From: a phage
Reading direction: 5' to 3' (one strand)
Assembly (NCBI GenBank): GCA_024672275.1
Contig: GCA_024672275.1_4536.1
DNA: 64,000 bases
The notes beneath the pieces are model-generated. The model saw nothing but the letters and a program-made list of their open reading frames with translations, did no database searches and was not told the origin of the DNA. This document shows, one piece after another, positions 1-64,000 of this stretch. The translations under genes were made by a program, and so were the position numbers. Position 1 is the stretch's first letter. Every line of letters begins with the position of its first letter.

Positions 1-59
1 TTAACAACGTGTATACCATCTAGAGTTACACGGAATACCATTTGAATAACGTCTTTCAT
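1..59 (-). CDS. hypothetical protein, 5' end only (gene runs off the window start)
   Basis: ATG at 59..57 with AAGGAGG about 6 nt upstream; frame open to position 1; start overlaps stop of upstream gene (ATGA). Confidence 0.3.
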   Translation of the reverse strand, partial: MKDVIQMVFRVTLDGIHVV

Positions 60-172
60 TTCTTACCTCCTTTGTTGTCAAAATAACTTACCAGAATATC
101 GTGAACCACACACATGGCAAAAATCAGAACAATTGTTGTCAGGACTGGATTCTCACTAATTAGTGCTATCAT
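56..172 (-). CDS. small hydrophobic protein (38 aa, one predicted TM helix)
   Basis: ATG 172..170 preceded by GGAGG; MIALISENPVLTTIVLIFAMCVVHDILVSYFDNKGGKK; the longer ORF-track version (to 253) would overlap the upstream gene by about 100 nt. Confidence 0.3.
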   Translation of the reverse strand: MIALISENPVLTTIVLIFAMCVVHDILVSYFDNKGGKK

Positions 173-479
173 CTTTAACCACCTCCAATTGCCTTTCGAG
201 TTTGACTTTGTTTGAGAACTGATAATGACACAACTTACATTGCATGTCAACAATCTGATCGTGATTTAACCCTACAATTTTAACTTCCTTTGCACCATGC
301 CACTCCAAATACTCAAAACCATCCAAATGATTACTCTTGTCCAACAGGAATGCTATCTGCTGCCATTCAATCTGAATGTCATTTAAATGATATGCTGCAC
401 AGAAGATATCCTCATAGTAAAAGACGATCATTGTCATTGCTTCGTCCAGCACAACTACCTCTTGTCTTGTAAATCTCAT
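156..479 (-). CDS. hypothetical protein (107 aa)
   Basis: ATG 479..477 with AGGAGG 5 nt upstream; uninterrupted ORF. Confidence 0.5.
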   Translation of the reverse strand: MRFTRQEVVVLDEAMTMIVFYYEDIFCAAYHLNDIQIEWQQIAFLLDKSNHLDGFEYLEWHGAKEVKIVGLNHDQIVDMQCKLCHYQFSNKVKLERQLEVVKDDSTN

Positions 480-732
480 TCTAGCCTCCTAAACGCGTCT
501 CTGACGCACTTTTTATATATAAGATGATAAATCACCTTACCTAGTAAGTGAACTTGCTCTACGAGCCTCTTATGAAGCTTATGTTATAGGATATACTATT
601 GCTACCTGTTTAAGCAAGGTTTTTGCACACAGAAAATAATTTTTAATAAAACTCTTGACTTTTGTGTTCGAAGTATGCTACCCTAGAAATCTATTAACGA
701 GCGCAGCGAGTTAAGGTTTTAGGTTGTTGATG

Positions 733-958
733 TAGTACTCTGTACTCAAGTACTGTACTCCGTACTAGATTAATAATTATTAAATATTAATAATTATTAA
801 ATATTAATAATAAATAATTATTAGATCTAACAAACAGGTACAGTGTATCAGAACTGGTACGTACAGATCAACTTCTATCAATTAAAAAATAAAATAATAA
901 ATTATTATAAATAATACTTGATCTATAGATCAGTATGAAGTACAGTACGTAACATCTT
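733..958. repeat. AT-rich repeat block between divergently oriented genes (GTACT iterons, tandem 17-mer, palindrome)
   Basis: five GTACT units about 733-768; attaataattattaaat x2 at 769-802 plus partial third copy; GTAC-containing units 838-955; palindrome gatctatagatc 920-931. Confidence 0.6.
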
Positions 959-978
959 AACAAGAAGGGAGGTGTGCA

Positions 979-1164
979 ATGATTAGTGAGAATCCGTGCA
1001 AATGGCATCATGTGCCTATTAAAGATTGTATGTCTTGTAATCCACGTTCTATTTATAACATTGCATCTTATGATGATGACAATGTGTTAGACGATGATGA
1101 AGGCTGGGAGGATTTAGATTGGACTGGTTATGAAACCAAAAAGGATAAAATTATTCCTAGTTGA
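979..1164 (+). CDS. hypothetical protein (61 aa, acidic C-terminus)
   Basis: ATG 979 with GGGAGG upstream; first plus-strand gene after the repeat block. Confidence 0.45.
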   Translation: MISENPCKWHHVPIKDCMSCNPRSIYNIASYDDDNVLDDDEGWEDLDWTGYETKKDKIIPS

Positions 1165-1201
1165 CTTAAGATACCCTTCGTGCTAAACTAGAAGTGAGGA
1201 G

Positions 1202-1453
1202 ATGCCGATCACTCCCCATTTGGGGTTCGAAGGATATATGCAAAATAGCTTTTATTTTAGGTGCCGTGCTTGTAATAGGCATTTGACAAACCACTCCAGA
1301 CGTGATAAAAATGGAGTCATCAAGGAATCAGACCTCTGTTCTATTTGCACAGGTTTGGCTTTTGATGATAGTCCCGAAAGGGTTTATCAGCATCAATGTA
1401 TAACAGACGTTCTCGTGTCAAACTTGGTAGAGGACGAACAACTAACAGATTAG
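1202..1453 (+). CDS. hypothetical Cys-rich protein (83 aa), possible zinc ribbon
   Basis: ATG 1202 after GTGAGGAG; CRACNRH ... CSICTG cysteine pairs. Confidence 0.4.
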   Translation: MPITPHLGFEGYMQNSFYFRCRACNRHLTNHSRRDKNGVIKESDLCSICTGLAFDDSPERVYQHQCITDVLVSNLVEDEQLTD

Positions 1454-1461
1454 GAGGAACA

Positions 1462-1710
1462 ATGTCTCTATTAGAAAAACACGTGTTTGAAGATGGTAAC
1501 GGCAATGCAGTTTTTCTTTTCCATCCAGAAAAATACACATCTGAAAACAATGGTACAACTTCTATTGTAATCACTAAAGATGTTAAAGTTATTGATTTCT
1601 TGGCTCTGATGCGAGAGATGGATCTTGAAATTAATACTTTTAACGCAGAAGCTTTGGTTGTTGCTCTTCTGGAAAAGAAAGATAGTGAAGAAGTAGCAGA
1701 ATATGCTTAA
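1462..1710 (+). CDS. hypothetical protein (82 aa)
   Basis: ATG 1462 with AGGAGG 6 nt upstream (internal Met of ORF-track 1396..1710); acidic C-terminus. Confidence 0.5.
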   Translation: MSLLEKHVFEDGNGNAVFLFHPEKYTSENNGTTSIVITKDVKVIDFLALMREMDLEINTFNAEALVVALLEKKDSEEVAEYA

Positions 1711-1717
1711 ATAACTA

Positions 1718-1747
1718 TTGACAAACGTATCCTTCATATGTTAGGAT
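1718..1747 (+). promoter_or_regulatory. sigma70-like promoter upstream of tRNA cluster
   Basis: ttgaca 1718-1723, 18-nt spacer, taggat; shares 'ctattgaca' context with other promoters in window. Confidence 0.4.
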
Positions 1748-1956
1748 ACGTTCATCAAGTGTGGTAACAGGGTCGTTGACTTTTGTTAAGAGGGGCTTGC
1801 ACTGCGGTAGTGTTAGAGACTACTTCTTCAGAGGTTAGCTACCAAAGAGGAAAAGGAATAGTCTCGGCTCAAGAACTTTTACGCTGAAAGTTGGGCTTGG
1901 TCTTAGAGAATGTAGCGGTTCTCTACAATCGTCAGCGTCTCTGTTACCACATTTAT

Positions 1957-2031
1957 GGCCCTGTAGCTCAATGGGAGAGCTGTCGGCTCATAACCGATAG
2001 GTAGCTGGATCGAAACCAGCCAGGGCCACCA
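1957..2031 (+). tRNA. tRNA-Met (anticodon CAT), elongator-type
   Basis: acceptor ggccctg/cagggcc, D-arm gctc..gagc, anticodon loop ctCATaa, T-arm gctgg/ccagc, encoded CCA. Confidence 0.75.
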
Positions 2032-2033
2032 AC

Positions 2034-2108
2034 GTCTTTATGGTGTAATGGATAGCACAGGAGTCTTCTAAACTCTTAGTCAAGGTTCGATTCCTTGTAA
2101 AGACACCA
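2034..2108 (+). tRNA. tRNA-Arg (anticodon TCT)
   Basis: acceptor gtcttta/taaagac, anticodon loop ctTCTaa, T-arm caagg-ttcgatt-ccttg, encoded CCA. Confidence 0.7.
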
Positions 2109-2304
2109 GAACATTTTAACATGAATTAGCTCAAGTGATTTGAACCCACTACTGATCATGGTGGCAGAGAATGAGGCAAGTATGTCAGACATTATAAACA
2201 AAGGCCACGGTTATATTAGAAGACATAAATGCTCGAAGAGCACCGTTCGTTGAGAACGGTGGTTGGTGGAGTCACCATTCATGGTAAAATGTTTTAAAAA
2301 ACTA

Positions 2305-2334
2305 TTGACAACTAACATTATTTTATGTTAGATT
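2305..2334 (+). promoter_or_regulatory. sigma70-like promoter
   Basis: 'actattgaca' -35 at 2305-2310, weak -10 (ttagat/tagatt) 17-18 nt downstream; immediately precedes tRNA-Ser. Confidence 0.4.
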
Positions 2335-2342
2335 ATAAGTAT

Positions 2343-2433
2343 GGAAGGGCAAATCGACGTGGCGACGAAAACGGTCTTGAAAACCGCCGAGCTTGAAAGA
2401 GCCTTGGGAGTTCGACTCTCCCTCCTTCCGCCA
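2343..2433 (+). tRNA. tRNA-Ser (anticodon TGA), type II
   Basis: acceptor ggaaggg/tccttcc, anticodon arm cggtCTTGAAAaccg as in E. coli tRNA-Ser, long variable arm, T-arm gggag-ttcgact-ctccc, CCA. Confidence 0.7.
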
Positions 2434-2437
2434 GATT

Positions 2438-2523
2438 GGTAGATTGGTGAAATGGTAGCCACGACAGTTTGCTAAACTGTAGTCGGAAACGGCGTGTAGG
2501 TTCGAGTCCTACATCTACCGCCA
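2438..2523 (+). tRNA. tRNA-Ser (anticodon GCT), type II
   Basis: acceptor ggtagat/atctacc, anticodon stem acagt/actgt with loop ttGCTaa, long variable arm, T-arm gtagg-ttcgagt-cctac, CCA. Confidence 0.75.
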
Positions 2524-2653
2524 AGTTCTTTTTAATATAGCTTACTTTAATAGAGTAAACTTTCGGCAGATGGCCCCCACCATCTTACCGATACCTCATA
2601 GTTAGTGGTGCGAACACTGGCTATTTTAAAAAGAATTTAAATATTAGTATTTA

Positions 2654-2741
2654 GGTGAGTTAATTCCGTAGGGGTAGCGGGGCAGACTGTAAATCTGTTA
2701 TCATTGCGATTCGGGTGGTTCGACTCCATCACTCACCACCA
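2654..2741 (+). tRNA. tRNA-Tyr (anticodon GTA), type II
   Basis: acceptor ggtgagt/actcacc; anticodon arm gcagaCTGTAAAtctg nearly identical to E. coli tRNA-Tyr; long variable arm; CCA. Confidence 0.8.
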
Positions 2742-2747
2742 AATTAA

Positions 2748-2833
2748 GATGAGTTGGCTGAACGGTTTAAGCGGCGGACTGTTAATCCGTGTTCGAAAGA
2801 ACGATATAGGTTCAAATCCTATACTCATCGCCA
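2748..2833 (+). tRNA. unusual tRNA: Asn anticodon arm (GTT) on a type-II scaffold with long variable-arm hairpin
   Basis: acceptor gatgagt/actcatc (7 bp), 3-bp D-stem, anticodon arm gcggaCTGTTAAtccgt (as in E. coli tRNA-Asn), 15-nt variable arm with gttc-gaaa-gaac hairpin, T-arm atagg-ttcaaat-cctat, CCA. Confidence 0.55.
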
Positions 2834-2840
2834 GAATTAT

Positions 2841-2917
2841 GGACTTGTAGAGTTAAGGTAAACCCCCAGTCGCCAAGAGGCTTCTGGAATTGCAGGTATC
2901 GAATCCTGCCGAGTCCC
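2841..2917 (+). tRNA. tRNA-like element, non-canonical (8-nt T-loop, no clean anticodon arm); possible pseudo-tRNA
   Basis: acceptor-like ggacttg/cgagtcc and T-arm gcagg-tatcgaat-cctgc, but D and anticodon arms do not fold canonically; no encoded CCA. Confidence 0.3.
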
Positions 2918-2923
2918 AGCTTT

Positions 2924-2998
2924 GCTCCTATAGTATAATGGCTATTACAACGGTTTTGTAATCCGTGGATCTCTGTTCGATTCAGAGTGGGAGCACCA
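2924..2998 (+). tRNA. tRNA-Thr (anticodon TGT)
   Basis: acceptor gctccta/tgggagc, anticodon loop ttTGTaa (stem with one U-U mismatch), T-arm ctctg-ttcgatt-cagag, CCA. Confidence 0.6.
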
Positions 2999-3271
2999 AT
3001 ACAACATTAAGGGCACTGTGATTGATCGTCGTATCCTGTGCACAAGGTCTGCTCGAAAGACAGTGTTCTTAGTATTGTGTTGATCACACAAAGAGTTACC
3101 TGAAACTTGACCGGAGTAGGGTTGGATGGGGCAAAAGAAGAAGCGGCTCTCCCATCGACAGCAACGAAGAATAATATTTGACTTTGGTTTTGTATTATTT
3201 TAAGTTAGCTTACCGAACGTAGGGCTAGTCACCCAATGGGATACTCGTCACTGTCCCACTCAATAAAACTA

Positions 3272-3301
3272 TTGACAACCAATAGTAAAATGTAGTATAG
3301 T
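3272..3301 (+). promoter_or_regulatory. sigma70-like promoter
   Basis: 'actattgaca' -35 at 3272-3277, 18-nt spacer, tatagt -10 at 3296-3301; tRNA-Gly starts 12 nt downstream. Confidence 0.55.
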
Positions 3302-3312
3302 AAAGATGTAGG

Positions 3313-3386
3313 GCGTTCTTGGTGTAGCGGTAGCATTCCGTCCTTCCAAGTCGGCGGCACGAGTTCGATCCTCGTAGAACGCTCCA
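3313..3386 (+). tRNA. tRNA-Gly (anticodon TCC)
   Basis: acceptor gcgttct/agaacgc, anticodon loop ctTCCaa, T-arm acgag-ttcgatc-ctcgt, CCA. Confidence 0.8.
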
Positions 3387-3484
3387 AATTATTTAATAAA
3401 GGGTTGCCAGAAAACTTTCTCTTTTACTCATGGTTTTCTCCTTCTCTCACACCTCTTCTGGTTGCCCTTCATTAAATGATTTAT

Positions 3485-3560
3485 TGGTTTGTAGTGTAGT
3501 CCGGTAGCACACGACACTTTGACTGTCGTAGGTTTGGTTCAAATCCAGACAGACCAGCCA
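3485..3560 (+). tRNA. tRNA-Gln (anticodon TTG)
   Basis: acceptor tggtttg/cagacca (U1-A72), D-arm gtgt/acac, anticodon stem cgaca/tgtcg with loop ctTTGac, T-arm tttgg-ttcaaat-ccaga, CCA. Confidence 0.7.
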
Positions 3561-3565
3561 TATAA

Positions 3566-3642
3566 CGGAATTTAGCTCAGTTTGGTAGAGCATACGCTTT
3601 GGGAGCGTAGGGTCGCAGGTTCGAATCCTGCAATTCCGACCA
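3566..3642 (+). tRNA. tRNA-Pro (anticodon TGG)
   Basis: acceptor cggaatt/aattccg, D-arm gctc..gagc, anticodon loop ttTGGga, T-arm gcagg-ttcgaat-cctgc, CCA; close to E. coli tRNA-Pro. Confidence 0.85.
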
Positions 3643-3648
3643 ATCAAA

Positions 3649-3722
3649 TGTTTCGTAGTTCAATGGTAGAACCCACGACTGATAATCGTGAGACACAAGT
3701 TCGATTCTTGTCGAAACAACCA
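3649..3722 (+). tRNA. tRNA-Ile (anticodon GAT)
   Basis: acceptor tgtttcg/cgaaaca, D-arm gttc/gaac, anticodon stem cacga/tcgtg with loop ctGATaa, T-arm acaag-ttcgatt-cttgt, CCA. Confidence 0.8.
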
Positions 3723-3724
3723 GT

Positions 3725-3794
3725 TTCCCGTTAGACTTACAGGATAAGAGTTCCACAACTTATTGTGATGCTGGTTCGAATCCAGCACGGGATA
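3725..3794 (+). tRNA. tRNA-like element with oversized (10-nt) anticodon-region loop; possible pseudo-tRNA or non-canonical tRNA
   Basis: canonical T-arm gctgg-ttcgaat-ccagc and cccg/cggg acceptor pairing; internal stem ataag/cttat encloses agttccacaa; no CCA. Confidence 0.3.
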
Positions 3795-3800
3795 CATAAT

Positions 3801-3879
3801 AGCGGGATAGAGGAGTCTGGTCGTCCTCGCCAGTTTCATATGCTGGAGATCATCGGTTCAAATCCGATTCCCGCCTCCA
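3801..3879 (+). tRNA. tRNA-Met (anticodon CAT), initiator-like
   Basis: anticodon loop ttCATat; T-arm atcgg-ttcaaat-ccgat as in E. coli tRNA-fMet; unpaired A1-C72; CCA encoded. Confidence 0.65.
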
Positions 3880-3994
3880 AATATCGCTTGCCAGCGGTAT
3901 CTTTGAAGACCTTGCCTGGTTCCTTCTAAGATGGAGGGGTGCGACTCCTTAACGCACAATTATAATAAAGCATTTCAAATTAACAGTATTTATT

Positions 3995-4018
3995 AGCCTC
4001 CTTATTGGAGGCTTTTTG
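3995..4018 (+). terminator. rho-independent terminator closing the tRNA cluster
   Basis: agcctcc-ttatt-ggaggct hairpin followed by TTTTT. Confidence 0.7.
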
Positions 4019-4036
4019 CTATCTATTGAATAAAAC

Positions 4037-4065
4037 TTGACTTATTATTTTTTATATGTTAAGAT
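4037..4065 (+). promoter_or_regulatory. sigma70-like promoter for the late-block operon
   Basis: ttgact 4037-4042, 17-nt AT-rich spacer, taagat; followed by AGGAGG and ATG 4087. Confidence 0.45.
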
Positions 4066-4086
4066 AAAGTTTAGGAGGATTTTATT

Positions 4087-4383
4087 ATGCCTAAACTAAA
4101 ACGTGGTCGTGGAAGACCAACAGCCGAAATGCAACAGATCTACGCAATGGATGCGGCGCAAGCAAGTGTAAAAGAATTATTTGCAGAGCATTATTTAGAA
4201 GCTATGCGATATATTGTTGAACTTGTTAATGATAAGGATGCAGCAAAACCTCTCCGCTTCCAAGCAGCTAAAGCTATTAAAGAGCAAGTAGAAGAATGGT
4301 TAGAAGAACATTATGAAGCTATGGAAGAAGAAACCCCTGCCGTGCAGAATACAGATGACGTTCCTAAAAAGATCGTAATCTAA
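4087..4383 (+). CDS. hypothetical basic/acidic helical protein (98 aa); possibly a small DNA-binding protein (terminase small subunit not excluded)
   Basis: strong RBS AGGAGG; N-terminal KLKRGRGRP basic patch; first gene upstream of spanin/terminase block. Confidence 0.5.
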   Translation: MPKLKRGRGRPTAEMQQIYAMDAAQASVKELFAEHYLEAMRYIVELVNDKDAAKPLRFQAAKAIKEQVEEWLEEHYEAMEEETPAVQNTDDVPKKIVI

Positions 4384-4395
4384 TCCCTCTCCTCT

Positions 4396-4461
4396 CTTGG
4401 GGCTTTGCCCCTCCTCCTTGTTATTTTTAACACCCCTCTCCGAAAGGTTAGGGGCTTTTTT
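4396..4461 (+). terminator. tandem terminator-like hairpins
   Basis: ggggc-tttg-cccc followed by T-rich tract, then imperfect hairpin cccctctcc-gaaa-ggttagggg followed by TTTTTTATTTTT. Confidence 0.5.
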
Positions 4462-4523
4462 ATTTTTAATGCTTGCAATTGTATATCATTTTGTGATAAG
4501 ATCAGATATGAGGAGGATAAAAT

Positions 4524-4694
4524 ATGCGCAATTTTGTAGTTAAAAATGATTTTAACCGTTCTTCTTATCATAAAGATAAAAAGAATGATTACACACGGGT
4601 TTGGAACTTGGAGGAAGAACTTTATGATGACAGAGAAGACTTGGGAAGAGATCCTAGCGGAGGCTCAACCAATGGAAGTGAAGAAGATAGTTAA
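4524..4694 (+). CDS. hypothetical small acidic protein (56 aa)
   Basis: ATG 4524 with AGGAGG 7 nt upstream; below ORF-track length cutoff; competes with overlapping ORF 4546..4761. Confidence 0.4.
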   Translation: MRNFVVKNDFNRSSYHKDKKNDYTRVWNLEEELYDDREDLGRDPSGGSTNGSEEDS

Positions 4695-4744
4695 CAACGC
4701 CCCTTCTCTTCCTAAAATAAAATTTTATGAGGAAGTAGAAGATA

Positions 4745-5137
4745 ATGAATCTAAAGACTAAAACTGTATTAAGTTTTGTTTTAATTGTTGTTCTTATTCT
4801 TGCCGGAATGTTTGCTTATAACAAGATACGTGAGTCTGGCTACAAAGATGGTGTTGCCTATCAAACGCAAGTATATCAAGCAGCCCAAGCAAAAGCAAAA
4901 CAAGATTTCGATGTTCTTCAAAAAAGAGCGGATGAAGAAAGAGCATTATTAAATACTCAAATAAACAACTTGTCTAAAAACAATGCACAATTAAAAGCAG
5001 ATTTAGAGAAGAAGAAACAAACGATCAATGAGGATACAACGAATTATGCAAAAACTAATTCTGGCAGTATGTCTTGCTTTGCCCCTAATGATGACGGGTT
5101 GTTCATCATCAACAAAAGTTTCCCCAGTTCTTATTGA
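4745..5137 (+). CDS. putative i-spanin (Rz-like inner-membrane spanin)
   Basis: N-terminal TM helix (VLSFVLIVVLILAGMFAY) followed by coiled-coil periplasmic domain; contains an overlapping lipoprotein gene in another frame. Confidence 0.55.
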   Translation: MNLKTKTVLSFVLIVVLILAGMFAYNKIRESGYKDGVAYQTQVYQAAQAKAKQDFDVLQKRADEERALLNTQINNLSKNNAQLKADLEKKKQTINEDTTNYAKTNSGSMSCFAPNDDGLFIINKSFPSSY

Positions 5138-5372
5138 TGAGTGTAAGGCTGTAGCCATAGAAAAGGTTAAAGGTCCAGATTCGGACTTGATGGATAAAGT
5201 ATCGACACCTGTGCCATACACTAAAAATCAAATTGCAAAAGGGGTTAGTAGATCTGAAGTTGTTAACAACCAAACTCAAAACAATGCTCTTTGGGAGCAA
5301 GATAGACGAAAGGTTCTAGGTTTACAAACATATATTAAAACACTGCAAGAAAAAGGTATTATTGCTGAATAA
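5046..5372 (+). CDS. putative o-spanin (Rz1-like outer-membrane lipoprotein), overlapped architecture
   Basis: MQKLILAVCLALPLMMTGC: lipoprotein signal with lipobox Cys; starts inside the i-spanin gene in a different frame and extends past it. Confidence 0.5.
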   Translation: MQKLILAVCLALPLMMTGCSSSTKVSPVLIDECKAVAIEKVKGPDSDLMDKVSTPVPYTKNQIAKGVSRSEVVNNQTQNNALWEQDRRKVLGLQTYIKTLQEKGIIAE

Positions 5373-5381
5373 GGAGGGAAT

Positions 5382-7457
5382 GTGGCAAAGAAAAAGGCAG
5401 CAGGTAGTTTAGCTGGAGTAGATATTGAAGTAAAGGCTCAACCAGGTAAACAGACTCTTGCAATGGATTTAATGCCAGAAGTTATGATTTATGGTGGTGC
5501 CGCTGGATGTGTTTCTGCTGAAACAGAATATCTTACAAAAGATGGTTGGAGACAGATTAGTGAATATTCTGGAGAGGATATTTACCAATACAATCCTAAG
5601 AATAAGCGTTTAGAATTGGTAACACCTTATTTTGTAGAATACGATTTAAATGGAGATAACCTATACAGAATAACAAATGGTGTAGGATTGTTCCAAGAAC
5701 TTAGTATGGAACACCGTTTTGTATTCTATAAGAAAAAGAAATCAAAGAAACATTTCGAGATTCTTGTAGGAGATCTTATTGCATTACAGCAAATAGGAAA
5801 ACCCCTGCAAGGTTATGTAGAAAATCCATTCGGTAAACGTGTTCCTTTTAACATACCTGGTAAAAAGAGCACTTACTTAAAAATACACGAGGTTATTTCA
5901 ACAGATGATAAGAAATATTGTTTTGAGACTCCAAGCAGCTATATTGTCTTTAGACGTGGCGATCACTGCTTCGTTACTGGGAATAGCGGCAAGTCTCGTC
6001 TGCTATTGCTGAAAGCTTTAAAATACGCCTACAAAGACCCTTTGTTTGGTGGAATACTTTTCCGTAAGAACACCACTGCTCACCGTAAACCAGGTGGTCT
6101 GTTTACAGAAGCAAAACGTTTGTATCTTCCTTTACAACCGCACGTAAAAGAAAGTACAATGGATATCATTTTTGAAGCCACTGGTGGTGGAACCCTAAAA
6201 TTTGACCATTTGGAAAATGATAACGTAACAGCAGAAACAAACCATCAGGGTACACAGTATTCAATGGTAGGTTTTGACGAGTTAACCCACTTCACACAAT
6301 ATGAAATGCTCTATCTTCTGGGACGTATGCGTTCAGAGTCAGAAACAAGTTTCATGTTGTGCACATGTAACCCTGACGCAGATAGTTGGGTTTTGAATTG
6401 GGTGTTACCTTATCTTGATGAGGGTGGTTATCCTAGAGAAGATATGTGTGGTAAACAAAAATATTTCATCATTGTTAACGATGAACCTGTTTTTGCTGAC
6501 ACACCTGAAGAACTGAAAGAAAAATATCCAGAAAACTGTTTCATGGAAAACCCTAATACAGGGGAGACAGTTGTTATTGAACCACAAACTTTCGTATTTA
6601 TTGGTGGGACAATATTTGATAACCCAGAACTCATTAGGCTTAACCCTAATTACTTAGCACAGCTTAAATCACAAACAGCTATCAAAAGAGCACAGCTTCT
6701 GGATGGTTGTTGGTTTGCACGTATTCAGAAAGAATCTTTCTTTCAACGTGAATGGTTACATAAAATATCTTATAAAGATGTTCCTAACAATCTTAAACTA
6801 ATGCGAGCATGGGATAAAGCTGTTTCAGTTCCTACAGAAACTTACCGTTATCCAGACTATACAACATCTGTCAAAATGGGTAAAGACCAAGATGGTAATA
6901 TCTACATCTTTGGCGACTATGATTATGATGCTGTGGATGAGAAAAGTAAAATTTTTGGAAGGTTTCGAAGACTACCTGGGGAAAGGGATAACCTGATTCT
7001 AAATCAATGTAAGATTGATGGACCAGAAGTTACAGTAGTGCTTCCTAAAGACCCATCTGGTGCTGGGACAATAGAATACACAGAGTCTGCAAAGAAACTT
7101 ATTCTAGAAGGTTTTGTTGTTAAACCAGATGCTATGCCAGGTAACAAGAAAAAGCTTCAGCGTTTTATGCCTTTTAGTAGTGCGTGTCAAAACGGTTTTG
7201 TTTATATTGTTGAAGATTCTTTCCCTAATGTGGAAACTTTAACCCACTTTTATAAAGAATTGGAATCTTTCAATGGTGAAAGATCTACAGCCACTATTAA
7301 AGATGACATTCCCGATGCTGCTGCCTCTTGTTTTAATACTCTGTCAAAAGAGAATACTTTCAAAGCAGTAGCTATCCCTACAACAACAAATGCTCCTACA
7401 GGATACAGTAGAATGAACAGCGGATTTCACCAACCGTATAGTGTCCGTAAAAGATAA
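5382..7457 (+). CDS. terL: terminase large subunit, interrupted by a mini-intein in the Walker A motif
   Basis: GTG start after AAGGAGGG; extein Walker A reconstitutes as GGAAG|SGKS across the intein; Walker B-like VGFDELTH; nuclease-domain acidic motifs (DPSGAG); size and position before portal. Confidence 0.85.
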   Translation: MAKKKAAGSLAGVDIEVKAQPGKQTLAMDLMPEVMIYGGAAGCVSAETEYLTKDGWRQISEYSGEDIYQYNPKNKRLELVTPYFVEYDLNGDNLYRITNGVGLFQELSMEHRFVFYKKKKSKKHFEILVGDLIALQQIGKPLQGYVENPFGKRVPFNIPGKKSTYLKIHEVISTDDKKYCFETPSSYIVFRRGDHCFVTGNSGKSRLLLLKALKYAYKDPLFGGILFRKNTTAHRKPGGLFTEAKRLYLPLQPHVKESTMDIIFEATGGGTLKFDHLENDNVTAETNHQGTQYSMVGFDELTHFTQYEMLYLLGRMRSESETSFMLCTCNPDADSWVLNWVLPYLDEGGYPREDMCGKQKYFIIVNDEPVFADTPEELKEKYPENCFMENPNTGETVVIEPQTFVFIGGTIFDNPELIRLNPNYLAQLKSQTAIKRAQLLDGCWFARIQKESFFQREWLHKISYKDVPNNLKLMRAWDKAVSVPTETYRYPDYTTSVKMGKDQDGNIYIFGDYDYDAVDEKSKIFGRFRRLPGERDNLILNQCKIDGPEVTVVLPKDPSGAGTIEYTESAKKLILEGFVVKPDAMPGNKKKLQRFMPFSSACQNGFVYIVEDSFPNVETLTHFYKELESFNGERSTATIKDDIPDAAASCFNTLSKENTFKAVAIPTTTNAPTGYSRMNSGFHQPYSVRKR
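5508..5984 (+). mobile_element. mini-intein (159 aa, Hint domain only) inserted in terminase P-loop
   Basis: begins Cys (CVSAETEYLTKDG, block A-like), TxxH-like SMEH, ends ...HCFVTGN followed by Ser(+1); excision restores GxxxxGK[ST]. Confidence 0.75.
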
Positions 7458-7460
7458 TTG

Positions 7461-7489
7461 TTGACAAAAGTCACTTTAAAGTGTATTAT
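7461..7489 (+). promoter_or_regulatory. sigma70-like promoter
   Basis: ttgaca 7461-7466, 17-nt spacer, tattat 7484-7489. Confidence 0.55.
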
Positions 7490-7558
7490 AACTAGATAGG
7501 TGAGGTTGTATATAATACAGCCTTGCCTTAACGATTTTATACCTGACTGGAGGAACAA

Positions 7559-9124
7559 GTGTCAACAGGAAAAAGAACGTACACTAAAAAGTCAGAATAC
7601 TGGGACAAAGGTGCTGCAAATAAAGCTGCTCTCTCTCCAACAAAAGAGGCAGAGAAAGAGAAAACGTTACTCCTGTCACCTGAAATAGGAACGATCGGAT
7701 TAAACTCAATCAAAGCATTTACGAATTTCATGCAACCTTATGAGACTCGTTTCCCAGAATGTATTCGCACTTTTAAAGAGATGGGTGAAGACCCTGATGT
7801 AGCTACTGCTCTTGACGCTACATATATCTTTGTAGATAGAGCATTCTTTGATTTCAAGATAAAATACAATGTAAACTCGGCAAAGTCAAGAAAAGCTGCT
7901 AAGTTTATTGATTACATGTTGCGCAATATGCAAGCCCCTCTACGTCAATATGTTAGATCACTTTTGACATATAAGCAATACGGTTTTGCATTCGCAGAGA
8001 AAGTTTATGAGTTGGATGAAGACCCTAAAAGTCCTTACTTTGGGTATTGGCGATTAACCAAACTGGCTTTTAGACCACAAGACACTCTTCACATGGCTCA
8101 ACCTTTTACATATTCGGCAGACGGACGTTCTATTCTATCTGTTAACCAGAATATCACCAATACAATGTTAGCTCCAGGCAATACAACTTTAGAAACTGGT
8201 ATTAAAGAAATTCCTTTCAGTAAAGTTTTATTTGTTGGTAGCAACATTACAGAGAACAACCCACTAGGAGTTAGTCCGCTTTTAGCTGTATATCGTAGCT
8301 GGCGTGAAAAATCTCTTATTCAGGAATTTGAGGTTATTGGGGTATCTAAAGATTTAGGCGGTATGCCAGTTCTTAAGGTTCCAAGTGACATTCTAAACAG
8401 GGCATCTTTAGATCCTGCGGGGGATGAAGCACAATCTCTTCGAGTTCTCCAAGCCAACATCGCTAACCTGCACTCTGGTGAGCAAGCCTACATGGTATTG
8501 CCTTCAGACGTTTATGAAGGCACAGTGATGCGTCAATACGATCTTGTATTCCAAGGTGTTGATGGCACGGGTAAACAGTTTGACACTCAAGCACTAATCA
8601 AACAACGCAAGCTAGATATTTATAACCGCTTTGGTGCGGGTGTGTTGATTATGGGTGATGGTGATGCAGGAAGTTTTGCGCTTTCTGACAACAAACAAAC
8701 ACTATTGTCTCATTTTATTGAGCGAGATGTAGATATTGTTGTAGAAGCTATAAACTCTCAACTGATCCCTCAAACACTACGACTAAACAATATCTTCCTT
8801 TCTGATGAAGATATGCCTAAGTTTGTCAGTGGTGAAATGGGTGATCCTGATATTGAAGTAAATGCTAAAGCTATTCAGCAGTTGGTAGCCTCTGGTGCAA
8901 TACCTTTAACCCCAGAAGTTATTAACGAGTTCCTTGAAAAAATTGGTTTTGAATATCGCATCCCTGACGATATTGTTGCCAATAAAGAGAAATTCTTTGA
9001 ATTCATGGATAACTATATGCCTGACAAAACTTCACGATCAGGAGATGGTTTAGCTACAGCGGGAACTGGAACATCTGATACTGTTTCTGCTTTAGATCCT
9101 TCAGCACAAAACCTGTCGAATTAA
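7559..9124 (+). CDS. putative portal protein
   Basis: 521 aa; GTG start with GGAGGA RBS; position immediately after terminase large subunit in a lambda-like head module. Confidence 0.55.
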   Translation: MSTGKRTYTKKSEYWDKGAANKAALSPTKEAEKEKTLLLSPEIGTIGLNSIKAFTNFMQPYETRFPECIRTFKEMGEDPDVATALDATYIFVDRAFFDFKIKYNVNSAKSRKAAKFIDYMLRNMQAPLRQYVRSLLTYKQYGFAFAEKVYELDEDPKSPYFGYWRLTKLAFRPQDTLHMAQPFTYSADGRSILSVNQNITNTMLAPGNTTLETGIKEIPFSKVLFVGSNITENNPLGVSPLLAVYRSWREKSLIQEFEVIGVSKDLGGMPVLKVPSDILNRASLDPAGDEAQSLRVLQANIANLHSGEQAYMVLPSDVYEGTVMRQYDLVFQGVDGTGKQFDTQALIKQRKLDIYNRFGAGVLIMGDGDAGSFALSDNKQTLLSHFIERDVDIVVEAINSQLIPQTLRLNNIFLSDEDMPKFVSGEMGDPDIEVNAKAIQQLVASGAIPLTPEVINEFLEKIGFEYRIPDDIVANKEKFFEFMDNYMPDKTSRSGDGLATAGTGTSDTVSALDPSAQNLSN

Positions 9125-9152
9125 AAATATTTAATATTTTTTAATTTTTCTA

Positions 9153-9181
9153 TTGACAAAACAACAAATATCCTGTAGACT
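9153..9181 (+). promoter_or_regulatory. sigma70-like promoter
   Basis: 'ctattgaca' -35 at 9153-9158, 17-nt spacer, tagact. Confidence 0.4.
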
Positions 9182-9217
9182 AAGATTTATGGGATATCTG
9201 TTTTTAAGAGGTTTCAA

Positions 9218-9697
9218 ATGGAACTCAATAAAGATACACTGTGGGAACTCTTCAAAACCTTCGCTGGTTTTAAAGAGAATTCTGAATCCCAACAAGATTC
9301 TATACCATCTCAAAAACCTGAAACTCTAGTCAAACAAAATAAATTTGATGAAGAAAAGATGCAGGTTATTGAGGTCTTGTATTGTCCACCTGAAGAAGAT
9401 GATCTCCACGGAGAGCGCATGTCTGATTTGGAAATCAGGAAGATGGTTGACAACTTCAATGAGAATATTACCAATATTAGCGGTAATCTTGGTCACATGA
9501 AGAACACCGATAAGTTTGCTCCAATTAAAGCTTGGGTAAATGAAGTCGATTGTTACATTGGTGACGAACTCGTTGTGGAAGGAACTCCCCTCGTTAAAAT
9601 CCAATTCAACGACCCTGAATTATATCAAGCTCGTAAAGACGGCGTTCTTAAAGGTTTGAGTATAGGCGCAATGGGCGTTAAAGTCAAGAAGGACTAA
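9218..9697 (+). CDS. hypothetical head-module protein (159 aa)
   Basis: ORF between portal and scaffold-like gene; no recognisable motif. Confidence 0.4.
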   Translation: MELNKDTLWELFKTFAGFKENSESQQDSIPSQKPETLVKQNKFDEEKMQVIEVLYCPPEEDDLHGERMSDLEIRKMVDNFNENITNISGNLGHMKNTDKFAPIKAWVNEVDCYIGDELVVEGTPLVKIQFNDPELYQARKDGVLKGLSIGAMGVKVKKD

Positions 9698-9699
9698 TC

Positions 9700-10815
9700 G
9701 TGGCAAATACATATTTAACTAACGTAGACTTTTCTGGAAAATCTACGGAAGAGTCACTAGGTGCTCATATTGCTTACACTTTTGATTTTCAAGGTGGAGC
9801 GGCATCTGGTTACAATACCCCCCTTTTATTTAAGTCAGACGGATCTCCAGACATAACTTTTGAAAAGTTAGAAGCTCTCACTAAAATGGGAGAAGATGTT
9901 ACAGAGTTACGTAAAAGCTATATTCAACAAGTGATGGATCGCATTTCTGAAAAAGTGCGTGAAAAATTTGAAGCTGGTTGGGATTGGGTTTACGTTATTG
10001 ATGCTGACTTCGATGCGAACGTTGCAATTTTCTGTTCAGATAACGGTATGTTCTCTGTTGGCTTTAAAGTTGACGGACTGAATGTTGAAGTTGAAGAGGT
10101 TGCTAAACCTGTTGTTCGTGTTACTGATTATCAAGTTGTTGATGGTGATGTAATGATCTCCATTGATTTCTTTGAGGACGTTTTAGACGATGCTTTGAGT
10201 AATCTCGTTAAGAGTTCCTTGAAACAAAGTCAAGTTAAAGATTATTTAGTGAAAGCTCACGCTAAAGCTAATACAAACTCTGTGGATGCAGAGGCTAACC
10301 CCGCAGGTGATAAATCTGCAAACACAACTGGAATCAATAAAGGAGAAACCCCTTTGGAAAATATCAACAAAGAAGAATTCCTGAAATCTGCTGAATTCCA
10401 AGAACTGATGAAAGCACAGATCGCTGAAGCTGTAGAAAAAGCAGCAGCAGATGCACGTGCAGCCGCAGAACTTGAAGCACAGGAAAAAATCGCTAAGGCA
10501 GAACAGGAAGCAGAAGAACTTCGTAAAGCTGAACAAGCTCGTATCGAAGAAGAATATACAACTGTTGTTAAATCCTATTCTTTCGTAGAAGAAGACAAAG
10601 TTGAAGCTCTCGTTAAATATCTGGTAGACAATAAAGATATCGCTGAAACTATCGTCAAAGCATTCGAAAAAGCACGTGCAGAAGTGGACGCAGTTAAGAA
10701 AGAATTTGGAACAGAACGTGGTGTTGACGTGATCAATACTCAACCTGTAGCTAAATCTTCTTCTGAACTGATTAGTCAGAAAGCTGCTGAACTTAAAAAA
10801 GCCCAGAAACAATAA
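9700..10815 (+). CDS. putative scaffolding protein (possibly protease-scaffold)
   Basis: 371 aa; long Ala/Glu/Lys-rich coiled-coil segment (AEAVEKAAADARAAAELEAQEKIAKAEQEAEELRKAEQARIEEE); position before decoration and capsid genes. Confidence 0.45.
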   Translation: MANTYLTNVDFSGKSTEESLGAHIAYTFDFQGGAASGYNTPLLFKSDGSPDITFEKLEALTKMGEDVTELRKSYIQQVMDRISEKVREKFEAGWDWVYVIDADFDANVAIFCSDNGMFSVGFKVDGLNVEVEEVAKPVVRVTDYQVVDGDVMISIDFFEDVLDDALSNLVKSSLKQSQVKDYLVKAHAKANTNSVDAEANPAGDKSANTTGINKGETPLENINKEEFLKSAEFQELMKAQIAEAVEKAAADARAAAELEAQEKIAKAEQEAEELRKAEQARIEEEYTTVVKSYSFVEEDKVEALVKYLVDNKDIAETIVKAFEKARAEVDAVKKEFGTERGVDVINTQPVAKSSSELISQKAAELKKAQKQ

Positions 10816-10834
10816 TCTTAGGAGATTAAATTAA

Positions 10835-11233
10835 ATGGCTAAAGGAATTACTTTATCTAACTCTCGCCAGGAATTCGGACACCTGGTTCTGGGTGGAGTG
10901 TTTAGCTCTGACCTTGGACACTGTGTACGTGAAGTTAACCTGGTTAAAACAGCAACCATGAAAATTGGTTCTATCCTGAAAGCTGACAACACTGAAGCTG
11001 CTAAAGCTGAAGCTGCCGATGCTGCTAAAGTTCTGATTTGGACTGATGCTCTGTTCGGTATTGACGATGTAGCAGTAGGTGACACTTTCACCGCAGTTGT
11101 TGGCGTACGTGATCTTACTCTGAACCGCTTTGCAGTATACTACAAAGATGGCTCCCTGGTAGATGACGCTGGCGTAGCAGCACTGGAAACACATGATCTG
11201 AAACTGACCGAAAAAGTCGTTTTCACTTCTTAA
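10835..11233 (+). CDS. putative head decoration protein (lambda gpD-like position)
   Basis: 132 aa; immediately upstream of gpE-like capsid gene; strong RBS; highly expressed-type codon usage. Confidence 0.45.
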   Translation: MAKGITLSNSRQEFGHLVLGGVFSSDLGHCVREVNLVKTATMKIGSILKADNTEAAKAEAADAAKVLIWTDALFGIDDVAVGDTFTAVVGVRDLTLNRFAVYYKDGSLVDDAGVAALETHDLKLTEKVVFTS

Positions 11234-11254
11234 TTTTAATAGGAGATTAATATA

Positions 11255-12256
11255 ATGCCAGCAGTAATTTTAGATCAGGTTGTAGATTTCAGCCCTATGA
11301 TCGAACTTCAGGATTCCCCTGATACACTGATTGCCAGCCTGAATCTGTTCAGTGTTGACTATCATTCAACTACCGCTATTGAAATCGGTAAAGAAAAAGC
11401 TGAAGATGCTCTGATCTCCGCTCGTGAGCGTGGTGGTGAGCGTAACTTCCTGAGCATGAAAAATCCAGAACTGAAAGCGTTCCGCATTCCGTTCTTCCCT
11501 CTGGATAAAAACATCAAAGCTCAAGATATTCAATCTTTCCGTAGCTTTGCAATGGCAGGAATCAATGACTCTCTGCGCACAGACGCTGAAGTTGTTAACC
11601 GCTATATGTCCCAGATTCTGCGTGACGTAGCAAAAACCAAAGAGAAAATCTTTGCAGAAGCAGTTATGGGTCGTGCCTATAACGGCGTAGGTGGTGCAGC
11701 TAACTCTGCATACAACTGGTATACCGAATGGGGTGCTACCCAGAAATCTGTTGCTGTAGACTTTGCTTCTACCACTGTTTCTCCAGCAGCCACTATCGAG
11801 AAAGAAGCTCGTGCTTACATCATCGATACTAAACAAGATGGCTCTACCGCTACTCGTATCGTAGCTCTGTGTTCTCGTGAATTTTTCGCATCTCTGGTTA
11901 ACTCTCCATTTGTTCGCCAGGCATATCAGTATTTCCAGGGAACTCCTAACCTTCTGCGTGACCGCCTTAGCGGTAACATGGATGTTCAGGTGTTCGAATG
12001 GAACGGTGTAACTTACATTGAAGATATCCACGGTAACATCCCTGCTGGTGAAGCATATGTTCTGCCTATGGGTATCGAAGGTATGTTCCAGGCGCACTAC
12101 GCTCCTGCGGATACCCCAGAACTGGCTAACACCCAGGCTCGTGAACTGTATACCTTCATGATCAGCCAGCACCGCACTATTCAGCTTCAGTCTGAATTCT
12201 CGCTGCTCGCAGTTAACACCCGTCCAGAACTGGTAGTTAAACTGACTACGGCTTAA
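11255..12256 (+). CDS. major capsid protein, lambda gpE-like
   Basis: 333 aa (lambda gpE is 341 aa); C-terminal NTQARELYTF resembles lambda gpE NTQARGLRTYG; strong RBS, biased codon usage; terminator follows. Confidence 0.75.
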   Translation: MPAVILDQVVDFSPMIELQDSPDTLIASLNLFSVDYHSTTAIEIGKEKAEDALISARERGGERNFLSMKNPELKAFRIPFFPLDKNIKAQDIQSFRSFAMAGINDSLRTDAEVVNRYMSQILRDVAKTKEKIFAEAVMGRAYNGVGGAANSAYNWYTEWGATQKSVAVDFASTTVSPAATIEKEARAYIIDTKQDGSTATRIVALCSREFFASLVNSPFVRQAYQYFQGTPNLLRDRLSGNMDVQVFEWNGVTYIEDIHGNIPAGEAYVLPMGIEGMFQAHYAPADTPELANTQARELYTFMISQHRTIQLQSEFSLLAVNTRPELVVKLTTA

Positions 12257-12277
12257 TAGAACTCTGTTAAGATTAGA

Positions 12278-12306
12278 GGCTCGTCCGTGATGGGCGAGCC
12301 TTTTCT
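12278..12306 (+). terminator. rho-independent terminator after capsid gene
   Basis: 9-bp stem ggctcgtcc/gggcgagcc, loop gtgat, followed by TTTTCT. Confidence 0.7.
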
Positions 12307-12340
12307 GTTTACAATAAGAGTTTACAACGAGGAGATTGAT

Positions 12341-12685
12341 ATGTCAAACCCAGAATTGAAACGTTACTTTAGTTATCACGAAATGATTCGTGATTTCGAA
12401 TCGCTTTCACCACTGATCGATGCTGATAAAACATTAGTATCTGCGCCACCAATGTCTTTCTATCTGAAAGATGGTCGTATTGCATTAGGTGGAAACTTCA
12501 TTCACTTCCTCACACGTTTGAGAGAAGAAACAGGTATTCTTGTGCATCCTTTTGCAAGTGAAGAACACATGGGTTACTATCTTGTAAGTTACGAAGACTA
12601 TGCACCTGTAAAAATCAAAGAAGAAGTTTTAAAAGTAGAAGCGGTAGACACTCCAGCTAAAAAACGTTCCCTTCGTAAAAAATAA
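12341..12685 (+). CDS. hypothetical head-tail connector region protein (114 aa)
   Basis: ATG 12341 with GAGGAG upstream; ORF-track start 12287 lies inside the terminator hairpin so the internal start is preferred. Confidence 0.5.
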   Translation: MSNPELKRYFSYHEMIRDFESLSPLIDADKTLVSAPPMSFYLKDGRIALGGNFIHFLTRLREETGILVHPFASEEHMGYYLVSYEDYAPVKIKEEVLKVEAVDTPAKKRSLRKK

Positions 12686-12694
12686 GGTGGGCTT

Positions 12695-13243
12695 ATGCTG
12701 AATGCGGTAGAGTTGGCACCACTGATCCGAATTCTTGTTTATAACCCTTCTCAAGAAGTATTGCCAGATGCAATGCTGATTCAGATCATCCAAACTTGGA
12801 TTGATATTATAGGGAATGAAGATAAGGATAAGTGTGCAGTATTGTGGAACAGCTTGATTTCTGTTTTAGAGTATCTATGGAACAACGATGTTCTTAACAA
12901 CAGTACTCAAACAGGAGGAGCTATGTCCCGCAGAGAAAAGATGGGTGAAGTCGAAGTTGAAGTTAAATTTAACAACGGTCAAGTAACTTATAAGTCTCCG
13001 TGGGAAGATATCTATCATAACTATTTAAACGGTCTTATGGTCATTCCTGGGTGCACGGCAGGACGAGGAGCAACCAGTAAAGTTCTTATTGGCGGTGTGG
13101 ATGCTCGTGAGATTGATCGAGTAAACAGCGATCCTAACTCTGTGAATGGTCTTGGTAATGTTGCAAGTGTTGATCGTAATACACGTAACATTAATTATTT
13201 GCGAAATTACGGACCTGTTTCTTTTTATCGTAGGGACAAATAA
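12695..13243 (+). CDS. hypothetical head completion / connector protein
   Basis: 182 aa ORF in the head-to-tail joining region. Confidence 0.45.
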   Translation: MLNAVELAPLIRILVYNPSQEVLPDAMLIQIIQTWIDIIGNEDKDKCAVLWNSLISVLEYLWNNDVLNNSTQTGGAMSRREKMGEVEVEVKFNNGQVTYKSPWEDIYHNYLNGLMVIPGCTAGRGATSKVLIGGVDAREIDRVNSDPNSVNGLGNVASVDRNTRNINYLRNYGPVSFYRRDK

Positions 13244-13731
13244 TGGAAAGTGAGATCTTACCAGGTGACGATACAGATTGGGAAACCATTATCAAAAAGA
13301 TGATGGATCTTGAACAAGTTCAAATCGAAGCTGGTTTTTTAACAAACAAAAGGCATCCTGAATCAGATCTCACTATTCCTGCAATAGCAGCTATTCAACA
13401 ATATGGTAATGAAACAAACAACATACCTGCTCGCCCTTTTATAACAGATGGTGCTGTTATCTCACAGAACAATATCGCTAAAAAGATGAAGCAGGTTTTT
13501 GCAAATTACCTAATGAACAATGTTGGGTTGGCTGTTTTTGAGCCTATAGCGAGAGCCTCTAGAGAAGGAATAGCTCAAGCGATTGCAATGCAACGTTATC
13601 GTCCTTTATCTCCTGTGACAATTAAGATACGACAAGATAAAGGCAACTATTCTAATCATATCTTAATAGATACGGCATATATGATAAATGCAATCGAAAC
13701 AAAAATCACAAAAAGCAAGTCTAAAAAATAA
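13243..13731 (+). CDS. hypothetical connector/tail completion protein
   Basis: 162 aa; start overlaps previous stop (ATGA-type coupling). Confidence 0.45.
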   Translation: MESEILPGDDTDWETIIKKMMDLEQVQIEAGFLTNKRHPESDLTIPAIAAIQQYGNETNNIPARPFITDGAVISQNNIAKKMKQVFANYLMNNVGLAVFEPIARASREGIAQAIAMQRYRPLSPVTIKIRQDKGNYSNHILIDTAYMINAIETKITKSKSKK

Positions 13732-13776
13732 CTTGCATAAACTTTGTTTTTGATGTATACTAAAAAGGAGATACAA

Positions 13777-14193
13777 GTGTTACTAGATCAATTTACTCTC
13801 CTTGATCTAACTGAATACCAAGGTCGTAGACGAGTCTACAAAGAGGCAGTTGGTTCAGTTATTGCTAACTTAGAAAGTAGTGTAGAATATGAACCATTTA
13901 CTATTGAAGCGGCAAGCTTACAACCGATATCTGGTAAAACACTGAATGCACTACCTGAAGGTTACAGATCTAAGGCTCAATATAGTTTCTGGACTAAAAC
14001 AGAAATGAAGGGGTTACAACAAGGAACAGAACAGTTATCAGATCAGATATTGATAGATGGTAAATGGTATTCTGTTTATTCCCTTAAAGATTGGACCAGA
14101 ACATCTTTCTTAGTCCATCATCACTGTGTTGCGATATTAGACGATCAAAACAACTCCTGGTCTTATGGAACAGAAGGAGGAAACTTTGGCTAA
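13777..14193 (+). CDS. hypothetical structural protein
   Basis: GTG 13777 with AAGGAG 7 nt upstream (ORF-track start 13744 has no RBS). Confidence 0.45.
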   Translation: MLLDQFTLLDLTEYQGRRRVYKEAVGSVIANLESSVEYEPFTIEAASLQPISGKTLNALPEGYRSKAQYSFWTKTEMKGLQQGTEQLSDQILIDGKWYSVYSLKDWTRTSFLVHHHCVAILDDQNNSWSYGTEGGNFG

Positions 14194-14824
14194 TATTTAC
14201 CAACAAATAGAAGCATACGAAAATGCCATCTACTTAAATATAGGTGGCTTCCTTCAAGAATTAGTGGGGTTGCCAGTCTATGTTATGGATAAGCCATTCA
14301 TTAAACCGGATACTCCTTACCTAGCACTACGTATTATCACTTCCAGCGATTCTGGAGGTTGGTCTTACCGAAGCTCTATTCAAAATGATATGTATTCCTA
14401 CGAGATGGATAATACCTACGAGATTGAACTTGTAGCCTATCGTGGAAGACCTACCACTTTGATGAGCTATGTTCTGGCTGCTCTCCGTGGTGCAGAGGAA
14501 TTAAAATACAAACATCTCTATTCTAAAGGTCTTGGTTTTTTAGGAGCCTCTAATATAGCTCAAGCCAATACGATTGTAGACGGAGATAAGACTGAATTAA
14601 GAGCGCGTATGGTTATGACGTTCAACACTCGTATGAGTATTGAAGATATTGCTACTACACCAATAGAAGCAATCAACATGCACATCCGTTCATTCAGAGA
14701 TAGTTACAATGATCCTATCCCTTTAGATTTAATTCTAAACAGGGTTTATGCAATTACTTTGGTTCCAGGCGAATACTCGTCAGTTAATCAAAATGGATCA
14801 TTATTTAACAACCCTACCGAATAA
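14165..14824 (+). CDS. hypothetical structural protein (tail completion region)
   Basis: 219 aa ORF; true start may be in-frame TTG 14186 just after AGGAGG 14175-14180. Confidence 0.45.
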   Translation: MEQKEETLANIYQQIEAYENAIYLNIGGFLQELVGLPVYVMDKPFIKPDTPYLALRIITSSDSGGWSYRSSIQNDMYSYEMDNTYEIELVAYRGRPTTLMSYVLAALRGAEELKYKHLYSKGLGFLGASNIAQANTIVDGDKTELRARMVMTFNTRMSIEDIATTPIEAINMHIRSFRDSYNDPIPLDLILNRVYAITLVPGEYSSVNQNGSLFNNPTE

Positions 14825-14858
14825 ACTCATTGGAATTAAGTTTCTAACAGGAGCATAA

Positions 14859-16232
14859 ATGGCAACTTTTCGTGAAAAGGTAGCAACCGTAACTTTACTG
14901 TATGGTGCTACATCAATTCGTGAAACCCAGTTCGATATTCCCCTGATCCTTACAGGTCAGAACGTAACTGGCGAAGCGATTCAATATTACTCTTCTTCCG
15001 ATGCACTTTTGGAAGCAGGTTATGGATTAAATGATCCAGCGTATATTATGGCAGTCAAACTGTTTAACGGTTTGTTCCCACCAGATCAAGTCATGGTTGG
15101 TAAGCGTGAAGTTACAAACTTTACTCTAACTCCAATCGTAGAAGATAGTGCAACTTACACAATTACCATCAAAAATGGTACCAAGAAAAAAGAATTTAAA
15201 TTCATTGCTGATGACACTGCAACTGCACAAGAGATTGTAGTTGGTCTGACTGAAATGATCAATGCAGATCTTGTTTATGGCCCACTGTTTACAGTAGCTA
15301 ACAACGGCGCTGCAATGACTTTCACTCCAGTAGAAGGTAAGTTTGGTTCTATTGACAGCACAGGTTTCACTCAAGAAACTGTCTATGCTAATGCTATTAC
15401 GGAAGATATCGCTGCTCTGCATGATATTGATAGTAGCTGGTTCTGGACCCTTTCAGATTCCCATGAAACAGAAGATGTTCTAGCTTTGGCTGCATGGGTA
15501 GAAGAGAATGATAAAGTTTACTTCTTCTCTAGCTCTGAACCTGGGATTAAAACGAAAGCAGAAGATAACGTTCTGGAACGACTGAATGACCTCGGTTATA
15601 ATAACACTTGCTTTGCTTTGTGGATGACCGATGCAGATTCTGTATTCCCAGAAGCAGCAGTTGTTGGTGCAATCTGTTCTCGTCAACCTGGTTTAACTAC
15701 TCTTCACGGTAAAACACTGGTAGGTGTAGAGATCGAGAAACTGGATCAGACTTCGGAAAATAATATTGTTCAACAGAACGGTAACATCTATCGTAAAGAG
15801 CATGGAACTCTGTTCTATCGTGATGGATTGATGGTTAGCGGTTTCTTTGTTGACTATGTTGTTCATGCTTTGTGGTTTAAAGCTCGCACAGAAGAATCAC
15901 TGTTTACACTGTTTAAACAACAGTCTATGCTGGGTGGTGGTGTTCGTGCTACTTCAAACGGTCTGGCTTTGATTCGACAAGCTGTTCTGGCTAACCCGAT
16001 CCAAGTAGGTATCCTCAACGGTTCCATCGCTAACGAAGTTGTTACTTCTGAAGAGACTGGTTTGCGTGTCGATCTGAAACCTATTGTTTATATTCCTTCT
16101 CGTGCTGATATGACTGATGCGCAAATCAATGCTCGTCTGGTCGATGGGATGAAGATTGAATATGTTTACGCTGGCTTCTTCCATTACGTTAAAGTTCAGG
16201 TCAACGTCCTGACTAACCGTACTGCAAACTAA
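14859..16232 (+). CDS. putative tail sheath protein
   Basis: 457 aa; followed by a 159-aa tube-sized gene, a frameshifted chaperone pair and the tape measure (myovirus order sheath-tube-chaperone-TMP). Confidence 0.55.
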   Translation: MATFREKVATVTLLYGATSIRETQFDIPLILTGQNVTGEAIQYYSSSDALLEAGYGLNDPAYIMAVKLFNGLFPPDQVMVGKREVTNFTLTPIVEDSATYTITIKNGTKKKEFKFIADDTATAQEIVVGLTEMINADLVYGPLFTVANNGAAMTFTPVEGKFGSIDSTGFTQETVYANAITEDIAALHDIDSSWFWTLSDSHETEDVLALAAWVEENDKVYFFSSSEPGIKTKAEDNVLERLNDLGYNNTCFALWMTDADSVFPEAAVVGAICSRQPGLTTLHGKTLVGVEIEKLDQTSENNIVQQNGNIYRKEHGTLFYRDGLMVSGFFVDYVVHALWFKARTEESLFTLFKQQSMLGGGVRATSNGLALIRQAVLANPIQVGILNGSIANEVVTSEETGLRVDLKPIVYIPSRADMTDAQINARLVDGMKIEYVYAGFFHYVKVQVNVLTNRTAN

Positions 16233-16235
16233 TAC

Positions 16236-16258
16236 GGCGGGGGTTAAGCCCCCGTTAT
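16236..16258 (+). terminator. terminator-like hairpin after sheath gene
   Basis: GC-rich stem cgggggttaagcccccg; weak U-tract. Confidence 0.4.
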
Positions 16259-16278
16259 CAAAATAAAGAGGATCTATA

Positions 16279-16758
16279 ATGGATAAAATGCTTACTGGCG
16301 TAATGGCCTACGACCCATCTCAAGTTATCCTTTCATTAGGTGGTTGGGAACCGTGGGGTTTTGCGGCTGATACTAAAATCGTTATTGCTAAATCTAACGA
16401 TATTATTAACCCTTATTCAGGGACTGATGGTGACGTTTCACTAGCTTTGAGTCGTAACCGTTTGGGAACACTCACAATGTCTTTGCAACGCACATCTCCA
16501 GCTAACGAAGTACTTGCAACATATGCACAAACAATGTATTCTACTCGTCAAGTAGCATTCAGCGTTTACTTGGAAGACCCACGTGGCTATTACATTAGCA
16601 CGATTGGATGGATTCAAAGTCAGCCTGAAGATACTATTGGCGAAATGATTACAGAGAACCAATGGGTTATTGGTCTTAAAGATGCAAGCCTTCTGCGTAA
16701 TGAAGTTGGTGTAGGTTTGAGCACCCTTAACTCAATCTCTGCTCTGACAATTCAATAA
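16279..16758 (+). CDS. putative tail tube protein
   Basis: 159 aa; strong RBS; directly downstream of sheath, upstream of chaperone/TMP; terminator follows. Confidence 0.5.
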   Translation: MDKMLTGVMAYDPSQVILSLGGWEPWGFAADTKIVIAKSNDIINPYSGTDGDVSLALSRNRLGTLTMSLQRTSPANEVLATYAQTMYSTRQVAFSVYLEDPRGYYISTIGWIQSQPEDTIGEMITENQWVIGLKDASLLRNEVGVGLSTLNSISALTIQ

Positions 16759-16763
16759 TAAAT

Positions 16764-16786
16764 AAAGGGCAGAAATGCCCTTTTTA
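16764..16786 (+). terminator. rho-independent terminator after tube gene
   Basis: aaagggc-agaaat-gcccttt hairpin plus TTTTT. Confidence 0.65.
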
Positions 16787-16803
16787 TCATTAGAGAGGAA
16801 AAT

Positions 16804-17286
16804 ATGTCACAAGAACAAGATAACACAATTCAAAAATATGCTCGACCAGAAGAAGTAGTTGAGATTCCGTTAGATGGAAACAGATCTGTTACTTTCCGTA
16901 TTATGAAGTGGAGTCCATCTAAAGTGTTTGACAGGATTCCAGAATTGGGTAGTGTTCTGGTTGTTCCTATGACTATGTACAGCACAGCAACAATGTCCGC
17001 AGACGAAGACCTTGAGTCACGTATTGCTATGGCACTGATCCAACTTTTTGCAGGTTTGGAAGAAAAGAATTTAACTGTCTTTTTGCGTAAAATTTTAGAT
17101 GAGGTTTATACTCAAGACGGTTATAACGTTGCAGAAAATTTTGACGAATTATTTATGGCTCACCCAGAACTAGTGTTAGATCTTACTGCTAAAGTTCTGG
17201 AGGTAAACTACGGCCCTTTTTTCAAACGAGGTTTCGGAAAACTGTTCACACAGCTTCAGGCGATGACGAGTTTAGCAGCAAATTAA
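16804..17286 (+). CDS. tail assembly chaperone (G-like)
   Basis: 160 aa acidic protein directly upstream of tape measure; contains slippery heptamer near 3' end. Confidence 0.6.
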   Translation: MSQEQDNTIQKYARPEEVVEIPLDGNRSVTFRIMKWSPSKVFDRIPELGSVLVVPMTMYSTATMSADEDLESRIAMALIQLFAGLEEKNLTVFLRKILDEVYTQDGYNVAENFDELFMAHPELVLDLTAKVLEVNYGPFFKRGFGKLFTQLQAMTSLAAN

Positions 17287-17552
17287 CACCTGCGATTGAA
17301 CATGCTATCGACACAGCAACGAAAACCCTTACTTTGAAGTGGTATGAGGTTATTCTTTGCAAAGTCGTTAAAGATACCTCGGAAACACTGAAAACATTGG
17401 ATAACTACGGTGTAGATTATCTTTTAAAACTATATGAGTATTTAACATACGAAGAGTATGTTGAAGCCATGTATGTTAAAGACACTTCAATAAAGAGAAA
17501 ACATCAAAACCAGACAAATAAAATGTCAGATTTGTTTAAGAAACTTGTTTAA
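16804..17552 (+). CDS. tail assembly chaperone, -1 frameshift fusion product (G-T-like)
   Basis: slippery T_TTT_TTC at 17217-17223; the -1 frame is open from 17193 to the stop at 17550-17552 and matches ORF 17334..17552. Confidence 0.55.
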
Positions 17553-17572
17553 TCCAACACGAGGAACATACT

Positions 17573-19561
17573 TTGTTAGAAATTAACGCCTCCAAAATTA
17601 GTAACGTGGTTACGTTTAAGGTGGACAAGAACAGTCTCAAGGAAGCAAAAGATGCCGTGTTGAGTGTTCAGAAGTTTGCAAATAAAATGCAACCCACTAT
17701 GAACATGACCAAGTTTAGACAACAAATGAAAGAGATTGAGCGTGAACTTAAGAAAGCTCAAACTCAAAGTCAAAAACCTATGCGAGCACCTACTCCCGCT
17801 GGAGCGGGTGCTCCTGTAGGTGGATCTGGCAGACCAAGAACTCCTAAAACCCCGCAAGGAAGAGAAGAAGAAAAAGCTCGTAAAGCGGCTGAACGCGAAG
17901 CTAAAGCAGCAGCACGTAGGGAAGACTTAGGTAATCTTCGTTTGCAAAACTTTAACTACCGAGCAAAAGCATTTAGTAAAGCCAGTCCTGGCGCTATGCA
18001 AGAAGCTAGAGACGTTATGGGTAAAGCTGTAGAGCAATACAAAAAGGGTGAAATAACTCTTCAACGTATGAACCAAGCTCTTGCTCACCAGTTAGATGCC
18101 TTACGCAGATCTCATCGTGAAAAGAATGCTGAAATAGAAGACGAGGTTCGCGGTCGTCGCCGTATTCGTAGAGAGCTAGAAGCAGAAGCTAAAATGCGTA
18201 TACGTATGCGAAACCGTGAACTTAGAGATATAGAACGCAACCGTAAGCGTGAATTAGCTCAACAAAAACGTGATCGTGATCGTCGATATGGACAATTAAA
18301 AGAAGGTGCAGCAGGTCTTAATCCACGTATGATTGCATCCTCTTTGATAGGTGCTGGGCTGTTTGCAGGTGGTTCTGTAGTTGGTAACACTTTGATGAAT
18401 ACTAACGAAAGAATTAAAATGGTTAGTCGCGGTGCTGAAAACGTCCAAACAAATGCTAACTCTATTTTAACAATGACAGCATGGGGTGAACAAAACGGTG
18501 TAGACTCGGCAAATATTATTAAAGCAATAGATAACATTAAAGACGTTCGTGAACGTCTAGGTAATACCATGATGAACACCAAATGGAACGCAAAAGAAGG
18601 GAAATGGAAAGGTGGTGATAACGGTATTACTGATATTATGAATGCTTTTGGTTGGAACCCCGATCAAATAAAACACTTGCAAAATGACCCGTTAGCTTTT
18701 ATCCAAGCCACTGTTAATGAAGGCGAACGTCGAGGCATGAACTCTGCTCAAATCGGGCGACTTCTTGAAAACCTTGGGGATGACCTTATGCACTACCAAC
18801 GCATGTTTAGTAAAAATGGCGAAGGTTACAATGAAACATTGAAAATGCTTCAAAGAACAGGTGCAACATTAACTCAAGAACAAATAGATGCTTCTAAAGA
18901 GTTTACTCGTTTTGCTGCAACAGTTCAGCTTGTAGGTCAAGGTATGCAGAACCACTTCTTAGAGGGTTTTGTGAAAGCGTTACCTAAAGATGATTCTTGG
19001 TTGGATAACGTTAAAGTGCTAGATCAGTTTGCCAAAGATTTAGGTGAAGAACTCGGTAAGACAACAGTTCAATTAGGAGGTTTTGCTAAAGAATTGGGAG
19101 ATGGTTTCGGATCTTTTACCAATTGGCTTAAAGAAACATTCCCAGATACATTCGGAGACAACACAGATCCTAATAAATCTATGGCACAAAAAGCATACGA
19201 GGCAACGCAAAGTGGAGACAGCAATCCTGTAGCAGATTGGTTGTATAATTTAACAGGTATTGATACACAAGATATTGGTCGTATGTGGAGAGGAGAACAA
19301 ACAAGGACACGTGCTTTTGGATTTGGTAATCCTCTTGAAGATTTACGTGAATCAGCCTATACACCTAACGTAAGTTTGGCTCGTAATCAACCTGTTGTTG
19401 AGAATACGGTAGCAATACCAAGTGATCTTATCAAAGTTACGATCAGTCCTTCTTCCGAGTTTGGAAATATTCTTGATGCAAGAATTCAAAATAGCGGAAA
19501 TAGCATTTTCCAACGTTTATCTCTTTCAACTCTAAGTGGACAATCTAACACTGGTGGTTAA
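17573..19561 (+). CDS. tail tape measure protein
   Basis: 662 aa, helix/coiled-coil rich with Arg/Glu/Lys-rich segment; follows frameshifted chaperone pair; TTG start. Confidence 0.65.
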   Translation: MLEINASKISNVVTFKVDKNSLKEAKDAVLSVQKFANKMQPTMNMTKFRQQMKEIERELKKAQTQSQKPMRAPTPAGAGAPVGGSGRPRTPKTPQGREEEKARKAAEREAKAAARREDLGNLRLQNFNYRAKAFSKASPGAMQEARDVMGKAVEQYKKGEITLQRMNQALAHQLDALRRSHREKNAEIEDEVRGRRRIRRELEAEAKMRIRMRNRELRDIERNRKRELAQQKRDRDRRYGQLKEGAAGLNPRMIASSLIGAGLFAGGSVVGNTLMNTNERIKMVSRGAENVQTNANSILTMTAWGEQNGVDSANIIKAIDNIKDVRERLGNTMMNTKWNAKEGKWKGGDNGITDIMNAFGWNPDQIKHLQNDPLAFIQATVNEGERRGMNSAQIGRLLENLGDDLMHYQRMFSKNGEGYNETLKMLQRTGATLTQEQIDASKEFTRFAATVQLVGQGMQNHFLEGFVKALPKDDSWLDNVKVLDQFAKDLGEELGKTTVQLGGFAKELGDGFGSFTNWLKETFPDTFGDNTDPNKSMAQKAYEATQSGDSNPVADWLYNLTGIDTQDIGRMWRGEQTRTRAFGFGNPLEDLRESAYTPNVSLARNQPVVENTVAIPSDLIKVTISPSSEFGNILDARIQNSGNSIFQRLSLSTLSGQSNTGG

Positions 19562-19568
19562 TAAAATA

Positions 19569-19590
19569 CCTCGCTTCGGCGGGGTTTTTT
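19569..19590 (+). terminator. rho-independent terminator after tape measure gene
   Basis: cctcgc-ttcg-gcgggg hairpin (UUCG tetraloop) followed by TTTTTT. Confidence 0.75.
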
Positions 19591-19598
19591 CGTTTCCC

Positions 19599-19628
19599 TT
19601 GACACGAAGTTTCTATATGTGTTACAAT
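19599..19628 (+). promoter_or_regulatory. sigma70-like promoter for baseplate operon
   Basis: ttgaca 19599-19604, 18-nt spacer, tacaat 19623-19628. Confidence 0.6.
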
Positions 19629-19687
19629 AATCAATATGGGAAGATCTTGCGTCTTCCTTTTGGCATTATCATTACCACGAGGTTATC

Positions 19688-20395
19688 ATGGCAGCAATGA
19701 CTCCACAACAGTCGGTGAGAGCCGTCTACAAGGCAGAACAGGAAATCAACTCTACCGAGAATAAAAATACCTCGGCATCTACCGTAAAGGGTGATAATGG
19801 TTTCTGTATTTTAGCAAGTGTTTATAATAGTTCAAGCGATCAATACATTCAAAACTTTAAAGCAATTACTTTCGATTCAGTCCCTGAAATAGGTGTAACT
19901 CGTGAAGCAGATGTTACAAGTTTTCCTGTGGAATCAGGATCGGATGTAAGCGATCACGTTCAGATAAAAAATAACAGATTTAAACTTTCAGGTATAATTA
20001 CCGAAACACCAATTCGACTTATGCGAGATCAATTATACAGTGCAGGTGTAAATGGAGCGAGGATTTCTCAAGCAATAGAATATCTGGACCAAATATTTGA
20101 GTCAAGACAACCAATAGTCCTTTTGACAGAACACAGAACTTTTGAAAATGTTATTCTCAAAGGCTACTCTTATGATTATAAATCTGAATTTGCTATGCAA
20201 TTTGATTTAGAGTTTGAACAAATCCGTCTCGTCTCTAAGGCAACCACTAATGCTATTGCTGTAAAAACAGCACCAAATAAATCAACTGGTGGTGATGTGA
20301 AAGGACAAGTTCCATCTGGCGGTCCTAAAGTGGATAACCCAATTACAAGAAACACTGCTTCATCAACCGGAACACCAACTAATACGGGGAATTAA
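19688..20395 (+). CDS. hypothetical tail/baseplate protein
   Basis: 235 aa; first gene after promoter downstream of TMP. Confidence 0.45.
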   Translation: MAAMTPQQSVRAVYKAEQEINSTENKNTSASTVKGDNGFCILASVYNSSSDQYIQNFKAITFDSVPEIGVTREADVTSFPVESGSDVSDHVQIKNNRFKLSGIITETPIRLMRDQLYSAGVNGARISQAIEYLDQIFESRQPIVLLTEHRTFENVILKGYSYDYKSEFAMQFDLEFEQIRLVSKATTNAIAVKTAPNKSTGGDVKGQVPSGGPKVDNPITRNTASSTGTPTNTGN

Positions 20396-20397
20396 TA

Positions 20398-20811
20398 ATG
20401 GCAACATATTCTAAGACAACCCGATCTACAAGCAATTCTGGTTATAGTGCAGTATATTTAGAAGATCATTCAACATACTTTGCATGGTATTTGAAAACAG
20501 AGGAATATCCAGATCAAACTTATACGGTAACTTTAGATGGGGTTGATTACGACATTCGTTTAAGGTGGAACACTAGGGACGAGTCTTGGCAATGTCAAAT
20601 AGGGCTGTCTGGAGACGATCCAAGTATTACTTTTAAAGTTACAAATGGTTTAGATCTTCTTAAACCTTATAAATATCTTGAAAGTGTGCCAGATGGTCAA
20701 TTATATATAGTAGATACAGTCAAGATTAATGGTCGTCCTGGGTATACAACTACAGGTCGAGATAAACGTTTTGTATTGGTTTATATTGATAACAAACCTA
20801 ATCAGGCGTAA
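20398..20811 (+). CDS. hypothetical tail/baseplate protein
   Basis: 137 aa ORF, tightly packed. Confidence 0.45.
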   Translation: MATYSKTTRSTSNSGYSAVYLEDHSTYFAWYLKTEEYPDQTYTVTLDGVDYDIRLRWNTRDESWQCQIGLSGDDPSITFKVTNGLDLLKPYKYLESVPDGQLYIVDTVKINGRPGYTTTGRDKRFVLVYIDNKPNQA

Positions 20812-20820
20812 GGAGATAAT

Positions 20821-21831
20821 ATGGCAGAAAGAGAGTATACAAAAGCTCCTGCCCCTAATTTAAACAGGGCATACAAATTATTAATTGGTTCTGCCACAAA
20901 CACAATACAGAAGAGAACCAAGAACTCGGCATTTAAATCTACAGTAGATTTGGATACCAAGTTAGGGACAACAGAAAAATCCTCTTCTAATTTGTATTTG
21001 TTGCAAGACCATCAAATAACCTTCAGTATTAAGAAAGATAATAACAAAGATCCTAACCAAGCAGAGATTGTAGTTTATAACCTTTCAGATGATACTGTTA
21101 ACTACATAAACCGTGGTATCCGAAATAACTTGGCTGTCGCTTTAGCTGTAGGATACGAAGGTGAAGAGTTGGTTATGATCTTCAAAGGGACTATCCAGTG
21201 GGTTAGTGATACCTTTGACTCTGTAGACAGGAAAACTACTTTACACTGTTTGGATGGTGGTATTAACATTGCAGAAGCAAGAACAAGCCGCAGCTATCCA
21301 AAAGGAACTAAAATCAAACGTGTTGTGACAGATTTGGTAAAGGATTTAGGGACTACAGAAGGTAATATACATGTAGACAATGACCAAACCCTGTCTTCAG
21401 CAACAGCTATGTGTGGGAATACTTCGCATTACCTAGAACATATTTGTAAGAGTATTGATCACAATGTGTCAATACAAGACGGATCTGTTTATGTTACTCC
21501 ACGTTCCCAAATGTCTAGTGCACGTAGCGCCTACATTAGTCCTGAAACTGGTTTAATAGGAAGCCCAGAACCATTCCACAATGATATTAAACCTACTAAA
21601 AAAGTTACCAAATCCTCTAAGAAGGCAAAGAAACCTACAGATGGTGTTAAATTCAAATGCCAAATGAATGGTGCAATATTACCAGAAAAAACAATCTGGT
21701 TAAAAAGCCGAGATTATGATGGTCCATTTAAAGTAGTTTCTGTTTCTCACAACGGAGATAAAGAAGGTAAAGAGTGGGTTACTGAAGTGGAGTGTGTATC
21801 CGTGTCTGAAGTAATGACTAAGGAGAAATAA
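20821..21831 (+). CDS. putative baseplate hub-like protein
   Basis: 336 aa; position between TMP and spike-like gene. Confidence 0.35.
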   Translation: MAEREYTKAPAPNLNRAYKLLIGSATNTIQKRTKNSAFKSTVDLDTKLGTTEKSSSNLYLLQDHQITFSIKKDNNKDPNQAEIVVYNLSDDTVNYINRGIRNNLAVALAVGYEGEELVMIFKGTIQWVSDTFDSVDRKTTLHCLDGGINIAEARTSRSYPKGTKIKRVVTDLVKDLGTTEGNIHVDNDQTLSSATAMCGNTSHYLEHICKSIDHNVSIQDGSVYVTPRSQMSSARSAYISPETGLIGSPEPFHNDIKPTKKVTKSSKKAKKPTDGVKFKCQMNGAILPEKTIWLKSRDYDGPFKVVSVSHNGDKEGKEWVTEVECVSVSEVMTKEK

Positions 21832-22565
21832 TGGATGCATTGAATTTTGTCACAGCAATGCGTGGCTTAATGACAGAACAATTAGCAGAAGTCCATACAG
21901 CCTTGCCAGTCCGTGTGACTGGCGTTAATTATGGTGCTAAGACTGTCACCTTAGAATCTATTGTTAAAAACACACGATCTAGTGAAGATGAAATAGATTA
22001 TCCTACTTTTGAAGATGTTCCTTTCATGGTTAATGGTGGTGGGACAGGAAGAATCTCATTCCCTATTAAATCAGGAGATTTAGGGACCGTTATATTTTCT
22101 GAACGAGATCCTTCTAATGCACTGCAAACTAGTGGGGAAACTTCTTCATCATCCACTTTTATGCAGCCTTGTGGATTATACCCTATTTGTTTTATTCCCA
22201 AAATAGCTACAGGAACAGATTCAACAGAAGCTGTAGATTCTGAAAAGGTAGTTATTTCTAATAACAAAAACACGTACGCTTCTTTCGACCCTACAGGTAA
22301 TATTTCAATATGGAATAGTCAAGGGATGAAAATAGACATTACTACCTCCGGTATTACTATTACAGATGGCACAGGGACTTTGGATCTAAAAGGTGGTAAT
22401 TTAACTTTCAAAGGCGGCGTAGCAGATATCAATGGTCTTAAAATAGATCAGAACGGTTTGATGACAGATGGTAATGGCATCGGATTCCATACTCACACGC
22501 ACACGGTTCGTAATATTCAGAGCGGTAGCTCAAGTGCCGAGTCCTTAAAACCAACAGGAGCCTAA
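21831..22565 (+). CDS. putative central spike / tail tip protein
   Basis: 244 aa; Gly-rich repeats and C-terminal HTHTH motif reminiscent of metal-binding spike apexes; overlapping start. Confidence 0.35.
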   Translation: MDALNFVTAMRGLMTEQLAEVHTALPVRVTGVNYGAKTVTLESIVKNTRSSEDEIDYPTFEDVPFMVNGGGTGRISFPIKSGDLGTVIFSERDPSNALQTSGETSSSSTFMQPCGLYPICFIPKIATGTDSTEAVDSEKVVISNNKNTYASFDPTGNISIWNSQGMKIDITTSGITITDGTGTLDLKGGNLTFKGGVADINGLKIDQNGLMTDGNGIGFHTHTHTVRNIQSGSSSAESLKPTGA

Positions 22566-22566
22566 C

Positions 22567-23193
22567 ATGGGAATCCCTTTTGACTTAAAACTTGGACCAA
22601 ACAACGACCTCATCATGGACGATGGGGATTTGGTCCTTACCACAACCAGAACAGAAATTGCAGCACAAACTCTTGGGATAACTCTGAACACGTATCGTGG
22701 GGAGTGGTTTTTAAATACTAACTTCGGTGTTCCTTACTTACAAGAGATTATTGGTGTTGCTAGAAAGAAAGATATTGTAGACAGAATATTTTTAGCAGAG
22801 ATTGCCAAAAACGTTTACATAGATACAATAAACAGTTATAAATCTGCTTATGATATGGATCAACGTTATTACTCAATGACAGTTATGGTCACAGTTGGAG
22901 CAGATACAGTAACATCTATATTCAATACTCAACCTTCTGAAGAGTTTATTTACCCTGAAGCTGGCGAAGACAATGCAGCGATCATTTGTGAAGCTTACAG
23001 TATTGTTGAGAATTCGAATAGACTTTATCGCTTTATCAACTTTGTTGGTTTGCCACGTGATACCTACTCTACTTGGTGGAATGAATGGTCTACAGAGTCA
23101 GCAGTGGAAAGAATCATGGTTAACGAAAAAGGTGATGCATTAGCTACAAACAATGACTTCGGTATAACAGCTATGACAGGAGTAGAAGAGTAA
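22567..23193 (+). CDS. hypothetical baseplate-module protein
   Basis: 208 aa; operon context only. Confidence 0.35.
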   Translation: MGIPFDLKLGPNNDLIMDDGDLVLTTTRTEIAAQTLGITLNTYRGEWFLNTNFGVPYLQEIIGVARKKDIVDRIFLAEIAKNVYIDTINSYKSAYDMDQRYYSMTVMVTVGADTVTSIFNTQPSEEFIYPEAGEDNAAIICEAYSIVENSNRLYRFINFVGLPRDTYSTWWNEWSTESAVERIMVNEKGDALATNNDFGITAMTGVEE

Positions 23194-23666
23194 TGGCAGA
23201 TTTAACTACGATCAAAATTTCTGATCTTACACAAACAACCTCTGTGTCTGATACAGATTTCTTTGTAACAGATCAGGCTGGAATAACAAAGAAAACTTCT
23301 TTGAAAGTGCTGTTGAGTGGTGCAGGGGTAACTAGAAACCGTCTGAATGCACGGGGAACAGTAACTAGCACCTTGGCATTAGATATTAGTTCAGCAGAAT
23401 ATTTTTCTGCAACTTTATCTTCTGCAACGTGCACAATTAGTTTTACTAATATTCCAGTAGCAACAAATGCAGTTTTAAACTTTACTTTAGCTTTGCGTCA
23501 AGGAAGTGGTGCAAATAAAGTCGTATGGCCTTCTTCTGTAAAATGGAGTTTTGGTCGCCCCCCAGTTTTGAGTTATCGTCAAGGTGCAACAGACACTTTT
23601 GAGTTTATCAGTTATGATAATGGAGCAACTTGGACAGGTAGCTTAGTTTTAGCAGGAGTTATTTAA
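23193..23666 (+). CDS. hypothetical tail protein
   Basis: 157 aa; overlapping start/stop with neighbours. Confidence 0.4.
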   Translation: MADLTTIKISDLTQTTSVSDTDFFVTDQAGITKKTSLKVLLSGAGVTRNRLNARGTVTSTLALDISSAEYFSATLSSATCTISFTNIPVATNAVLNFTLALRQGSGANKVVWPSSVKWSFGRPPVLSYRQGATDTFEFISYDNGATWTGSLVLAGVI

Positions 23667-26542
23667 TGTCAAGAGTTAAGCACAATATTGACAACACGTT
23701 TCAGTTGATTGAAGGGTTGGTTCAGTTTTTGGAAAGAAATACTGGTCTTACCATAGATCCTACGGTTCAGCACTACATTATCAACCCACAAAACGTATTG
23801 GCGAACAACAGACACTTTATTAACTGGACAGCGCAGGAAGGGCAACCAAACGGTGACGCTACTACCGAAGGTCAATCTGTGCTTATCACTGGTTTTGCTT
23901 ATGCATATTTGGCTACAGGAGATAAAAAATATCTTGAATCTGCCGAGAAGTATTGGCAAGCCTATATAGATCACTTCTTCGGGGGCCAACCTATTCCTGA
24001 TCCTCCAGCTAAGTATCGTCCCAACTGGATCATCAATGGTAAAGAACCACGTTTAGCACACTACCCTCTCACAGATGATGGGTATCCTACGCACGGTGGG
24101 TTCAAAGGTAGCATGATGACTTGGATTAACGGAAGGACTGTTATTCCTAAAGGTGCGCCACATTGGGGAGAATACTTAGATAAAGCTTGGTTTGCTTTCA
24201 ATGGTAATCTTGGTTGGAACTCTGTTAACGCAACAGTGTATGCAACTAACCCAGATGGTTCAACCAACTGGAAAGAATATGGAGATCAGTGGGACGTTGA
24301 ATGGATTATAGATCGTCTAGGACGTAAAGTTGATTGGGATGGTAACATTTTATCTACAGGTCACAGGTTCGCAGAATATGGAACAGTGCAACTTAAAAAT
24401 ACTTCTGTGAACGGGGACTATAAATTCAACTACGCTACATGCAATCCTGTAGAACACGGTGGATATCTGCTTAAGCGTAATGAGATGTGGCATAACCGTC
24501 CTGTAAACGTTCCGGTAGAGTTAGGTTATCAAGACAATGCTTCCGATGCTGAAACGTGGTGGTGTGATGCAAACTACTTGATGTATCAGATCACAGGAGA
24601 GAGAAAATACTGGCTTTGCTGGCAATCTTCTTTATTGTTGTGTCAAGACTACTCAAACATCGATATGTTTGATAAATTCTTCCGTAGATCTACGACAGCA
24701 ATAATTCCTTTTACAGATGGTATCTCGTATGATTACTCATACCCATCTACAGCAATACCTAAATATTCTCGTGACGAGTTAGGATACACAGTAATTCGCC
24801 AAGATGTTGCAGCACAAACAACTCTAGAACAACAGGCAGTTTGGTTCAGAGTGGATCAGAATTCAAAACTGCGTATTGAGTTTCAAGGCGTAGATGATGC
24901 AGGGGAAGGTGTTCTTTTCCGTCCAGAGTTAGAATTAAGCAAGACTAAGAGTGAAACAGACACAGTGACATATCGTTGTGGCTTACCTCTTGGTGCAGCT
25001 AATATGACTAAGATGGATATACCTTTATCTAGTTTTATGCGCACCGAACCTCCTGGAGGTGGTGTATATATTATTGCTGAACCCAGAATTATTGTTGACT
25101 GGGGAAGCAATACTGTGATACAATATAAATATGCAACTGGTATTGCTGGGACAAATAGTGATCAGATAGTTTCTGCTAATATGGATTCAGATGGTGGTTT
25201 TACTGTTGGGTTTTGGTTAACACCAACTAAAACAGCCAATTTAAAATCTATTACATATCGTTCATACGCAGATGATTTTAACATCACTATTACGGATTCC
25301 GCAGGTTGGAGATGGTGGGCCATGTTAGAAAAAACAAATTCTGCATGGGTTACTAAAGCTTTAAGTCCTGCTGATTTCAAATTAAGCACTTGGCAACCCA
25401 ATCATAACGACACAGAGACAAAACCTTCGTCAATAAACCTGACTGCTGTTGATCAGATCAACATTGCATTGGATTCTGAACCTGCAAATGGCTTGACAGG
25501 GGCAATCGATTTTTATTGTGTTAACGATATCCCATCTTTGTATTCTTCAGCCGCTGGTGATGATTACACAATGTATTTCAGGGTTACAGTTTCATCTGAA
25601 AATCCTTATACAGCAAAACTTGGAGATTGTACAATACTGGACTATAAACTTGACAGTTTGAATTATACTCCAGGAATCATTCCATTTTCCAATATTAGTG
25701 ATCCTAACACAGCATTATATGACGGTTGGCGTGGTATTCCTTACCCAGGTTATCAATACCCATCCTTATATTGTTTTAAAGGGAGAGATATTGACTGGGT
25801 TCGTATGAACAACAGTATAGACTTTTTATATGATTCACAAATGTGGTTTTATAATAAGTTTGCCCCTGTAATGCCTGGGCCAATGGCACAAGCTTATGTT
25901 TGGGATCGTTGGGATGCTCATAAATATGGAAACAAAAATGAGTTCACAATGTATCATTGGAACGATAAAGCTTGGGATGGTTATGAAGCACGAGCATTCT
26001 TCTGTGCGTGTCATACGGTATACGAACTAAAGCGACGAGGAGCCGAAGTTCCTGAAAAACTTTTAACAGTTTGTAAAAACTGGATCAACTACCTGAAGTG
26101 GTTCCAAGATAACAACGAAGGAAGAACACCAACAATATTTTATCCCAACGGAGAAGTGGCTGCGCCTGTAGATGACTTTACAAGTCACATGTCTGCGCTC
26201 TTTATGGCGGGATGTGCTATAATGGGGATGGCTGGATATGATTCAGAAATTCCTAACATTAAAATAGTAGCAGACCGCTGTTTTGAACTTATTCAGGAAA
26301 ACTATATTGTTCTTGGTCCTAATCACGTTATGAATGGTTGTTGGAGTGCTGCTCCTAGACCAGACAGTGATAACGGAGTCTTCTTTGGCTTCCACGCTGG
26401 AGAGTTGTTACGTGGTTTTGGGTTGTATGCTTTATACAAAAAACTTAATCCCCAAAATGCATTACCTGTTTTGGATTCGAGCAATATTCCTGCACTTACT
26501 GTTTTGACAATGGCAAACATTAGTGTGGACGTTACCGAGTAA
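23666..26542 (+). CDS. large virion-associated protein, possibly a polysaccharide-degrading enzyme
   Basis: 958 aa; Trp/Tyr-rich segments (AYAYLATGDKKYLESAEKYWQ, AQAYVWDRWDAHKYG) suggestive of an alpha/alpha-toroid glycoside hydrolase or lyase; functional call is inference. Confidence 0.35.
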   Translation: MSRVKHNIDNTFQLIEGLVQFLERNTGLTIDPTVQHYIINPQNVLANNRHFINWTAQEGQPNGDATTEGQSVLITGFAYAYLATGDKKYLESAEKYWQAYIDHFFGGQPIPDPPAKYRPNWIINGKEPRLAHYPLTDDGYPTHGGFKGSMMTWINGRTVIPKGAPHWGEYLDKAWFAFNGNLGWNSVNATVYATNPDGSTNWKEYGDQWDVEWIIDRLGRKVDWDGNILSTGHRFAEYGTVQLKNTSVNGDYKFNYATCNPVEHGGYLLKRNEMWHNRPVNVPVELGYQDNASDAETWWCDANYLMYQITGERKYWLCWQSSLLLCQDYSNIDMFDKFFRRSTTAIIPFTDGISYDYSYPSTAIPKYSRDELGYTVIRQDVAAQTTLEQQAVWFRVDQNSKLRIEFQGVDDAGEGVLFRPELELSKTKSETDTVTYRCGLPLGAANMTKMDIPLSSFMRTEPPGGGVYIIAEPRIIVDWGSNTVIQYKYATGIAGTNSDQIVSANMDSDGGFTVGFWLTPTKTANLKSITYRSYADDFNITITDSAGWRWWAMLEKTNSAWVTKALSPADFKLSTWQPNHNDTETKPSSINLTAVDQINIALDSEPANGLTGAIDFYCVNDIPSLYSSAAGDDYTMYFRVTVSSENPYTAKLGDCTILDYKLDSLNYTPGIIPFSNISDPNTALYDGWRGIPYPGYQYPSLYCFKGRDIDWVRMNNSIDFLYDSQMWFYNKFAPVMPGPMAQAYVWDRWDAHKYGNKNEFTMYHWNDKAWDGYEARAFFCACHTVYELKRRGAEVPEKLLTVCKNWINYLKWFQDNNEGRTPTIFYPNGEVAAPVDDFTSHMSALFMAGCAIMGMAGYDSEIPNIKIVADRCFELIQENYIVLGPNHVMNGCWSAAPRPDSDNGVFFGFHAGELLRGFGLYALYKKLNPQNALPVLDSSNIPALTVLTMANISVDVTE

Positions 26543-26550
26543 GGGGTAAA

Positions 26551-28704
26551 ATGAAACAAGCTATATTTACTGTCACGCGAGACAAGAGAGTAAATGCGAG
26601 TTCATTTAACTACACGACTGTTGACGGAACAGCAGTCGCTGGTAGAGATTATATTGCAAAATCGGGAACACTTGTGTTCCCTGATGATGCTGATTCTGCT
26701 ACTATTGTGGTTGAAGTATTTGAACGACCAAAGAACTCAATAGATCTTAACTTCTCCCTCCAAGTTTCAGGGATTAGTCAAAATAACATGATGGTTGAAA
26801 CAACCATCAATTGTATTATAACTACTATCCAAGAAAATACTACTCCAATAACTTGGACTACAAAAGACGTTAAAATGTTCTCTCCTATGTATTGGACAAT
26901 AGATTCTCAAGCAACGGAAAGTTGTTCTATTGTATCTCATGGAGACTCTTTTACTGCAAGATTTGTAAACAGAACAACAGCAGGTTTGGCAGGGGTTATC
27001 TGGAGCACAGTTGACAAATATGACCATAAAGGTGTTGGGTATTTGCCTCACACAGATTTAAGTTCAGAGAAACTTTGGTTTAAAATGGAAATTAGTCAAA
27101 ACATGCCAGGTTTTAAAGAAGAACCTTTGGTGCCGACTTTGACTGTAACTCTCCTGGATAAAAGTGTTCATTATGTCAGTTTAGGATTCTACGCTTCAGA
27201 TATTTCAGAAGATGGTAAAACAGCCACAATAAAGTTAGATTTTAGTAATATCTTTTCTGGCCCTAATAATGATATTCCTTTGGATATGAGTGCTGTAGAT
27301 AATATTTTCTTCTCTTTGATTACAGCAAGGTATGAAAAAATAGAAGAGGTTGTACCTATTGACAGTCAAGAGGCTTGGTTTACTTTCACTCTTCTTGAAC
27401 CTACTTCTGGTTACAGTATGATGAAAGTCAGCAACCTTGTCCAGCCTGAACATGATATTCGCATGTGCACATCTTATGATGATATGTATAACCTGACTCC
27501 AGAGAGAGTTATTTATAATACATATGCACTAGGTTATCGTGGAATGATTAACCATTACAACGGAATGTCTCACTATTATGAGTTCTCATGGAACGGAACA
27601 TCTTGGGCTTTAAATAGATCTGTTTTCCTGAATCCGGCTACAGAAGCTTGGCTTAACAGTTTCCATTCTATAGCTAATGAAAATGGCTACACAATAATGA
27701 ACTCTTTGAGTTTTGAGTTGATGAGCACAGTTTGTCCTGTTGAATGGGTCCAGCATGATTGGAACGATGCTCTTGCAGCAACAGGGTATAAGCCTCCTAG
27801 TTACGTGTTGTCTCCAACTATTGACGAAGGCATGGAATATTTGCAAAATGTTATTAACAAAATAGCATCTATTTCTCAAGCTAATAACATTCCAGTCGTC
27901 ATTCAAATTGGTGAACCTTGGTGGTGGTATAATACAGCAAGTAAAATGCCTTGCATATACGATTACACTACCAAACTGGCATTCAACACAGAAACTGGCT
28001 TATTTGCACAAGATGCAGGAACAATAGATAATTATAAAACAGGAACGCCGTTTGACGAATACTATGCATTTTTGTCTCGTAAACTGGGGTTAAGAGTTAC
28101 AAAGTTTGCAACAGACACCAGAGCAACTTATCCTGGAGCTAAAGTAACATTGCTTCCGTTCTTACCGTCAATTATTGGCAACGGTTTGATGGAGAAAGTT
28201 AACTTTCCGTCTGATTACTACATTCCTGAAGCTTTTGATTTTTACTGTTCAGAGTGTTATGACTGGCTTCTGGAAGGTAAGATGATGAAAGCATTTGATG
28301 CAATTACCATACCACATGAAAAATTAGGTTTTGAATATTCTGATATTCACTATCTTTCAGGTTTTGTTCCAGATGCTACTCTTGCGCCTTTGTATGGCTT
28401 CGATCCTGAATCAAACTACCGCACGTATCTTTGGAAAATGATTATAGGTAATATAGTGTTGAACGCCAACAAGTTTAACGGACTTACACAATATATATGG
28501 GCCTATCCTCAAATAATGCACGATTCCATTACGGTAGTTAACTCTCAATCCCAAGTTTTCTATATGGGTAATGTGCCTTTGAATTGCTATTTGCAAGATA
28601 TCACTCTTAAACAAGCAAATGTTGAGATTGCTACCATAAGTGGAATTACATTAGCTACTAAATCTGGAGAAGATTTAGTAACAACACAAAAATTTTATAT
28701 ATAG
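26551..28704 (+). CDS. structural protein with N-terminal Calx-beta-like domain
   Basis: 717 aa; N-terminus TTVDGTAVAGRDYIAKSGTLVFPDDADSATIVVEV fits the Calx-beta motif. Confidence 0.4.
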   Translation: MKQAIFTVTRDKRVNASSFNYTTVDGTAVAGRDYIAKSGTLVFPDDADSATIVVEVFERPKNSIDLNFSLQVSGISQNNMMVETTINCIITTIQENTTPITWTTKDVKMFSPMYWTIDSQATESCSIVSHGDSFTARFVNRTTAGLAGVIWSTVDKYDHKGVGYLPHTDLSSEKLWFKMEISQNMPGFKEEPLVPTLTVTLLDKSVHYVSLGFYASDISEDGKTATIKLDFSNIFSGPNNDIPLDMSAVDNIFFSLITARYEKIEEVVPIDSQEAWFTFTLLEPTSGYSMMKVSNLVQPEHDIRMCTSYDDMYNLTPERVIYNTYALGYRGMINHYNGMSHYYEFSWNGTSWALNRSVFLNPATEAWLNSFHSIANENGYTIMNSLSFELMSTVCPVEWVQHDWNDALAATGYKPPSYVLSPTIDEGMEYLQNVINKIASISQANNIPVVIQIGEPWWWYNTASKMPCIYDYTTKLAFNTETGLFAQDAGTIDNYKTGTPFDEYYAFLSRKLGLRVTKFATDTRATYPGAKVTLLPFLPSIIGNGLMEKVNFPSDYYIPEAFDFYCSECYDWLLEGKMMKAFDAITIPHEKLGFEYSDIHYLSGFVPDATLAPLYGFDPESNYRTYLWKMIIGNIVLNANKFNGLTQYIWAYPQIMHDSITVVNSQSQVFYMGNVPLNCYLQDITLKQANVEIATISGITLATKSGEDLVTTQKFYI

Positions 28705-28712
28705 GAGTAAAA

Positions 28713-30017
28713 ATGTCAACTACAATTACTAATTTACCAGAAACATCAAAAGTTAATGGTTCTGATTACCTGGTTTTAGACCAATCTGATAAGACTGTTA
28801 AAAGCACAGTTTCCAACTTTCTTACTGACACTGGGGTGGTTTTAGCCACCCAGTTGAAAGATACAGATGGAGCAGATTTAATACAATCCTCAAATGGTAA
28901 TACTGTTCAGGAAGAGTTGAATAACAATCTTCTTAATAATCGTGAACAGTGGCGTCGTAGTCTTGCTGAGGCAGGGTTAACCCTTGTCAACGGTAGCTTT
29001 GAAGAAGGGGCTACAGTAAACAATAAGACGGATGCTGTTTGGCATATTGCTGGTGGGCAGTGCTATACGTGGGATGGTGCTTTCCCTAAAGCTGTTCCCT
29101 CTGACTCAACCACTACATCAACCGGTGGTGTTGGAACAGGTGCATGGGTTAGTGTTGGTGATGCATCTTTGCGTACTGATTTATCTTCATCTGATGGTGC
29201 TGGGCTTATTGGTGTTAGCTCTGGAGGGACAGTACAAGGCTCCCTCTCCGACATTAAGAACTTAATTAAGCACGCGCAGCCGCTTTCTGACAGACGCATC
29301 GTAGCTATTGCTCACCGTGGATATTCAGAGACGTATTTAGAGCAAACACTGATGGCTTACAGTCAATGTAATGCTGATGTATTAGAAGTCGATATGCAAA
29401 CTACATCAGATGGGTATGCTGTGTGCTTCCATGACAATGACTTGTCCCCTGCTACCGTAGGAGGTTCTGGGGCGGTAAAAGATAACACATACTCCACCGT
29501 TTCCGCATTACGTTTTACAAGAGCCGTCGGTACAAGATACGCAGACATGGCGGGCATACCGACATTGGGGTCAGTCTGCCGGATTGCTATGCGACGCGGT
29601 AAAATGCTTCACGCAGAAATAAAAGGCTACAGAACGTTAGAAGATTGCGCTCTTTACTCGAGCATAGTCAACCAATACGGCTTGAGTCCATACACCACAT
29701 TTTCATGCTTCGACTTCGCTCCGTTGGCATACACCCACAACATAAATCCGCGTATTACCTACGCACTAGAGTTAAACTCTTACGATAGTAGCATGGACGC
29801 TAACATAGCAGAGCTTGCGTCCTGGGGCGGGTCTGTGTTGTCTATAAACAAAAACATATTGAGCACTATAGGCAATAAGAAGCTTCGCGAGTGGGAGGCT
29901 ATGGGGCTTACTTTGGCCGCATGGACGATATACACGGCAGAACAAATGCAGACCGTTGCCAATTACGGCATACGTCTTGTATATCTGGATAAAGATTTTT
30001 ACAACATTATAGGTTAA
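28713..30017 (+). CDS. tail fibre-like protein with C-terminal glycerophosphodiester phosphodiesterase (GDPD) domain
   Basis: 434 aa; N-terminal fibre-like region then HRGYSETYLEQT ... LEVDMQTTSDGYAVCFHDNDL (HRG / E-x-D...T-x-DG...HD GDPD signature). Confidence 0.55.
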   Translation: MSTTITNLPETSKVNGSDYLVLDQSDKTVKSTVSNFLTDTGVVLATQLKDTDGADLIQSSNGNTVQEELNNNLLNNREQWRRSLAEAGLTLVNGSFEEGATVNNKTDAVWHIAGGQCYTWDGAFPKAVPSDSTTTSTGGVGTGAWVSVGDASLRTDLSSSDGAGLIGVSSGGTVQGSLSDIKNLIKHAQPLSDRRIVAIAHRGYSETYLEQTLMAYSQCNADVLEVDMQTTSDGYAVCFHDNDLSPATVGGSGAVKDNTYSTVSALRFTRAVGTRYADMAGIPTLGSVCRIAMRRGKMLHAEIKGYRTLEDCALYSSIVNQYGLSPYTTFSCFDFAPLAYTHNINPRITYALELNSYDSSMDANIAELASWGGSVLSINKNILSTIGNKKLREWEAMGLTLAAWTIYTAEQMQTVANYGIRLVYLDKDFYNIIG

Positions 30018-30022
30018 CTGAT

Positions 30023-30790
30023 ATGAAGCAAATTATTAACTCCCGCAATTTCTCACACTGGGACTTTTTAAACACTGGTTCTGGTACAACGATGGTTGTG
30101 CCGGATGGTAGGTTACGTATGCAAAACCCTGATGACTCAAGCAGAGCAATGGTGATTCGCGATATCATGCTAATGCCTGGGGATACTGTGACCATCTATG
30201 GTATTGGAAGGACAACGTCGTTATCATCAGGCGCATTTATAATGGGGGTGGAGTACCCTGTTGGCAAACGCCTCGCTCAAGCTAACTTTATCCATAACGA
30301 AGACAGCTTACTTCTTAAATGTTCATGGAAATGTCCGGTAGACGCCGAACCGTGCACTGTTAGGCTTGCTTGCGGTCTTCCGAAATCAACAACAGCCATT
30401 GCGTATATGACAGACTTATGGATCGAGATTGACTCTGAAAACTTGAGTAGTCGACGCATCTTAATGGACGGTGTTCTTGAGATAAACGCTGGTGTGGCAT
30501 CTATATCAACGGCATATGACCGTTGTAACGTAGGATCAATTAACGCGTCCAGCGTCAACGTTGACATTAGCCCAGCCGTCTTCACCGCAGGAGACCGTAG
30601 GCCTTTGGCGTTTGTCCAGCCGATTTTTAACACTAAAGAAACGTACTCATCCGGAGTTTTAATTCCTGTCGCTGACTTCACTAAGGCTGGGGTTCTAAAC
30701 ATTAGACTTCAAAACCCAGCTACAGGGAATCTCGTAGGTGTTACTGGAGCCAGTATTTACAAAACAATAGCTTTCACTGTATATATTTGA
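30023..30790 (+). CDS. hypothetical tail-associated protein
   Basis: 255 aa ORF following the GDPD fibre gene. Confidence 0.4.
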   Translation: MKQIINSRNFSHWDFLNTGSGTTMVVPDGRLRMQNPDDSSRAMVIRDIMLMPGDTVTIYGIGRTTSLSSGAFIMGVEYPVGKRLAQANFIHNEDSLLLKCSWKCPVDAEPCTVRLACGLPKSTTAIAYMTDLWIEIDSENLSSRRILMDGVLEINAGVASISTAYDRCNVGSINASSVNVDISPAVFTAGDRRPLAFVQPIFNTKETYSSGVLIPVADFTKAGVLNIRLQNPATGNLVGVTGASIYKTIAFTVYI

Positions 30791-30802
30791 TTGCAATACA
30801 CT

Positions 30803-30822
30803 AAAACCCCGCCGAAGCTGGG
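30803..30822 (-). terminator. terminator hairpin (minus-strand orientation; may act bidirectionally)
   Basis: minus-strand cccagc-ttcg-gcgggg hairpin followed by TTTT; same gcttcggcgggg core as terminator at 19569. Confidence 0.5.
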
Positions 30823-30834
30823 TTAGTTCTATCA

Positions 30835-30864
30835 TCAGAACGGAATATCGTCGTCGAAATCCAT
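30835..30864 (-). CDS. 9-codon micro-ORF encoding MDFDDDIPF (the SSB C-terminal tip peptide); near-duplicate of the ssb 3' end
   Basis: ATG 30864..30862, stop TGA 30837..30835; AAGGAGG at 30884..30878; 30835-30872 matches 44042-44079 at 34 of 38 nt. Confidence 0.25.
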   Translation of the reverse strand: MDFDDDIPF

Positions 30865-31029
30865 CGGAGGCTCATTACCTCCTTGTGGGCTTTATTGTTT
30901 GGGTGGCAGTTGCTGTTTATCAACCAAACCAACGCTGCGGTAGGTAGGGGGTTTTTGTTGTACCCCCTAACAAATTATTAGGTAGACTGTTTTAGTCAAT
31001 TACGACTTAACTAACCTGAGAAAGTCCCT

Positions 31030-31320
31030 ATGGGAAATGAACCAGATAACGTAACTCTAGCCAGACTCGAGGAGAGACTGAGAAACATTTTCGAAAACCA
31101 AACCCGTGAATCAAGGGAAAGGGAGAAAATGGAAGAGTCTATTAAAAAACTAAGTGAGTCTATGGGCGACCTTAGTAACCGACTTAAACGGGTAGAGGAG
31201 AGCATCACTAAGTCTGAGCCTACTATTGAAGAGTTCATCACCATTAAACATAAAGTTGCTGGTGCTGGAATTTTTGGCAAGTTGGCATGGGCTGTAGCAG
31301 GTGCAAATGGGCTTCATTAA
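31030..31320 (+). CDS. hypothetical coiled-coil protein with hydrophobic C-terminus
   Basis: 96 aa; charged coiled-coil then GAGIFGKLAWAVAGANGLH. Confidence 0.35.
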   Translation: MGNEPDNVTLARLEERLRNIFENQTRESREREKMEESIKKLSESMGDLSNRLKRVEESITKSEPTIEEFITIKHKVAGAGIFGKLAWAVAGANGLH

Positions 31321-31497
31321 GGTTCACACAAGCTATGTCCTGCAAGCGCATGTCATCGCCATGTGATAAAATGATGAAAACATATCGTAGCAGGGTTAAT
31401 CTTGTCTTTAGTTACTATCGTACTAACTCAAAGTGTTGTCACTACCACTGCAAGCCCCTCCAAAGAGGGGCTTACTTAGAAAAACAAAGAGGTTGTT

Positions 31498-31806
31498 ATG
31501 AACGAAATGTTCTCCCAAGGTGGTAAAGGTTCAACCGGAATCTTAACCAATAAACAAGCAGTAGCCCGTCACTTTGGAGTTAAACAATCTGAGGTTGTTT
31601 ACTTCTCAATTGGTGTGGATTTGGGTGGGTATAAGGTTATCTATGACAAGGAGACGCAAAGGGCGTATTCCCTACCTGCTGATATTGCCCCAGGTACTAC
31701 TGCCATTAGTCTTAGTGCTGCTGTACTTGTGCATTCAGCGGGTTCTGTAGACCTTGGGGAATTAGCTATATCTTGTGATTTAAAAAGTAATGAGAACGCA
31801 CTATGA
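31498..31806 (+). CDS. hypothetical protein (102 aa)
   Basis: ATG with AGAGG RBS; coupled to downstream membrane protein. Confidence 0.45.
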   Translation: MNEMFSQGGKGSTGILTNKQAVARHFGVKQSEVVYFSIGVDLGGYKVIYDKETQRAYSLPADIAPGTTAISLSAAVLVHSAGSVDLGELAISCDLKSNENAL

Positions 31807-32045
31807 GAAAATTTTTAATAGGTATGTTCTGTACATATCCCGATAATAAAGTCAGTTCTACGAAAGTCTGGAACGCTGTAGGCATGTCGGTTATGACAGG
31901 CATGTTTATCTTTTTAGGAATAGAAAAAGAAATTCCTGAATGGATGGGTTGGGCTTTTGTTTTCATGATAACCCCTTCTCGCCTCATGAAAAATCTTATT
32001 GATTTACGTTGGGGCAGATCACAATCTACTAAAGAGGATGACTAA
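31803..32045 (+). CDS. small two-TM membrane protein, holin-like
   Basis: 80 aa; two hydrophobic helices and charged C-terminal tail (RWGRSQSTKEDD); ATGA overlap with both neighbours. Confidence 0.4.
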   Translation: MRKFLIGMFCTYPDNKVSSTKVWNAVGMSVMTGMFIFLGIEKEIPEWMGWAFVFMITPSRLMKNLIDLRWGRSQSTKEDD

Positions 32046-33532
32046 TGGACGAATATGGTTTGACAGATGCGGGATTTGTAATCCCGACTTTTGACGATGT
32101 TCTAAACAATTATATGACAGCAGTAAAAAACACATTTGGTGCAGATGCAGCCACTTCGGAAGATACTGTGATCGGACAACTGTTTAGAATAATTGCATAC
32201 ACAGATTACACATTGTGGGAAGGTATGCAAGGTGTTTATAATACTCAAACACTGGATGGTGCAGAAGGTATTTATCTTGATGAAATCTTTTCTAAACGCG
32301 GTTTCTATCGAGCAGGTGCAGCAGCAAGTACAGGTTATGCATATGTTAAGAGTAATAACAAAGCAGCTTGGACTTATGAGCTAGGCACGGATATTTACTT
32401 CAACTCTGACAGTGATATGAACTACTATGTTAGCACACCAACTATGTTGAATGCTAAGATTGCAGCTTATCAAATCACTCGTGCTAATGCAACTGCTACA
32501 GGTGTTCCAAATATTACTTTTTATGCACAAAGTGCGGTGGATGGAGGACTAAACAGTAAAACACTTGCACCTGGTTCTTCTACATTTATAACCGATCTTG
32601 AAACTTTTATCAAGGCAAACTTAACAGAGGCTGATCGTAGTCTTGTATTTTCTGATTCTGGTAACTTGTCAATTGGTTTTACTTCTTTAACCAGTGATAC
32701 TCCAGTGGGACTAGTAACTCCTATCAAATTTTATGCTAGTGTTCCAGTTGGAACAAAATGGAGTGAAATTCCGGTAGTTGCAGCAGAGAAAGGATACAAT
32801 CCGGTGGGTGTGGAGTCTATTACAGGAATATCTTCTACCTTTACAGGTTATCTTGATAGTGGTAACTTCTATTCGTTTTCTCCTGGTCGAGATGTTGAGA
32901 CAGATGCAGAATTCCGCTCTCGTTTCAATGACAACGTTGACGAAGCTAACGCAGGGACACGAGCAGCTATTGTGAAAGCTCTGCTACTTACAGATGGTGT
33001 TACTAAGGTGAAGATTTATGATAACCCTACATTACATGATCAAGAACATGCTCCAGCTATGACTTTCCAGACTATAGTTTATGGTGGCAGTGCAGAAGAA
33101 ATTGCAAATGTTATCTATAAAACCAAACCAATCAACACTTTGACACACGGAACAACTAACATAACAGTTACAACAGAAGATGGAGGACAAGAAATTATTC
33201 GCTTCTCTCCTGGTGCTTCTGCTATGTATTCTGTAAAACTTGTTTATCAAACTGTCAACGGAACAACTTTAAGTGGAACAGAAAAACAAAACATCGTAGA
33301 AGCTTTACAAAACCTGCAAGCTTACTTTGAGTTAGGTTCTTCAGTAACGAACGATCAAATCAAAGGTGTTATTTATGCAGCACTTGCTTTTGGACGCTTG
33401 ACTTCTCTTCGTGTTTATGTTAAACTTAATACTGAGGATGACAGTAAATATACAGAGAATAATATAGTTCCTGCTTATAATGTTGTCCCTTCTTTTGACC
33501 TTGATAACATTTCTTACGAGTATGGAGTGTAA
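32045..33532 (+). CDS. baseplate J-like protein
   Basis: 495 aa; N-terminus MDEYGLTDAGFVIPTFDDVLNNY typical of baseplate J family; followed by gpI-position gene and a tail fibre. Confidence 0.55.
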   Translation: MDEYGLTDAGFVIPTFDDVLNNYMTAVKNTFGADAATSEDTVIGQLFRIIAYTDYTLWEGMQGVYNTQTLDGAEGIYLDEIFSKRGFYRAGAAASTGYAYVKSNNKAAWTYELGTDIYFNSDSDMNYYVSTPTMLNAKIAAYQITRANATATGVPNITFYAQSAVDGGLNSKTLAPGSSTFITDLETFIKANLTEADRSLVFSDSGNLSIGFTSLTSDTPVGLVTPIKFYASVPVGTKWSEIPVVAAEKGYNPVGVESITGISSTFTGYLDSGNFYSFSPGRDVETDAEFRSRFNDNVDEANAGTRAAIVKALLLTDGVTKVKIYDNPTLHDQEHAPAMTFQTIVYGGSAEEIANVIYKTKPINTLTHGTTNITVTTEDGGQEIIRFSPGASAMYSVKLVYQTVNGTTLSGTEKQNIVEALQNLQAYFELGSSVTNDQIKGVIYAALAFGRLTSLRVYVKLNTEDDSKYTENNIVPAYNVVPSFDLDNISYEYGV

Positions 33533-33534
33533 AA

Positions 33535-34164
33535 ATGGCAGTGAGTGTTGACCATGTAACAACTTGGGCCAGTATCAATGAAGATGTTAAAAACCTTCTG
33601 ATTGAAGATTTTAAATCTTCTCCTAACATTGTCAAGCTCCTCTACATCGTATCCAGTGAAAAGCAAAAGATAGATCAGGCAATGATCTATCTTGCTAAAC
33701 ACCGCTTGATCTCTACAGCCACAGGCAAATACCTAGATATTCTAGGGGAAGAAATGGGGATCGAACGTAATGGCTCTGATGATGAAGAGTATAGAACAAT
33801 ATTAAAAATCAGGGCTTACCGCGTAGCCTCATCGGGGACTCGTGGTGACATAATTGATATCTTCGCCCGTTTCACAGGAACAGAGCGTGAAACGCTTAAT
33901 ACTTACGTAGGTTTGAATAAAACCTTTGATGTGTTTTTCTACAACCTGTGTCTTCAATCTGATCAAGCTTTAGAGCAGTTGCTAAGTGTTTTCCCTATTA
34001 TTAGTAGCTACCGTCTTGGAGCAAAAGCAGGATCAGCTTTTGGTTTTAGTTCTTATTATGCTACCAAACCGCCTCATGGTATTGGTGGTTTAGGTTCCCT
34101 GTACATGGAATCTACTGGGGATGAAACAGGACGCATGTGTACGCTTCTCAAGCAAATAGATTAA
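33535..34164 (+). CDS. baseplate/tail-fibre-associated protein (gpI position)
   Basis: 209 aa directly downstream of J-like gene. Confidence 0.4.
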   Translation: MAVSVDHVTTWASINEDVKNLLIEDFKSSPNIVKLLYIVSSEKQKIDQAMIYLAKHRLISTATGKYLDILGEEMGIERNGSDDEEYRTILKIRAYRVASSGTRGDIIDIFARFTGTERETLNTYVGLNKTFDVFFYNLCLQSDQALEQLLSVFPIISSYRLGAKAGSAFGFSSYYATKPPHGIGGLGSLYMESTGDETGRMCTLLKQID

Positions 34165-34173
34165 GGAGTTTAA

Positions 34174-35235
34174 ATGGCGAAGCCAATATATTATCCTGAC
34201 TGGGCTACACAAACTGTAACGCTCCCAGGAACTTTAAACACAAACAAAATTAGACCTAAAGAAACCATCCGCACAGTTGGTATGGATTATGGTCAAATCA
34301 TGACTTGCGAAGAAATGAACTGGATTCTTAATAATATCGGTTTATGGATTCGCTATTTGGTGGATGACTTTCTTCCAACTTTACCTAATACCTACTTGCC
34401 TTTAGTGGGAACTAAGATTACAATGGCAGGTGATGCTACTGGTGAGGCTACTTGGAACGGTAACAAAGAAGTTACTTTATCTATCCAAGTTCAAGATAAC
34501 AGTCATAATCACTTGTCGGCAAACATTACAGATGCTACTAGTTCAACAGTAACACCAAACGTGCTGGTAAAACGTGATGCGGGTGGTGCTATTTATGGTG
34601 GTGATGTTTATGTTAACGGTACTTCCACAACAGATCCTGCAACACTGTTCTTCAAAAACTTTGCAGGACAAACAAATGGTGAGATTTCTGCCGAATATCA
34701 AAGCGGAGGTCAGCTTTACATCTATCGCAGAAATCCTAGTACAGGTGGTGTATCGGCAGGTATTCGTTTATATGATGCGGGTTATGTTCTAATTGATAAT
34801 CCAAGATCTAACAGTGGACAAGACACTTCAAACGGAAATGCTTTAGTTCGCTTAGATTATCTGAACTCTCGTTTGACTTCCCTTCAGAACACATTGCAGA
34901 CGAATATTAACACTGTTCAAAACAACTTGAATAATGTTAACAACAACCTCTCTTCTCGTATAAACAATGTAGAAAGTAATCATCAAAGTCAGATTACAAA
35001 TAACTACAACTATGCTAACGGAACCTTTGTAAGAGATATTCGTTATACTAGCCAAGGTGTGTATTATCCACCAGGGAACGAGGTTTCTTGGACTTATATC
35101 TGTTCTTCTGGTTATGTTCTTTCTGGTATTATCGTACAGGAAACAGGACGTAGCTCTGCGGATAACATCGGTGGGGTTTACTTCAAACGCCTCCAGCGCA
35201 ACGTTAACGGAAACTGGTACGATATTGGAGGCTAA
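34174..35235 (+). CDS. tail fibre protein
   Basis: 353 aa; Asn-rich heptad-like repeats (NINTVQNNLNNVNNNLSSRINNVESNH); followed by a tail fibre assembly gene. Confidence 0.55.
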   Translation: MAKPIYYPDWATQTVTLPGTLNTNKIRPKETIRTVGMDYGQIMTCEEMNWILNNIGLWIRYLVDDFLPTLPNTYLPLVGTKITMAGDATGEATWNGNKEVTLSIQVQDNSHNHLSANITDATSSTVTPNVLVKRDAGGAIYGGDVYVNGTSTTDPATLFFKNFAGQTNGEISAEYQSGGQLYIYRRNPSTGGVSAGIRLYDAGYVLIDNPRSNSGQDTSNGNALVRLDYLNSRLTSLQNTLQTNINTVQNNLNNVNNNLSSRINNVESNHQSQITNNYNYANGTFVRDIRYTSQGVYYPPGNEVSWTYICSSGYVLSGIIVQETGRSSADNIGGVYFKRLQRNVNGNWYDIGG

Positions 35236-35781
35236 ATGATATTTACAAACTTTAAAAAATATATTCCTGAAGACCCTGAACTAAAAGAATTGGTAGAAGC
35301 AGAGAACATTCTTTTTCTTCGTTGCGACCAAGGTTACGATTGGTATGATTTACGTAGCACAGAATTCAATAACGATAAAATGAAAGTCGTTTTTGATGAT
35401 CAAAATCGTATTGTGTTTTGGAATACTGATCCTACACTACTTTGCCCTGAAGATCTTTCTATAGCACAAGTAGACTTTAATATAGATACTTTTGAGGATA
35501 TTAGGAACAAGGTTCTGGATTTAGAAACCTTAACTCTTAAGGATAAAGAGTATTCCCGTGAAGAGTTGATGACACAAGCTAGTGCAAAAATTCGCTCTTT
35601 ACAAGAAACAGCGGTAGCACTTATAACACCTTTACAGTATGCTAAAGATTTAGAAATGGCTACTGAAGACGAATTAGCTTATCTTAAAAATCTTCAAGTT
35701 TATGTAGTTAAACTAAATCGTGTTCCGCTTCAAAAAGACTATCCTTACGCTATAGATTGGCCTACATTACCGACAGAATAA
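35236..35781 (+). CDS. tail fibre assembly protein (Tfa-like chaperone)
   Basis: 181 aa; position after fibre gene; C-terminal ...DYPYAIDWPTLPTE typical of Tfa C-termini. Confidence 0.55.
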   Translation: MIFTNFKKYIPEDPELKELVEAENILFLRCDQGYDWYDLRSTEFNNDKMKVVFDDQNRIVFWNTDPTLLCPEDLSIAQVDFNIDTFEDIRNKVLDLETLTLKDKEYSREELMTQASAKIRSLQETAVALITPLQYAKDLEMATEDELAYLKNLQVYVVKLNRVPLQKDYPYAIDWPTLPTE

Positions 35782-35790
35782 GGGATCACT

Positions 35791-36126
35791 ATGGAATTTC
35801 AAGAAGCATGGGGACTTGCAAAGGATGCAATAATCCCTTTAATCGGAGTCATCTGGTTCTTTTTCAAACAAAAAATGGATAAATTCGGCTCTGATCTTGA
35901 GGAAATGGAGGAGAAAAGTCGAGAGCTAGAGAAGAAGTTGGTCTTTGTTGAATCAACTTATGCAACTAAAGCCGAACTTACCCAGATGCTAAATCAAATT
36001 AACTCTACATTAATGGCAAATAATAACACCCTTGAGCAAAAAATTGAAAAGATTATGGACCTCAAGAATGCGACTATCCAAATGATGCTAGATGACATAG
36101 TTAAACGTACACAGAATAAGGGGTAA
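35791..36126 (+). CDS. hypothetical membrane/coiled-coil protein
   Basis: 111 aa; N-terminal hydrophobic helix (IIPLIGVIWFFF) then coiled coil. Confidence 0.4.
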   Translation: MEFQEAWGLAKDAIIPLIGVIWFFFKQKMDKFGSDLEEMEEKSRELEKKLVFVESTYATKAELTQMLNQINSTLMANNNTLEQKIEKIMDLKNATIQMMLDDIVKRTQNKG

Positions 36127-36129
36127 TTA

Positions 36130-39100
36130 ATGGCAACATTCCCAACATATCCAGCAACGTCTCTCGAACAGGGCGTAGACCTGGTTATTTTCTCATCTAA
36201 CCAACTCCATGATGTTATTAATGGAAGTGCTACAGAGAGTATTGAAACAGAATCAGGGTTGATACCAACCCTGAGAAAAGCCCTTGTTGACAACTTTTTC
36301 TTTAAAAGCCCATTAGATTGGGCGCAAGGCACAAACGAAACAGTTTTTAACCAACTTCGTTATTTCCAGAATGGAGTATTGAGCGGTTATTACTATGCCC
36401 CTAACGCTACATTGGTTAACCCAATCCCTATGCAAGGGACTCCAGTAGGAGATAACAACTGGGTATTGTGGGGACTGAAGACAGAACAATTGGCAACAGA
36501 AGTCACCCCTTGGGTATATTCTGGTGCAACTGGTTATGAAACAGTAATCAGTCCTCCTTACATCTTTGATAGTGCTATTGTTACGATTAATGGTGTTATT
36601 CAGGTTCTGGGGGAAGCTTTCCGTATAGAAGATAGTAAGATCATCTTATCTGAACCTTTGGGACACGATCCTGCAACAGGACTGCCAAACAAACTTTTTG
36701 CTTATATTGGCAAAATCGTAGCTTCAGCAGATACAGATCCTAATCTAGAGAACCGTCTTGTTAGTTTAGAAACAAAAACGGAAGAACTAACAGAAAGCAT
36801 GGATAAAGTCCCTCTGCAAACTATTGCTCGTAAGTATGGTTTGTTAGATGATGAGGTGGCTTACGCAACAGCAGGTCAATCGTTAACAGGGATTAAAGCT
36901 CTGTATGATCCGGTAGCGCAGTCTTCCTACACATTACCTCCTAACATCACAGGCACTTTAACATCCTTGTCTGTTTCTGGAGTAATGACTTATTCTGGAG
37001 GATCTGTAGACCTTTCTGCACTGGCTGTTGAGCGTGGACAGTTTGTTCATTTGCCTACAAGCTTTGGTAATAATGTAACTCTGACAGCTAAAAATCAGAC
37101 GATTGGACGTGGCGCTGGTCGTTATCGTTGGGCTGGAAGTTTACCAAAAAGTATTTTGGCCTCCGATACATTGGAGACAAGCGGTGGATTAGGTCCAAAT
37201 GCATGGGTTCTGACCAATACAGAAGGACTGTTAACCCCTCGTGGTGGAACATACAACGATTTATTCGATGTTGTCTACTTGTCCGAATTTGCTAACAATA
37301 CAACTACCTATACCACACCAGAAGCAGCTTTCCAGGCGGCACTGTTAGCAGCAAAAGCTTCGAAAAGCAAGATTCTCGATGCTTACGGTTGCGATATGAC
37401 TTTCACGACAAGCTCTTTTGATATTCAAGATATCACTTTGCGTGGTGGTGTGTTCCGTGGTCAACGCGACTATCGTGTGCAGAATGCTACAGTAGAAGGC
37501 ACAACTTTCCGTAACTCTCGTGTTATGTATTGGGGTGGTGCTGTGCGCATGTTCGATTGTTTGTGGGACGGTGCTCCTCGCCCAGGTCAAGTTGGTAGCT
37601 TGGTATTCCAAGGCAACCCAATATCAGGTACTTTTGAAATTGATAACTGTACTTTTAAAAACGGGTTGTATGGCATCCTTCAACAAGGAACAGGGGAACC
37701 AGTAACACGTGGTGTCTTCCGTAACCTTACCTTCATGGACATGCAAGGTGATGCAATAGAACTGAACGTCATCAATAAACATTATGATGATGGTTGTGTG
37801 ATTGAGAATATTTACCTGTCTAATATCGATGGGACTAACGCTCCTATTCCTCTGTCCAACTGGGGTATCGGTATCGGTGTAGCTGGTAAAGGACCATATG
37901 GTTACGGAATCCCTGATGATCAATATTGCAAGAATATTACAATTCGTAACGTTTTTGCAAAACGTTGTCGTCAGATTGTCCACGTAGAAGTTGGTCGTAA
38001 TATCTCTATCGAAAACATTCATGGCGATCCAGACCAGACCGTATCTGTTGGGACAGGTTTGGCAACTGGCGCAGTTGTAATGTATGGAAGTAAAGATTTT
38101 ACGATTGACGGTGTTTACGGAGAGCCTAAAACAGACGGTAGCACACTTGCAAGTAATATCCGTATGATTTATTTGGAGTGGGGAACTAACGCAGTTCTGG
38201 ACGAAGAGGGTAATCCGGTAGTTCCGGCACAGGGTAGACCTTCAAACCCATGCTTTAACTATTCTGTTCGTAACATTCACACCAAAACTGGGCGTGTTTT
38301 TGCGGGAGTTTCCGCTGGGCCAGGTTATGAAAACAGAGTTAGCTTTGAAAATATTCGTTGCGCTGCATTGCAGTTGTTCGGTATAGCTTCTTGGCTTTCA
38401 ATGTCTAACATCACCTGTAATATCTTCGATTGTGTTGGTCAACCTGAATCTGGGCCAGGAACATTTTATGATGGATTCTTCCGTAGAGAAAAATCTGTTC
38501 TTGAAATGGTTAACGTAAACTGTTACCCAGATGGCAAGACGATGGTTACTGGTCGTCCACAGTGGAGCCGTTGCCGTTACTCGGATATTCATCGTGTCAA
38601 CTGTAATGTTGAAGCTAATATGTATACCAATATCGCAGGTGGTATTGGAGCTATTGTAGGGACAACGGGCAAAGTTTATTACTTAGAGCCTAACCCTAGT
38701 CGAAACATTGATGGAATGCATTTCCCAACAGGGAAAGAGTTTGACAAAGGTGATATGATAGTCAAGGCGGATAATACGTTCTTCCTTGTAACAACAAGTG
38801 GGGCATATATTCCAGATATCCCAGCTTTCGGTATTCGAGCTACACAGGCAGGAGATACATTCCTGACACAGAACTTGACTCCTAACGGGACAGCAACAAA
38901 TGCTTCTTGGTTGTATCATTACCCTCTGTCAGCAGGGACACGTATCCGTATTCCTGGTGCTGGTGTAGGTGGAGCAGATTTGGACACAGTTATTACTCGT
39001 GCACCTTATCAAGATAATGATACGTGGACTAACCCAGTTAAAATAGACATTGCAGATCCAATTGTAACGCCTACAAGTGCTGGAGTTAGAATTAAAACCA

Positions 39101-39183
39101 TACCTAATGATTCCAGTAATGTTTCTGTAGGTAATACTGCGGTTATTCGCCCAACGCCAGTAGTAGATGTGCCAACAACCTAA
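36130..39183 (+). CDS. tailspike protein with beta-helix-type repeats (putative depolymerase)
   Basis: 1017 aa; repeated N-x-[ST]-[IV]-x-N motifs (NCTFKNG, NITIRNVFAKRC, NISIENIHGD) typical of right-handed parallel beta-helix enzymes. Confidence 0.55.
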   Translation: MATFPTYPATSLEQGVDLVIFSSNQLHDVINGSATESIETESGLIPTLRKALVDNFFFKSPLDWAQGTNETVFNQLRYFQNGVLSGYYYAPNATLVNPIPMQGTPVGDNNWVLWGLKTEQLATEVTPWVYSGATGYETVISPPYIFDSAIVTINGVIQVLGEAFRIEDSKIILSEPLGHDPATGLPNKLFAYIGKIVASADTDPNLENRLVSLETKTEELTESMDKVPLQTIARKYGLLDDEVAYATAGQSLTGIKALYDPVAQSSYTLPPNITGTLTSLSVSGVMTYSGGSVDLSALAVERGQFVHLPTSFGNNVTLTAKNQTIGRGAGRYRWAGSLPKSILASDTLETSGGLGPNAWVLTNTEGLLTPRGGTYNDLFDVVYLSEFANNTTTYTTPEAAFQAALLAAKASKSKILDAYGCDMTFTTSSFDIQDITLRGGVFRGQRDYRVQNATVEGTTFRNSRVMYWGGAVRMFDCLWDGAPRPGQVGSLVFQGNPISGTFEIDNCTFKNGLYGILQQGTGEPVTRGVFRNLTFMDMQGDAIELNVINKHYDDGCVIENIYLSNIDGTNAPIPLSNWGIGIGVAGKGPYGYGIPDDQYCKNITIRNVFAKRCRQIVHVEVGRNISIENIHGDPDQTVSVGTGLATGAVVMYGSKDFTIDGVYGEPKTDGSTLASNIRMIYLEWGTNAVLDEEGNPVVPAQGRPSNPCFNYSVRNIHTKTGRVFAGVSAGPGYENRVSFENIRCAALQLFGIASWLSMSNITCNIFDCVGQPESGPGTFYDGFFRREKSVLEMVNVNCYPDGKTMVTGRPQWSRCRYSDIHRVNCNVEANMYTNIAGGIGAIVGTTGKVYYLEPNPSRNIDGMHFPTGKEFDKGDMIVKADNTFFLVTTSGAYIPDIPAFGIRATQAGDTFLTQNLTPNGTATNASWLYHYPLSAGTRIRIPGAGVGGADLDTVITRAPYQDNDTWTNPVKIDIADPIVTPTSAGVRIKTIPNDSSNVSVGNTAVIRPTPVVDVPTT

Positions 39184-39246
39184 TGGAATAGAGGGGGGAT
39201 TCCCCCCTCTTCTTCCAATAGAATGGTCTAATGATAGGAGAGATAA

Positions 39247-41271
39247 ATGAATTTAACAAGACCTAATAGTGCGATAGCCGATCTGGTAGAAGCTACTTAT
39301 CGAAAACGTCGCAGCTTTGAGGCAGGTTTTACATTACGTAATCCCCGTGAAGTTTTGCTGTTAGCAGCAGAAGGGAATTATTACCAATGGAAAGGAACTT
39401 TTCCTAAAGTAGTTCCAGCAAACTCTACGCCAGCCACCACAGGTGGTATTTCTTCCCTTGCATGGCAAAATGTTGGGACCGCTGATGATATAGCAATTAT
39501 CAATGCCAAGTTTACGGCAGTGCAGCAACAGATCGATGATCTGTCGGAAACAATACCTGAAGCTGGTAAATCAGCTTATCAGATCGCACTTGATAATGGT
39601 TTTGTTGGAACAGAAGCACAATGGCTTGCTTCTTTGAAAGGAGATACTGGTGCTCAACTTAATATTAAAGGATCATTAGCAAGCACTAGTGAGCTACCAT
39701 CTACAGGTAACGTTGCAGGGGACGGTTATATCGTAGGCGATGTAATCTATGCTTGGGATGGTTCTGTTTGGAAACTTATTTCTTCTCTTGGGCCAGAAGG
39801 GAAATCAGCTTATGAGGTATGGTTGGCAGATGGTAATACAGGATCTGTTTATGATTTTCTTACCTCTATAAAAGGTGATAAAGGTGATATTGGTCCTACA
39901 GGGCCACAGGGAGCACCTGGTGTTAACGCCAACGGTTTTGATTATCGTGGGGATTTGCCTTCTACAAGTAACTTACCACAACCTAACTCTGAAAACGTAA
40001 GCCAAGCTTATTCTATCAATGGTAATCTTTATGTCTCTAATGGGACAGCTTGGGTCAACATGGGTAATATTGTTGGTCCTCAAGGTCCACAAGGTGAGGC
40101 AGGTAAAGACGGTCTTGATGGAACAGATGGAGATGAAGGGAAATCTGCATATCAAAGTTGGCTGGATGCTGGTAATGAAGGGACAGAAGTAGATTTTATT
40201 GCCTCACTTAAAGGTCCAAAAGGAGACAAGGGTGATCAAGGAGAGCGAGGTCCACAAGGTGAACTAGGTCCACAAGGACCAGTGGGTGCAACAGGATCAG
40301 GCTTAGAGATTATCGGGGTTCTGAACAGTGAAGCTGAACTTCCTCCTACTGGAGAAGTAGGTGATGCATATAAAATTAATAATGATTTGTATGTTTGGAT
40401 TCAAGATGCTACGGAATGGATGAATGTTGGCAGTCTTGGAGGAACATCAATTACAGCTAAAGGTCATGTTCCGAACAGTGAAGCTCTCCCTGTTTATAAT
40501 AACTATGGTGATGCCTATTTAACTGAAGACACTAGTAATCTTTATATCTATACCTACGATCAAGACACCAATTCCGCATCTTTTGTTGACATGGGAAGTA
40601 TTAAAGGCGACAAAGGTGAAAAAGGGGATAAAGGCGATAAGGGTGATCCTGGAACAAACGGAACTAACGGTACTGATGGGACCAACGGTAAAGACGGCGC
40701 ACAGTGGTTTGTAGCAACAACTAATCCAGTCGCAGGTGATGGTGTTATCAATGATTACGCTTTCAACACTACCACTGGAGCAGTGTTTAAGAAAACAGAT
40801 TCTTCTACATGGACACTTATAGGAACTCTTCCTAGTATACCAGAAGCCCCTCAAGATGGCTTGACGTATGGTCGTTCTGATGGTAACTGGATTGAAATAT
40901 CAGGATCAGATCCTACGGAAGCTATAACACCAACTAAAGTTACAGCAGGTTTCATGGAACTTGAAACAACTACTGCCAACTCTGGAGCATCTTGGACCCC
41001 TTCTGGAACTTCCAATATGTATGTTGTTACAGTAACCGATGCTTTAACAGTTGGAGCATGGCCTGGTGTCACTGGCTCTACAAAGCCTAAAGCGTTTTCA
41101 GCAATGATTTATTTGATTCAAGATACAACGGGACACACGGTTACACTAGATGCGTCTTATGGAGCACTGAATGATACAGAAATAGCAACTACTGCTAACG
41201 CAGTAACAATTTTGCAATTAACGTATCCTGGTGTGGGTGATATCGTGGACATGGTTGTTGTAACACGATAA
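39247..41271 (+). CDS. tail fibre protein with collagen-like Gly-X-Y repeats
   Basis: 674 aa; GDKGDIGPTGPQGAPG, GPQGPQGEAGKDGLDGTDG, GPKGDKGDQGERGPQGELGPQGPVGATG, KGDKGEKGDKGDKGDPGTNGTNGTDGTNGKDG; three copies of GKSAY..WL..GN.G...DF..S[IL]KG module. Confidence 0.6.
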   Translation: MNLTRPNSAIADLVEATYRKRRSFEAGFTLRNPREVLLLAAEGNYYQWKGTFPKVVPANSTPATTGGISSLAWQNVGTADDIAIINAKFTAVQQQIDDLSETIPEAGKSAYQIALDNGFVGTEAQWLASLKGDTGAQLNIKGSLASTSELPSTGNVAGDGYIVGDVIYAWDGSVWKLISSLGPEGKSAYEVWLADGNTGSVYDFLTSIKGDKGDIGPTGPQGAPGVNANGFDYRGDLPSTSNLPQPNSENVSQAYSINGNLYVSNGTAWVNMGNIVGPQGPQGEAGKDGLDGTDGDEGKSAYQSWLDAGNEGTEVDFIASLKGPKGDKGDQGERGPQGELGPQGPVGATGSGLEIIGVLNSEAELPPTGEVGDAYKINNDLYVWIQDATEWMNVGSLGGTSITAKGHVPNSEALPVYNNYGDAYLTEDTSNLYIYTYDQDTNSASFVDMGSIKGDKGEKGDKGDKGDPGTNGTNGTDGTNGKDGAQWFVATTNPVAGDGVINDYAFNTTTGAVFKKTDSSTWTLIGTLPSIPEAPQDGLTYGRSDGNWIEISGSDPTEAITPTKVTAGFMELETTTANSGASWTPSGTSNMYVVTVTDALTVGAWPGVTGSTKPKAFSAMIYLIQDTTGHTVTLDASYGALNDTEIATTANAVTILQLTYPGVGDIVDMVVVTR

Positions 41272-41312
41272 CAGAAGCCCCGAAAGGGGCTTTCTTTTTA
41301 TGGAGGGTTTAA

Positions 41313-43985
41313 ATGTTTCCAATTCCAATATTTACTATTATGACCAGCACTGGTGTCGTTCCTCTGCCAGCGGGTATTGTTAAAAAAGTAATCACTTTAG
41401 ATTACCCAGATAATGCTGGTAATTCTAACAGCAGTTTAGCAATTTTGCTTAATGATGGTAGATTGTTTACTCAAGGCGCAAACCTCTTTGGTGAGATTGC
41501 AGATGGAACTCGTAGTGCACGATTCAATAATTTCCACTTAGCTTCTACTGTAGTAGCGGATGTGTTTACCGCAGATCGTTGTTTTGTTATTAAAACTAAT
41601 AGTGGGGGATGGCAATATTCAGGATTGACAGCAGGGTTGGTAGGATCTATAGCAGCAGGTGGTACGGATGCATGTGTAACTACTTGGACCAGCTTTCCAT
41701 CTGTAATAACAGGGACTATCTCTTTAGCCAATCTTAAAGAGGTTAAGGGAGGATATAACAACACTCTCTGGTTAATGAATAGTGGTGTTCTTTACGGATC
41801 TGGTCAAAACACAGTAGGCAGTTTAGGTGCAAGTACTACTAACGAAGTTTCTACTCCTCGTCAGATAACAAGTGCAGCAGTTGCTTTTGATGCAGGTTAC
41901 AACCAATGCTCTTATGTCAACAATGTGGGAACCTTGCGTGTTTGTGGAGCTAGTAAAGGTTTAGCAGGTAATAATAACACAACAACAGCTTTTGTCAATG
42001 CCAAGATATCCGCTACTGAAACAGTGTATGTCAAAGATTACATCAATACAGTTTCCCAGACAATAGTTGTAGGAGATACCTCCGGTGGCACGGGTACAGT
42101 AAACTACTTATATGTCAGGTCTAATACAGAAACAACCTACACTAAACTGGATACCTTTGCAGCAGGTTTCTCAACATGGAAATTTCCACCAAGCCGCCAC
42201 TCTTTTTTCGTTGGGATCAACAATTCCTTGTGGGCTATTGGTAAGAACTACACTGCAAACTTAGGTTTGGGGTATGATTCTGCGAGCGGAGATCCACTCC
42301 AAGTGGGAAAACCAGTTAAACCTGAAGGAGTGGGTTCTTGGGATATAAACAAGCTCACAAGCGTTCATACGCTGAATATGGATATTACTAACCAATTAGG
42401 TTATCAAGGAACCTTTTTCGTTTATAACGGGGATATGTATTATTCCGGTATTTGGAAAGATGGGAAAGCCTCGTATCTGTTCAACAGTGGTCTAAATTAT
42501 AATAAATTCACACCGATAGCAAGCTCTGTGATTACGGGTGATATTCTGGCAACTGGTTTAACTACAGATTCTTTAGGAATTTGTATTGTAGGTGGAACTA
42601 AACAGTTGACACATTCTGTTAGCCCAGAAGGAGGTAAACTTTTCAATATTAAATACACTTCTTCTGCCCCTGCAAACATGACAATATCATCCACTGGTTT
42701 AATGACTTTCCATGCAGAAGGTGGTTTTGATGCAGGTATGACAGCCTTAAACGCTGAAGGAACAACTTTATCAGATACCTCTGGAGGATATGCTTCAACA
42801 TTGAGTGTTTACACCCCTAGCTTATCTGCGATGGATGTAGGAACAACACAAACAATGGTAGCAGAAATAACGCCAACAGGAGCAGCAAGCTTACCTGGTA
42901 TGGTTGTTGAGTATACAACTACAGATCCTAATGTTGCTACAGTAGATCCTACAACTGGTGTAATAACTGGTGTTGGTGATGGTGGTTGTAGAATTGGTTG
43001 CACAGCTACGTATCAAGGTGTTGTTACCGCTTCTGATAGTTCTTATTTAACGGTGAACGCTGTTGCGGGAAAGGAGTTAGCTCCATCTCCGAGTAGTAGT
43101 TTAACGGTTCTAAACGGATATTTCAACCACTCGGCAGATGGGGCAATTACGTTCCCAATTTTATCGGGTACTGTCACACCAGCTAACTTTGTAGTTAAGG
43201 TGGATGACGTTGTAATACCTTCAAATAAAGTAATATTTAGAAATAAAGCTTTCTCTACAGTGGATAGTTATCCAGCAGGAGAATATAGACTGGCTATTGA
43301 ATTTGCAAGTGCTTCAGTAGTGAATAGTGTTGATGTGTCTATGGAAGCAAATCCAGATCTTTTAGAATTATGGGGCGGCAACAGAATTGGTTATTCTACA
43401 AGCCCAGCCTCACAATTCTTAAAAGGTTGTGCTAACTTAAGACGAATAACTTCTGATTGTTTTAGTAACACATCTTACACCGGAACATCTATAAGTGGTA
43501 TCTTCTCTGGCTGTACAAGTTTGACAGCTATCCCTGAAGGATTATTCAGTGATGCTTTATTTCCTTCAATGACAACAATGTCAAGCACGTTTGAAGGTTG
43601 TACATCTTTAACATCTATTCCTTCAGATTTATTTAAGAATCTATCAAAAGTTACAAGATATTCTTACACCTTTAAAGATTGCACCTCTCTTGCAGAAGTT
43701 CCAGCAGGAATGTTTGATAATATTCCAACAAAAGTGACCTCTTTAACAGCTACATTCCAAGGTTGTTTAGCACTTACAGATTTTAATAAAATCTTTAATG
43801 ACAACCCAGGGTTAACTGTTTGTGGTAAACGTGGAGCATTATCTTCTTTCTTTAGTGGATGCACAAATCTTACAGGAACAGGAACAACATTAACAAATAC
43901 ATTAGGTGGAGTAGCTAATAGTTACCTATTCAGGTATTGCACAAAACTTTCTGATTATAACAACATTCCTTCTGGTTATAAATAA
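41313..43985 (+). CDS. large tail fibre/adhesin-like protein with Ig-like (Big_2-type) domain and C-terminal BspA-type leucine-rich repeats
   Basis: 890 aa; Big_2-like segment (TMVAEITPTGAASLPGMVVEYTTTDPNVATVDPTTGVITGVGDGG); C-terminal repeats F.GCTSLT.IP..LF every 23-25 aa. Confidence 0.5.
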   Translation: MFPIPIFTIMTSTGVVPLPAGIVKKVITLDYPDNAGNSNSSLAILLNDGRLFTQGANLFGEIADGTRSARFNNFHLASTVVADVFTADRCFVIKTNSGGWQYSGLTAGLVGSIAAGGTDACVTTWTSFPSVITGTISLANLKEVKGGYNNTLWLMNSGVLYGSGQNTVGSLGASTTNEVSTPRQITSAAVAFDAGYNQCSYVNNVGTLRVCGASKGLAGNNNTTTAFVNAKISATETVYVKDYINTVSQTIVVGDTSGGTGTVNYLYVRSNTETTYTKLDTFAAGFSTWKFPPSRHSFFVGINNSLWAIGKNYTANLGLGYDSASGDPLQVGKPVKPEGVGSWDINKLTSVHTLNMDITNQLGYQGTFFVYNGDMYYSGIWKDGKASYLFNSGLNYNKFTPIASSVITGDILATGLTTDSLGICIVGGTKQLTHSVSPEGGKLFNIKYTSSAPANMTISSTGLMTFHAEGGFDAGMTALNAEGTTLSDTSGGYASTLSVYTPSLSAMDVGTTQTMVAEITPTGAASLPGMVVEYTTTDPNVATVDPTTGVITGVGDGGCRIGCTATYQGVVTASDSSYLTVNAVAGKELAPSPSSSLTVLNGYFNHSADGAITFPILSGTVTPANFVVKVDDVVIPSNKVIFRNKAFSTVDSYPAGEYRLAIEFASASVVNSVDVSMEANPDLLELWGGNRIGYSTSPASQFLKGCANLRRITSDCFSNTSYTGTSISGIFSGCTSLTAIPEGLFSDALFPSMTTMSSTFEGCTSLTSIPSDLFKNLSKVTRYSYTFKDCTSLAEVPAGMFDNIPTKVTSLTATFQGCLALTDFNKIFNDNPGLTVCGKRGALSSFFSGCTNLTGTGTTLTNTLGGVANSYLFRYCTKLSDYNNIPSGYK

Positions 43986-43986
43986 G

Positions 43987-44014
43987 AAAAGGAGCCATTC
44001 GGCTCCTTTCTTTT
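43987..44014. terminator. bidirectional terminator between convergent late (+) and replication (-) blocks
   Basis: aaaaggagcc-attc-ggctcctttt hairpin flanked by A-run upstream and T-run downstream. Confidence 0.7.
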
Positions 44015-44041
44015 ATAAAAACTCTTTATAAATCAATAAGA

Positions 44042-44929
44042 TCAGAACGGAATATCATCGTCGAAGTCCATTGGAGGTTCTTCTTGATTACTTGGAGTTG
44101 GTTCTGGTTGTGGTTCAGGCTTCTTAACTTCTTTCTTCTCTTCTTTCTTAGGTTGTTCTGCTGAACCACGAATGGCAGCAGCAACTTTATCAGACAGGGC
44201 CAGAACTTTACGAGCAGAATCAATCAGATCTTCTACAGATACAGTCTTAATGGTATGGTCTTTACAAGCATTGAGGATAGCGTGACCAACAGATGCCCCA
44301 AGATCATAATCATTAATATCAACGCCACGAGATTCAGCAATTTCCGATTTCAGTGTGACAGTTGCAGATTGAACAACCCCAGCGATATCGAAAGCATCGC
44401 CTTTAACACCATTACGAATCAGTTCCAGTGCACCATTTACTGCGTGACCAGTTTCCAGACCTACAGTATCACGTTTTTTATAGGACTGCTTAGGAGCAGC
44501 ATCGTTGGAACCTTTATTGCCAGAAGATTTGTTAGACTTCTGAACACCATCGGTAGACAATACTGTAATACGAGATTTTTTAGTATTGTAGTAAGTTTTA
44601 CCGCCTTTATTATCAACGCGATCAATATCAATACTTACTTCTACACCTTTTTCAATAGTGATCCAATTATCACCTTCTTTGACTTGCAGGTTTTCATAAC
44701 CTTCTTTCAGTTCAATATCACCAAGAGAAATCCAAACACCTTTCTCATCTGGTTTAGCACCTTTCTCTTTCAGAACAAGAGAAGCTCGGTGAGTTGAAAC
44801 AATCGTTTTTCCTTCCCAATGAAAAGTTTTAGGTTCGGCGAATTTATCCAGTTTAACGTAGTCTACGATACCAGTTGCATAAGTTACGGTTTTGCCTTTA
44901 CGATCAGTTTCAGTATTAATTACGGACAT
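44042..44929 (-). CDS. putative single-stranded DNA-binding protein with host-type SSB C-terminal tail
   Basis: 295 aa; last 11 residues PPMDFDDDIPF identical to the E. coli SSB C-terminus; Pro/Glu/Lys-rich linker before the tip. Confidence 0.55.
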   Translation of the reverse strand: MSVINTETDRKGKTVTYATGIVDYVKLDKFAEPKTFHWEGKTIVSTHRASLVLKEKGAKPDEKGVWISLGDIELKEGYENLQVKEGDNWITIEKGVEVSIDIDRVDNKGGKTYYNTKKSRITVLSTDGVQKSNKSSGNKGSNDAAPKQSYKKRDTVGLETGHAVNGALELIRNGVKGDAFDIAGVVQSATVTLKSEIAESRGVDINDYDLGASVGHAILNACKDHTIKTVSVEDLIDSARKVLALSDKVAAAIRGSAEQPKKEEKKEVKKPEPQPEPTPSNQEEPPMDFDDDIPF

Positions 44930-44945
44930 TATTATCTCCTCTACA

Positions 44946-45338
44946 TTACATTAATTTTGCACAGAAAGAGCGGAGTCTTTCCATATCATCTTGCTCTAAC
45001 AGGTATTTACCTTTACCTATTCCAACTCCAATTTCACCATTAGGAAAATGAACTATTTGCACTGGAAAACCTCCGAGTTTAATTGTGGCAGCTTTGCCTT
45101 CTTCGTCTATAACGTTTCGGATTGTATCTTGCAGTGAAATGAATTCTTTGTTTGTAATAGTGGTTTCAATTATTTCAGATGTTTCAACACGAGCAGTTAG
45201 CTTCTTGTTTCCACCTTGAATAACCAAAATTTGAAAATAAAAAGAGTTGTCAAGACCTACAACATTTTTCTCAACTAGTGTCAAACTGGTATAGTTTCCA
45301 TAAACAGTTTCAACAGCTATCTTAGAACGTTCAGTCAT
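44946..45338 (-). CDS. hypothetical protein (130 aa)
   Basis: ORF with RBS in replication block. Confidence 0.45.
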   Translation of the reverse strand: MTERSKIAVETVYGNYTSLTLVEKNVVGLDNSFYFQILVIQGGNKKLTARVETSEIIETTITNKEFISLQDTIRNVIDEEGKAATIKLGGFPVQIVHFPNGEIGVGIGKGKYLLEQDDMERLRSFCAKLM

Positions 45339-45383
45339 TGAATGCTATCCTATCATAAAATGTTTAATATTGTCAAGCTTTAA

Positions 45384-45977
45384 TTACCAAGGAATATCAT
45401 CTTCTTCCAATCTGGTATCTACTTGAGGTGGACGTGGAACCTTAACCTCTTTCACAAAACGAAGATATGGGAAACGTGTAGCAATTTTAATAACATGTTT
45501 GGCATCTTCTCTAACATCTTTGTGCAAGAAGCAGATCCCTGTTTCCAAGGTTGTTTCAAAATCTTTAGAATAATAACAGTCCTTCCCATCAAATGCAGCC
45601 TGGCAGATGGACAGATCGAACTCATTTAGAAAGGTTGTCATTACGCTTGGTTCCATAATCATAAGGTTGCAAAGCTGACCATCACGTTCAAACTCAAAAA
45701 CGTGTTTAAGACCAGTAACACCTTCATAATTGTCAGAAGCCTCTTTGTTTCCTAGTTTACGAATATTGGTTCCCATTAAAGCAGATGCAATTAATCCTTG
45801 TATTTGTTCTTCAGTCCGATGTGCAGGAAGGGATGTATAGAAATCCAGATCACGTCCAGCAATATCAAGAATACGCCAATCACGAACAGCACCGCCAGCC
45901 AAGACAGAATTAGGATCAGCGATCTTTAATACGGTAAGAATTTCTTTGGCAATATTGATTTGTTTTGATTTAGTCAT
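45384..45977 (-). CDS. hypothetical protein ending in SSB-tip-like EEDDIPW
   Basis: 197 aa; C-terminal ...DTRLEEDDIPW resembles the acidic SSB tip. Confidence 0.45.
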   Translation of the reverse strand: MTKSKQINIAKEILTVLKIADPNSVLAGGAVRDWRILDIAGRDLDFYTSLPAHRTEEQIQGLIASALMGTNIRKLGNKEASDNYEGVTGLKHVFEFERDGQLCNLMIMEPSVMTTFLNEFDLSICQAAFDGKDCYYSKDFETTLETGICFLHKDVREDAKHVIKIATRFPYLRFVKEVKVPRPPQVDTRLEEDDIPW

Positions 45978-46188
45978 TGATACGCTCCACAGTTACTTTT
46001 ACAACATCGTCCATATTAATCTCATCCCCCAAGACCTCAATAACACCTTCCTCATAAAGTCGAGCACATTCTTCCCACACTTCAGCTTCCGTCATTCCAC
46101 CTGCAATCTTATTTGCAAGACCTTTAATAACATCTTCATTTTGTTCATCAACAAGAATTGAAACATTAAAGCTCACTAATTTACGCAT
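45970..46188 (-). CDS. hypothetical small acidic protein (72 aa)
   Basis: ATG with GGAGAA RBS; overlaps upstream gene by 8 nt. Confidence 0.45.
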   Translation of the reverse strand: MRKLVSFNVSILVDEQNEDVIKGLANKIAGGMTEAEVWEECARLYEEGVIEVLGDEINMDDVVKVTVERIND

Positions 46189-46198
46189 TGTTTTCTCC

Positions 46199-46366
46199 TT
46201 ATACTTCTAAACGGAAAGTTTCTTTAGATACAAAATCGTATCCACCTTTTTCAAGCCAGTCATTGTAAACCTCATCGGCTTGAGACTCTATCATAAAATA
46301 CCGAGTGGTAATTTCGTCTCCGACAATACGCACAATTTTATAGCAAATCATGATACCATTTCCCAT
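46199..46366 (-). CDS. hypothetical small protein (55 aa)
   Basis: ATG 46366..46364 with GGAGGAAG upstream; TAATG overlap with upstream stop; below ORF-track cutoff. Confidence 0.4.
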   Translation of the reverse strand: MGNGIMICYKIVRIVGDEITTRYFMIESQADEVYNDWLEKGGYDFVSKETFRLEV

Positions 46367-46557
46367 TAATCTTCCTCCAGATCAATTTCATTATAACAAT
46401 GTATGCAGAAACCATCATTGTGCATATGTTGTTCATAAGACATATCTTTACCACAAGACCAACAACGGATATCCCCATCATCCCATTCACGTTCTTCTCC
46501 ACCTTCAAATTCATCTGGTAGATAAGGCATACCAAAACAATCTAAATCGTAACTCAT
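46366..46557 (-). CDS. small zinc-ribbon protein (63 aa)
   Basis: internal ATG 46557 with GGAGA RBS (ORF-track start 46662 would overlap polymerase); CWSCG ... CIHC cysteine pairs. Confidence 0.45.
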   Translation of the reverse strand: MSYDLDCFGMPYLPDEFEGGEEREWDDGDIRCWSCGKDMSYEQHMHNDGFCIHCYNEIDLEED

Positions 46558-46570
46558 ATCTTCTCCTATA

Positions 46571-46588
46571 AAGGGGCAGAAGCCCCTT
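46571..46588 (-). terminator. terminator-like hairpin downstream of DNA polymerase
   Basis: aaggggc-ttct-gcccctt hairpin; weak U-tract. Confidence 0.35.
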
Positions 46589-46606
46589 ATAAAACAATAC
46601 GTTAGA

Positions 46607-49600
46607 TCAGTGACAACTGGCCCAGGAATTCCCCACGTCATATCCAGCAGTAAGCTGAACATTAAGATTGTAAAATTCTCCAGCCTTAGTAACAGCTAAA
46701 GCAGCAAGTTCACCTGCCCGACTATAAGCTGTAAACCATCCACCTTTGGGAGATTCATGAATGTTAGCCCAAATTTGCCCTGTCTCTTTTTCCTTATTAT
46801 GCTTCCATTCTTCAACTTTAGCAAGGCATTCTTTATCAATTTTCTTTTGTTCTTCAGGATCGTCTACTTTCTTCCAACCTAATGATTCAGGTGAAAACCA
46901 TTTGAATTCTACGAGGTTACGAGAAACTTCAAGCTGGGCTTCATCGTGATATGCAATCATTTGTTGCACGAAGTCTTTATTCTTCCAGTCATCTTTAAAG
47001 AAGTCAACACTTAATCCTTCTTCTTCGATCATATCGTCATAAATAACCATTGCACGTTTAGCACAGATAACCCCACCGCTTTGGAACAGAGAGTTAAGAA
47101 TCGCGTGAGCAGAACGAGTAGGAACCTTACGACCGTCAATACCCAAAACATATTGTTTACCAGTCTTAACCCAGAAATCGTTTAAACGTTCTTTAAGACG
47201 CGCCAATGGGAATGCAGCTTCCCAGAAAGCATCGAACACCAATTGACCTGTAAACTTATCGCTACCAATTGTTTTAGCAACCTTGTCGGCTTGTGCACCA
47301 TAGGTAATACCATACTTAACAGATTTAGCAGGACTACGTTCAAATTTACGTCCAATAGTTTCAGTGATACGTTTTGCCATCATTGTGTGAACATCATTAG
47401 GTTTCTCTAACAACAGAGCGTTACAATATTCGTGTGGCTCCGGCTCGTACCGCCAACAGTTTCCTGTGATGGTAATGCAGTCTTTCTGACGCATGACCCA
47501 CGTACCAAGTTCTGTTTGTGGACACCAAACATCCTCTACACCCCACTCTTCAATAGTCAAACTTTGAACAGGAATGTGAGAGCGGTTAGTCAATGTTGCC
47601 ACTTTTACTTTCTGCTCTTTTGTATTGAAAGCTACAGAGATATTGCCTCCATGCACCAGGTACGAGGCAGTTAAAGCTGCTTCAAAAAGTTCACCTGGGT
47701 TCTGCGCCCAACGCCAAACAGGTTTTTGTTTATGTTCGTGCCAGTAACCATCTGCAATCAAGAAACCTTCCAAGAAAGCTACACGCTCGGCATGAGACAT
47801 ATTAACTACACGTTCTACCCACGGAACATCCCATTTACCTTGTTGAACATAAGTTAAACTATTTACCTGATCTTGTTCCATGTTAAATGGAGCATTACAA
47901 ATAATGTTATCTCCTGTGCAAAGCTCGGCAGTTGTTCTGACTTTAGGCACATAAGTATTCCCTTTACTACGGGTATTAACATACCAACGGTGATCTGCTG
48001 TTGCACGGTAAGTGTGTGATTTCCCTTTAATCTCAAACGTCTTACTATTTTTATAGAAGACCTTACCTTTTACTTTAGTCCATTCTTTCAGACCTGTTTC
48101 AGCATTGTACCCTAAAATCTCATCCCCTTCCTTCAGGTCGTGATATCCTACCCAACCTTTACGAGTCAAAGCTTGAGCATCCATCGGCACACAGTAGTGT
48201 GATTCAATTTTTGCTTCCAAAGAGTCGAAGTCGTAGCCAATCTGGAAGTATTTAGGAACCTCTACACCAAACAAGTTACGCATCTCCCATCCAAACAAAG
48301 ATGTGACACGAGGAATATTAGCTACAGATCTGTGCTTCATACGAGAAGTTGCAGCATCACATGTAGCGGCTGGGGTAGGAATACGACCATCTGCCCTTAC
48401 TGCGGCTAAGAAACCTTTATCGTATTCTTGATCTTCCTCATCTTCTTCCCAATCAGCACCACCACCTAAAATAGAGTTCCTACGATGTTTATACGTTAAG
48501 TATTCTACAATCTGCGTAGCATAAGGGAATTTCTCACCCAAAGCTTGCAGGTTAGGACAAATTTCTTTTTCCTGACCTTTGGTAAAACATGGGTTAGTCA
48601 ATACTTTAAGACCGCGACCTTTACCTTTTGCTATACGCTCTTGAATCTTCCTTTCCAAAGTTTCCGGTGTGCACTCCAGATGATCACAACGATCCTGACA
48701 AAAATTAGAAGATAGAGTTTGCTCAACGTAAGCTCTAATACCTTTCTGAAGTTCTTCCTCGCTCTTTTTAATTTTGGTGCCAGATTTAAGCGTCAAGTCT
48801 TTATCTTTATATTCAGACGGTACCCAACCTAATCCTACAAGCCAGTTTTTAATATGGGTTGTATCGTTCAATGTTGCAGGAATGTTAGGATCACATAGAG
48901 GCTCATCTGCTGCAACTGGCAGTTTCCACTCTTTCCCCAACATAACTAACCACCAATCGCCATCCCTCTCTTCCAAATGACCATCATGTTTCTTAGCAAA
49001 ATTGATCATATGGTTAGTTGGCTCTAAGTTCTTTTTAATTTGCAACTTAGGTGGAATAAAAGCCTTAAGATAACCTTTTGTTGCTGGTTTAGGTGGCAAA
49101 ATAGGCTCAACGAGTAAACGAAGACGCTCCATTTCTGCATCCAAAAAAGCAAGGTTCTCTTCTGCTTGTTTCATGTTAAAAGCAAACCCACGGTGTTCCT
49201 GGCGTGTAATAATGTCTGCTACACGTTGTTCAAGTTCAAATGGACCTTCCCATTTATCATAATCACCCCATTCTTCCATAAGGTAATTATATACGCTCGT
49301 ATTGGCTTTGTTGTCATAGATACAGTAATAAAGCATATCCGCAGCAAAAGTCTTAAATCGATCTTCTTCTGGAATCTCTTTACGGAAATCTATTTTTACA
49401 TCACCACCTGCTTTTCGAGAAAGTGCTGCCAAGCTATGTCCTGATTTGCCCTCAATCTTTCGATCTGGGTTTAACACTTTACTCAAAATCAAGGAGTCAA
49501 TAAGTTTTACCTTATTTTTGCCCCACGTATTATATTTAACACTGTAATCTAATCCATAAAACAGTTTTGTAGCCAACCAGTCGTAGTTGATACCGTTGTG

Positions 49601-49939
49601 AGCCACAGCCATTTCAACTAGATATTCAGGCTTGTCTTTAAAATAACCTTCATGATTAATAAAATCTGGGAAATCTTTTAGTTGAAAATGTGTGTAATCT
49701 TGCGCCACATACTCTTTAAGAACATATGTGTATTTACCATCTGACTCTTCGTAAGGACGCCCATCAAAGATGTATTTAGGGCCATCGTGGAAAGCTACTA
49801 TTTCTCCTGTTTCATGGTTCTCTAAGACAATACAGTGCATTTGAAATGTGTCTTTGAGACGATAAGGACTAGCTAAATAATCAATAGTGTCATTATTCAA
49901 CAATCCGTTTGCTTCAATATCCCATGTAAACTTACTCAC
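46607..49939 (-). CDS. DNA polymerase, family A with N-terminal 3'-5' exonuclease, interrupted by an intein
   Basis: 1110 aa; exo motif DIEANGL; motif A-like DFDSLEAKIESHY split from downstream extein; motif B RSPAKSVKYGITYG (compare Klenow RRSAKAINFGLIYG). Confidence 0.85.
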   Translation of the reverse strand: MSKFTWDIEANGLLNNDTIDYLASPYRLKDTFQMHCIVLENHETGEIVAFHDGPKYIFDGRPYEESDGKYTYVLKEYVAQDYTHFQLKDFPDFINHEGYFKDKPEYLVEMAVAHNGINYDWLATKLFYGLDYSVKYNTWGKNKVKLIDSLILSKVLNPDRKIEGKSGHSLAALSRKAGGDVKIDFRKEIPEEDRFKTFAADMLYYCIYDNKANTSVYNYLMEEWGDYDKWEGPFELEQRVADIITRQEHRGFAFNMKQAEENLAFLDAEMERLRLLVEPILPPKPATKGYLKAFIPPKLQIKKNLEPTNHMINFAKKHDGHLEERDGDWWLVMLGKEWKLPVAADEPLCDPNIPATLNDTTHIKNWLVGLGWVPSEYKDKDLTLKSGTKIKKSEEELQKGIRAYVEQTLSSNFCQDRCDHLECTPETLERKIQERIAKGKGRGLKVLTNPCFTKGQEKEICPNLQALGEKFPYATQIVEYLTYKHRRNSILGGGADWEEDEEDQEYDKGFLAAVRADGRIPTPAATCDAATSRMKHRSVANIPRVTSLFGWEMRNLFGVEVPKYFQIGYDFDSLEAKIESHYCVPMDAQALTRKGWVGYHDLKEGDEILGYNAETGLKEWTKVKGKVFYKNSKTFEIKGKSHTYRATADHRWYVNTRSKGNTYVPKVRTTAELCTGDNIICNAPFNMEQDQVNSLTYVQQGKWDVPWVERVVNMSHAERVAFLEGFLIADGYWHEHKQKPVWRWAQNPGELFEAALTASYLVHGGNISVAFNTKEQKVKVATLTNRSHIPVQSLTIEEWGVEDVWCPQTELGTWVMRQKDCITITGNCWRYEPEPHEYCNALLLEKPNDVHTMMAKRITETIGRKFERSPAKSVKYGITYGAQADKVAKTIGSDKFTGQLVFDAFWEAAFPLARLKERLNDFWVKTGKQYVLGIDGRKVPTRSAHAILNSLFQSGGVICAKRAMVIYDDMIEEEGLSVDFFKDDWKNKDFVQQMIAYHDEAQLEVSRNLVEFKWFSPESLGWKKVDDPEEQKKIDKECLAKVEEWKHNKEKETGQIWANIHESPKGGWFTAYSRAGELAALAVTKAGEFYNLNVQLTAGYDVGNSWASCH
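47459..48193 (-). mobile_element. intein (245 aa) with LAGLIDADG homing-endonuclease motif, inserted just after polymerase motif A
   Basis: starts Cys583 (CVPMDAQALTRKGW), TxxH block (TADH), LEGFLIADGYWHEH, ends ...DCITITGN followed by Cys(+1). Confidence 0.7.
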
Positions 49940-50733
49940 TATTCCTCCTTTCTAATGTTCTCCAGAACCCACTGAAGTTCTTTTAAACTTAAACTTCTTA
50001 CTCCCGCAGTTTTACTAGCTTCAGCTTTAAGTAACGGGTAAGCCTCAATGATACGCGTTTTAAGATCAGAAGTCAAGGCTTTTAAAAAATAGGTAGATGC
50101 TTCAGATAAAGAATCTTCTTCTGATAACACTTTACCTGCACTTGCTCCCGCTCTCCTAACGACTATATCGTAGTCTTTACTGTTACCTAATACGAATAGT
50201 CGATTCTCTCCTAAAACAACGGGAGAACGCTTCTCGTTGCGTTTAATCCATACCTGGAATACACAAGGAACATCCCAAGGTTCTCCATGAAGAATAAAAG
50301 ATCCTTTTGGACATTCTTCTTCGTAAAGAAGATGCATATGGGGATTTAGCTTGTGTGCAAAAAAGATTTTTTGAAATGTGCGAGGCAAGATAAAACAAAT
50401 ACCACCTTCGTTATCCAGCATTTCAGCACAATGGTTAAAGAATTTAATGGCAAGACTAGCATTTTTTCCAAATGGAGGATTACCGACAAAAGCAGTTACA
50501 CTACCAACAGACTCAACAGATTGAGCTAAAAAATCTGCCTCAATACAATCTTCAAACTTAGGGTCAATATCAAAAGAAGTTATGTTTTTAAAACAAGAAG
50601 AGAAAGCTCCTTCTCCCGCAGATGGTTCTACGTAGTTAGCTTCCTCTCCAAAAATTTCTTTGATCTTATCACATAAGAACCCCGCATAAGCGGGGTTAGT
50701 GTAATATTGATCAAGTGTGTTCAACTTGCTCAA
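49939..50733 (-). CDS. DNA N6-adenine methyltransferase
   Basis: 264 aa; motif I-like VEPSAGEGAF and catalytic NPPF (DPPY-class) in FVGNPPFGKN; stop overlaps polymerase start. Confidence 0.6.
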   Translation of the reverse strand: MSKLNTLDQYYTNPAYAGFLCDKIKEIFGEEANYVEPSAGEGAFSSCFKNITSFDIDPKFEDCIEADFLAQSVESVGSVTAFVGNPPFGKNASLAIKFFNHCAEMLDNEGGICFILPRTFQKIFFAHKLNPHMHLLYEEECPKGSFILHGEPWDVPCVFQVWIKRNEKRSPVVLGENRLFVLGNSKDYDIVVRRAGASAGKVLSEEDSLSEASTYFLKALTSDLKTRIIEAYPLLKAEASKTAGVRSLSLKELQWVLENIRKEE

Positions 50734-50742
50734 TAGTCCTCC

Positions 50743-51174
50743 TTAGTTGTTAGCGAACTCAATAGTGAGGTCAACTTTACCATCATCAGAAATAACCATG
50801 TTTTTAGTATTTTTAAAGATGATATCTACTTTACCTTCACTTACACGACAGAATGCAACACCATCTGCAACTTTATCGATATAATATTTGTAAGAAAGAA
50901 TACCCACTTTACTACGACCAGCACCTTTTGTGAAAGAAGGGCTTACATCGAAACGGAAACCTTTAGAAGAAACAACACGGTAAGAACGTCCAGTTGGGAT
51001 ATGTTCAATAACAGAAACATTGTTCTCAACAACTTTTACAGCAAACTCTTCAGGATGATCCTCAACAATCATATGTGGGATGGCAAATGCCAACGCTTGT
51101 TTGTGTTTAATAACACCAGCACCCAGAGCACCAGCAGCTTTAACTTTTGCATTCAGATCGATTGTCATACGCAT
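50743..51174 (-). CDS. hypothetical protein (143 aa)
   Basis: ATG 51174 with AGAGGAGAA RBS and its own promoter. Confidence 0.5.
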   Translation of the reverse strand: MRMTIDLNAKVKAAGALGAGVIKHKQALAFAIPHMIVEDHPEEFAVKVVENNVSVIEHIPTGRSYRVVSSKGFRFDVSPSFTKGAGRSKVGILSYKYYIDKVADGVAFCRVSEGKVDIIFKNTKNMVISDDGKVDLTIEFANN

Positions 51175-51207
51175 TTTTACTTCTCCTCTTGTTTGGTTGA
51201 TGAGACA

Positions 51208-51236
51208 AGTATAAGTCCCTTCCGCAAAGTTGTCAA
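51208..51236 (-). promoter_or_regulatory. sigma70-like promoter (minus strand)
   Basis: minus-strand ttgaca (51236..51231), 17-nt spacer, tatact (51213..51208). Confidence 0.6.
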
Positions 51237-51248
51237 CAGGTATTTTTA

Positions 51249-51268
51249 ATAAAAGGGCCGAAGCCCTT
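51249..51268 (-). terminator. rho-independent terminator after primase-helicase
   Basis: minus-strand aagggc-ttcg-gccctt hairpin followed by T-rich run; overlaps stop codon. Confidence 0.6.
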
Positions 51269-53045
51269 AATAGTTGCTATCCGTAGGCAAATTAGCAGGA
51301 TTGTTGAAATACTGCTCTTTGTCATGCAGAGTTGCAGTTCTAATATCATAGTAAAACTGCCCTGCTGGACCAGTTTCCGAGAACTCACGGTTTTTTAGGA
51401 TAAAGCAATGAGTCGTATTGCGTTCTACAGGGTCTTCAGCGGCTTTATCTCGTTCCAAAGCCAAGGTAATACCAGCACCTTTAGCCAAGAAACTACTACC
51501 CATTGCATCGTCCTCTGTTAAGTGTTCATTGCCACCATTAGCCGACTTCTTAACGTGTGAGATGACGATAATGGTTATAGCATACTCTTTCATGATGCGC
51601 TTCAACCATGTTGCTAACTCTTCCTGGGCTTGAACATCCATACCAGAAAGCAAATCAGAATAAGGGTCGATAACAAGAATTGTTACTCCAAAATAGATGA
51701 TCATCTCCAAAACTTTTTCTTTGATAGACTCCACATCTGCTCCACGATCATCACACACATAAAAACGTGGTGATCCATCTTCTCTTTCGTAAAAATCTAG
51801 GATTTTTTCTTTATTCTCTTCCAAGATTTGAAATTTCTCTTCCGGTGTTTTCCTGTGTAGAGGAATATGCAGGAACGAGGACAACAGGTTACGAGAATAT
51901 TTCTTATAAGTTGCTTCCAAGGACAGAATGCCTAGGGTATGTTCTGGGTGCGCAACAATAATATGTTTGGTGATCTCGTTCACCATCAAAGTTTTACCGA
52001 TACTGGTCTTTGCCAGGATGACGGTAATCTCTTCCTCTACTAAACCACCACCCAGCATGTTTGCAGCTACACGCATAAAAGGAGGCAAGGTAATCATCTT
52101 GGATTCCAAGCATTCTAATGCAGCTTCATACAAGACATTAGAAGCATAAACACCTGCTGGGGTATATAGACGAGCACTCCAAAAAGCTTTTACGAAATCT
52201 TTTGCACGACCTTCTTCCAGATACTGATTGGCATCCTTAAGATCCATCTGCATACGGTAGACTTTGTTACGAGGCAGCACCTTAACAATATTTTCAAATG
52301 CCTCATTACCTGCTTTGTCATTATCCATGCAAACAATAATCTTCTTAAATTTTTCAAAGAAAGGATATTGTGCCTGAACTTGTTTATACATACTGGTTTC
52401 ACCAGTTGTGCCACTAACTACTGCTGGAAGTTCATATTTGTTGTCCAAGTTTTCAGACAGCATTTGATAAGCTGCCAGAGCATCGTGTTCACCACCTGTA
52501 ATTACCACAGTATGAGAACGGTCTGCAAAACGAATTTGTCCAAAAAGATCTACATCTTTACCTACTTGACCAATAGGTTTACTGAAATCTTTAGGATGGA
52601 TACGACGCTTAAAACCAACCAATTCTTTACCGATGGTAGTTGGATATAAACAACTTTCTACTACCATCTGATCCCCTTCCTGACGGTATTCATAACGAAC
52701 ACCATAGAAAGATGAAACTTTTTCTTTAATGCCTCGATAACCACGTGGGTTGGTTGATGTTTCTTGAACAATTTTACGATGAATCTGTTTATTAAATTCC
52801 GAACCCACAATCTCCTCCTCTTCTTCTAAAACTTCACCATTTTCTCGTAACCATTCTACGCTAGGAATAGTGTATTCACACGCAAAGCACTTAGCACCTT
52901 TATGCTCTCCATTAGAATCTAATCCATAAACCATCAGGTTATTACGAGAGCGATCCTTGCCATTTTTCATGCAGCGCGGACAACCTGTATGCCCTTCCTT
53001 GCTAAGATCAACATCAAATCCATATTTAGTTATAATGTGCGACAC
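51267..53045 (-). CDS. bifunctional DNA primase-helicase (T7 gp4-like)
   Basis: 592 aa; N-terminal zinc-binding CPRC...CFAC, TOPRIM-like VVITGGEHDALAAY, C-terminal helicase Walker A (AKTSIGKT) and Walker B-like motif. Confidence 0.8.
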   Translation of the reverse strand: MSHIITKYGFDVDLSKEGHTGCPRCMKNGKDRSRNNLMVYGLDSNGEHKGAKCFACEYTIPSVEWLRENGEVLEEEEEIVGSEFNKQIHRKIVQETSTNPRGYRGIKEKVSSFYGVRYEYRQEGDQMVVESCLYPTTIGKELVGFKRRIHPKDFSKPIGQVGKDVDLFGQIRFADRSHTVVITGGEHDALAAYQMLSENLDNKYELPAVVSGTTGETSMYKQVQAQYPFFEKFKKIIVCMDNDKAGNEAFENIVKVLPRNKVYRMQMDLKDANQYLEEGRAKDFVKAFWSARLYTPAGVYASNVLYEAALECLESKMITLPPFMRVAANMLGGGLVEEEITVILAKTSIGKTLMVNEITKHIIVAHPEHTLGILSLEATYKKYSRNLLSSFLHIPLHRKTPEEKFQILEENKEKILDFYEREDGSPRFYVCDDRGADVESIKEKVLEMIIYFGVTILVIDPYSDLLSGMDVQAQEELATWLKRIMKEYAITIIVISHVKKSANGGNEHLTEDDAMGSSFLAKGAGITLALERDKAAEDPVERNTTHCFILKNREFSETGPAGQFYYDIRTATLHDKEQYFNNPANLPTDSNY

Positions 53046-53057
53046 TTTGTTCTCCTG

Positions 53058-53336
53058 TTAAAATGGTTCGTTAGTCTCCATCATATATTCTGCTTCTAGT
53101 TCTTCCATATGCTTTCTAAATTGGAAAGCAATTTCTGCTACAGTTACATTTAAATCTTTTTCAAAAACTTCTGTAGAGCCTTCATAAAAACGAATACCGT
53201 CAATTAAAAGCCCTCCGTGGTAATCCCAATCACTTTCACGAGAAAGCGGGTTAGGCTCTTCATAATAGTAATCCACCTCCACAACTAAGGCTTTCCCGTT
53301 ACGAGTGGTGTATTCAAAATCAAAAGTGTTAATCAT
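53058..53336 (-). CDS. hypothetical protein (92 aa)
   Basis: ORF with ATGA-type overlap to upstream gene. Confidence 0.45.
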   Translation of the reverse strand: MINTFDFEYTTRNGKALVVEVDYYYEEPNPLSRESDWDYHGGLLIDGIRFYEGSTEVFEKDLNVTVAEIAFQFRKHMEELEAEYMMETNEPF

Positions 53337-54280
53337 TATAGCTCCTCAAATAAAAGTCTACGACGCTCATTCAACACATCAATGTGATAATGAGTCCTGA
53401 CATACTTAGCTAATGCTAATCCTTTCTCCATGCAAACATCGGGAGCACTTAATAAGTATTCCGTAATATCTTTCCACTCGGAAGGTGTTTCAGCAAAGAA
53501 TAACAAATCTTTAAACTCTTGTGTATGATAATTCTCACGAGGAGAACAGATCAAAGGTAAACCCTTAGCACCTGCCTCAAGAATTTTAAGATTGCTTTTT
53601 GCATTATTAAACACGTTATCAATCAATGGCGCAAGACTGATTTGATGACCATCGTAAGATTCCATGTAGTTGGCATATGGTCTTACACCTTCATAAACAC
53701 AAGTTGGTGCTACATTTTCTCTGATTACAGACCATTCACGACTACTTAAAACTTCAGAATCCCTACGAAAACCACATATTGTAAGGTCTTTACCAAAATC
53801 GGGCAAGATAGCCAAATCTTGTTTATGTGTTTCACTTCCAGCCCAGACTAATGGAGTTTTGGAGTAGCGATCACGGGTCAACACAAATTGACCTTCATCG
53901 TAAGGAAGTCCATTAGGGATTATGTGCACATTATCATTGTATTGTGAAAGTTCAACTTGCAAAGCAGGTGTCGTAGTTGTAACAAGATCGCTGTGCTCTA
54001 AAAACCATTTTAAATGTTCACGAATACCTGATTCAAAAATACCTTCTAACATGTGTCCTTTTGGAATAACTAAAGAGTCATCCAAATCCATAACCATTTT
54101 AAAGCCTAGGTTTTTAAGGGCTAAAAAGCCCTCTTTACCTTTTGTTGGCACTCCGTTAAAAACGAAAACGTTGTATTTAGGTTGTGAAGAGAACTGCCTT
54201 GAGTAAGGCAGCACTACCCTATGGAAATCGCAGACACTATAATTGATTCCGTTACGATTGTCAAGAATTATTTGTCCCAT
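53336..54280 (-). CDS. putative glycosyltransferase, GT-B/GT1-like (paralog 1)
   Basis: 314 aa; C-terminal KILEAGAKGLPLICS resembles GT1 E-x-x-A-x-G-x-P motif; paralogous to 54288..55235. Confidence 0.5.
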   Translation of the reverse strand: MGQIILDNRNGINYSVCDFHRVVLPYSRQFSSQPKYNVFVFNGVPTKGKEGFLALKNLGFKMVMDLDDSLVIPKGHMLEGIFESGIREHLKWFLEHSDLVTTTTPALQVELSQYNDNVHIIPNGLPYDEGQFVLTRDRYSKTPLVWAGSETHKQDLAILPDFGKDLTICGFRRDSEVLSSREWSVIRENVAPTCVYEGVRPYANYMESYDGHQISLAPLIDNVFNNAKSNLKILEAGAKGLPLICSPRENYHTQEFKDLLFFAETPSEWKDITEYLLSAPDVCMEKGLALAKYVRTHYHIDVLNERRRLLFEEL

Positions 54281-54287
54281 ACTTCAC

Positions 54288-55235
54288 CTACAAACTTTCA
54301 ATAACCTGGCGTCGCAACTCATTTGCATCTGCCAGATTATAATGTGTTCGAACATGTTCAGCCAAGAACAAGCCACGATCTTCCCGATAGTTTGGATTGC
54401 GAAGAAGCTTAACAATTTCGTAATGCCATTCTGCTTTGTTCTCTGCGTAAGCAACAGCACGAGCATCTACAGGGTTAAAATAAGGTAATACCTTAGAACA
54501 AACAATCGGAATACCCTTTGCTCCAGCTTCTAGGATTTTGAGATTACTTTTACAATTATTAAAATCATTATCTACCAAAGGAGCTATAGCAATAGCATGA
54601 CTTTCGTAAACACTCATGTAATTATCTAAATCTTTTACAGCAGCTTTATATTTAGCATTTGGTAAATTTCTGCGAATCTTAATCCACTCTTGTCCCGTGA
54701 TGCTCTGCGATGCTTCATATCCCGCAATAGTAAGAAGTTCATCATCGAAAGTATTAGAGACTAGTCGTAAATCGGGTTCGTGACTAGCACCGCCAGCCCA
54801 TACAACAGGGGTACCGGATGAACGATCATTTGACAAAGTGAATTGTCCACTATCAAAAGGAAGTGCATTTCGGATCACAACAACATTCCTATTTAAGTGA
54901 CGGATCTTATATGCCAAATATTCTGTAGTCACAATAACCACATCAGCAAGCTTAACCATAGCTACAATAGCATGAGTGTTTGACTCGTATAGACTTGCTA
55001 AATAATGTTCTGGATTAAGTTGGTAGAAATCATCTAAATCTACAACAATCTTAACACCTTGACGTTTCAAAGATAAAACGTATTCTGCACCTTTAGAGTG
55101 GATACGGTTAAACACAACAACATCTTTCTTAGGTTGAAGATTATGGTTGTTAAATGGCATAACAATACGATGATAGTCACAACCGCTGTGAGGTTTTGCA
55201 TCAATTTTTAGTTTAGACCATTTTTTATTTGACAT
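54288..55235 (-). CDS. putative glycosyltransferase, GT-B/GT1-like (paralog 2)
   Basis: 315 aa; shares CDYHR, VVDLDD, PVVWAGG, SNLKILEAGAKGIPIVCS, VRTHY blocks with the adjacent paralog. Confidence 0.5.
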   Translation of the reverse strand: MSNKKWSKLKIDAKPHSGCDYHRIVMPFNNHNLQPKKDVVVFNRIHSKGAEYVLSLKRQGVKIVVDLDDFYQLNPEHYLASLYESNTHAIVAMVKLADVVIVTTEYLAYKIRHLNRNVVVIRNALPFDSGQFTLSNDRSSGTPVVWAGGASHEPDLRLVSNTFDDELLTIAGYEASQSITGQEWIKIRRNLPNAKYKAAVKDLDNYMSVYESHAIAIAPLVDNDFNNCKSNLKILEAGAKGIPIVCSKVLPYFNPVDARAVAYAENKAEWHYEIVKLLRNPNYREDRGLFLAEHVRTHYNLADANELRRQVIESL

Positions 55236-55908
55236 GTGCTAGTGCCTCCTCATAGGAAATTCGGATTTTCCCATTTTTAATATCCTCTAAAGATGCTTTA
55301 TATTCTTCCCAGTTAATCCCGATAGCAGCTTCTTTCTCTTCTTTTGTCAGATTAGCAAAAGGCATAGGATTGTTTCCAAAAACATCGTCTGGGTGGATAT
55401 AAGCCATGATACGAAGTGGACAAGGTGTTGCCTGAATACCATGATTCAAACCAGCAGCTTTCAAACGGTGTCCCCATTCGGCATCTTCAAAACCATAACC
55501 GTGAGTGTAAGGGCGGAAATAACCCATCTTCTCAACAACGGCACGAGAATACATTGCAAATTGACACATTGCAAGTTCCCAGAGAATAACTTCTCCTTTG
55601 CTTCCAACAACTTTATCTTTGAAGTACTCCGGCATACCAAAGAAATCCCATCCTCCAGAAACAGCTTGATCTACAAAGTATGTTTCCCATCCTTCCATGA
55701 CTGGGTAGCAATCGTCGTCAAAAATAAACCAATAATCATAACCTTCTTCATAAAACTGGTGTATAAGTTCATTCCTGGCATAAGCTACACCTTTACGGTC
55801 TGGATCGTTGAATACTCGAAAATCTGCACGTGGATCTGTTACAAGGTAGTCTTTAAGTGGGCGGACACCTACAGTGATAACACCCACTCCGATTTTAATA
55901 TTTTCCAT
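55225..55908 (-). CDS. putative glycosyltransferase, GT-A-like (DxD)
   Basis: 227 aa; GVAYARNELI ... DYWFIFDDDCYP pattern typical of nucleotide-sugar GT-A enzymes. Confidence 0.45.
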   Translation of the reverse strand: MENIKIGVGVITVGVRPLKDYLVTDPRADFRVFNDPDRKGVAYARNELIHQFYEEGYDYWFIFDDDCYPVMEGWETYFVDQAVSGGWDFFGMPEYFKDKVVGSKGEVILWELAMCQFAMYSRAVVEKMGYFRPYTHGYGFEDAEWGHRLKAAGLNHGIQATPCPLRIMAYIHPDDVFGNNPMPFANLTKEEKEAAIGINWEEYKASLEDIKNGKIRISYEEALAHVK

Positions 55909-55916
55909 TTTCTCTC

Positions 55917-56480
55917 CTAAATAGTTTTACTGTGATCGTGACAGTGTAATAAATGATGTATAGACCGTTGAGGATTTGTTTGACCTAATCTGTAAATGTG
56001 AAACAGATACATTCCCCGCATCAATCCTAACCTCTTTCCTTTTTCATGTAAAGTGCGAGAGAAAATTAAGTCGAATTGGATAGATTTTTCTTCAAAAGGA
56101 ATTTCATTCCACAATGATTTTCTAAAAAGCAAAAAGAAACCTGCCAAAGGTGTTCCGAAAGGAACTTCTTCAACACTCACTTTATGATATTCTCTTGCAA
56201 TCTTAGCATATTCTATATGGTTTAGAATATCTGGATCATCGTTAATTTGGTTAGAGAAAAGCTGATAACCACTGCCTAACCTGTTACAAGTTGCACCTAT
56301 TACATCAAAAGGCGGGTTTGACATAACAAGCTCTTCAAGCATAGATGGTTGATCAGGTAGGAGGAACATTGTATCGGTATCTCTTAAACACACCCAACTA
56401 TCATCTGGAAGAACGGCAATGGCTTCATTGATAGCCTTGCCGATATTTCCTGTCAGATAGGGAGTAATATAATAAATCAT
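55917..56480 (-). CDS. putative glycosyltransferase-like protein (second DxD protein)
   Basis: 187 aa; LRDTDTMF DxD-like motif after N-terminal beta-alpha start. Confidence 0.35.
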   Translation of the reverse strand: MIYYITPYLTGNIGKAINEAIAVLPDDSWVCLRDTDTMFLLPDQPSMLEELVMSNPPFDVIGATCNRLGSGYQLFSNQINDDPDILNHIEYAKIAREYHKVSVEEVPFGTPLAGFFLLFRKSLWNEIPFEEKSIQFDLIFSRTLHEKGKRLGLMRGMYLFHIYRLGQTNPQRSIHHLLHCHDHSKTI

Positions 56481-56496
56481 TCTCCCCTCCGTTATA

Positions 56497-56688
56497 TTAA
56501 CTGTCGGCTACAATCCCGCGTTTAATCATTTCCTGTTGGATTTGGATGACACGATCTCGTGCTTCCATGTATTCTTTAAAAGATTCTTGAAGATGGTCAC
56601 GAGCTACGTCTCGTAGCTTAATCAGTTTGTCGTTTGTCACTTCTTGAAGAGAGATTTCGCCAGTTTCATTGGTCCCAAGCGTTTTCAT
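56497..56688 (-). CDS. hypothetical small protein (63 aa)
   Basis: ORF with overlapping start/stop coupling. Confidence 0.4.
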   Translation of the reverse strand: MKTLGTNETGEISLQEVTNDKLIKLRDVARDHLQESFKEYMEARDRVIQIQQEMIKRGIVADS

Positions 56689-56896
56689 TTACAACCTCCT
56701 TAATAGCTACTGCACAGTTCTTACAAATACATTGACCTTTGTTCTTAGAAATTTCAATGTAAGGTTCATTTTCGTTTTCTCCGCGTCGTGAGTCGTATAT
56801 TACTGTATTGAAGCAGACAACGCAAATGTTTTTAATAACGACATATTTTTGCACTTTCTGTTTAGTGCGAAAATTGACTTCAATGACTTCTCCCAT
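56666..56896 (-). CDS. small zinc-ribbon protein (76 aa)
   Basis: ATG 56896 with GGGGAG RBS; CVVCF ... CICKNC. Confidence 0.45.
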   Translation of the reverse strand: MGEVIEVNFRTKQKVQKYVVIKNICVVCFNTVIYDSRRGENENEPYIEISKNKGQCICKNCAVAIKEVVNENAWDQ

Positions 56897-57180
56897 CAAT
56901 GAATCTCCCCTAAAATGTTGTTTTGAGACATTACTGCGGAGCATTCTACAGCATCATGAGTCCTTGCAAAACGCTCCCACAACACAGCATCTACTTTAAG
57001 AACCATACAAGGATAAATACTGTCGTTGATCATATCAATGCTATATTTATCTACATCGTTTTCATCTTCCATAAACAAAGTAGCGTATGCTTCTAAATGC
57101 TTACGGGTGTAGTATACATCCTCTTCGGTAAGACCGACAACCAGGTAACTTGCTACAACAACAGTATTATCTTCTTGCAT
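56896..57180 (-). CDS. hypothetical protein (94 aa)
   Basis: ATG 57180..57178 with GGGGAG 5 nt upstream (internal Met of ORF-track 56896..57243). Confidence 0.45.
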   Translation of the reverse strand: MQEDNTVVVASYLVVGLTEEDVYYTRKHLEAYATLFMEDENDVDKYSIDMINDSIYPCMVLKVDAVLWERFARTHDAVECSAVMSQNNILGEIH

Positions 57181-57181
57181 T

Positions 57182-57703
57182 TTAACTCCCCTTTGGTAGA
57201 TAGAAACCATGCACTTTATCTCGATAAACAAGACGCATATCACGTTCCCAGTGTGTCTTTATATTCCGTTTCTTGAAATATAGAGCACCTTTAGTAACAT
57301 CTAAAACAGACCGCAATTCAGGAAAATGTTTCTCTAGATAAAGTAAACGCTCCGCTATTGCTTTTGCTTCCTGCCACTTATCTTTCTCTGTTACGTTAAA
57401 AGTTTTCGCATATGAGAATTGTCCTTTCTGGAACAAGACTCCTCTGACTGTGTTAGGGAAGTAGGTATCATTTCTTCTGTTGATTACCACATTCCCAACG
57501 GCATTCATTCCTTTTTTACCCAGACCGCGACCTTCTGCGTAAATTGCACAAGCTAATAGAATTTTATCATTATATTGCTTTGTACATTTGTGAACTACTT
57601 TAGCGGTTTTTACGTTTGCAGCTTCGGCTTTCGCCACAACAGGTGTAAATGTAAAAGCAGTTAAGGATAGTAACGCAACTGTTACAAAGTTTTTTATCAG
57701 CAA
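57182..57703 (-). CDS. secreted cell-wall hydrolase, SleB/CwlJ-like (candidate signal-peptide endolysin)
   Basis: 173 aa; TTG start with AAGGAGG; N-terminal signal peptide (LLSLTAFTFTPVVAKA); ACAIYAEGRGLGKKGMNAVGNVVINRRN matches SleB/CwlJ core. Confidence 0.65.
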   Translation of the reverse strand: MLIKNFVTVALLSLTAFTFTPVVAKAEAANVKTAKVVHKCTKQYNDKILLACAIYAEGRGLGKKGMNAVGNVVINRRNDTYFPNTVRGVLFQKGQFSYAKTFNVTEKDKWQEAKAIAERLLYLEKHFPELRSVLDVTKGALYFKKRNIKTHWERDMRLVYRDKVHGFYLPKGS

Positions 57704-57735
57704 ATTTTGCCTCCTTTTTAAGTTAACGAATTTCT

Positions 57736-57764
57736 AGTATAACACGATAGAGGCTTTATTGCAA
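57736..57764 (-). promoter_or_regulatory. sigma70-like promoter (minus strand) for hydrolase gene
   Basis: ttgcaa (57764..57759), 17-nt spacer, tatact (57741..57736); preceded by GC hairpin 57765-57784. Confidence 0.55.
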
Positions 57765-57802
57765 GAGGGGGATTTCTCCCCCTCAAAATCATTTGTTAAT
57801 TA

Positions 57803-58405
57803 TTATGGACATTCATACCATTCTTTTTTACCACCGAAGGCCATCACCACATCACAAATATCCAGACCAGCTTTACCTACACCATATGCTTTCAGCTTCC
57901 ATTCCCCATCTTCACGAACCAAGGAAGCCACGTGGCAGATTGTGTTGCCAGCTACTTCAGGAGCCAGGAAGTCAAAATCCAGAATTTCCACATTGCGCTC
58001 GGAGTCAAAGATTTTAAGCATACCTTCAGAAGCATGACCAAAACGTTTCAGACCTGTATCATCATCAATGGTCAGAACAAAGGCAATCTCTTGTGCATCA
58101 GGAGAGATTTTAGCCAGAGTAATATCAATCTGCTCCATGCTGCCAGTTCCATCACGAACATCGTCACCAGCGAAGGTAGAACGTTCAGGATCAAACTTGT
58201 TAGCATAGCAAACCAGGTGACGTGCAGACAGCATTTCAGGATTGCCAGCGGCATTGTGACGACAAACCAGTGCACTTACATCCAGATCCAGTTTAGAATC
58301 AGATTTCCAAGAGAATTCCAGGCGCAGTTCTTTCAGAGCCGGAGCAACTTTCTTCAGGGAAATTTTTTCGCTAGAGCCTTTTTTCAGGGAAATTTTATCA
58401 GTCAT
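57803..58405 (-). CDS. TerD-family protein
   Basis: 200 aa; MTDKISLKKGSSEKISLKK, DLDVSAL, AFVLTIDDD, REDGEWKLKAYGVGKAG align block-for-block with bacterial TerD. Confidence 0.75.
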   Translation of the reverse strand: MTDKISLKKGSSEKISLKKVAPALKELRLEFSWKSDSKLDLDVSALVCRHNAAGNPEMLSARHLVCYANKFDPERSTFAGDDVRDGTGSMEQIDITLAKISPDAQEIAFVLTIDDDTGLKRFGHASEGMLKIFDSERNVEILDFDFLAPEVAGNTICHVASLVREDGEWKLKAYGVGKAGLDICDVVMAFGGKKEWYECP

Positions 58406-58420
58406 CTTTTGTCTCCTCTA

Positions 58421-58690
58421 TTATTTAAGTGTAATACCAGTTACAGTCAATTCTACTTCCAAAAGCTTAGATGTGTTTTGGATTGATACTAATTGTGCAT
58501 GATGGTTTAGTTCTACAGCAGAACAATCATTTTCCCCATCATCTACTTTTAAATAAACAATGATTTCACTAAGGTCTAAACCATTTTCGTCAAATGCATT
58601 TTCATAGACGAAAGTATCTCCTACATCCAAATCTTTAATGGTAAGGCATCGTTTATTTACTTTTTGCTCATCAATTTCGAAGTTTAACAC
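58421..58690 (-). CDS. small partner protein, paralog B of duplicated cassette
   Basis: 89 aa; LDVGDTFVYENAFDENGLD ... VELTVTGITLK; paralogous to 59712..59990. Confidence 0.5.
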   Translation of the reverse strand: MLNFEIDEQKVNKRCLTIKDLDVGDTFVYENAFDENGLDLSEIIVYLKVDDGENDCSAVELNHHAQLVSIQNTSKLLEVELTVTGITLK

Positions 58691-58919
58691 TTCTTCCTCC
58701 TAATGTTATCTCCGGTTTGTATATACGAAGAATTATAGCATTTTCATTTTCTTTGTCAACCCATTCTTCATAATCGGGCCATACATGAATCTCTACTCTA
58801 CTTACAATATCTTCCATTCGCACAGTCCCAATGAAATACTCTTTGAGACTGCGCATAATGAAAGCTTCTCTCTCGCGCCAATAATTTTCTATGACTTGAG
58901 AGGCAAGCTCGTCGATCAT
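58671..58919 (-). CDS. hypothetical protein (82 aa)
   Basis: ORF between the two cassettes. Confidence 0.4.
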   Translation of the reverse strand: MIDELASQVIENYWREREAFIMRSLKEYFIGTVRMEDIVSRVEIHVWPDYEEWVDKENENAIILRIYKPEITLGGRSVKLRN

Positions 58920-59710
58920 TTTTTAGCACCTACTTTAACAACCCACTCTCCGAACTCTTCAGATAAGAGTTTGTCATAAAGCTCTGAATCTGTCAAGTCT
59001 AAATCTTTAATGCCAATAAAACCAACATTATCATAAGCATTTGCCAGTTCTTTCAGGAAGCCGAACTTCTCATTACCAACGCCAACCATGAACCAATAAA
59101 TAGGTTTATTCTTATTCTCTTCGATAAGACGACGAACAGCACTAGGATCACCATTCTCACCATCCGTCTGGAAGAATACAACACCAGGGGTAACGTCAGC
59201 ACCTGGTTCAGATACAGCTACAACCTTTTCACGCTCTACAGATACTGTTTCAGTTTTACCAAGCAGACGATTAAAGAAGCCTTTCTTTGGAGCCTCTTCT
59301 TGTACCACTTGTTTAGTGGTAATATATTTGGTAACAGTGCCAAAATACTCATCGTAGATATCTGCCATTACAGGGGCGTAATTTGTTCCACCTCCGATAC
59401 GAACATTACGCATACATTTACCAACATAGTCATCGTAAACGTCTGCTGTTGCTGGAGTAAGCTCTTGAGAACTCGTATTGAAGGCCCACATGTCAATTTG
59501 TTCATTATCGTCGAACAGCATACCAAAAGGAAGCAGTTTACCTACAAAATCACTCACTACCCCACGAGCATATAGACCATGCATACTACCAGAAATATCT
59601 AAAGCACATGCTACACGAAGAACAATCTTACCTTCATTCAGGTTCTTATTCTTTTTCAGAGAGAAAGCAAGGTTTTCTTGACGTTTTTTCAGGCTGATTT
59701 TCTCGGACAT
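58916..59710 (-). CDS. vWA-domain protein with TerD-like N-terminal leader
   Basis: 264 aa; MIDAS-type ALDISGSM and downstream GGGTNY; N-terminus MSEKISLKKRQENLAFSLKK mirrors the TerD N-terminus. Confidence 0.6.
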   Translation of the reverse strand: MSEKISLKKRQENLAFSLKKNKNLNEGKIVLRVACALDISGSMHGLYARGVVSDFVGKLLPFGMLFDDNEQIDMWAFNTSSQELTPATADVYDDYVGKCMRNVRIGGGTNYAPVMADIYDEYFGTVTKYITTKQVVQEEAPKKGFFNRLLGKTETVSVEREKVVAVSEPGADVTPGVVFFQTDGENGDPSAVRRLIEENKNKPIYWFMVGVGNEKFGFLKELANAYDNVGFIGIKDLDLTDSELYDKLLSEEFGEWVVKVGAKK

Positions 59711-59711
59711 A

Positions 59712-59990
59712 TTATTTCTCCTTCTTAAGTGTAATGTTGGTAACTTCTAAATCTACTTCCACCATATTTGTATCTGGCGGGATGCAATGAGTATATCCTC
59801 GTTGTGCTAGTGATCCATTAATACAGATCGCACTGTTTGTGGAATTTTTAATGAACACCAAGTTACGGTAGGTATCCAACCCTGCGTCTTCATAGGCATC
59901 ATAATACATGAATGTGGCCCCTATGCCAAGATCTTCGAAAGCAATAGGTAAATCCTGACACTTTTCTTCTTGAATATTGAATCTAAACAC
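59712..59990 (-). CDS. small partner protein, paralog A of duplicated cassette
   Basis: GTG 59990..59988 with GAGGAGG upstream (ORF-track start 60056 overlaps upstream gene); LGIGATFMYYDAYEDAGLD ... VDLEVTNITLKKEK. Confidence 0.5.
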   Translation of the reverse strand: MFRFNIQEEKCQDLPIAFEDLGIGATFMYYDAYEDAGLDTYRNLVFIKNSTNSAICINGSLAQRGYTHCIPPDTNMVEVDLEVTNITLKKEK

Positions 59991-60546
59991 GCATACCTCC
60001 TCTACCAATTTTGAAGCCCAAATCGTAAGCTTCCTTAGTGATCTTTTGTAACTCACTTATAGGAAGTGTTACAAGAGGATCATCTTCTTCAATTTCCATC
60101 TTGTCATCTTCTGTTTCAATGAGAGTATTATGCACTTTGTGATAAGGGTTGTCAACACGTTTAAACTTATTCTTTTCTGTGCTGAAAAAACAATCTGGAT
60201 CTTCTTCACCATCACCCCAACCTTGGTTAGGATCTCCGTCAGATTGTTCTGTAGGGATTTCACCTGTAAAGTACTCTTCCAGCACCATAGCAATACCGTC
60301 CCTTGGATTTGAGGAATGCATTAAATCACAAACCTTACCCCAATCCATAGCCCATTCGAACCGTTCACGAACGCCATTTTCATCCTCCTTTCCAGAGAAA
60401 ACACAACCATAACTATCATAGTTGCCATACATCTCTTCAATAACAACACCGTCCTTCAAAAGAAAGAGATAACAAGGTGATCCGTCGAAAGAAGTAGAAA
60501 GGGCAGCTTTGCCCGATTCCTTACACAAAAAACTAAAACAACCCAT
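59983..60546 (-). CDS. hypothetical acidic protein (187 aa)
   Basis: ORF with RBS; Asp/Glu-rich C-terminal half. Confidence 0.45.
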   Translation of the reverse strand: MGCFSFLCKESGKAALSTSFDGSPCYLFLLKDGVVIEEMYGNYDSYGCVFSGKEDENGVRERFEWAMDWGKVCDLMHSSNPRDGIAMVLEEYFTGEIPTEQSDGDPNQGWGDGEEDPDCFFSTEKNKFKRVDNPYHKVHNTLIETEDDKMEIEEDDPLVTLPISELQKITKEAYDLGFKIGRGGMRV

Positions 60547-60944
60547 TACAAACCCTCCTTCAGATTATCAAGAGCTACAGTGGTTTCACAAAAGTCTCCA
60601 TACGTTTTATGATGTTCTAGAAAAGCTTCAGGTCCACCCCAATCATTATCTTGTGTATTCCAGCCATCAATAAAAGCATCTTCAATGATTGTGATCAGTT
60701 CCTGTCGAGTCAACGTAATGGTATCAGGTTTCTGCGTAGTTTCCACACGGAACCCTGGTTCTTCATAAAAACCTTTAGTTACAATGGACTCTAACTCTTC
60801 TGCATCACAGAGGAAGTAGCCACAAAGATAACACCAACCGTCATCATCTTTCATTACTTCATAAACTTCACCACTTGCTAACTTGATGAAAAGAGTAGGG
60901 TCTGTTACTGTAAGTTTTAAAAGAATACCTGTTGGATTATACAT
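60546..60944 (-). CDS. hypothetical protein (132 aa)
   Basis: ATG with GAGGAGGAAG RBS. Confidence 0.45.
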   Translation of the reverse strand: MYNPTGILLKLTVTDPTLFIKLASGEVYEVMKDDDGWCYLCGYFLCDAEELESIVTKGFYEEPGFRVETTQKPDTITLTRQELITIIEDAFIDGWNTQDNDWGGPEAFLEHHKTYGDFCETTVALDNLKEGL

Positions 60945-61110
60945 CTTCTTCCTCCTCTAAAATATGGAACCCGTAATTACAATAATCCTGAAAGGTTTCG
61001 TGTGCAAGATCTTCTATATCCTCTTGAGACATATCATCTTCAATTTCGATATCCACAACCTCATTGCATCCACACCAAGCAGTTTCAATATTCACTCGTA
61101 ATATTTTCAT
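60937..61110 (-). CDS. hypothetical small protein (57 aa)
   Basis: ATG 61110..61108 overlapping upstream stop; ends ILEEEEDV; below ORF-track cutoff. Confidence 0.35.
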   Translation of the reverse strand: MKILRVNIETAWCGCNEVVDIEIEDDMSQEDIEDLAHETFQDYCNYGFHILEEEEDV

Positions 61111-61307
61111 TACTCCTCCTCCTCATTGAAGTCAATATCTGCAAGGAGTTCGAATTTACGGAAGTTACGACAACCTTCATAAATATAACAATCACGACAA
61201 ACTGCTAGAACACTTGGGGGATATATGCCTCCCATCGGCGCGAATCGTTTTTCGTCATCATAACGGACACCAATGTCCTCATCAATTATATAGATACGGA
61301 TTCTCAT
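61110..61307 (-). CDS. hypothetical small Cys-containing protein (65 aa)
   Basis: ORF with start overlapping TelA-like gene stop. Confidence 0.4.
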   Translation of the reverse strand: MRIRIYIIDEDIGVRYDDEKRFAPMGGIYPPSVLAVCRDCYIYEGCRNFRKFELLADIDFNEEEE

Positions 61308-62416
61308 TTACCAAGCCCTCGTTTCACAGCAGCTACCATCCCGTCTTCCAGAGATTGAACTTCGTTAATATAATCAACACGAGCAGCACGGGCTTCCGTA
61401 TTGATGCGGTTAGTTTCTTCCAACATCTTAACCAAGTTTTCCTGATCGTGACGCAGAGTTTCAATATCCAACACTTGACGGTTAGCCAGTGCTGCTGCTT
61501 CGATCTGATTCTGTGTGGCAAGATCGCTACCCAGTTTAATTGCCAGGTTAAATTCATCAAGAACGTTATTCTGCGTCTCTGCTGCTTTCATTTGACGTAA
61601 GCTCTCGATATACATTGAGAAGTTAGCAGAGTAAGCAGGAATAACATTATTTACTATATTACGCGCAGATCGCATTAAGCTTGCAGAAACTTTTTGCATA
61701 CCTTGTACACGCGGTCCCATTTGGACACACAGTAGGCGCAATGCCTTTAAATCTGCAATACGAATCTCCAGAAGATCCAAAGTATCTCGGATCACTTGTC
61801 GCTGTTCTACTGCATCTTCTGGAAGAGCAGCCAAAGCTTGTTCTTCTTTTTCATAGGTTGCTGTTAGAAGCTGCATATCTCGGTTCAAACTTGCAGCATA
61901 TTGTCCAATAGCTTGATGTAGCTTTTCAAGATATACCAAGGAATCTTCTTCTTTGCGAATATCCATTTGAAGGTTCTTTACCAACTCTTCAATACGGTTA
62001 TTAACATTATCAAACTCCCCAAACAGGTCTTCTTTCATACCCATAACTTTTTTAATGAGTTTAGTAATACCCTTGCTTTGTTTAATAGAGTTTGGATCAA
62101 GTTGTTTTGCCTGTTTAATCAAAGCTGTGAGTCGTTCACTCATCTGATCGCCTTGATTACTACGTTGATGTTTTAACACCTCGGCATTCAAGGAACGCAA
62201 GGTTGTTCCTGCCTCTGCCCCAATCTCTTCAATCTCTTGTCGGGTCATAGAAGGCAAAACTGGAACTTCTTGCGGTGCCGCTGGTGCATAAACAGGACTG
62301 GCATCTAACACGCTTGGAGCGAATACAGATTTACTTGCATCTGTTGTTGCAGCGAATACACTCATTTCAGACTTCTTCTGACCACCAGTAGCTGCTTTTA
62401 AAAATGGACTTGTCAT
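61304..62416 (-). CDS. TelA-like (toxic anion resistance family) coiled-coil protein
   Basis: 370 aa, largely helical; size and composition fit TelA/KlaA and it sits next to TerD and vWA genes; family call is inference. Confidence 0.4.
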   Translation of the reverse strand: MTSPFLKAATGGQKKSEMSVFAATTDASKSVFAPSVLDASPVYAPAAPQEVPVLPSMTRQEIEEIGAEAGTTLRSLNAEVLKHQRSNQGDQMSERLTALIKQAKQLDPNSIKQSKGITKLIKKVMGMKEDLFGEFDNVNNRIEELVKNLQMDIRKEEDSLVYLEKLHQAIGQYAASLNRDMQLLTATYEKEEQALAALPEDAVEQRQVIRDTLDLLEIRIADLKALRLLCVQMGPRVQGMQKVSASLMRSARNIVNNVIPAYSANFSMYIESLRQMKAAETQNNVLDEFNLAIKLGSDLATQNQIEAAALANRQVLDIETLRHDQENLVKMLEETNRINTEARAARVDYINEVQSLEDGMVAAVKRGLGK

Positions 62417-63003
62417 TCTTCATTCTCCTCTTCTGCATCTCTTATATATGGTGAAACACCGTACTCTTTAGCTACTTTAACCCAATCATCCCATTTATAC
62501 AACCATAATTTTCCTTCAGTTCCTTCTTTATCTGATTTCAACCACATGTTAGGTTGCTTGCCTGGGTACATGCGATTAGGTTTACGATTATAACCTCTAA
62601 CACATCTTGTCGCAAACCTATCTACCAGAACAAGAACATATTTATATTCGTGGTTCAACGGCTCTTTGGAAGTGGCTTTAGGATTAGCCCCTAACTCTGC
62701 TGCCAGTTTTTGCCAATGAGCACCGTGTCTACTAAACTTACCCATACAACCATCAATAGCATGAGCAATTTCGTGCTTCATTGTATCCACGATCATGTCT
62801 CTTGTGGAGTTCTTATGCAAGTGCCAATTTACAACAACAATTTTATCTCGGTAGTTGCACCAACCGAAAGAGTTATTCACTTTGTTTCTAACACAAGCTT
62901 TATATCCTGCTTCATGTAACATGTTGTAGTAAACAGGAAAATCTTCTTTTATTTCCTGCATCACTTCCCACCACAAGAGTTGCAAGTCTCTCTCGGTATG
63001 CAT
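62413..63003 (-). CDS. SprT-like zinc metalloprotease domain protein
   Basis: 196 aa; HEIAHAIDG ... HGAHW matches SprT-like HExxH ... HGxxW arrangement. Confidence 0.6.
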   Translation of the reverse strand: MHTERDLQLLWWEVMQEIKEDFPVYYNMLHEAGYKACVRNKVNNSFGWCNYRDKIVVVNWHLHKNSTRDMIVDTMKHEIAHAIDGCMGKFSRHGAHWQKLAAELGANPKATSKEPLNHEYKYVLVLVDRFATRCVRGYNRKPNRMYPGKQPNMWLKSDKEGTEGKLWLYKWDDWVKVAKEYGVSPYIRDAEEENEE

Positions 63004-63006
63004 AAC

Positions 63007-63600
63007 TTACACCTTAAAAGCGAAATGCGTGGTCGTGGCTTCAAAATCAGGGCCAGATAAACTTGCACTGAAATCTGAAATATTTGTAATTAAAAAGCTT
63101 TTATGCATACCTAACACAGCCACGCTTTCAATATCTTCTACTAACATTTCAATCATGTTAGAAACATGGCTGAACGTATAGTTTTGTTTTTTGATGGTGT
63201 AGAAAGAAAGACTCCCACCTGCTGTATAAGATACCTCTTCAAAATCTTTAATCGTATATTGTGTGCCATCAGTAAAGAAAATGGTAGCTTTATTAGTAGC
63301 ACGTTTCTTGTTTTTTGGTCCTTTTTTACGTTTACTGCGAGTAGGCAAACCGTTTGGGAACACCGTAGCTACAAATTCTTCAGGGGAAACCTCCTTACCG
63401 AAATCATAACCGTAAGAAACAGCGTCTATAAACTCGTCGTCTTCATTTTTAAAATAATGAAAATAGGGCCAATTTGAGAGATTATCAAGCATCTTATGCT
63501 CATCCACAGCAGAGAACGTATCTCTCAAAGCACGTGTGATTTGTAAAGCATTAGGCAAACTTTTAACACCTGTAATGGAAGTACGAATAGAAATTGTCAT
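63007..63600 (-). CDS. hypothetical protein (197 aa)
   Basis: ORF with RBS upstream of SprT-like gene. Confidence 0.45.
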   Translation of the reverse strand: MTISIRTSITGVKSLPNALQITRALRDTFSAVDEHKMLDNLSNWPYFHYFKNEDDEFIDAVSYGYDFGKEVSPEEFVATVFPNGLPTRSKRKKGPKNKKRATNKATIFFTDGTQYTIKDFEEVSYTAGGSLSFYTIKKQNYTFSHVSNMIEMLVEDIESVAVLGMHKSFLITNISDFSASLSGPDFEATTTHFAFKV

Positions 63601-63614
63601 TGTTTTTCTCCTTA

Positions 63615-64000
63615 TTAACGTCGCTTGCTACGAGATGAACTCTTTTTACTTAAAGGGCTATTGTAAGATTTACGAGTTGTATAGCTACTATTTGTTTTAA
63701 AAGTCTGTCTCGGCTTTTCATAAGTTTTTATCTCTTGTTTAGGCTTACCATAAAAATTAGTTTTCGGTTTAGGTGTATTATAATGCTTATTAATAATCGT
63801 TCTGTTATCGTTATAATCCCCACTGCTACGATTACTACCGCCACTCATCATATGCCCTAACAACATACCTGTAGCAAACTCACCAACACCGCTACTACTA
63901 GAACCGCCACCATTGTTGATAATAGTTGTATCTCCGTCAGATCCTTGTTGAGCGTATTGTTGAGGAGGTTGTTGGTATTGTGCAGGATTTGTTTCATCCT
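63615..64000 (-). CDS. hypothetical low-complexity protein (Gln/Pro-rich N-region, Ser/Lys/Arg-rich C-terminus), possibly 5'-truncated by the window
   Basis: reading frame is open from the window end down to stop at 63615; first in-window ATG at 63866. Confidence 0.3.
   Translation of the reverse strand, partial: DETNPAQYQQPPQQYAQQGSDGDTTIINNGGGSSSSGVGEFATGMLLGHMMSGGSNRSSGDYNDNRTIINKHYNTPKPKTNFYGKPKQEIKTYEKPRQTFKTNSSYTTRKSYNSPLSKKSSSRSKRR

Follow-up and report, generated by a model that had tools for sequence, protein, structure and literature searches.

An overlapped spanin gene pair ahead of the terminase gene, and very probably T4-like scattered lysis genes, in a Phapecoctavirus myophage of Escherichia coli

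Two overlapping plus-strand genes, at 4745..5137 and 5046..5372, encode the predicted inner-membrane (i-spanin) and outer-membrane (o-spanin) subunits of a two-component spanin directly ahead of the gene for the large terminase subunit (TerL). The window in which they lie, the whole 64,000-nucleotide stretch of DNA analyzed here, is by sequence comparison part of the genome of a virulent E. coli myophage of the genus Phapecoctavirus (phAPEC8-like, Stephanstirmvirinae), being ~99.5% identical to many GenBank genomes of phAPEC8-like phages. A megablast search with window positions 4000..8000 matched 133 records, with query coverage of at least 80% in 63 phage genomes; 31 records are at 99% identity or more and 34 at 95–99%, nearly all of them Escherichia phages of this genus. 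The window aligns at ~98% identity along coordinates ~33966..97851 of the 148,445-bp complete genome OR437326.1 (phage iGC_PHA_EC001), save for one exchanged tailspike segment (window 29128..31549); it therefore represents 64 kb out of a virulent myophage genome of ~150 kb. These phages are widely used therapeutic phages.

The i-spanin gene (4745..5137, +) starts at an ATG and encodes a protein of 130 amino acids. Signal and transmembrane (TM) segments were called with our own hydropathy calculation (Kyte-Doolittle 19-mer, KD19) and regular-expression heuristics. Near the N-terminus of the protein is a strongly hydrophobic segment, spanning residues ~2–28 with a KD19 maximum of 2.6, which is flanked on its N-terminal side by K4/K6; no other such segment is present, an arrangement that corresponds to type II topology. 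A single-sequence AlphaFold (AF2) model places residues 3–104 in one continuous helix (pLDDT ~90 overall and ~86–97 for residues 11–100) and leaves the last 26 residues disordered, while matches to coiled-coil families in Pfam are weak and below threshold. The PHROG profile HMM phrog_4297, ‘Rz-like spanin’, matches the protein with an E-value of 3.4e-35, and its counterparts in GenBank relatives are annotated under the same name. Toward the C-terminus lies a conserved motif, YAKT..G.MSCF.PNDDGL, which holds the single cysteine of the protein (C111), a residue conserved across the Stephanstirmvirinae.

The o-spanin gene (5046..5372, +) is translated in frame +1, the i-spanin gene being frame 0, and encodes a precursor of 108 amino acids. 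Its N-terminus, MQKLILAVCLALPLMM-TG↓C-SS, has the short basic n-region, hydrophobic core and lipobox cysteine of a signal peptidase II (SPase II) substrate; the lipobox M-T-G-C is encoded at 5091..5102 (+), and the Cys codon at 5100..5102 marks the predicted site of lipidation and cleavage. A 19-aa lipoprotein signal is predicted, with a mature protein of 89 aa beginning at the lipidated Cys. Sorting to the outer membrane is expected given that the residue at +2 is Ser instead of Asp. The mature N-terminus is CSS in the window and CAS, CTS, CNS, CTS and CAT in homologues, rV5 included, and Asp at +2 is absent from every homologue compared. The protein matches phrog_1267, also an ‘Rz-like spanin’ family, with an E-value of 8.7e-21. 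In an alignment of six sequences including rV5, G18 and C19 are invariant, and the C-terminal motif NN..DR.K..LQ.Y is invariant as far as rV5, at 25% identity. The single-sequence AF2 model of this protein is of low confidence (mean pLDDT 61), and only its C-terminal helix was used.

The start of the o-spanin gene required attention. The full open reading frame runs from the ATG at 5028 (5028..5372, +; 114 aa). The codon equivalent to window 5046 (MQKL...) is used in all four of the divergent relatives compared, which do not retain the ATG at 5028, and a GAGGA sequence at 5030..5034 lies 11 nt upstream of the ATG at 5046. Conservation points to 5046, and not 5028, as the true start. The CDS in most GenBank records begins instead at the equivalent of window 5088 (MMTGC...), 42 nt late, with loss of the signal peptide. 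Annotation of the gene as ‘o-spanin’ is present in ESCO5, EmilieFrey and PaulScherrer. The same kind of o-spanin annotation error was documented by Kongari et al., who counted 64 wrong starts and 196 missing CDSs.

Measured from the ATG at 5046, the two genes overlap by 92 nt (5046..5137, +), as against 110 nt from 5028. This dual-coding segment specifies the C-terminus of the i-spanin in frame 0 and the signal peptide and first residues of the o-spanin in frame +1. The o-spanin frame then runs 235 nt past the end of the i-spanin gene (stop at 5372, compared with 5137), so that the pair, adjacent as expected of a two-component spanin, belongs to the overlapped class and not to the embedded, lambda-type arrangement.

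Both frames are under evident conservation. A tblastn search recovered the o-spanin frame as one aligned piece, over 80% or more of the query length, in every matching phage record (136 of 136). Phages phiWec190, VEcB, KP2025 and KP13-16, whose o-spanins are 73, 66, 66 and 37% identical to that of the window, all keep the overlap, both frames, the Gly-Cys of the lipobox and the Cys-containing i-spanin motif. With the PHROG family assignments, the retention of the frame in every record and its persistence in divergent relatives, the spanin pair is, as judged from these comparisons, far beyond what chance would produce. The opposing view, that the +1 frame is a chance open frame, that the 130-aa protein alone is real and that the phage either has no o-spanin or employs a different outer-membrane disruptor, can draw on the many GenBank records in which the o-spanin is labelled ‘hypothetical protein’ or called in truncated form, but it is effectively refuted by conservation and has a negligible probability, considering the family HMM match, the intact frame in all 136 records and the lipobox G-C and C-terminal motif that stay invariant down to rV5. 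Three elements of a previous sequence-only reading of the window are upheld by these data: an overlapped spanin pair upstream of the terminase, an i-spanin with a TM helix followed by a predicted long helix (its coiled-coil nature being reflected only in weak Pfam matches), and a lipoprotein gene with a lipobox Cys that lies in another frame and extends beyond the i-spanin gene.

The TerL gene (5382..7457, +) has a GTG start and was identified by a match to Pfam Terminase_6N (5e-17) and by the annotation of relatives. It begins 9 nt after the o-spanin stop, which puts the spanins at the head of the block of late structural and packaging genes. Only one weak terminator-like stem-loop was found between 4745 and 5382, on the opposite strand (5299..5285). 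From this spacing, the pair abutting the TerL gene with a single weak opposite-strand stem-loop in the region, we infer that the spanins are probably expressed late, together with the packaging and structural genes. A σ70-like site just upstream of the i-spanin gene (4691..4718) was dropped as evidence, since promoter-like sites show no enrichment relative to shuffled controls (14 compared with 10.6 ± 3.2).

The spanin pair itself is already known: its family has been catalogued, and the phage genus is well sampled. The o-spanin shows 100% identity to its phAPEC8 counterpart, and both subunits match exactly the phAPEC8 proteins given in PMC6139136. The family, as represented by phi92 and phAPEC8, appears in both spanin tables of the census of Kongari et al. 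(2018), and the GenBank records of several relatives annotate the pair as Rz-like spanin, i-spanin or o-spanin. The phAPEC8/phi92 genes have the same overlapped layout and the same place before TerL, and nothing of substance differs. In the literature searched we found no experimental study of this spanin family.

Comparison with other phages places the pair in a wider context. The spanin genes of CB7, rV5 and PVP-SE1 (Vequintavirinae) adjoin the large terminase gene and are not part of a cassette (PMC7344957); published accounts place the lysin and a candidate holin of these phages elsewhere, and the rV5 paper describes its lysin and putative holin as lying apart ‘as in phage T4’. The order of the rV5 locus, a tRNA cluster, a small ORF, the i-spanin, the o-spanin and TerL, is the same as that found here. 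The spanins of rV5 and the window are 21–25% identical, with pairwise E-values of 3e-4 and 3e-5, a weak but detectable homology in both subunits, and share the motifs Y..G...L..I.N.S and NN..DR.K..LQ.YI.TL. In rV5, however, the genes are ‘separated’, with a 4-nt ATGA overlap compared with 92 nt here, and the i-spanin lacks the Cys that is present in the window protein. Lambda Rz/Rz1 shares the functional class and the topology of the pair: a type II protein of the inner membrane, with a helical periplasmic domain, works with an outer-membrane lipoprotein encoded in the +1 frame. Unlike Rz1, which is wholly embedded in Rz within the S-R-Rz cassette, the window o-spanin continues beyond the i-spanin gene; the pair is not beside a holin or endolysin gene, and in PHROG it matches best to separate ‘Rz-like’ families. 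The mature o-spanin, with four Pro and a helical C-terminus, is also longer and less proline-rich than Rz1. Phage T4 (e, t, pseT.3/pseT.2) is likewise a large virulent myophage with a soluble T4-type lysozyme and scattered lysis loci, although its spanin genes are separated, in contrast with the overlapped genes here, and are of another family by sequence.

What removes the peptidoglycan before the spanins act is most probably encoded outside the window. Record OR437326.1 contains a gene for a 166-aa T4-type lysozyme at 12161..12661(-), between phoH and thioredoxin/nucleotide-sugar genes. It lies upstream of the spanins at a distance of 26.0 kb, ~21 kb to the left of the point where the window begins. 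The protein aligns end to end with T4 lysozyme chains (~1e-48), keeps the T4 catalytic residues E11/D20/T26 as E15/D24/T30, and has neither a signal nor a TM segment. The gene is found at 95% identity or more in 65 records, the same number as carry the spanin region at that level, and this co-occurrence in 65 of 65 close relatives makes it probable that the lysozyme is also encoded in the window’s own genome. Some records label the 166-aa protein ‘Baseplate hub + tail lysozyme’, a name that we rejected in view of its T4 gpe size, its end-to-end alignment and its location in a nucleotide-metabolism block. A cytoplasmic lysozyme without a signal implies a holin-dependent pathway. The genes beside it in OR437326.1 encode no hydrophobic segment, as the BME3 authors likewise noted for the lysozyme neighbors in their phage. 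No T4-lysozyme-like sequence was found in the 64-kb window, and a Pfam scan of the tape measure protein and nine baseplate and tail proteins revealed no muralytic domain.

The only recognizable peptidoglycan hydrolase inside the window is a SleB-like cell-wall hydrolase encoded at 57182..57703 on the minus strand, with a Pfam Hydrolase_2 match of 1.5e-17, recognizable homologues and a signal-like N-terminus. That N-terminus (MLIKNFVTVALLSLTAFTFTPVVAKA↓E) comprises K4, a hydrophobic core at residues 5–24 and a sequence, AKA↓E, that fits the −3/−1 rule, and the protein is on these features probably exported via Sec. Comparison with the SleB structures 4f55 and 4fet in the PDB shows that the Glu of the YxExRG motif is kept: E57 aligns with the Glu of YGESRGE, which we take to be the catalytic residue. 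The hydrophobic N-terminus and E57 are present in all five aligned homologues, drawn from Justusliebigvirus, the Klebsiella Stephanstirmvirinae phage FBKp34, Vequintavirus and T5-like phages. The homologues are spread over 1099 phage records, T5-like and PAK_P1-like phages among them. Neighbors of the gene have roles in replication or are glycosyltransferase and tellurite-resistance-like genes, and it is encoded on the strand opposite the late genes.

The sequence-only reading had described this protein as a SleB-like hydrolase with a signal peptide, and had called it the only hydrolase candidate. The latter statement stands within the 64-kb window and fails for the genome, given the T4-type lysozyme of all 65 close relatives; a 64-kb slice of a 150-kb genome offers no basis for claims about ‘the only lysin’. 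The dispersal of the lysis genes, which the same reading had proposed, is borne out: the genes do not form a contiguous holin-endolysin-spanin cassette, and in OR437326.1 the lysozyme and SleB-like genes lie 26.0 and 51.9 kb, respectively, from the spanins.

A further proposal was that the SleB-like hydrolase is the endolysin, exported by Sec and requiring no release through a holin, with the spanins completing lysis. It is the only enzyme with a peptidoglycan hydrolase domain detected inside the window, its signal-like N-terminus and putative catalytic Glu are maintained in every homologue aligned, and several records call it ‘endolysin’; moreover, its CB7 homologue is reported to carry a signal peptide and to be toxic on expression in E. 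coli, and the CR3 homologue to have been implicated in lysis (PMC7344957). The T4-type lysozyme of 65 of 65 close relatives, which lacks a signal and has its catalytic triad intact, weighs against this model, as does the location of the SleB-like gene, apart from the late genes and on the opposite strand. The T5-like homologues possess the same signal-like N-terminus but are annotated only as cell wall hydrolases, and T5 lyses its host with a different endolysin, an L-alanoyl-D-glutamate peptidase. In addition, an unregulated secreted muralytic enzyme would cause premature lysis unless kept inactive, and we see no sign of such control. We consider this model very unlikely, and the claim of a Sec-exported lysin acting without holin release is not supported. 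The wide co-occurrence of SleB-like homologues with other canonical endolysins makes it more likely that the enzyme has an accessory role than that it is the sole lysin.

A model in which both enzymes degrade the wall, the T4-type lysozyme after release by a holin and the SleB-like enzyme after secretion, fares better. The SleB-like protein might then serve as a periplasmic primer or fail-safe, activated for example when the holin collapses the membrane potential, in the manner of SAR or Sec-dependent endolysins. The universal presence of both genes in Phapecoctavirus and rV5-like phages favors such a division of labor, as do the toxicity of the CB7 homologue (PMC7344957) and the papers on BME3 and iGC_PHA_EC001, which describe ‘two endolysins’ or ‘two lytic proteins’. 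The hydrophobic segment, however, ends in an AXA-type cleavage motif, unlike the Gly/Ala-rich anchor of a SAR protein, so that membrane tethering followed by release is not obviously available, and the position of the gene suggests earlier expression. The literature searched yielded no experimental support for either enzyme in this phage group. We regard joint action of the two hydrolases as unlikely, if still of appreciable weight, and favor the reading in which the lysozyme is the main hydrolase and the SleB-like protein an accessory enzyme.

The favored reading calls for a holin, and here the candidates are several. The gene at 31803..32045 (+) encodes a small membrane protein of 80 aa, a putative holin candidate that is assigned to phrog_1322 (‘membrane protein’, 1.8e-27) but to no Pfam family. 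It lies immediately upstream of a Baseplate_J gene, its stop and the next start sharing base 32045, and 372 rV5-like phage records retain it, in every case within the tail-fibre/baseplate module. Holin genes in such a setting have a precedent in T4, where the holin gene t lies beside the tail-fibre gene 38. On the crude hydropathy scale used, residues 22–40 pass the threshold (KD19 of at least 1.6), while a second stretch at ~46–58 is short and falls below it; the C-terminus (...SRLMKNLIDLRWGRSQSTKEDD) is charged and basic, like the tail of a class II holin. The BME3 authors considered the homologue a topology II holin candidate, and BME3 is the only record to call it ‘membrane protein-holin’, the name in REC and ESCO9 being ‘structural protein’. 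The protein has no homology to any named holin, and its gene is separated from the spanins by 26 kb and from the lysozyme by ~53 kb. Thus the holin-like gene that the sequence-only reading had placed in the tail module exists at that position, but its identity as a holin is unproven.

Holins proposed in related phages did not provide a better candidate. A search of the window and OR437326.1 with rV5 ORF129 (78 aa, with two clean TM domains) gave nothing better than an E-value of ~1, and the TM protein beside the rV5 lysin (ORF90) gave only a 33-residue fragment (E=0.004), which was not convincing; the 80-aa protein is thus distinct from the published candidate ORF129, whose gene is located elsewhere in rV5. 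A holin of the CB7 type, encoded by a gene for a protein with two TM domains that overlaps the downstream end of the SleB-like gene (PMC7344957), was also rejected, as the corresponding downstream ORF (56896..57243) has no Pfam match and no convincing TM domain. Neither a T-type holin nor an RI antiholin was recognized here. Scanning of OR437326.1 revealed at least six further small proteins with two TM domains (27281..27463, 99534..99755, 115047..115223, 116265..116429, 126593..126799 and 144370..144579 among them), and with this many candidates no single holin can be named. A more specific scheme, in which the conserved SleB-like protein of rV5-like, phAPEC8-like and T5-like phages is a second, Sec-delivered lysis effector or a periplasmic pre-lysis wall remodeller alongside the lysozyme and the 80-aa protein is the holin of the whole supergroup, appears to us distinctly unlikely.

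Taken together, the data very probably describe a two-gene spanin in a phage with scattered, T4-like lysis genes, in which the T4-type lysozyme is the main hydrolase and the SleB-like enzyme is accessory. The spanin function is assigned from topology, homology-family labels and analogy. The i-spanin would be anchored in the inner membrane by its N-terminal helix and extend as a long helical rod into the periplasm, and the o-spanin would be a small outer-membrane lipoprotein. By analogy with lambda Rz/Rz1 and T4 PseT.3/PseT.2, the two subunits may interact via their C-terminal regions and so span the periplasm. Once the peptidoglycan mesh is removed, most likely by the cytoplasmic lysozyme encoded ~26 kb away and released by a putative holin, the complex would destroy the outer membrane, fusion with the inner membrane being the probable mechanism. 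The gene anatomy, topology signals, family membership, conservation and synteny, and the presence of the lysozyme in relatives, come directly from the sequences; complex formation, membrane fusion, the timing of expression and the choice of lysing enzyme are the parts of this account that we infer.

Earlier work on this phage supergroup has already described the spanin pair, its position next to the terminase gene, the absence of a cassette, both hydrolases and holin candidates at distant loci. The value of the present analysis lies in annotation: most Phapecoctavirus records need an earlier o-spanin start to regain the lipoprotein signal.

The o-spanin gene of the window (5046..5372, +) is misrepresented in many Phapecoctavirus GenBank records, where it is labelled "hypothetical protein"; in most records of the genus, its coding sequence is begun at MMTGC (window position 5088), and the lipoprotein signal is lost as a result. 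The annotated coding sequences at 2589..2873 in three of these records (L001-L003) all have this start, while the start at window position 5046 is kept across divergent relatives. The spanin and terminase genes are preceded by a cluster of 10 tRNA genes (1957..3879; Met, Arg, Ser, Asn, Thr, Gly, Gln, Pro, Ile and Met), and after this cluster comes a hairpin (3995..4013) that strongly resembles a terminator.

Downstream, the large terminase, TerL (5382..7457), appears to carry a mini-intein of about 155 aa at roughly residues 43-200, inserted in the Walker A P-loop (GGAAG-SGKS). The protein reads ...YGGAAG up to the putative insert, which begins CVSAETEYLTKDGW and ends DHCFVTGN, after which the terminase resumes with SGKSRLLLL. 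The Pfam Terminase_6N match takes in nothing before residue 202, which aligns to position 8 of the profile. In rV5, by contrast, TerL is interrupted both by introns and by an HNH endonuclease.

The T4-type lysozyme is encoded outside the window (12161..12661 in the complete relative OR437326.1). Its best PDB match is 7rgr, "Artificial protein L056", and the two sequences agree at every position through roughly residue 71; this designed or generated lysozyme was therefore evidently derived in part from the sequence of this phage's family. Within the window, the SleB-like gene (57182..57703, −) is immediately preceded upstream by a gene for a TerD-domain protein (57803..58405, −; Pfam 3e-28), and a tellurite-resistance (TelA-like) gene belongs to the same block, which extends to about 62416. 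In Klebsiella phage FBKp34, a TelA-domain gene is directly followed by the SleB-like gene.

In the tail-fibre module, the 111-aa product of 35791..36126 (+), encoded after the tail-fibre assembly gene, is annotated as a "lipoprotein" in OR437326.1. The protein lacks both a Cys and a lipobox; near its N-terminus a hydrophobic stretch (approximately residues 9-27) precedes a coiled-coil-like region, and the predicted topology is i-spanin-like. One segment of the window, 29128..31549, finds no counterpart in the alignment with OR437326.1, which is elsewhere 98% identical; it holds the end of a tailspike gene together with ORFs 30023..30790 and 31030..31320, and its failure to align suggests that a receptor-binding-protein cassette has been swapped. 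ORF 31498..31806 has PHROG matches to many tailspikes, in the N-terminal anchor domain only.

The spanin pair of the window (4745..5372) differs in architecture from that of rV5 (5873..6555). The former, in Stephanstirmvirinae, consists of overlapped genes (92-nt overlap), whereas the latter, in Vequintavirinae, consists of separated genes with a 4-nt overlap; the two occupy the same locus and share weak homology. Kongari et al. assigned the spanin groups of these subfamilies to different families. Judged by locus and sequence, the two pairs may represent a further case of transition between separated and overlapped spanin genes inside one lineage.

Follow-up and report, generated by a model that had tools for sequence, protein, structure and literature searches.

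Gene Content of the Locus

The window, a stretch of 64,000 nucleotides from a phage contig (NCBI GenBank assembly GCA_024672275.1, contig GCA_024672275.1_4536.1), belongs to a Phapecoctavirus, that is, a phAPEC8/ZCKP1-like myovirus, with 97% identity to ZCKP1 and others over 83–88% of 17 kb. Between a gene for a gp25-like protein and a Baseplate_J wedge gene, three fibre-type genes, a tailspike gene with a glycerophosphodiester phosphodiesterase (GDPD) domain, its partner gene, and several remnants were identified (Table 1). Further downstream, a 181-aa tail fibre assembly gene is located at positions 35236–35781. All open reading frames listed for this region in an earlier note proved to be real; however, the gene ending at 23193, described there as spike-like, encodes the 208-aa gp25-like wedge protein.

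Table 1. Features of the locus and its borders (positions refer to the window).
Feature	Position	Strand	Evidence
208-aa gp25-like sheath initiator/wedge protein, phi92 gp139 equivalent	22567–23193	+	PHROG 4233; PHROG 120 'baseplate wedge subunit'
157-aa small fibre/adaptor protein, phi92 gp140 equivalent	23193–23666	+	PHROG 9017
958-aa fibre protein, phi92 gp141 equivalent	23666–26542	+	Predicted (alpha/alpha)6 glycoside-hydrolase-like barrel with beta-rich insertions
717-aa fibre protein, phi92 gp142 equivalent	26551–28704	+	Calx-beta, NCTSP_N, N4 gp64/gp65-related TIM barrel
Tailspike, backbone part: Phapecoctavirus-type N-terminal anchor (aa 1 to ~90) and most of the Tail_spike_N 'neck' (aa 92–150)	28713–29112	+	
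Tailspike, imported catalytic part: GDPD TIM barrel	29113–30017	+	Pfam GDPD, aa 201–426
255-aa partner of the GDPD spike, all-beta	30023–30790	+	N-terminal half predicted as carbohydrate-binding-module-like beta-sandwich
Degenerate hairpin	30805–30824		Aligns with AAAACCCCGCTTCGGCGGGGTT of VSt472, DS8, and L008
Phage ssb 3'-end fragment, reads ...SPQGGNEPPMDFDDDIPF and stop	30835–30917	-	85–88% identity to intact ssb 3' ends of ~45-kb siphoviruses
Truncated N4-gp63-like gene, 96 aa	31030–31320	+	PHROG 5211 at positions 1–92 of 112
102-aa orphan ORF, N-terminal anchor domain of G7C gp63.1-type tailspikes	31498–31806	+	PHROG 18484 at 1–94/770, PHROG 7992 at 327–419/1163, and others
80-aa membrane protein, phi92 gp144 equivalent, backbone gene	31803–32045	+	PHROG 1322; conserved in phAPEC8, ZCKP1, and phi92
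Baseplate_J wedge protein, phi92 gp145 equivalent, right border	32045–33532	+	Pfam PF04865

A Conserved Receptor-Binding Locus

The gene order of the locus was the same in ZCKP1, phAPEC8, PaulScherrer, and phi92. The 157-, 958-, and 717-aa genes are collinear with phi92 genes 140–142, their order being kept in both genera of the subfamily, and the layout and lengths correspond one to one to phi92 genes 140–144 (157, 958, and ~717 aa, spike slot, membrane protein, and wedge J), with the conserved proteins being 77–83% identical. By cryo-EM, the phi92 gene 139 product was identified as the sheath initiator, and gp145 was modelled as a wedge subunit representing the attachment point of fibres I and III (PMC13450770); the 208-aa gene of the window is a backbone gene marking the left border of the locus. 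According to papers citing Schwarzer et al. (2012), the phi92 locus constitutes a multivalent adsorption apparatus, in which the gp143 position is variable, and the locus, including its N4 gp64-like fibre, has been described in the literature as conserved. The region is the multivalent receptor-binding locus of all phi92/phAPEC8-like myoviruses, flanked by the genes for the gp25-like sheath initiator and the gpJ-like wedge protein. It differs from that of phi92 in the spike slot, which in phi92 is occupied by gp143, an endosialidase containing an intramolecular chaperone domain, whereas the window features the GDPD spike, a separate 255-aa partner, and podovirus-derived remnants.

The 157-aa protein consists of a short lineage-specific N-terminus and a conserved C-terminal domain of ~100 aa, which matched the C-termini of many 'tail fiber' PHROGs and showed 36–48% identity to small proteins of rV5-like phages, Seunavirus, phiEa21-4, ZCSE2, and the T7-like Kaonashi. 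In all these phages, the small-adaptor gene lies directly upstream of a ~950-aa gene. For the 958-aa protein, which is at least 99% identical in 57 records and 83% identical in Justusliebigvirus, an (alpha/alpha)6 glycosidase-like core was predicted, in agreement with the alpha/alpha-toroid core suggested previously. The Calx-beta-like domain proposed for the 717-aa protein was likewise found (PF03160), together with N4 gp64/gp65-type domains (PF23844 and PF23845; PDB matches 9lc0_M, N4 gp64, E = 7e-30, and 9lc0_I, N4 gp65, E = 1e-12). This protein is 96–99% identical within Phapecoctavirus, 77% in Justusliebigvirus, and 43% in rV5-like phages, the recorded coordinates of the rV5-like homologue lying outside the inspected stretch beside the ~900-aa gene; in P0143, the 717-aa family is naturally fused to the 958-aa family. 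With the N4 sheath heterodimer gp64/gp65 (PDB 9lc0 and 9yf4; PMC13434306), it shares the TIM barrel (gp64), one domain (gp65), and the Pfam NCTSP families. Unlike the N4 proteins, which form a non-contractile sheath as a heterodimer, it consists of one polypeptide chain, carries an additional Calx-beta domain, and belongs to a phage with a contractile tail; in the literature, its type is regarded as a lateral fibre, not as a sheath. A conserved glycan, e.g., the enterobacterial common antigen (ECA), has been proposed as the target of such fibres.

The earlier note regarded the whole block from 23193 to 31020 as one horizontally acquired host-range island interrupting the baseplate operon. In line with this idea, 9 kb separate the gp25-like and gpJ-like genes in the window, whereas the two adjoin each other in the FelixO1-like phage phiEa21-4; the intervening proteins are enzymes or fibres and not canonical baseplate parts; and unrelated phages carry the small-adaptor/950-aa pair at other places in their genomes. 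However, all examined members of two genera carried the 157-, 958-, and 717-aa genes in one and the same order, which for the 157/958 pair also held in two further genera belonging to another subfamily. This collinearity, the 96–99% identity within the genus, and the backbone GC3 values of the three genes (0.22–0.32; 0.30 for the 717-aa gene) indicate that the 7.8-kb block was not recently acquired as an island. A single island spanning the block is, accordingly, considered very unlikely. Nevertheless, the small adaptor and the ~950-aa protein are themselves a mobile module: Ounavirinae, Loughboroughvirus, and T7-like phages carry the pair elsewhere in their genomes. The locus therefore seems to have served receptor-binding modules as a landing site for a long time, and the island idea has some merit at a much deeper evolutionary depth.

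An Imported Tailspike Cassette

Alignment with the relatives broke only within the tailspike gene: similarity to ZCKP1 ended at 29165 and returned at 31141, and similarity to phAPEC8 ended at 28873 and returned at 31808. Base composition also changed, with GC3 values of 0.43–0.48 in 29166–31029 (0.46 for the GDPD part) versus 0.22–0.32 in the flanking backbone genes. The postulated horizontal acquisition is thus upheld for a piece of ~2.2 kb (about 29110–31306) inside the conserved locus, the remainder of the block being resident. This sharply delimited cassette comprises the GDPD catalytic part, the 255-aa partner gene, a decayed terminator, the ssb 3' fragment, and a truncated N4-gp63-like gene, and it was covered by no record among 50,697 phage genomes. 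Window positions 29070–31306 matched a G7C-like podovirus contig, L008, continuously (2,264 nt, 89% identity), the match extending into the gp63-like gene, which is full length in the podovirus and truncated in the window.

Within the spike gene, identity to ZCKP1 was 89–100% up to about 29112 and then dropped to 36%, while identity to L008 climbed from 59% to 97% at the same point. The left junction is located at about 29110–29165 in the shared neck (Tail_spike_N, aa 92–150 of the spike; Pfam). The right junction (about 31141–31306) lies in the gp63-like gene, which showed 92–98% nucleotide identity to L008, SP5M, and PhAPEC7 until about 31306 and 39% beyond; ZCKP1 shares the window sequence from 31141 onward. 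The first ~92 aa of the 96-aa product match a 110-aa podovirus protein, and the PhAPEC7 homologue is annotated as similar to N4 gp63 and adjoins holin and endolysin. The adjacent 102-aa ORF is 81% identical (nucleotides) to the 5' end of the PhAPEC7 tailspike gene and parallels the N-terminus of the L008 spike; it is present in ZCKP1 (gp113) and PaulScherrer (bas60_0028) and absent from phAPEC8 and phi92, and may either be left over from an earlier spike or have been kept as an adaptor piece.

The arrangement resembles the gp63.1 locus for the branched receptor-binding protein of G7C/Gamaleyavirus, i.e., N4-like podoviruses, in spike body, partner, intergenic region, start of the gp63-like gene, and neck, and the 102-aa ORF is a G7C-type anchor domain. 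In contrast to G7C, the window spike features a Phapecoctavirus anchor within a myovirus baseplate operon, and it carries a GDPD phosphodiesterase domain, whereas gp63.1 is described in the literature as deacetylating or cleaving O-antigen. Exchange of receptor-binding domains across genera with retention of the N-terminal anchors has been documented, including for Gamaleyavirus and Justusliebigvirus (Pas et al., 2023, PMC10408124). The window likewise shows a kept anchor and a replaced C-terminal receptor-binding part across taxonomic borders; its exchanged unit, however, comprises two genes plus flanking non-coding DNA. From the truncated gp63-like gene and the composition, a recent import from an N4/G7C-like podovirus, in this direction, is suggested.

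Alternatively, reads of a co-occurring G7C-like podovirus may have been joined into the phapecoctavirus contig at two shared segments during assembly. Both junctions do lie in segments similar in both phage types, the source is a set of third-party (TPA) assemblies labelled E. coli, and no independent contig with the exact hybrid spike was found in the contig index. However, the hybrid spike is in frame with its domain order intact, and its exact protein is deposited under two NCBI accessions. In the left shared segment, the parental types are only about 70–80% identical, a level that hardly favours a k-mer mis-join, and an unrelated contig, L011, joins the cassette to window-like downstream DNA. 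Moreover, ZCKP1-type relatives independently carry gp63-like and G7C-type remnants; exchange at the slot therefore really occurs. An assembly artefact is, on balance, highly improbable, and a genuine import is preferred.

The GDPD Spike and Its Partner

The GDPD-domain fibre recognized in the earlier note corresponds to the 434-aa spike, whose catalytic motifs are intact (HRG 201–203, ExD 225–227, HD 240–241, and EIK 302–304). Its GDPD part showed 94–98% nucleotide identity to contigs L008, L009, and L011, and the best match among phage genome records reached only 28% amino acid identity. The nearest GDPD matches in phage records were Lactobacillus phage Ld17 and relatives (23–24% identity); GDPD activity has been reported for the Ld17 baseplate. 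Pfam family and placement in the virion adsorption device are the same, but Ld17 is a phage of Gram-positive bacteria, whereas the present host is a Gram-negative enterobacterium, which lacks teichoic acid, and the window spike has an anchor–neck–GDPD architecture plus a separate partner protein. A phosphodiester-linked surface polysaccharide would be the likeliest substrate; no GDPD depolymerase acting on enterobacterial polysaccharide was found in the literature searched.

The spike and the 255-aa gene were found as a pair behind at least five different N-terminal anchors (including Phage_T7_tail, P22 Head_binding, G7C-type, and prophage-type N-termini) in T7-like, N4-like, large-phage, and siphovirus-prophage contexts, with constant spacing and correlated divergence of both genes. 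The pair is a mobile two-gene module. From its predicted fold, the 255-aa protein is proposed to be a CBM-like, sugar-binding partner of the spike. It might instead be an assembly chaperone or a host-directed accessory protein merely travelling with the spike gene, as dedicated chaperone genes often follow tail fibre or tailspike genes (e.g., the 181-aa gene mentioned above) and no anchor domain was recognizable in the protein by Pfam or PHROG. Its predicted fold, however, is a beta-sandwich of the CBM/lectin type, similar to distal domains in other tailspikes, and resembles no known chaperone fold; a non-structural role is therefore considered rather unlikely, though not negligible. The strict adjacency and correlated divergence are compatible with either role.

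A Fossil ssb Fragment and Its Terminator

The minus strand does read ...NEPPMDFDDDIPF followed by a stop. This 9-codon ORF (30835–30864) had been described in the earlier note as an antisense SSB-tip mini-gene with its terminator. If functional, it would yield a 9-residue peptide (MDFDDDIPF), or an antisense RNA with a terminator of its own, as a mimic of the C-terminal tail of the host SSB in competition for SSB-interacting proteins. The nine codons do match the E. coli SSB tip in meaning, with an ATG start and a stop at the end; a hairpin lies downstream on the minus strand, and the peptide reading is kept in SP5M. However, homology continues upstream of the ATG into the Gly/Gln/Pro-rich linker of ssb and across an in-frame TAA (30892–30894), as in a gene fragment, and non-synonymous changes destroy the acidic tip in L008 (MDFNDSIPF) and PhAPEC7 (MGPDNSIPF). 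The Shine-Dalgarno-like AAGGAGGT merely encodes QGG of ssb, and the sole promoter-like match on the minus strand (30923–30894) is weak (9/12 consensus), with the number of matches in the region not exceeding the shuffle expectation. Furthermore, the fragment has an antisense orientation inside an operon of late structural genes, and its hairpin is weak, folding at -9/-11.2 kcal/mol (z -1.3/-0.8), compared with -15.6/-14.2 kcal/mol (z -3.8/-2.7) in VSt472. A functional mini-gene is hence scarcely credible; the fragment is a non-functional fossil.

In the ~45-kb siphoviruses, ssb lies tail-to-tail with the tailspike gene, an arrangement which fully explains the presence of the fragment. The hairpin, whose equivalent is annotated as a terminator in PhAPEC7, is a relic of the bidirectional terminator between the siphovirus tailspike and ssb genes.

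Proposed History of the Locus

As a whole, the region is very probably best explained as a three-layer receptor-binding locus, the youngest tailspike layer of which was swapped in from a G7C-like podovirus. The oldest layer would be the two-gene module of the 157-aa adaptor fibre and the ~950-aa glycosidase-like protein, with the adaptor probably holding the latter by its C-terminal domain and docking to the tail by its N-terminus. The 717-aa N4 gp64/gp65-related protein, conserved in position across the subfamily, would form the middle layer, and a single exchangeable tailspike slot at the phi92 gp143 position the youngest.

We infer that the resident spike kept its own anchor and neck and that homologous recombination with the podovirus, probably during co-infection, replaced all sequence beyond the neck. 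Crossovers would have occurred in the neck and in a gp63-like remnant already residing in phapecoctaviruses. The import would have brought the GDPD domain and the translationally coupled CBM-like partner, with the decayed terminator and ssb fragment as passenger DNA, which the podovirus lineage itself presumably inherited from a siphovirus with the convergent tailspike–ssb arrangement. The passenger DNA would thus still document the two hosts in which the cassette resided before, and such an import represents an ordinary way of host-range change in phages. The most likely target of the new spike, for both binding and cleavage, is a phosphodiester-linked (teichoic-acid-like) capsule or O-antigen, and the partner would contribute the glycan-binding function; if so, one arm of the adsorption apparatus of this phage has been retargeted.

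The Adsorption Locus Consists of a Conserved Core and a Variable Slot

The 17-kb stretch around the locus matched Klebsiella phage ZCKP1, the Escherichia phages EF1-1, Ro121c4YLVW, and phAPEC8, and many others with 96–98% identity over 81–88%, and by this match the window phage is a member of the genus Phapecoctavirus (Stephanstirmvirinae), i.e., a myovirus of approximately 150 kb. On the plus strand, ~14.8 to 41 kb of the window form one long late operon, which begins with the sheath, tube, chaperones, tape measure, tube initiator, plug, hub, central spike, and a 208-aa protein, and continues with the genes of the locus, Baseplate_J, a DUF2612 wedge protein, a short fibre with its chaperone, and further large spikes. 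Many records deposited as 'Campylobacter phage' (MG0656xx, host C. jejuni) carry these genes with 98–99% identity to phapecoctaviruses of E. coli or to rV5-like phages; either the naming or the host assignment of these records looks doubtful.

Table. Features of the adsorption locus and its surroundings in the window
Feature	Coordinates	Remarks
Sheath gene	14859–16232	Contractile tail
157-aa protein	23193–23666	Putative adaptor
958-aa protein	23666–26542	
717-aa protein	26551–28704	
GDPD tailspike	28713–30017	434 aa
Cassette	~29110–31306	Probably imported
255-aa partner	30023–30790	
Decayed hairpin	30805–30824	
ssb 3' fragment	30826–30917	
Truncated gp63-like gene	31030–31320	N-terminal 92 residues of an N4-gp63-like protein; holds the right junction
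Non-coding stretch	31307–31497	~190 nt
Orphan 102-aa ORF	31498–31806	Anchor domain of G7C gp63.1-type tailspikes
674-aa protein	39247–41271	Position of phi92 gp151

The earlier note had interpreted the interval 23193–31020 as a horizontally acquired host-range island that interrupts the baseplate genes. The comparison with related phages, which that note had itself proposed as a check, revealed a shared order of the 157-, 958-, and 717-aa genes and a loss of similarity only inside the spike slot. The succession of hub, spike, gp25-like protein, small fibre protein, and ~900–960-aa protein is the same in phAPEC8 and ZCKP1, as well as in PaulScherrer and phi92 of the genus Justusliebigvirus, and the small fibre and ~900–960-aa genes, the first two of the locus, also keep their order in the Vequintavirus MaxBurger and the Seunavirus SalP219. 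Genes 140 and 141 of phi92 encode 157 and 958 aa, lengths identical to those in the window, and gene 142 encodes 719 aa. Across 23193–29112, close relatives were 96–99% identical; the 958-aa protein reached at least 99% identity in 57 phage records and 83% in Justusliebigvirus, and the 717-aa protein 96–99% within the genus and 77% in Justusliebigvirus. Furthermore, the GC content at third codon positions (GC3) of the three genes (0.22–0.32) was that of the neighbouring structural genes. Collinearity, sequence identity, and backbone-like composition together indicate that ~6 kb of the proposed island is conserved core of the subfamily, whereas the proposal of acquired DNA holds for a core of 2.2 kb only, in which close relatives differ (~29113–31140) and GC3 rises to 0.43–0.48 (29166–31029).

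The gene content described previously was largely confirmed, but the 157-aa gene had been overlooked, and the supposed spike-like gene ending at 23193 encodes a gp25-like sheath initiator (PHROG 120; phi92 gp139). An interruption of the baseplate gene order does exist, the gp25-like and gpJ-like genes being uninterrupted in phiEa21-4, but it is not a recent event. In phiEa21-4 the pair of adaptor and ~950-aa genes lies downstream of, and thus outside, the gp25-like/gpJ-like block, so that the insertion between the two genes is old, dating from the ancestor of the Stephanstirmvirinae and Vequintavirinae.

The gp25-like sheath initiator and the gpJ-like wedge gene enclose homologues of phi92 gp140, gp141, gp142, and gp144, which follow one another in that order. 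Every defining feature of the phi92-type adsorption apparatus was found, and the locus is a member of this type. In phi92-like phages the locus has already been described as a 'multivalent adsorption apparatus' (PMC10269720, among other sources), whose gp143 position is reported to vary (PMC10269720). A single variable tailspike slot with a conserved N-terminal anchor was also present in the window, where similarity to ZCKP1 is lost at 29165 and returns at 31141, and that to phAPEC8 is lost at 28873 and returns at 31808. The distinction between fixed and exchangeable parts of the phi92/phAPEC8-type fibre locus can now be used for annotation and engineering.

Predicted Roles of the Conserved Proteins

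The 157-aa protein shares with its equivalents only the C-terminal ~100 residues, the N-termini being lineage specific. Such equivalents precede a ~950-aa protein in rV5-like, Seunavirus, FelixO1-like (phiEa21-4), Loughboroughvirus (ZCSE2), and T7-like (Kaonashi) phages, a pattern that would fit an adaptor by which one shared distal enzyme is attached to tails of several kinds. For the 958-aa protein, an (alpha/alpha)6 toroid fold (GH8/GH76/GH88/GH105-like) was predicted; the search for membership of a specific GH family and for conserved catalytic acid/base residues gave no positive result. The 717-aa protein contains the domains NCTSP_N (E 1e-16) and TIM-barrel_NCTSP (E 5e-79), is of the N4 gp64/gp65 type, and matched the PDB entries 9lc0_M and 9lc0_I. 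In N4, gp64/gp65 represent the sheath of the non-contractile podovirus tail; the tail of the window phage is contractile and has its own sheath gene. The equivalent protein of phi92, gp142, is without placement in the phi92 map.

A metagenomic protein of 1,557 aa (P0143) joins the 958-aa family in a single chain with both NCTSP domains known from the 717-aa protein (NCTSP_N and TIM-barrel_NCTSP), a hint that the two neighbours function as a unit; other homologues (1,595–1,657 aa) carry different C-terminal extensions (PF21722). From these sequence relationships, the domain content, and the predicted folds, we infer how the proteins of the locus assemble.

The N-termini of the 157-aa putative adaptor (MADLTTIKISDLTQTTSVSDTDFFVTDQAGITKKTSL, 23193–23320) and of the GDPD spike (MSTTITNLPETSKVNGSDYLVLDQSDKTVKSTVSNFL, 28713–28830) share a loose motif, ..L......SD...V.DQ....K.S, which may be a common baseplate-docking peptide. 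The 674-aa protein further downstream features a Tail_spike_N-type motif (YYQWKGTFPKVVPANSTPATTGGIS) nearly at its extreme N-terminus, without the long anchor of the GDPD spike.

Origin and Junctions of the Spike Cassette

None of the records from 50,697 phage genomes covered the cassette interval. An unbroken alignment to 29070–31306 was obtained for L008, a 72-kb N4/G7C-like podovirus contig (2,264 nt, 89%). In 100-nt bins across 29113–29212, identity to ZCKP1 falls from ~90% to 36%, and the value for L008 climbs from 59% to 97%; at the right end, identity to L008 remains at 92–98% up to ~31306 and then drops to 39%, with ZCKP1 being similar from 31141 onward. These opposite shifts locate the left junction at the end of the Tail_spike_N neck, and the right one inside the truncated gp63-like gene. 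In the podoviruses, the gp63-like protein is complete (110 aa) and adjoins holin and endolysin, and the truncation of this core podovirus gene in the window argues for a move of the segment from a G7C-like podovirus to the myovirus. Since ZCKP1 already has the distal part of the gp63-like remnant, the simplest mechanism would be a co-infection in which two shared 'handles' recombined homologously.

Because the source assemblies, labelled E. coli, are third-party ones and each junction falls in a segment shared by both phage types, an assembly chimera had to be considered. This explanation appears very improbable: the exact hybrid spike protein exists under two NCBI accessions (cluster look-up), the parental types are only ~70–80% identical in the left shared segment, and G7C-type remnants occur independently at the spike slot of relatives. 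In the contig index, the hybrid spike had no exact match.

A genuine transfer, which we prefer, would agree with an established rule, documented for Gamaleyavirus and Justusliebigvirus, according to which receptor-binding parts of tailspikes move between genera while the anchors stay (PMC10408124); the spike swap in the window follows it. The event is an ordinary exchange of a tailspike cassette, traced here in uncommon detail, at a slot already known to vary within a locus already known to be conserved. The cassette carries a rare module of predicted phosphodiesterase function, and the locus reveals no new kind of genetic element. New are the occupant of the slot (a GDPD domain with a separate partner, found in none of the deposited phage genomes), the exact junctions, and the two-step fossil trail. 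The natural crossover points, namely the end of the Tail_spike_N neck and the gp63-like remnant, could guide host-range engineering of broad-host therapeutic phages.

Downstream of the cassette, the orphan 102-aa ORF is in frame in ZCKP1 and PaulScherrer (84% nucleotide identity) and missing in phAPEC8 and phi92; either a spike remnant or a retained adaptor or plug would be conceivable. A 197-nt patch of the 88.6-kb contig L011 (SRR21977512) is 99% identical to 31683–31879, implying very recent exchange with a phapecoctavirus. This contig represents a large phage of which only nrdD found matches (74% to rV5-like phages), and it is therefore of no help in dating the transfer. The non-coding stretch that separates the 102-aa ORF from the truncated gp63-like gene is fully conserved (100%) in ZCKP1, and parts of it also occur in L011; a 79-aa ORF called at 31287–31526 was without support.

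A Putative Two-Gene Phosphodiesterase Module

The GDPD spike comprises Tail_spike_N (aa 92–150) followed by a GDPD domain (PF03009, aa 201–426), with a profile match of 76.1 bits against a curated cut-off of 23.6 and PDB GDPD matches at E 1e-10. The motifs HRG, ExD, HD, and EIK, which we take to be the catalytic and metal-binding motifs of the family, are present. The protein thus has the build of a modular tailspike, with a lineage-specific anchor, a conserved neck, and an exchangeable C-terminal domain of predicted enzymatic function; its body is a GDPD TIM barrel and matched no beta-helix family, in place of the classical trimeric beta-helix. Against the phage collection, the GDPD part reached 28% identity at best, mostly with phages of Gram-positive hosts (~25%), and the 255-aa ORF found no match; both proteins are present in a large metagenome protein collection, the sole source of informative homologues.

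The same catalytic part was found behind at least five different N-termini, including a G7C-type anchor, Phage_T7_tail, P22 Head_binding (L011:6001–8817, with the 255-aa gene), and prophage types. In every context seen (L008, two 40-kb T7-like contigs, L011, and siphovirus-type prophages of E. coli and Proteus), the spike is followed 5–12 nt downstream by a gene of 255–256 aa, and the two genes have diverged in step (96/83, 94/88, 95/94, 64/66, and 57/48%). Constant pairing, varying N-termini, and correlated divergence mark spike and partner as a mobile two-gene receptor-binding module.

In siphovirus-type prophages of E. coli (17 contigs read; e.g., L018:5757–8806), spike and partner are followed by an opposite-strand Acyl_transf_3 gene. 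Such genes are typical of O-antigen-modifying serotype conversion, and this neighbour hints at a surface polysaccharide as the target of the module, which may be a phosphodiester-linked one. We tentatively consider it possible that the GDPD spike and its obligate, CBM-like 255-aa partner constitute a so far uncharacterised two-component phosphodiesterase depolymerase for phosphodiester-linked (teichoic-acid-like) capsules or O-antigens of Enterobacterales. As a plug-in module, it circulates among prophages of the siphovirus type, podoviruses related to T7 or N4, and large myoviruses. If true, this would add a new enzyme class to the depolymerases known from phages of Gram-negative hosts, which comprise hydrolases, lyases, and esterases; the literature searches, which took in a paper on K2, uncovered neither a GDPD depolymerase acting on E. 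coli capsules nor a phage depolymerase for phosphodiester-linked surface polysaccharides. The closest characterised enzyme analogue (23–24% identity) is the glycerophosphodiesterase that the Lactobacillus phage Ld17 reportedly carries in its baseplate.

The ssb Remnant Records an Older Transfer

Intact ssb genes are carried by ~45-kb siphoviruses, among them Skatevirus VSt472 and Deseoctovirus DS8, and the fragment in the window shares 85–88% identity with their 3' ends. In these phages, an opposite-strand ssb directly follows the tailspike gene, with a strong bidirectional terminator in between (−15.6/−14.2 kcal/mol), and the hairpin together with ~90 nt of ssb could be aligned base for base among siphoviruses, the window, and G7C-like phages. 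The antisense 'mini-gene' of the earlier note is a fragment rather than an intact ssb gene: it has nine codons, and an in-frame TAA (30892–30894), located nine codons ahead of its ATG, breaks the original ssb frame. The 3' homology spans only ~83 nt, sequence coding for an OB fold is absent, and no evidence for a gene was seen. The copies of the tip read MDFNDSIPF in L008 and MGPDNSIPF in PhAPEC7.

The presumed terminator in the window folds no better than shuffled sequence (−9/−11 kcal/mol, z about −1), stem pairs having been lost that are intact in the podovirus (L008) and siphovirus (L012) copies, and a promoter and terminator scan around the remnant gave nothing significant. The broken frame, the degraded hairpin, and the altered tips mark the fragment as passenger DNA, probably recording an older move of a tailspike cassette from such a siphovirus to the podovirus lineage and from there to this myovirus, and the locus provides a worked example of passenger DNA that records tailspike transfers across three phage morphotypes.

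Direct capture of the ssb tip from the host chromosome is unsupported, because E. coli genomes gave only 44-nt chromosomal ssb matches and one unannotated 88-nt match; phage ssb genes match the remnant better and over a longer distance than E. coli chromosomal ssb. A functional SSB-mimic peptide was rejected as well. Since a strong terminator would lie upstream of essential wedge genes of the same operon, the weakening of the hairpin in the window may have been selected for read-through.

Follow-up and report, generated by a model that had tools for sequence, protein, structure and literature searches.

A candidate glycerophosphodiesterase tail spike and its conserved partner, encoded in an imported cassette of an Escherichia coli phage

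Glycerophosphodiester phosphodiesterase (GDPD) domains are known from the virions of phages that infect Gram-positive bacteria. Examples are the baseplate glycerophosphodiesterase of Lactobacillus delbrueckii phage Ld17 (Cornelissen et al. 2016, as cited in PMC6116005), the central-spike 'petal' domain of Staphylococcus phage 812/K (9EUL) and the C-terminal domain of phage K gp155 (9F5M). In each case a GDPD TIM barrel with two catalytic histidines is located at the tail tip, and the domain is proposed to cleave poly(glycerol-phosphate) polymers on the host surface, wall or lipoteichoic acids, during adsorption or penetration. Bacillus subtilis GlpQ (5T91/5T9B) is a secreted, teichoic-acid-degrading cellular GDPD. 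Coliphage spikes that act on O-polysaccharide are listed as hydrolases, lyases and deacetylases, with no phosphodiesterases among them (PMC10743462). One of the deacetylases, G7C gp63.1, is a small hydrolase without a beta-helix that is carried on a modular anchor, attacks a non-glycosidic O-antigen bond and can take the place of a classical depolymerase module in its locus (PMC10743462). In P22 and Sf6, an O-antigen tailspike whose receptor-destroying module is a beta-helix endoglycosidase is encoded beside gtrABC/oac. Full-text literature searches turned up no account of a spike or fibre with a GDPD domain in any phage that infects Gram-negative bacteria. The lateral tail fibres of two Drexlerviridae, Escherichia phage DTL (YP_009795742) and Erwinia phage Snitter (QXG07653), do contain a C-terminal GDPD (Pfam 3e-27 and 2e-39, respectively) and are annotated just as tail or tail-fibre proteins.

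The DNA analysed here (the window) is a 64-kb stretch from a Phapecoctavirus-like E. coli myovirus of ~150 kb that has several receptor-binding proteins. The phage is lytic and has no O-antigen modification genes of its own. An ORF on the + strand, with an ATG start at 28713, a TAA end at 30017 and the Shine-Dalgarno sequence TAGGAG upstream of the ATG, encodes a protein of 434 aa. The identical protein at NCBI is HCJ8179828.1, which is encoded on a contig of 151,261 bp in an E. coli assembly and annotated as 'hypothetical protein'. Neighbouring genes encode a tail protein, a 'non-contractile tail sheath' protein, baseplate J and tail fibres. Among relatives this locus is a hypervariable, strain-specific host-range slot; the spikes at the same position in sister phages are 688-762 aa long, as against 434 aa here, and in sister phage JLBYU50 the slot is occupied by a 'phosphodiester glycosidase family' protein. 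The protein is divided as follows:

28713..30017, + strand: tail spike gene encoding anchor, neck and GDPD domain (ORF, Pfam PF18668/PF03009, PHROG tail-spike families)
28713..29168, + strand: genus-conserved anchor, residues 1-152 (identity to Phapecoctavirus relatives)
28986-29162, + strand: Tail_spike_N beta domain, residues 92-150 (Pfam PF18668, E 1.1e-20)
29169..29312, + strand: helical neck or linker, residues 153-200 (AF2 helices; kept across the family)
29313..29990, + strand: GDPD TIM-barrel domain, residues 201-426 (Pfam, alignment to 2pz0/5t91, family invariance, Foldseek)

The spike is very likely attached to the virion, because its N-terminal 152 residues are ~85-95% identical to the spike anchors of sister Phapecoctaviruses, whose C-terminal parts differ; it would presumably be incorporated as a trimer. 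At the nucleotide level the anchor is 93-94% identical to Phapecoctavirus UP17 and Ro121c4YLVW up to ~29170, and PHROG tail-spike families match the N-terminal part with E values down to 1e-28. The original prediction was a fibre fused to a GDPD domain. The fusion is real, but the N-terminus that had been called fibre-like is a tail-spike anchor or adaptor by PF18668 and PHROG, with no fibre shaft. Helices in the AF2 model of the neck region span residues 151-158, 162-165 and 174-188, and this stretch is conserved in family members with different N-termini. The UP17 spike is near-identical to the window protein over residues 1-150, after which identity disappears. A tblastn alignment reaching residue 273 had made UP17 and TSP7_1 appear to be further GDPD carriers; pairwise BLASTP identified the extension past ~155 as meaningless, and Pfam detected no GDPD in either spike.

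The predicted C-terminal GDPD was borne out by an HMM search, in which Pfam PF03009 matched residues 201-426 with an E value of 6e-21 (76.1 bits against a cut-off of 23.6) and was covered from profile position 1 to 240 of 244. The signature on which the prediction had relied is present as H201-R202-G203, E210-Q-T212, E225-V-D227 and T231-S-D-G-Y-A-V-C-F-H240-D241. The catalytic residues were aligned with those of the Thermoanaerobacter tengcongensis GDPD (2pz0), used as a reference alongside 5t91. H201, R202, E225, D227, H240, E302 and K304 correspond to 2pz0 H17, R18, E44, D46, H59, E119 and K121, so that all seven canonical residues, including the catalytic His, Glu and Asp on which the prediction had been staked, are in place. 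Across 19 family members (47-87% identity), each of these catalytic and metal-binding positions is invariant or nearly so. The alignment also keeps the positions through which GlpQ-type enzymes contact glycerol-3-phosphate; after the HD motif, this family has L-S-P-A-T or L-S-I-Q-T in place of the canonical 'dRTT'. Sequence matches in the PDB to GDPDs (2pz0, 5t91 and others) had E values of ~1e-10. A Foldseek search with the spike model returned B. subtilis GlpQ at the top (3e-13), as well as the phi812 petal domain and the phage K gp155 C-terminal domain, and the TIM-barrel fold was matched with probability 1.00 to >40 GDPD structures (target-normalised TM-score 0.6-0.77). Agreement on this scale goes well past what chance would produce. 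The AF2 model itself is of moderate confidence (pLDDT 65) and is low over residues 201-280, which include the first catalytic motif, with pLDDT <50 over residues 201-221, 240-252 and 267-280. No trimeric right-handed beta-helix depolymerase domain was found in the spike, the C-terminal part being the GDPD TIM barrel.

The window GDPD is only 20-25% identical both to characterised GDPDs and to the domains of the Gram-positive phages, and it falls below every NCBIfam equivalog cut-off; the GlpQ/UgpQ equivalogs NF006989 and NF008354 scored 51.1 bits against 264 and 19.5 against 254. GlpQ is the closest match in structure and, among PDB sequences, one of the two highest-ranking, and all of its catalytic and metal-binding residues align at ~22% identity; unlike the window spike, it is a monomeric phosphate-scavenging enzyme of the cell without a virion anchor. 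From these comparisons the window GDPD is placed in a divergent phage clade and is not an orthologue of cellular GlpQ or UgpQ. The distant GDPD relatives that are 32-37% identical are likewise phage tail proteins. The spike has no close relatives among 50,697 sequenced-phage records, where the best GDPD match is 29% identical, and no prophage copy was found in 5,426 complete E. coli genomes; scans of species-representative genomes and of IMG/VR gave one locus each. The GDPD spike module is rare. Whereas the Gram-positive-phage domains reside in the central spike or baseplate hub, the window GDPD is in an exchangeable peripheral spike with a PF18668 anchor. In this modular exchange it resembles gp63.1, which is an SGNH esterase and thus differs in fold and chemistry from a metal-dependent phosphodiesterase.

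The original prediction took in the spike gene and overlooked both its obligatory partner and the mobile cassette described below. The partner gene is:

30023..30790, + strand: orphan partner gene, 255 aa, with two predicted beta-sandwich domains, the N-terminal one CBM-like

The spike-partner pair is kept in every related locus, with a spacing of 5-22 nt, and the two proteins diverge in parallel (GDPD/partner identities to the window of 95.5/83%, 65/70%, 61/49%, 58/46% and 59/51%). No such partner has been described for the Gram-positive-phage GDPDs. Searches of Pfam, PHROG and NCBIfam gave no match to the partner even at E up to 10, it belongs to no described CBM family, and a profile search gained nothing beyond close relatives. 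The partner model is all-beta with a CenC/CBM-type (CBM4-9-16-22) beta-sandwich fold, and in structure it comes closest to modules that bind glycans and to the distal domains of phage spikes and fibres. Judged from this fold and from synteny, the partner is probably a glycan-binding subunit or tip of the spike, with which it may form a heteromeric complex. That the spike is consistently paired with an orphan whose fold is CBM-like suggests a division of labour, one polypeptide for catalysis and another for recognising the glycan, which is an unusual arrangement for receptor-binding proteins. The short spacing and parallel divergence would suit any obligatory protein-protein relationship, including that of a dedicated assembly chaperone absent from virions, in which case the spike would work alone; a specific chaperone gene is often found 3' of tail-fibre and spike genes. 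We consider a chaperone unlikely, though worth bearing in mind, as the structural matches include no known chaperone family, neither Caudo_TAP nor any other chaperone HMM matched the partner, and the phage already encodes a Caudo_TAP chaperone for its long fibre at 35236-35781.

Besides the window, the spike-partner pair is present in the following loci:

L003, podovirus contig
L004/5, Citrobacter prophage: convergent gtrA/gtrB/gtrII adjoin the pair
L006/7, Proteus prophage: no O-antigen modification gene
L010, Proteus prophage: an Oac-type Acyl_transf_3 gene adjoins the pair
L011, IMG/VR contig: convergent gtrA/gtrB/gtrII adjoin the pair
L012/13, E. coli prophage: an Oac-type Acyl_transf_3 gene adjoins the pair

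The prophages that carry the pair (E. coli, Citrobacter and Proteus) are of siphovirus type, and the range of the module extends over E. coli, Citrobacter, Proteus and Providencia. Lysogens include Proteus vulgaris CP063314.1, Citrobacter JBRYHT01, Proteus sp. FME41 NZ_JABUYL01 and Providencia rettgeri; the E. coli prophage lies beside ompW and trpA, and HCJ8922378.1 is, like HCJ8179828.1, encoded in an E. coli assembly. Some relatives have the P22-type head-binding domain PF09008. O-antigen modification genes abut the pair directly and convergently in four of the five temperate contexts; the absence of any in the fifth, L006/7, speaks against the link. This is the P22/Sf6 arrangement, except that a GDPD replaces the beta-helix endoglycosidase. 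Because gtrABC/oac genes adjoin the pair in prophage relatives, the gene context points to the O-antigen as the target. O-antigens that contain glycerol-phosphate are documented for E. coli O28ab, O37, O100, O130 and O33 (works cited in PMC7685785) and also for Proteus O54 and Pantoea.

The most likely explanation for these results, to which we assign a probability of roughly 60%, is that the window protein is a metal-dependent phosphodiesterase spike that, probably with its lectin-like partner, cleaves glycerol-phosphate linkages in O-antigens. Residues 1-152 would plug the spike into the baseplate or a receptor-binding complex, residues 153-200 would form a helical neck, and residues 201-434 would constitute a metal-dependent GDPD barrel with a complete active site. 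In this barrel H201 and H240 are the predicted general acid/base, R202 and K304 would bind the phosphate, and E225, D227 and E302 would form the metal triad. The spike, probably together with the partner, would dock on a surface polysaccharide containing glycerol-phosphate, most likely the O-antigen, and hydrolyse the glycerophosphodiester bond, either breaking a teichoic-acid-like main chain or stripping phosphoglycerol side groups. In this way the virion could reach the outer membrane by working through the layer of O-antigen, following the same logic as glycosidase, lyase and deacetylase tail spikes. Hydrolytic activity, the identity of the substrate, a role in adsorption, and chain depolymerisation as opposed to side-group removal are what we infer from the sequence and the models. 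GDPDs such as GlpQ are exo-acting and require unsubstituted glycerol; removal of side groups or chain ends would therefore fit better than endo-depolymerisation. A further point against the explanation is that depolymerases are not usually built as a trimeric anchor bearing monomeric TIM barrels and no beta-helix. The E. coli K2 capsule, a galactosyl-glycerol-phosphate polymer, was also considered as a substrate and was unsupported, the locus context favouring the O-antigen; the O-2 position of the glycerol in this capsule is substituted by a sugar, and GlpQ-type enzymes do not accept such a substrate.

Phage DTL, which has a distantly related GDPD fibre, was propagated on E. coli K-12, a strain that lacks O-antigen. 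This observation counts against an O-antigen substrate and would suit a shedding enzyme of the phospholipase-D type, acting on a membrane-proximal glycerophosphodiester such as the link of ECA-PG or of a group-2 capsule to its (lyso)phosphatidylglycerol anchor, or a phospholipid head group. ECA-PG is phosphodiester-linked to lipid (PMC10743462), all four host genera of the module make ECA, and lysophospholipase-D enzymes of the GDPD superfamily appear among the matches (7ym0, 8ghh; NF053857). However, these matches are much weaker than those to GlpQ-type enzymes, and the adjacency of gtrABC/oac favours the O-antigen. A hypervariable, strain-specific host-range slot is unexpected for a conserved target, and a receptor common to these hosts should favour a widespread module, whereas this one is rare. 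We regard such a shedding enzyme as improbable.

Phosphoglycerol epitopes could alternatively be bound by the GDPD domain without turnover, the domain serving as a lectin in a non-enzymatic receptor-binding protein. The solved phage GDPD domains are themselves putative enzymes, the phi812 petal domain being described as a 'putative' hydrolase, and the replacement of the 'dRTT' motif is in keeping with this possibility. Nothing would prevent a module that only binds from losing its catalytic residues, but the catalytic and metal-binding set of seven stays invariant, or nearly so, in relatives down to 47% identity, and we judge loss of catalysis to be as improbable as a shedding function. Marginally less so, although still quite unlikely, is cleavage of another phosphodiester by the spike, for example a ribitol-phosphate or sugar-1-phosphate linkage in O-antigens or capsules. 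Ribitol-5-phosphate is reported for E. coli O118 and O151 (works cited in PMC7685785). The low identity and sub-cut-off NCBIfam scores mean that specificity is not transferable from characterised GDPDs, and the JLBYU50 protein in the same slot could also be taken to indicate other phosphodiester chemistry. On the other hand, all characterised members of the GDPD family act, to our knowledge, on glycerol (or inositol-type) phosphodiesters, and the GlpQ contacts to glycerol-3-phosphate are retained here.

A virion GDPD with a partner gene in a phage of a Gram-negative host appears to be undescribed so far. Taken as a whole, the proposal that this is the first phosphodiesterase-class O-antigen tail spike of Gram-negative phages, a two-component unit of GDPD spike and orphan lectin-like subunit that is specific for teichoic-acid-like (glycerol-phosphate) O-antigens, cleaves them and moves as a cassette among myo-, podo- and siphoviruses of Enterobacterales, is tentative, its chances being somewhat short of even. 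The known enzyme chemistries on Gram-negative glycans are those of glycoside hydrolases, lyases and deacetylases (PMC10743462), and a phosphodiesterase spike, if true, would be the fourth. It would also explain how phages handle phosphate-bridged, teichoic-acid-like O-antigens such as those of E. coli O28ab, O37, O100 and O130 and Proteus O54. The enzyme could find use in serotyping or as a serotype-specific reagent, in anti-virulence treatment of pathogens whose O-antigens contain glycerol-phosphate, and as a marker from which phage host range is predicted.

Nucleotide alignments were also informative about the origin of the module, for which the relevant features are:

29070..31306, + strand: imported host-range cassette, made up of the spike's C-terminal two-thirds, the partner gene, a stretch of non-coding DNA after it and part of another gene
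29070..29170, + strand: left recombination crossover zone within the Tail_spike_N coding region (overlapping homologies)
30835..30891, - strand: scar, 3' remnant of ssb (translation ending …SPQGGNEPPMDFDDDIPF and a stop codon) with an in-frame stop before it
31030..31320, + strand: scar, 96-aa truncated podovirus gene, with the right cassette end at ~31306 (alignment to L003)

The cassette is 89% identical in nucleotide sequence over 2,264 bp to positions 4911-7173 of L003, a SU10/Kuravirus-type podovirus contig. Sister Phapecoctaviruses lack the segment and align with the window again from 31309-31325. At the left end, Phapecoctavirus homology (to ~29170) overlaps L003 homology (from 29070), and the junction motif DAsLRxDL..GA..IG..TVQ is common to all spike architectures. 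These alignments indicate that the GDPD module and its partner were imported together as a 2.2-kb cassette; recombination occurred inside the conserved Tail_spike_N coding region, with a SU10/Kuravirus-type podovirus as the donor.

The ssb remnant is 82-86% identical in nucleotide sequence to the ssb 3' end that adjoins the lateral tail-fibre gene of T1-like Drexlerviridae. In DTL and Snitter the order is GDPD fibre, an ORF of ~263 aa and convergent ssb, of which the window cassette retains the 3' remnant; their GDPDs are only 25-29% identical to that of the window. The downstream ORFs of the two phages are homologous to each other (33%). By hhalign, the Snitter ORF has weak, partial profile similarity to the partner (probability 88%), and the DTL ORF gave no signal with it. 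From the scars of the cassette, the passage of a single host-range module through three phage morphotypes can be traced with unusual clarity. The truncated gene at the right end aligns with a 110-aa gene of L003 (6897-7229), with homology ending at L003 position 7173. In L003 the lysis module lies after this 110-aa gene, where DUF7940, a GH108 endolysin and other genes are encoded.

The locus consists of a spike gene and an orphan gene immediately downstream:

28713-30017, + strand: spike gene, a 434-aa ORF that ends in TAA and has a good ribosome-binding site (TAGGAG) 7 nt before its start
Residues 92-150 of the spike: Tail_spike_N, PF18668 (Pfam E 1.1e-20, well over threshold)
Residues 201-426 of the spike: GDPD, PF03009 (Pfam E 6e-21, well over threshold)
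30023-30790, + strand: partner ORF, 255 aa, starting 5 nt past the spike stop codon

The original prediction placed a tail fibre with a C-terminal glycerophosphodiester phosphodiesterase (GDPD) domain at 28713-30017. These coordinates and the GDPD motifs were borne out by the ORF and by Pfam, PHROGs and PDB matches, and the family HMM search of the C-terminal half returned PF03009. The N-terminal region had been called fibre-like; its fusion to GDPD stood, but a spike anchor takes the place of a fibre shaft. Apart from Tail_spike_N, PHROGs linked residues ~1-190 to over 40 families of tail spikes or tail fibres, and residues 75-190 resembled the N-terminal regions of tail spikes with solved structures (PDB 8x8m, 9occ and the CBA120 TSPs). 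The GDPD part matched one PHROGs tail-fibre family, phrog_16641, and residues 190-426 resembled GDPDs 2pz0 and 5t91 as well as phage K and phi812 proteins in the PDB. We conclude that the product is very probably a virion-anchored GDPD spike (probability about 0.9); the original reading is correct as far as sequence analysis reaches and is still a prediction. An identical protein in NCBI, from a 151-kb contig of an E. coli assembly, is labeled 'hypothetical protein', and GDPD spike proteins in databases are variously labeled 'hypothetical', 'tail fiber protein' or 'glycerophosphodiester phosphodiesterase family protein'.

Catalytic residues were placed by HMMER alignment to 2pz0, the T. tengcongensis GDPD, and to 5t91, which is GlpQ of B. 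subtilis. The full set of seven was present, with spike H201, R202, E225, D227, H240, E302 and K304 opposite 2pz0 H17, R18, E44, D46, H59, E119 and K121, respectively. These positions were invariant or nearly so in an alignment of 19 relatives having only 47-87% identity to the query. As the full active site is conserved, the spike is likely to be catalytically active. The AF2 model had a pLDDT of 65, in which the C-terminal half of the barrel was good and residues 201-280 were poor. Foldseek with this moderate model returned GDPDs almost exclusively; the top match was GlpQ, a teichoic-acid hydrolase, and the matches included gp155 of phage K as well as the petal domain of the phi812 central spike. 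The spike fell short of the NCBIfam equivalog cut-offs for both GlpQ and UgpQ, and belongs to a divergent superfamily branch carried by phages.

Virion GDPDs are established in phages that infect Gram-positive bacteria. PMC6116005 cites the baseplate glycerophosphodiesterase of Ld17, and for the petal domain of phi812 putative cleavage of teichoic acid has been described. For coliphage spikes acting on O-polysaccharide, a recent review gives hydrolase, lyase and deacetylase activities only (PMC10743462). Because a full-text literature search found no GDPD spike or fibre described for a phage of a Gram-negative host, we rate host class and architecture as new, together with the orphan partner; the enzyme family and the spike logic are known.

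The window DNA is 96-97% identical to Phapecoctavirus genomes (ZCKP1, ukendt, Ro121c4YLVW and others), which are ~150 kb myoviruses of the Stephanstirmvirinae. The spike gene is preceded by genes for a tail protein and a 'non-contractile tail sheath' protein, and followed by baseplate J, baseplate protein and tail fibre genes. Tail genes in the window include:

26551-28704, + strand: 717-aa protein directly upstream of the variable spike, with Calx-beta, NCTSP_N and TIM barrel (PF23845, E 5e-79)
31498-31806, + strand: 102-aa ORF, 'tail protein' in sister phages, conserved in the window
36130-39183, + strand: 1017-aa PF18668 receptor-binding protein whose Beta_helix match is weak and sub-threshold; a relative carries the label 'colanic acid degradation'
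39247-41271, + strand: 674-aa PF18668 receptor-binding protein with collagen repeats
41313-43985, + strand: 890-aa receptor-binding protein with RCC1-like and Big_2 domains

Besides the spike, the phage encodes at least two further PF18668 proteins (36130-39183 and 39247-41271), an RCC1/Big_2 protein and a long fibre served by a Caudo_TAP chaperone, and so it recognises several receptors. In sister phages spike residues 1-152 are kept at ~85-95% identity, and the C-terminal parts of these 688-762 aa proteins are wholly different; the locus is an often-swapped host-range slot. Shigella phage SF1-1 carries an 'Endo-alpha-sialidase' in this slot, and Escherichia phage JLBYU50 a 'putative phosphodiester glycosidase family protein', which would be another phosphodiester-directed spike of a different fold. 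The 717-aa upstream protein is called 'non-contractile tail sheath' in relatives, although the phage tail is contractile.

The original prediction considered the spike alone and overlooked the two-gene unit. The partner was not found in sister Phapecoctaviruses. A homologue of it (46-83% identity) lies 5-22 nt after the GDPD module in every locus with a close GDPD relative, and the spike and partner are thus paired in:

L003: SU10-like podovirus contig
L004/5: lambdoid prophage of Citrobacter
L006/7: siphovirus-type prophage of Proteus vulgaris
L010: Proteus sp. FME41
L011: IMG/VR contig
L012/13: E. coli chromosomal prophage adjoining ompW and trpA

In the Citrobacter genome record the annotated partner begins at an internal start and has 223 aa (L004 9355-10026, compared with L005 2939-3706); tblastn found the full 255-aa frame intact at L004 9259-10023. 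Both families are small and similar in size (~22 spike and 20 partner clusters at 90% identity, among 5.8 billion), and only 7 of 1.84 billion representative proteins had at least 59% identity to the GDPD module, the next match being at 36%.

The N-terminal adaptors on which the GDPD module occurs are of at least four kinds (PF18668 by itself; the P22 head-binding domain PF09008, with or without PF18668; T7-tail-fibre-like; and others), always joined at the motif DAsLRxDL…GA..IG…TVQ. Homology to sister myoviruses stops at ~29170 and restarts at 31309-31325, and 29070-31306 is 89% identical to L003. The right end of this cassette includes the first 277 nt of an L003 110-aa gene, which in L003 lies upstream of a lysis module (a DUF7940 gene and GH108 endolysin). 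Two relics mark its history:

31030-31320, + strand: truncated 96-aa coiled-coil ORF, a copy of the L003 110-aa gene
30835-30891, - strand: ssb 3'-end remnant in the non-coding tail just past the partner stop codon (reading …NEPPMDFDDDIPF*, or in another excerpt …SPQGGNEPPMDFDDDIPF*)

The 96-aa ORF is probably a hitch-hiker without function. As a surviving 5' piece of the L003 pre-lysis gene, it fixes podovirus to myovirus as the direction of transfer. Translation of the minus-strand remnant gave the signature SSB C-terminal tail with a stop codon before it. In T1-like Drexlerviridae, the 3' end of ssb that abuts the lateral tail-fibre gene shares 82-86% identity with this piece, which occurs in Kuraviruses too. 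Among 50,697 records, the only GDPD tail proteins in other Gram-negative-host phages were those of Erwinia phage Snitter and Escherichia phage DTL (NC_047893), both Drexlerviridae, at 25-29% identity to that of the window. Both have the order GDPD fibre, ~263-aa ORF, convergent ssb; the unannotated ~265-aa DTL ORF (4716-5513), which comes right behind the gene for the GDPD tail fibre, shares 33% identity with the hypothetical protein after the Snitter GDPD tail protein. The remnant and this gene order point to a likely route from a T1-like siphovirus locus through a Kuravirus-type podovirus to Phapecoctavirus.

O-antigen modification genes directly follow the GDPD/partner pair on the opposite strand in four of five independent temperate contexts. 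L004/5 and L011 have gtrA-gtrB-gtrII there, and L010 and L012/13 have an Acyl_transf_3 gene of the Oac type. Tailspikes specific for O-antigen are well known to adjoin serotype-conversion genes in P22- and Sf6-like phages, and the likeness of the prophage arrangement argues by analogy that GDPD spikes recognise O-antigen. Given GDPD family chemistry and the gtr/oac context, a glycerol-phosphate-bearing O-antigen is a plausible substrate, slightly favoured by us. GlpQ-type enzymes are exo-acting and require unsubstituted glycerol, which would favour a role in which the spike removes side groups or chain ends, a de-decorating action like that of the G7C deacetylase spike, over that of an endo-depolymerase. 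Glycerol-phosphate occurs in the O-polysaccharides of Proteus mirabilis and P. vulgaris O54, as a side group in Pantoea agglomerans, and, by the titles of works cited in PMC7685785, in E. coli O28ab, O37, O100, O130 and O33. Cassette hosts (E. coli, Proteus, Citrobacter and Providencia; not Pantoea) overlap largely with these taxa; none of 5,426 complete E. coli genomes contained the cassette, and the source contig carries only the phage.

The partner may tentatively be viewed as a glycan-binding subunit; slightly less probable is an assembly chaperone. With the former reading, a glycan-binding partner, the enzyme and its lectin-like companion are predicted to form one conserved functional and mobile unit, tied to O-antigen by context, which makes the spike more interesting than first described.

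The 102-aa ORF at 31498-31806 (MNEMFSQGGKGSTGILTNKQAVARHFGVKQSEVVYF…) resembles the N-terminal adaptor of P0003, a Kuravirus-type GDPD spike. It has 72% nucleotide identity to L003 4584-4808 and no Pfam match, and looks like a free-standing adaptor-domain protein. Elsewhere in the window, the GC-skew sign flips at ~44 kb, where genes turn from the + to the - strand, and one tRNA cluster is present:

1957-3879, + strand: 10 tRNA genes (Met twice, Arg, Ser, Asn, Thr, Gly, Gln, Pro and Ile)
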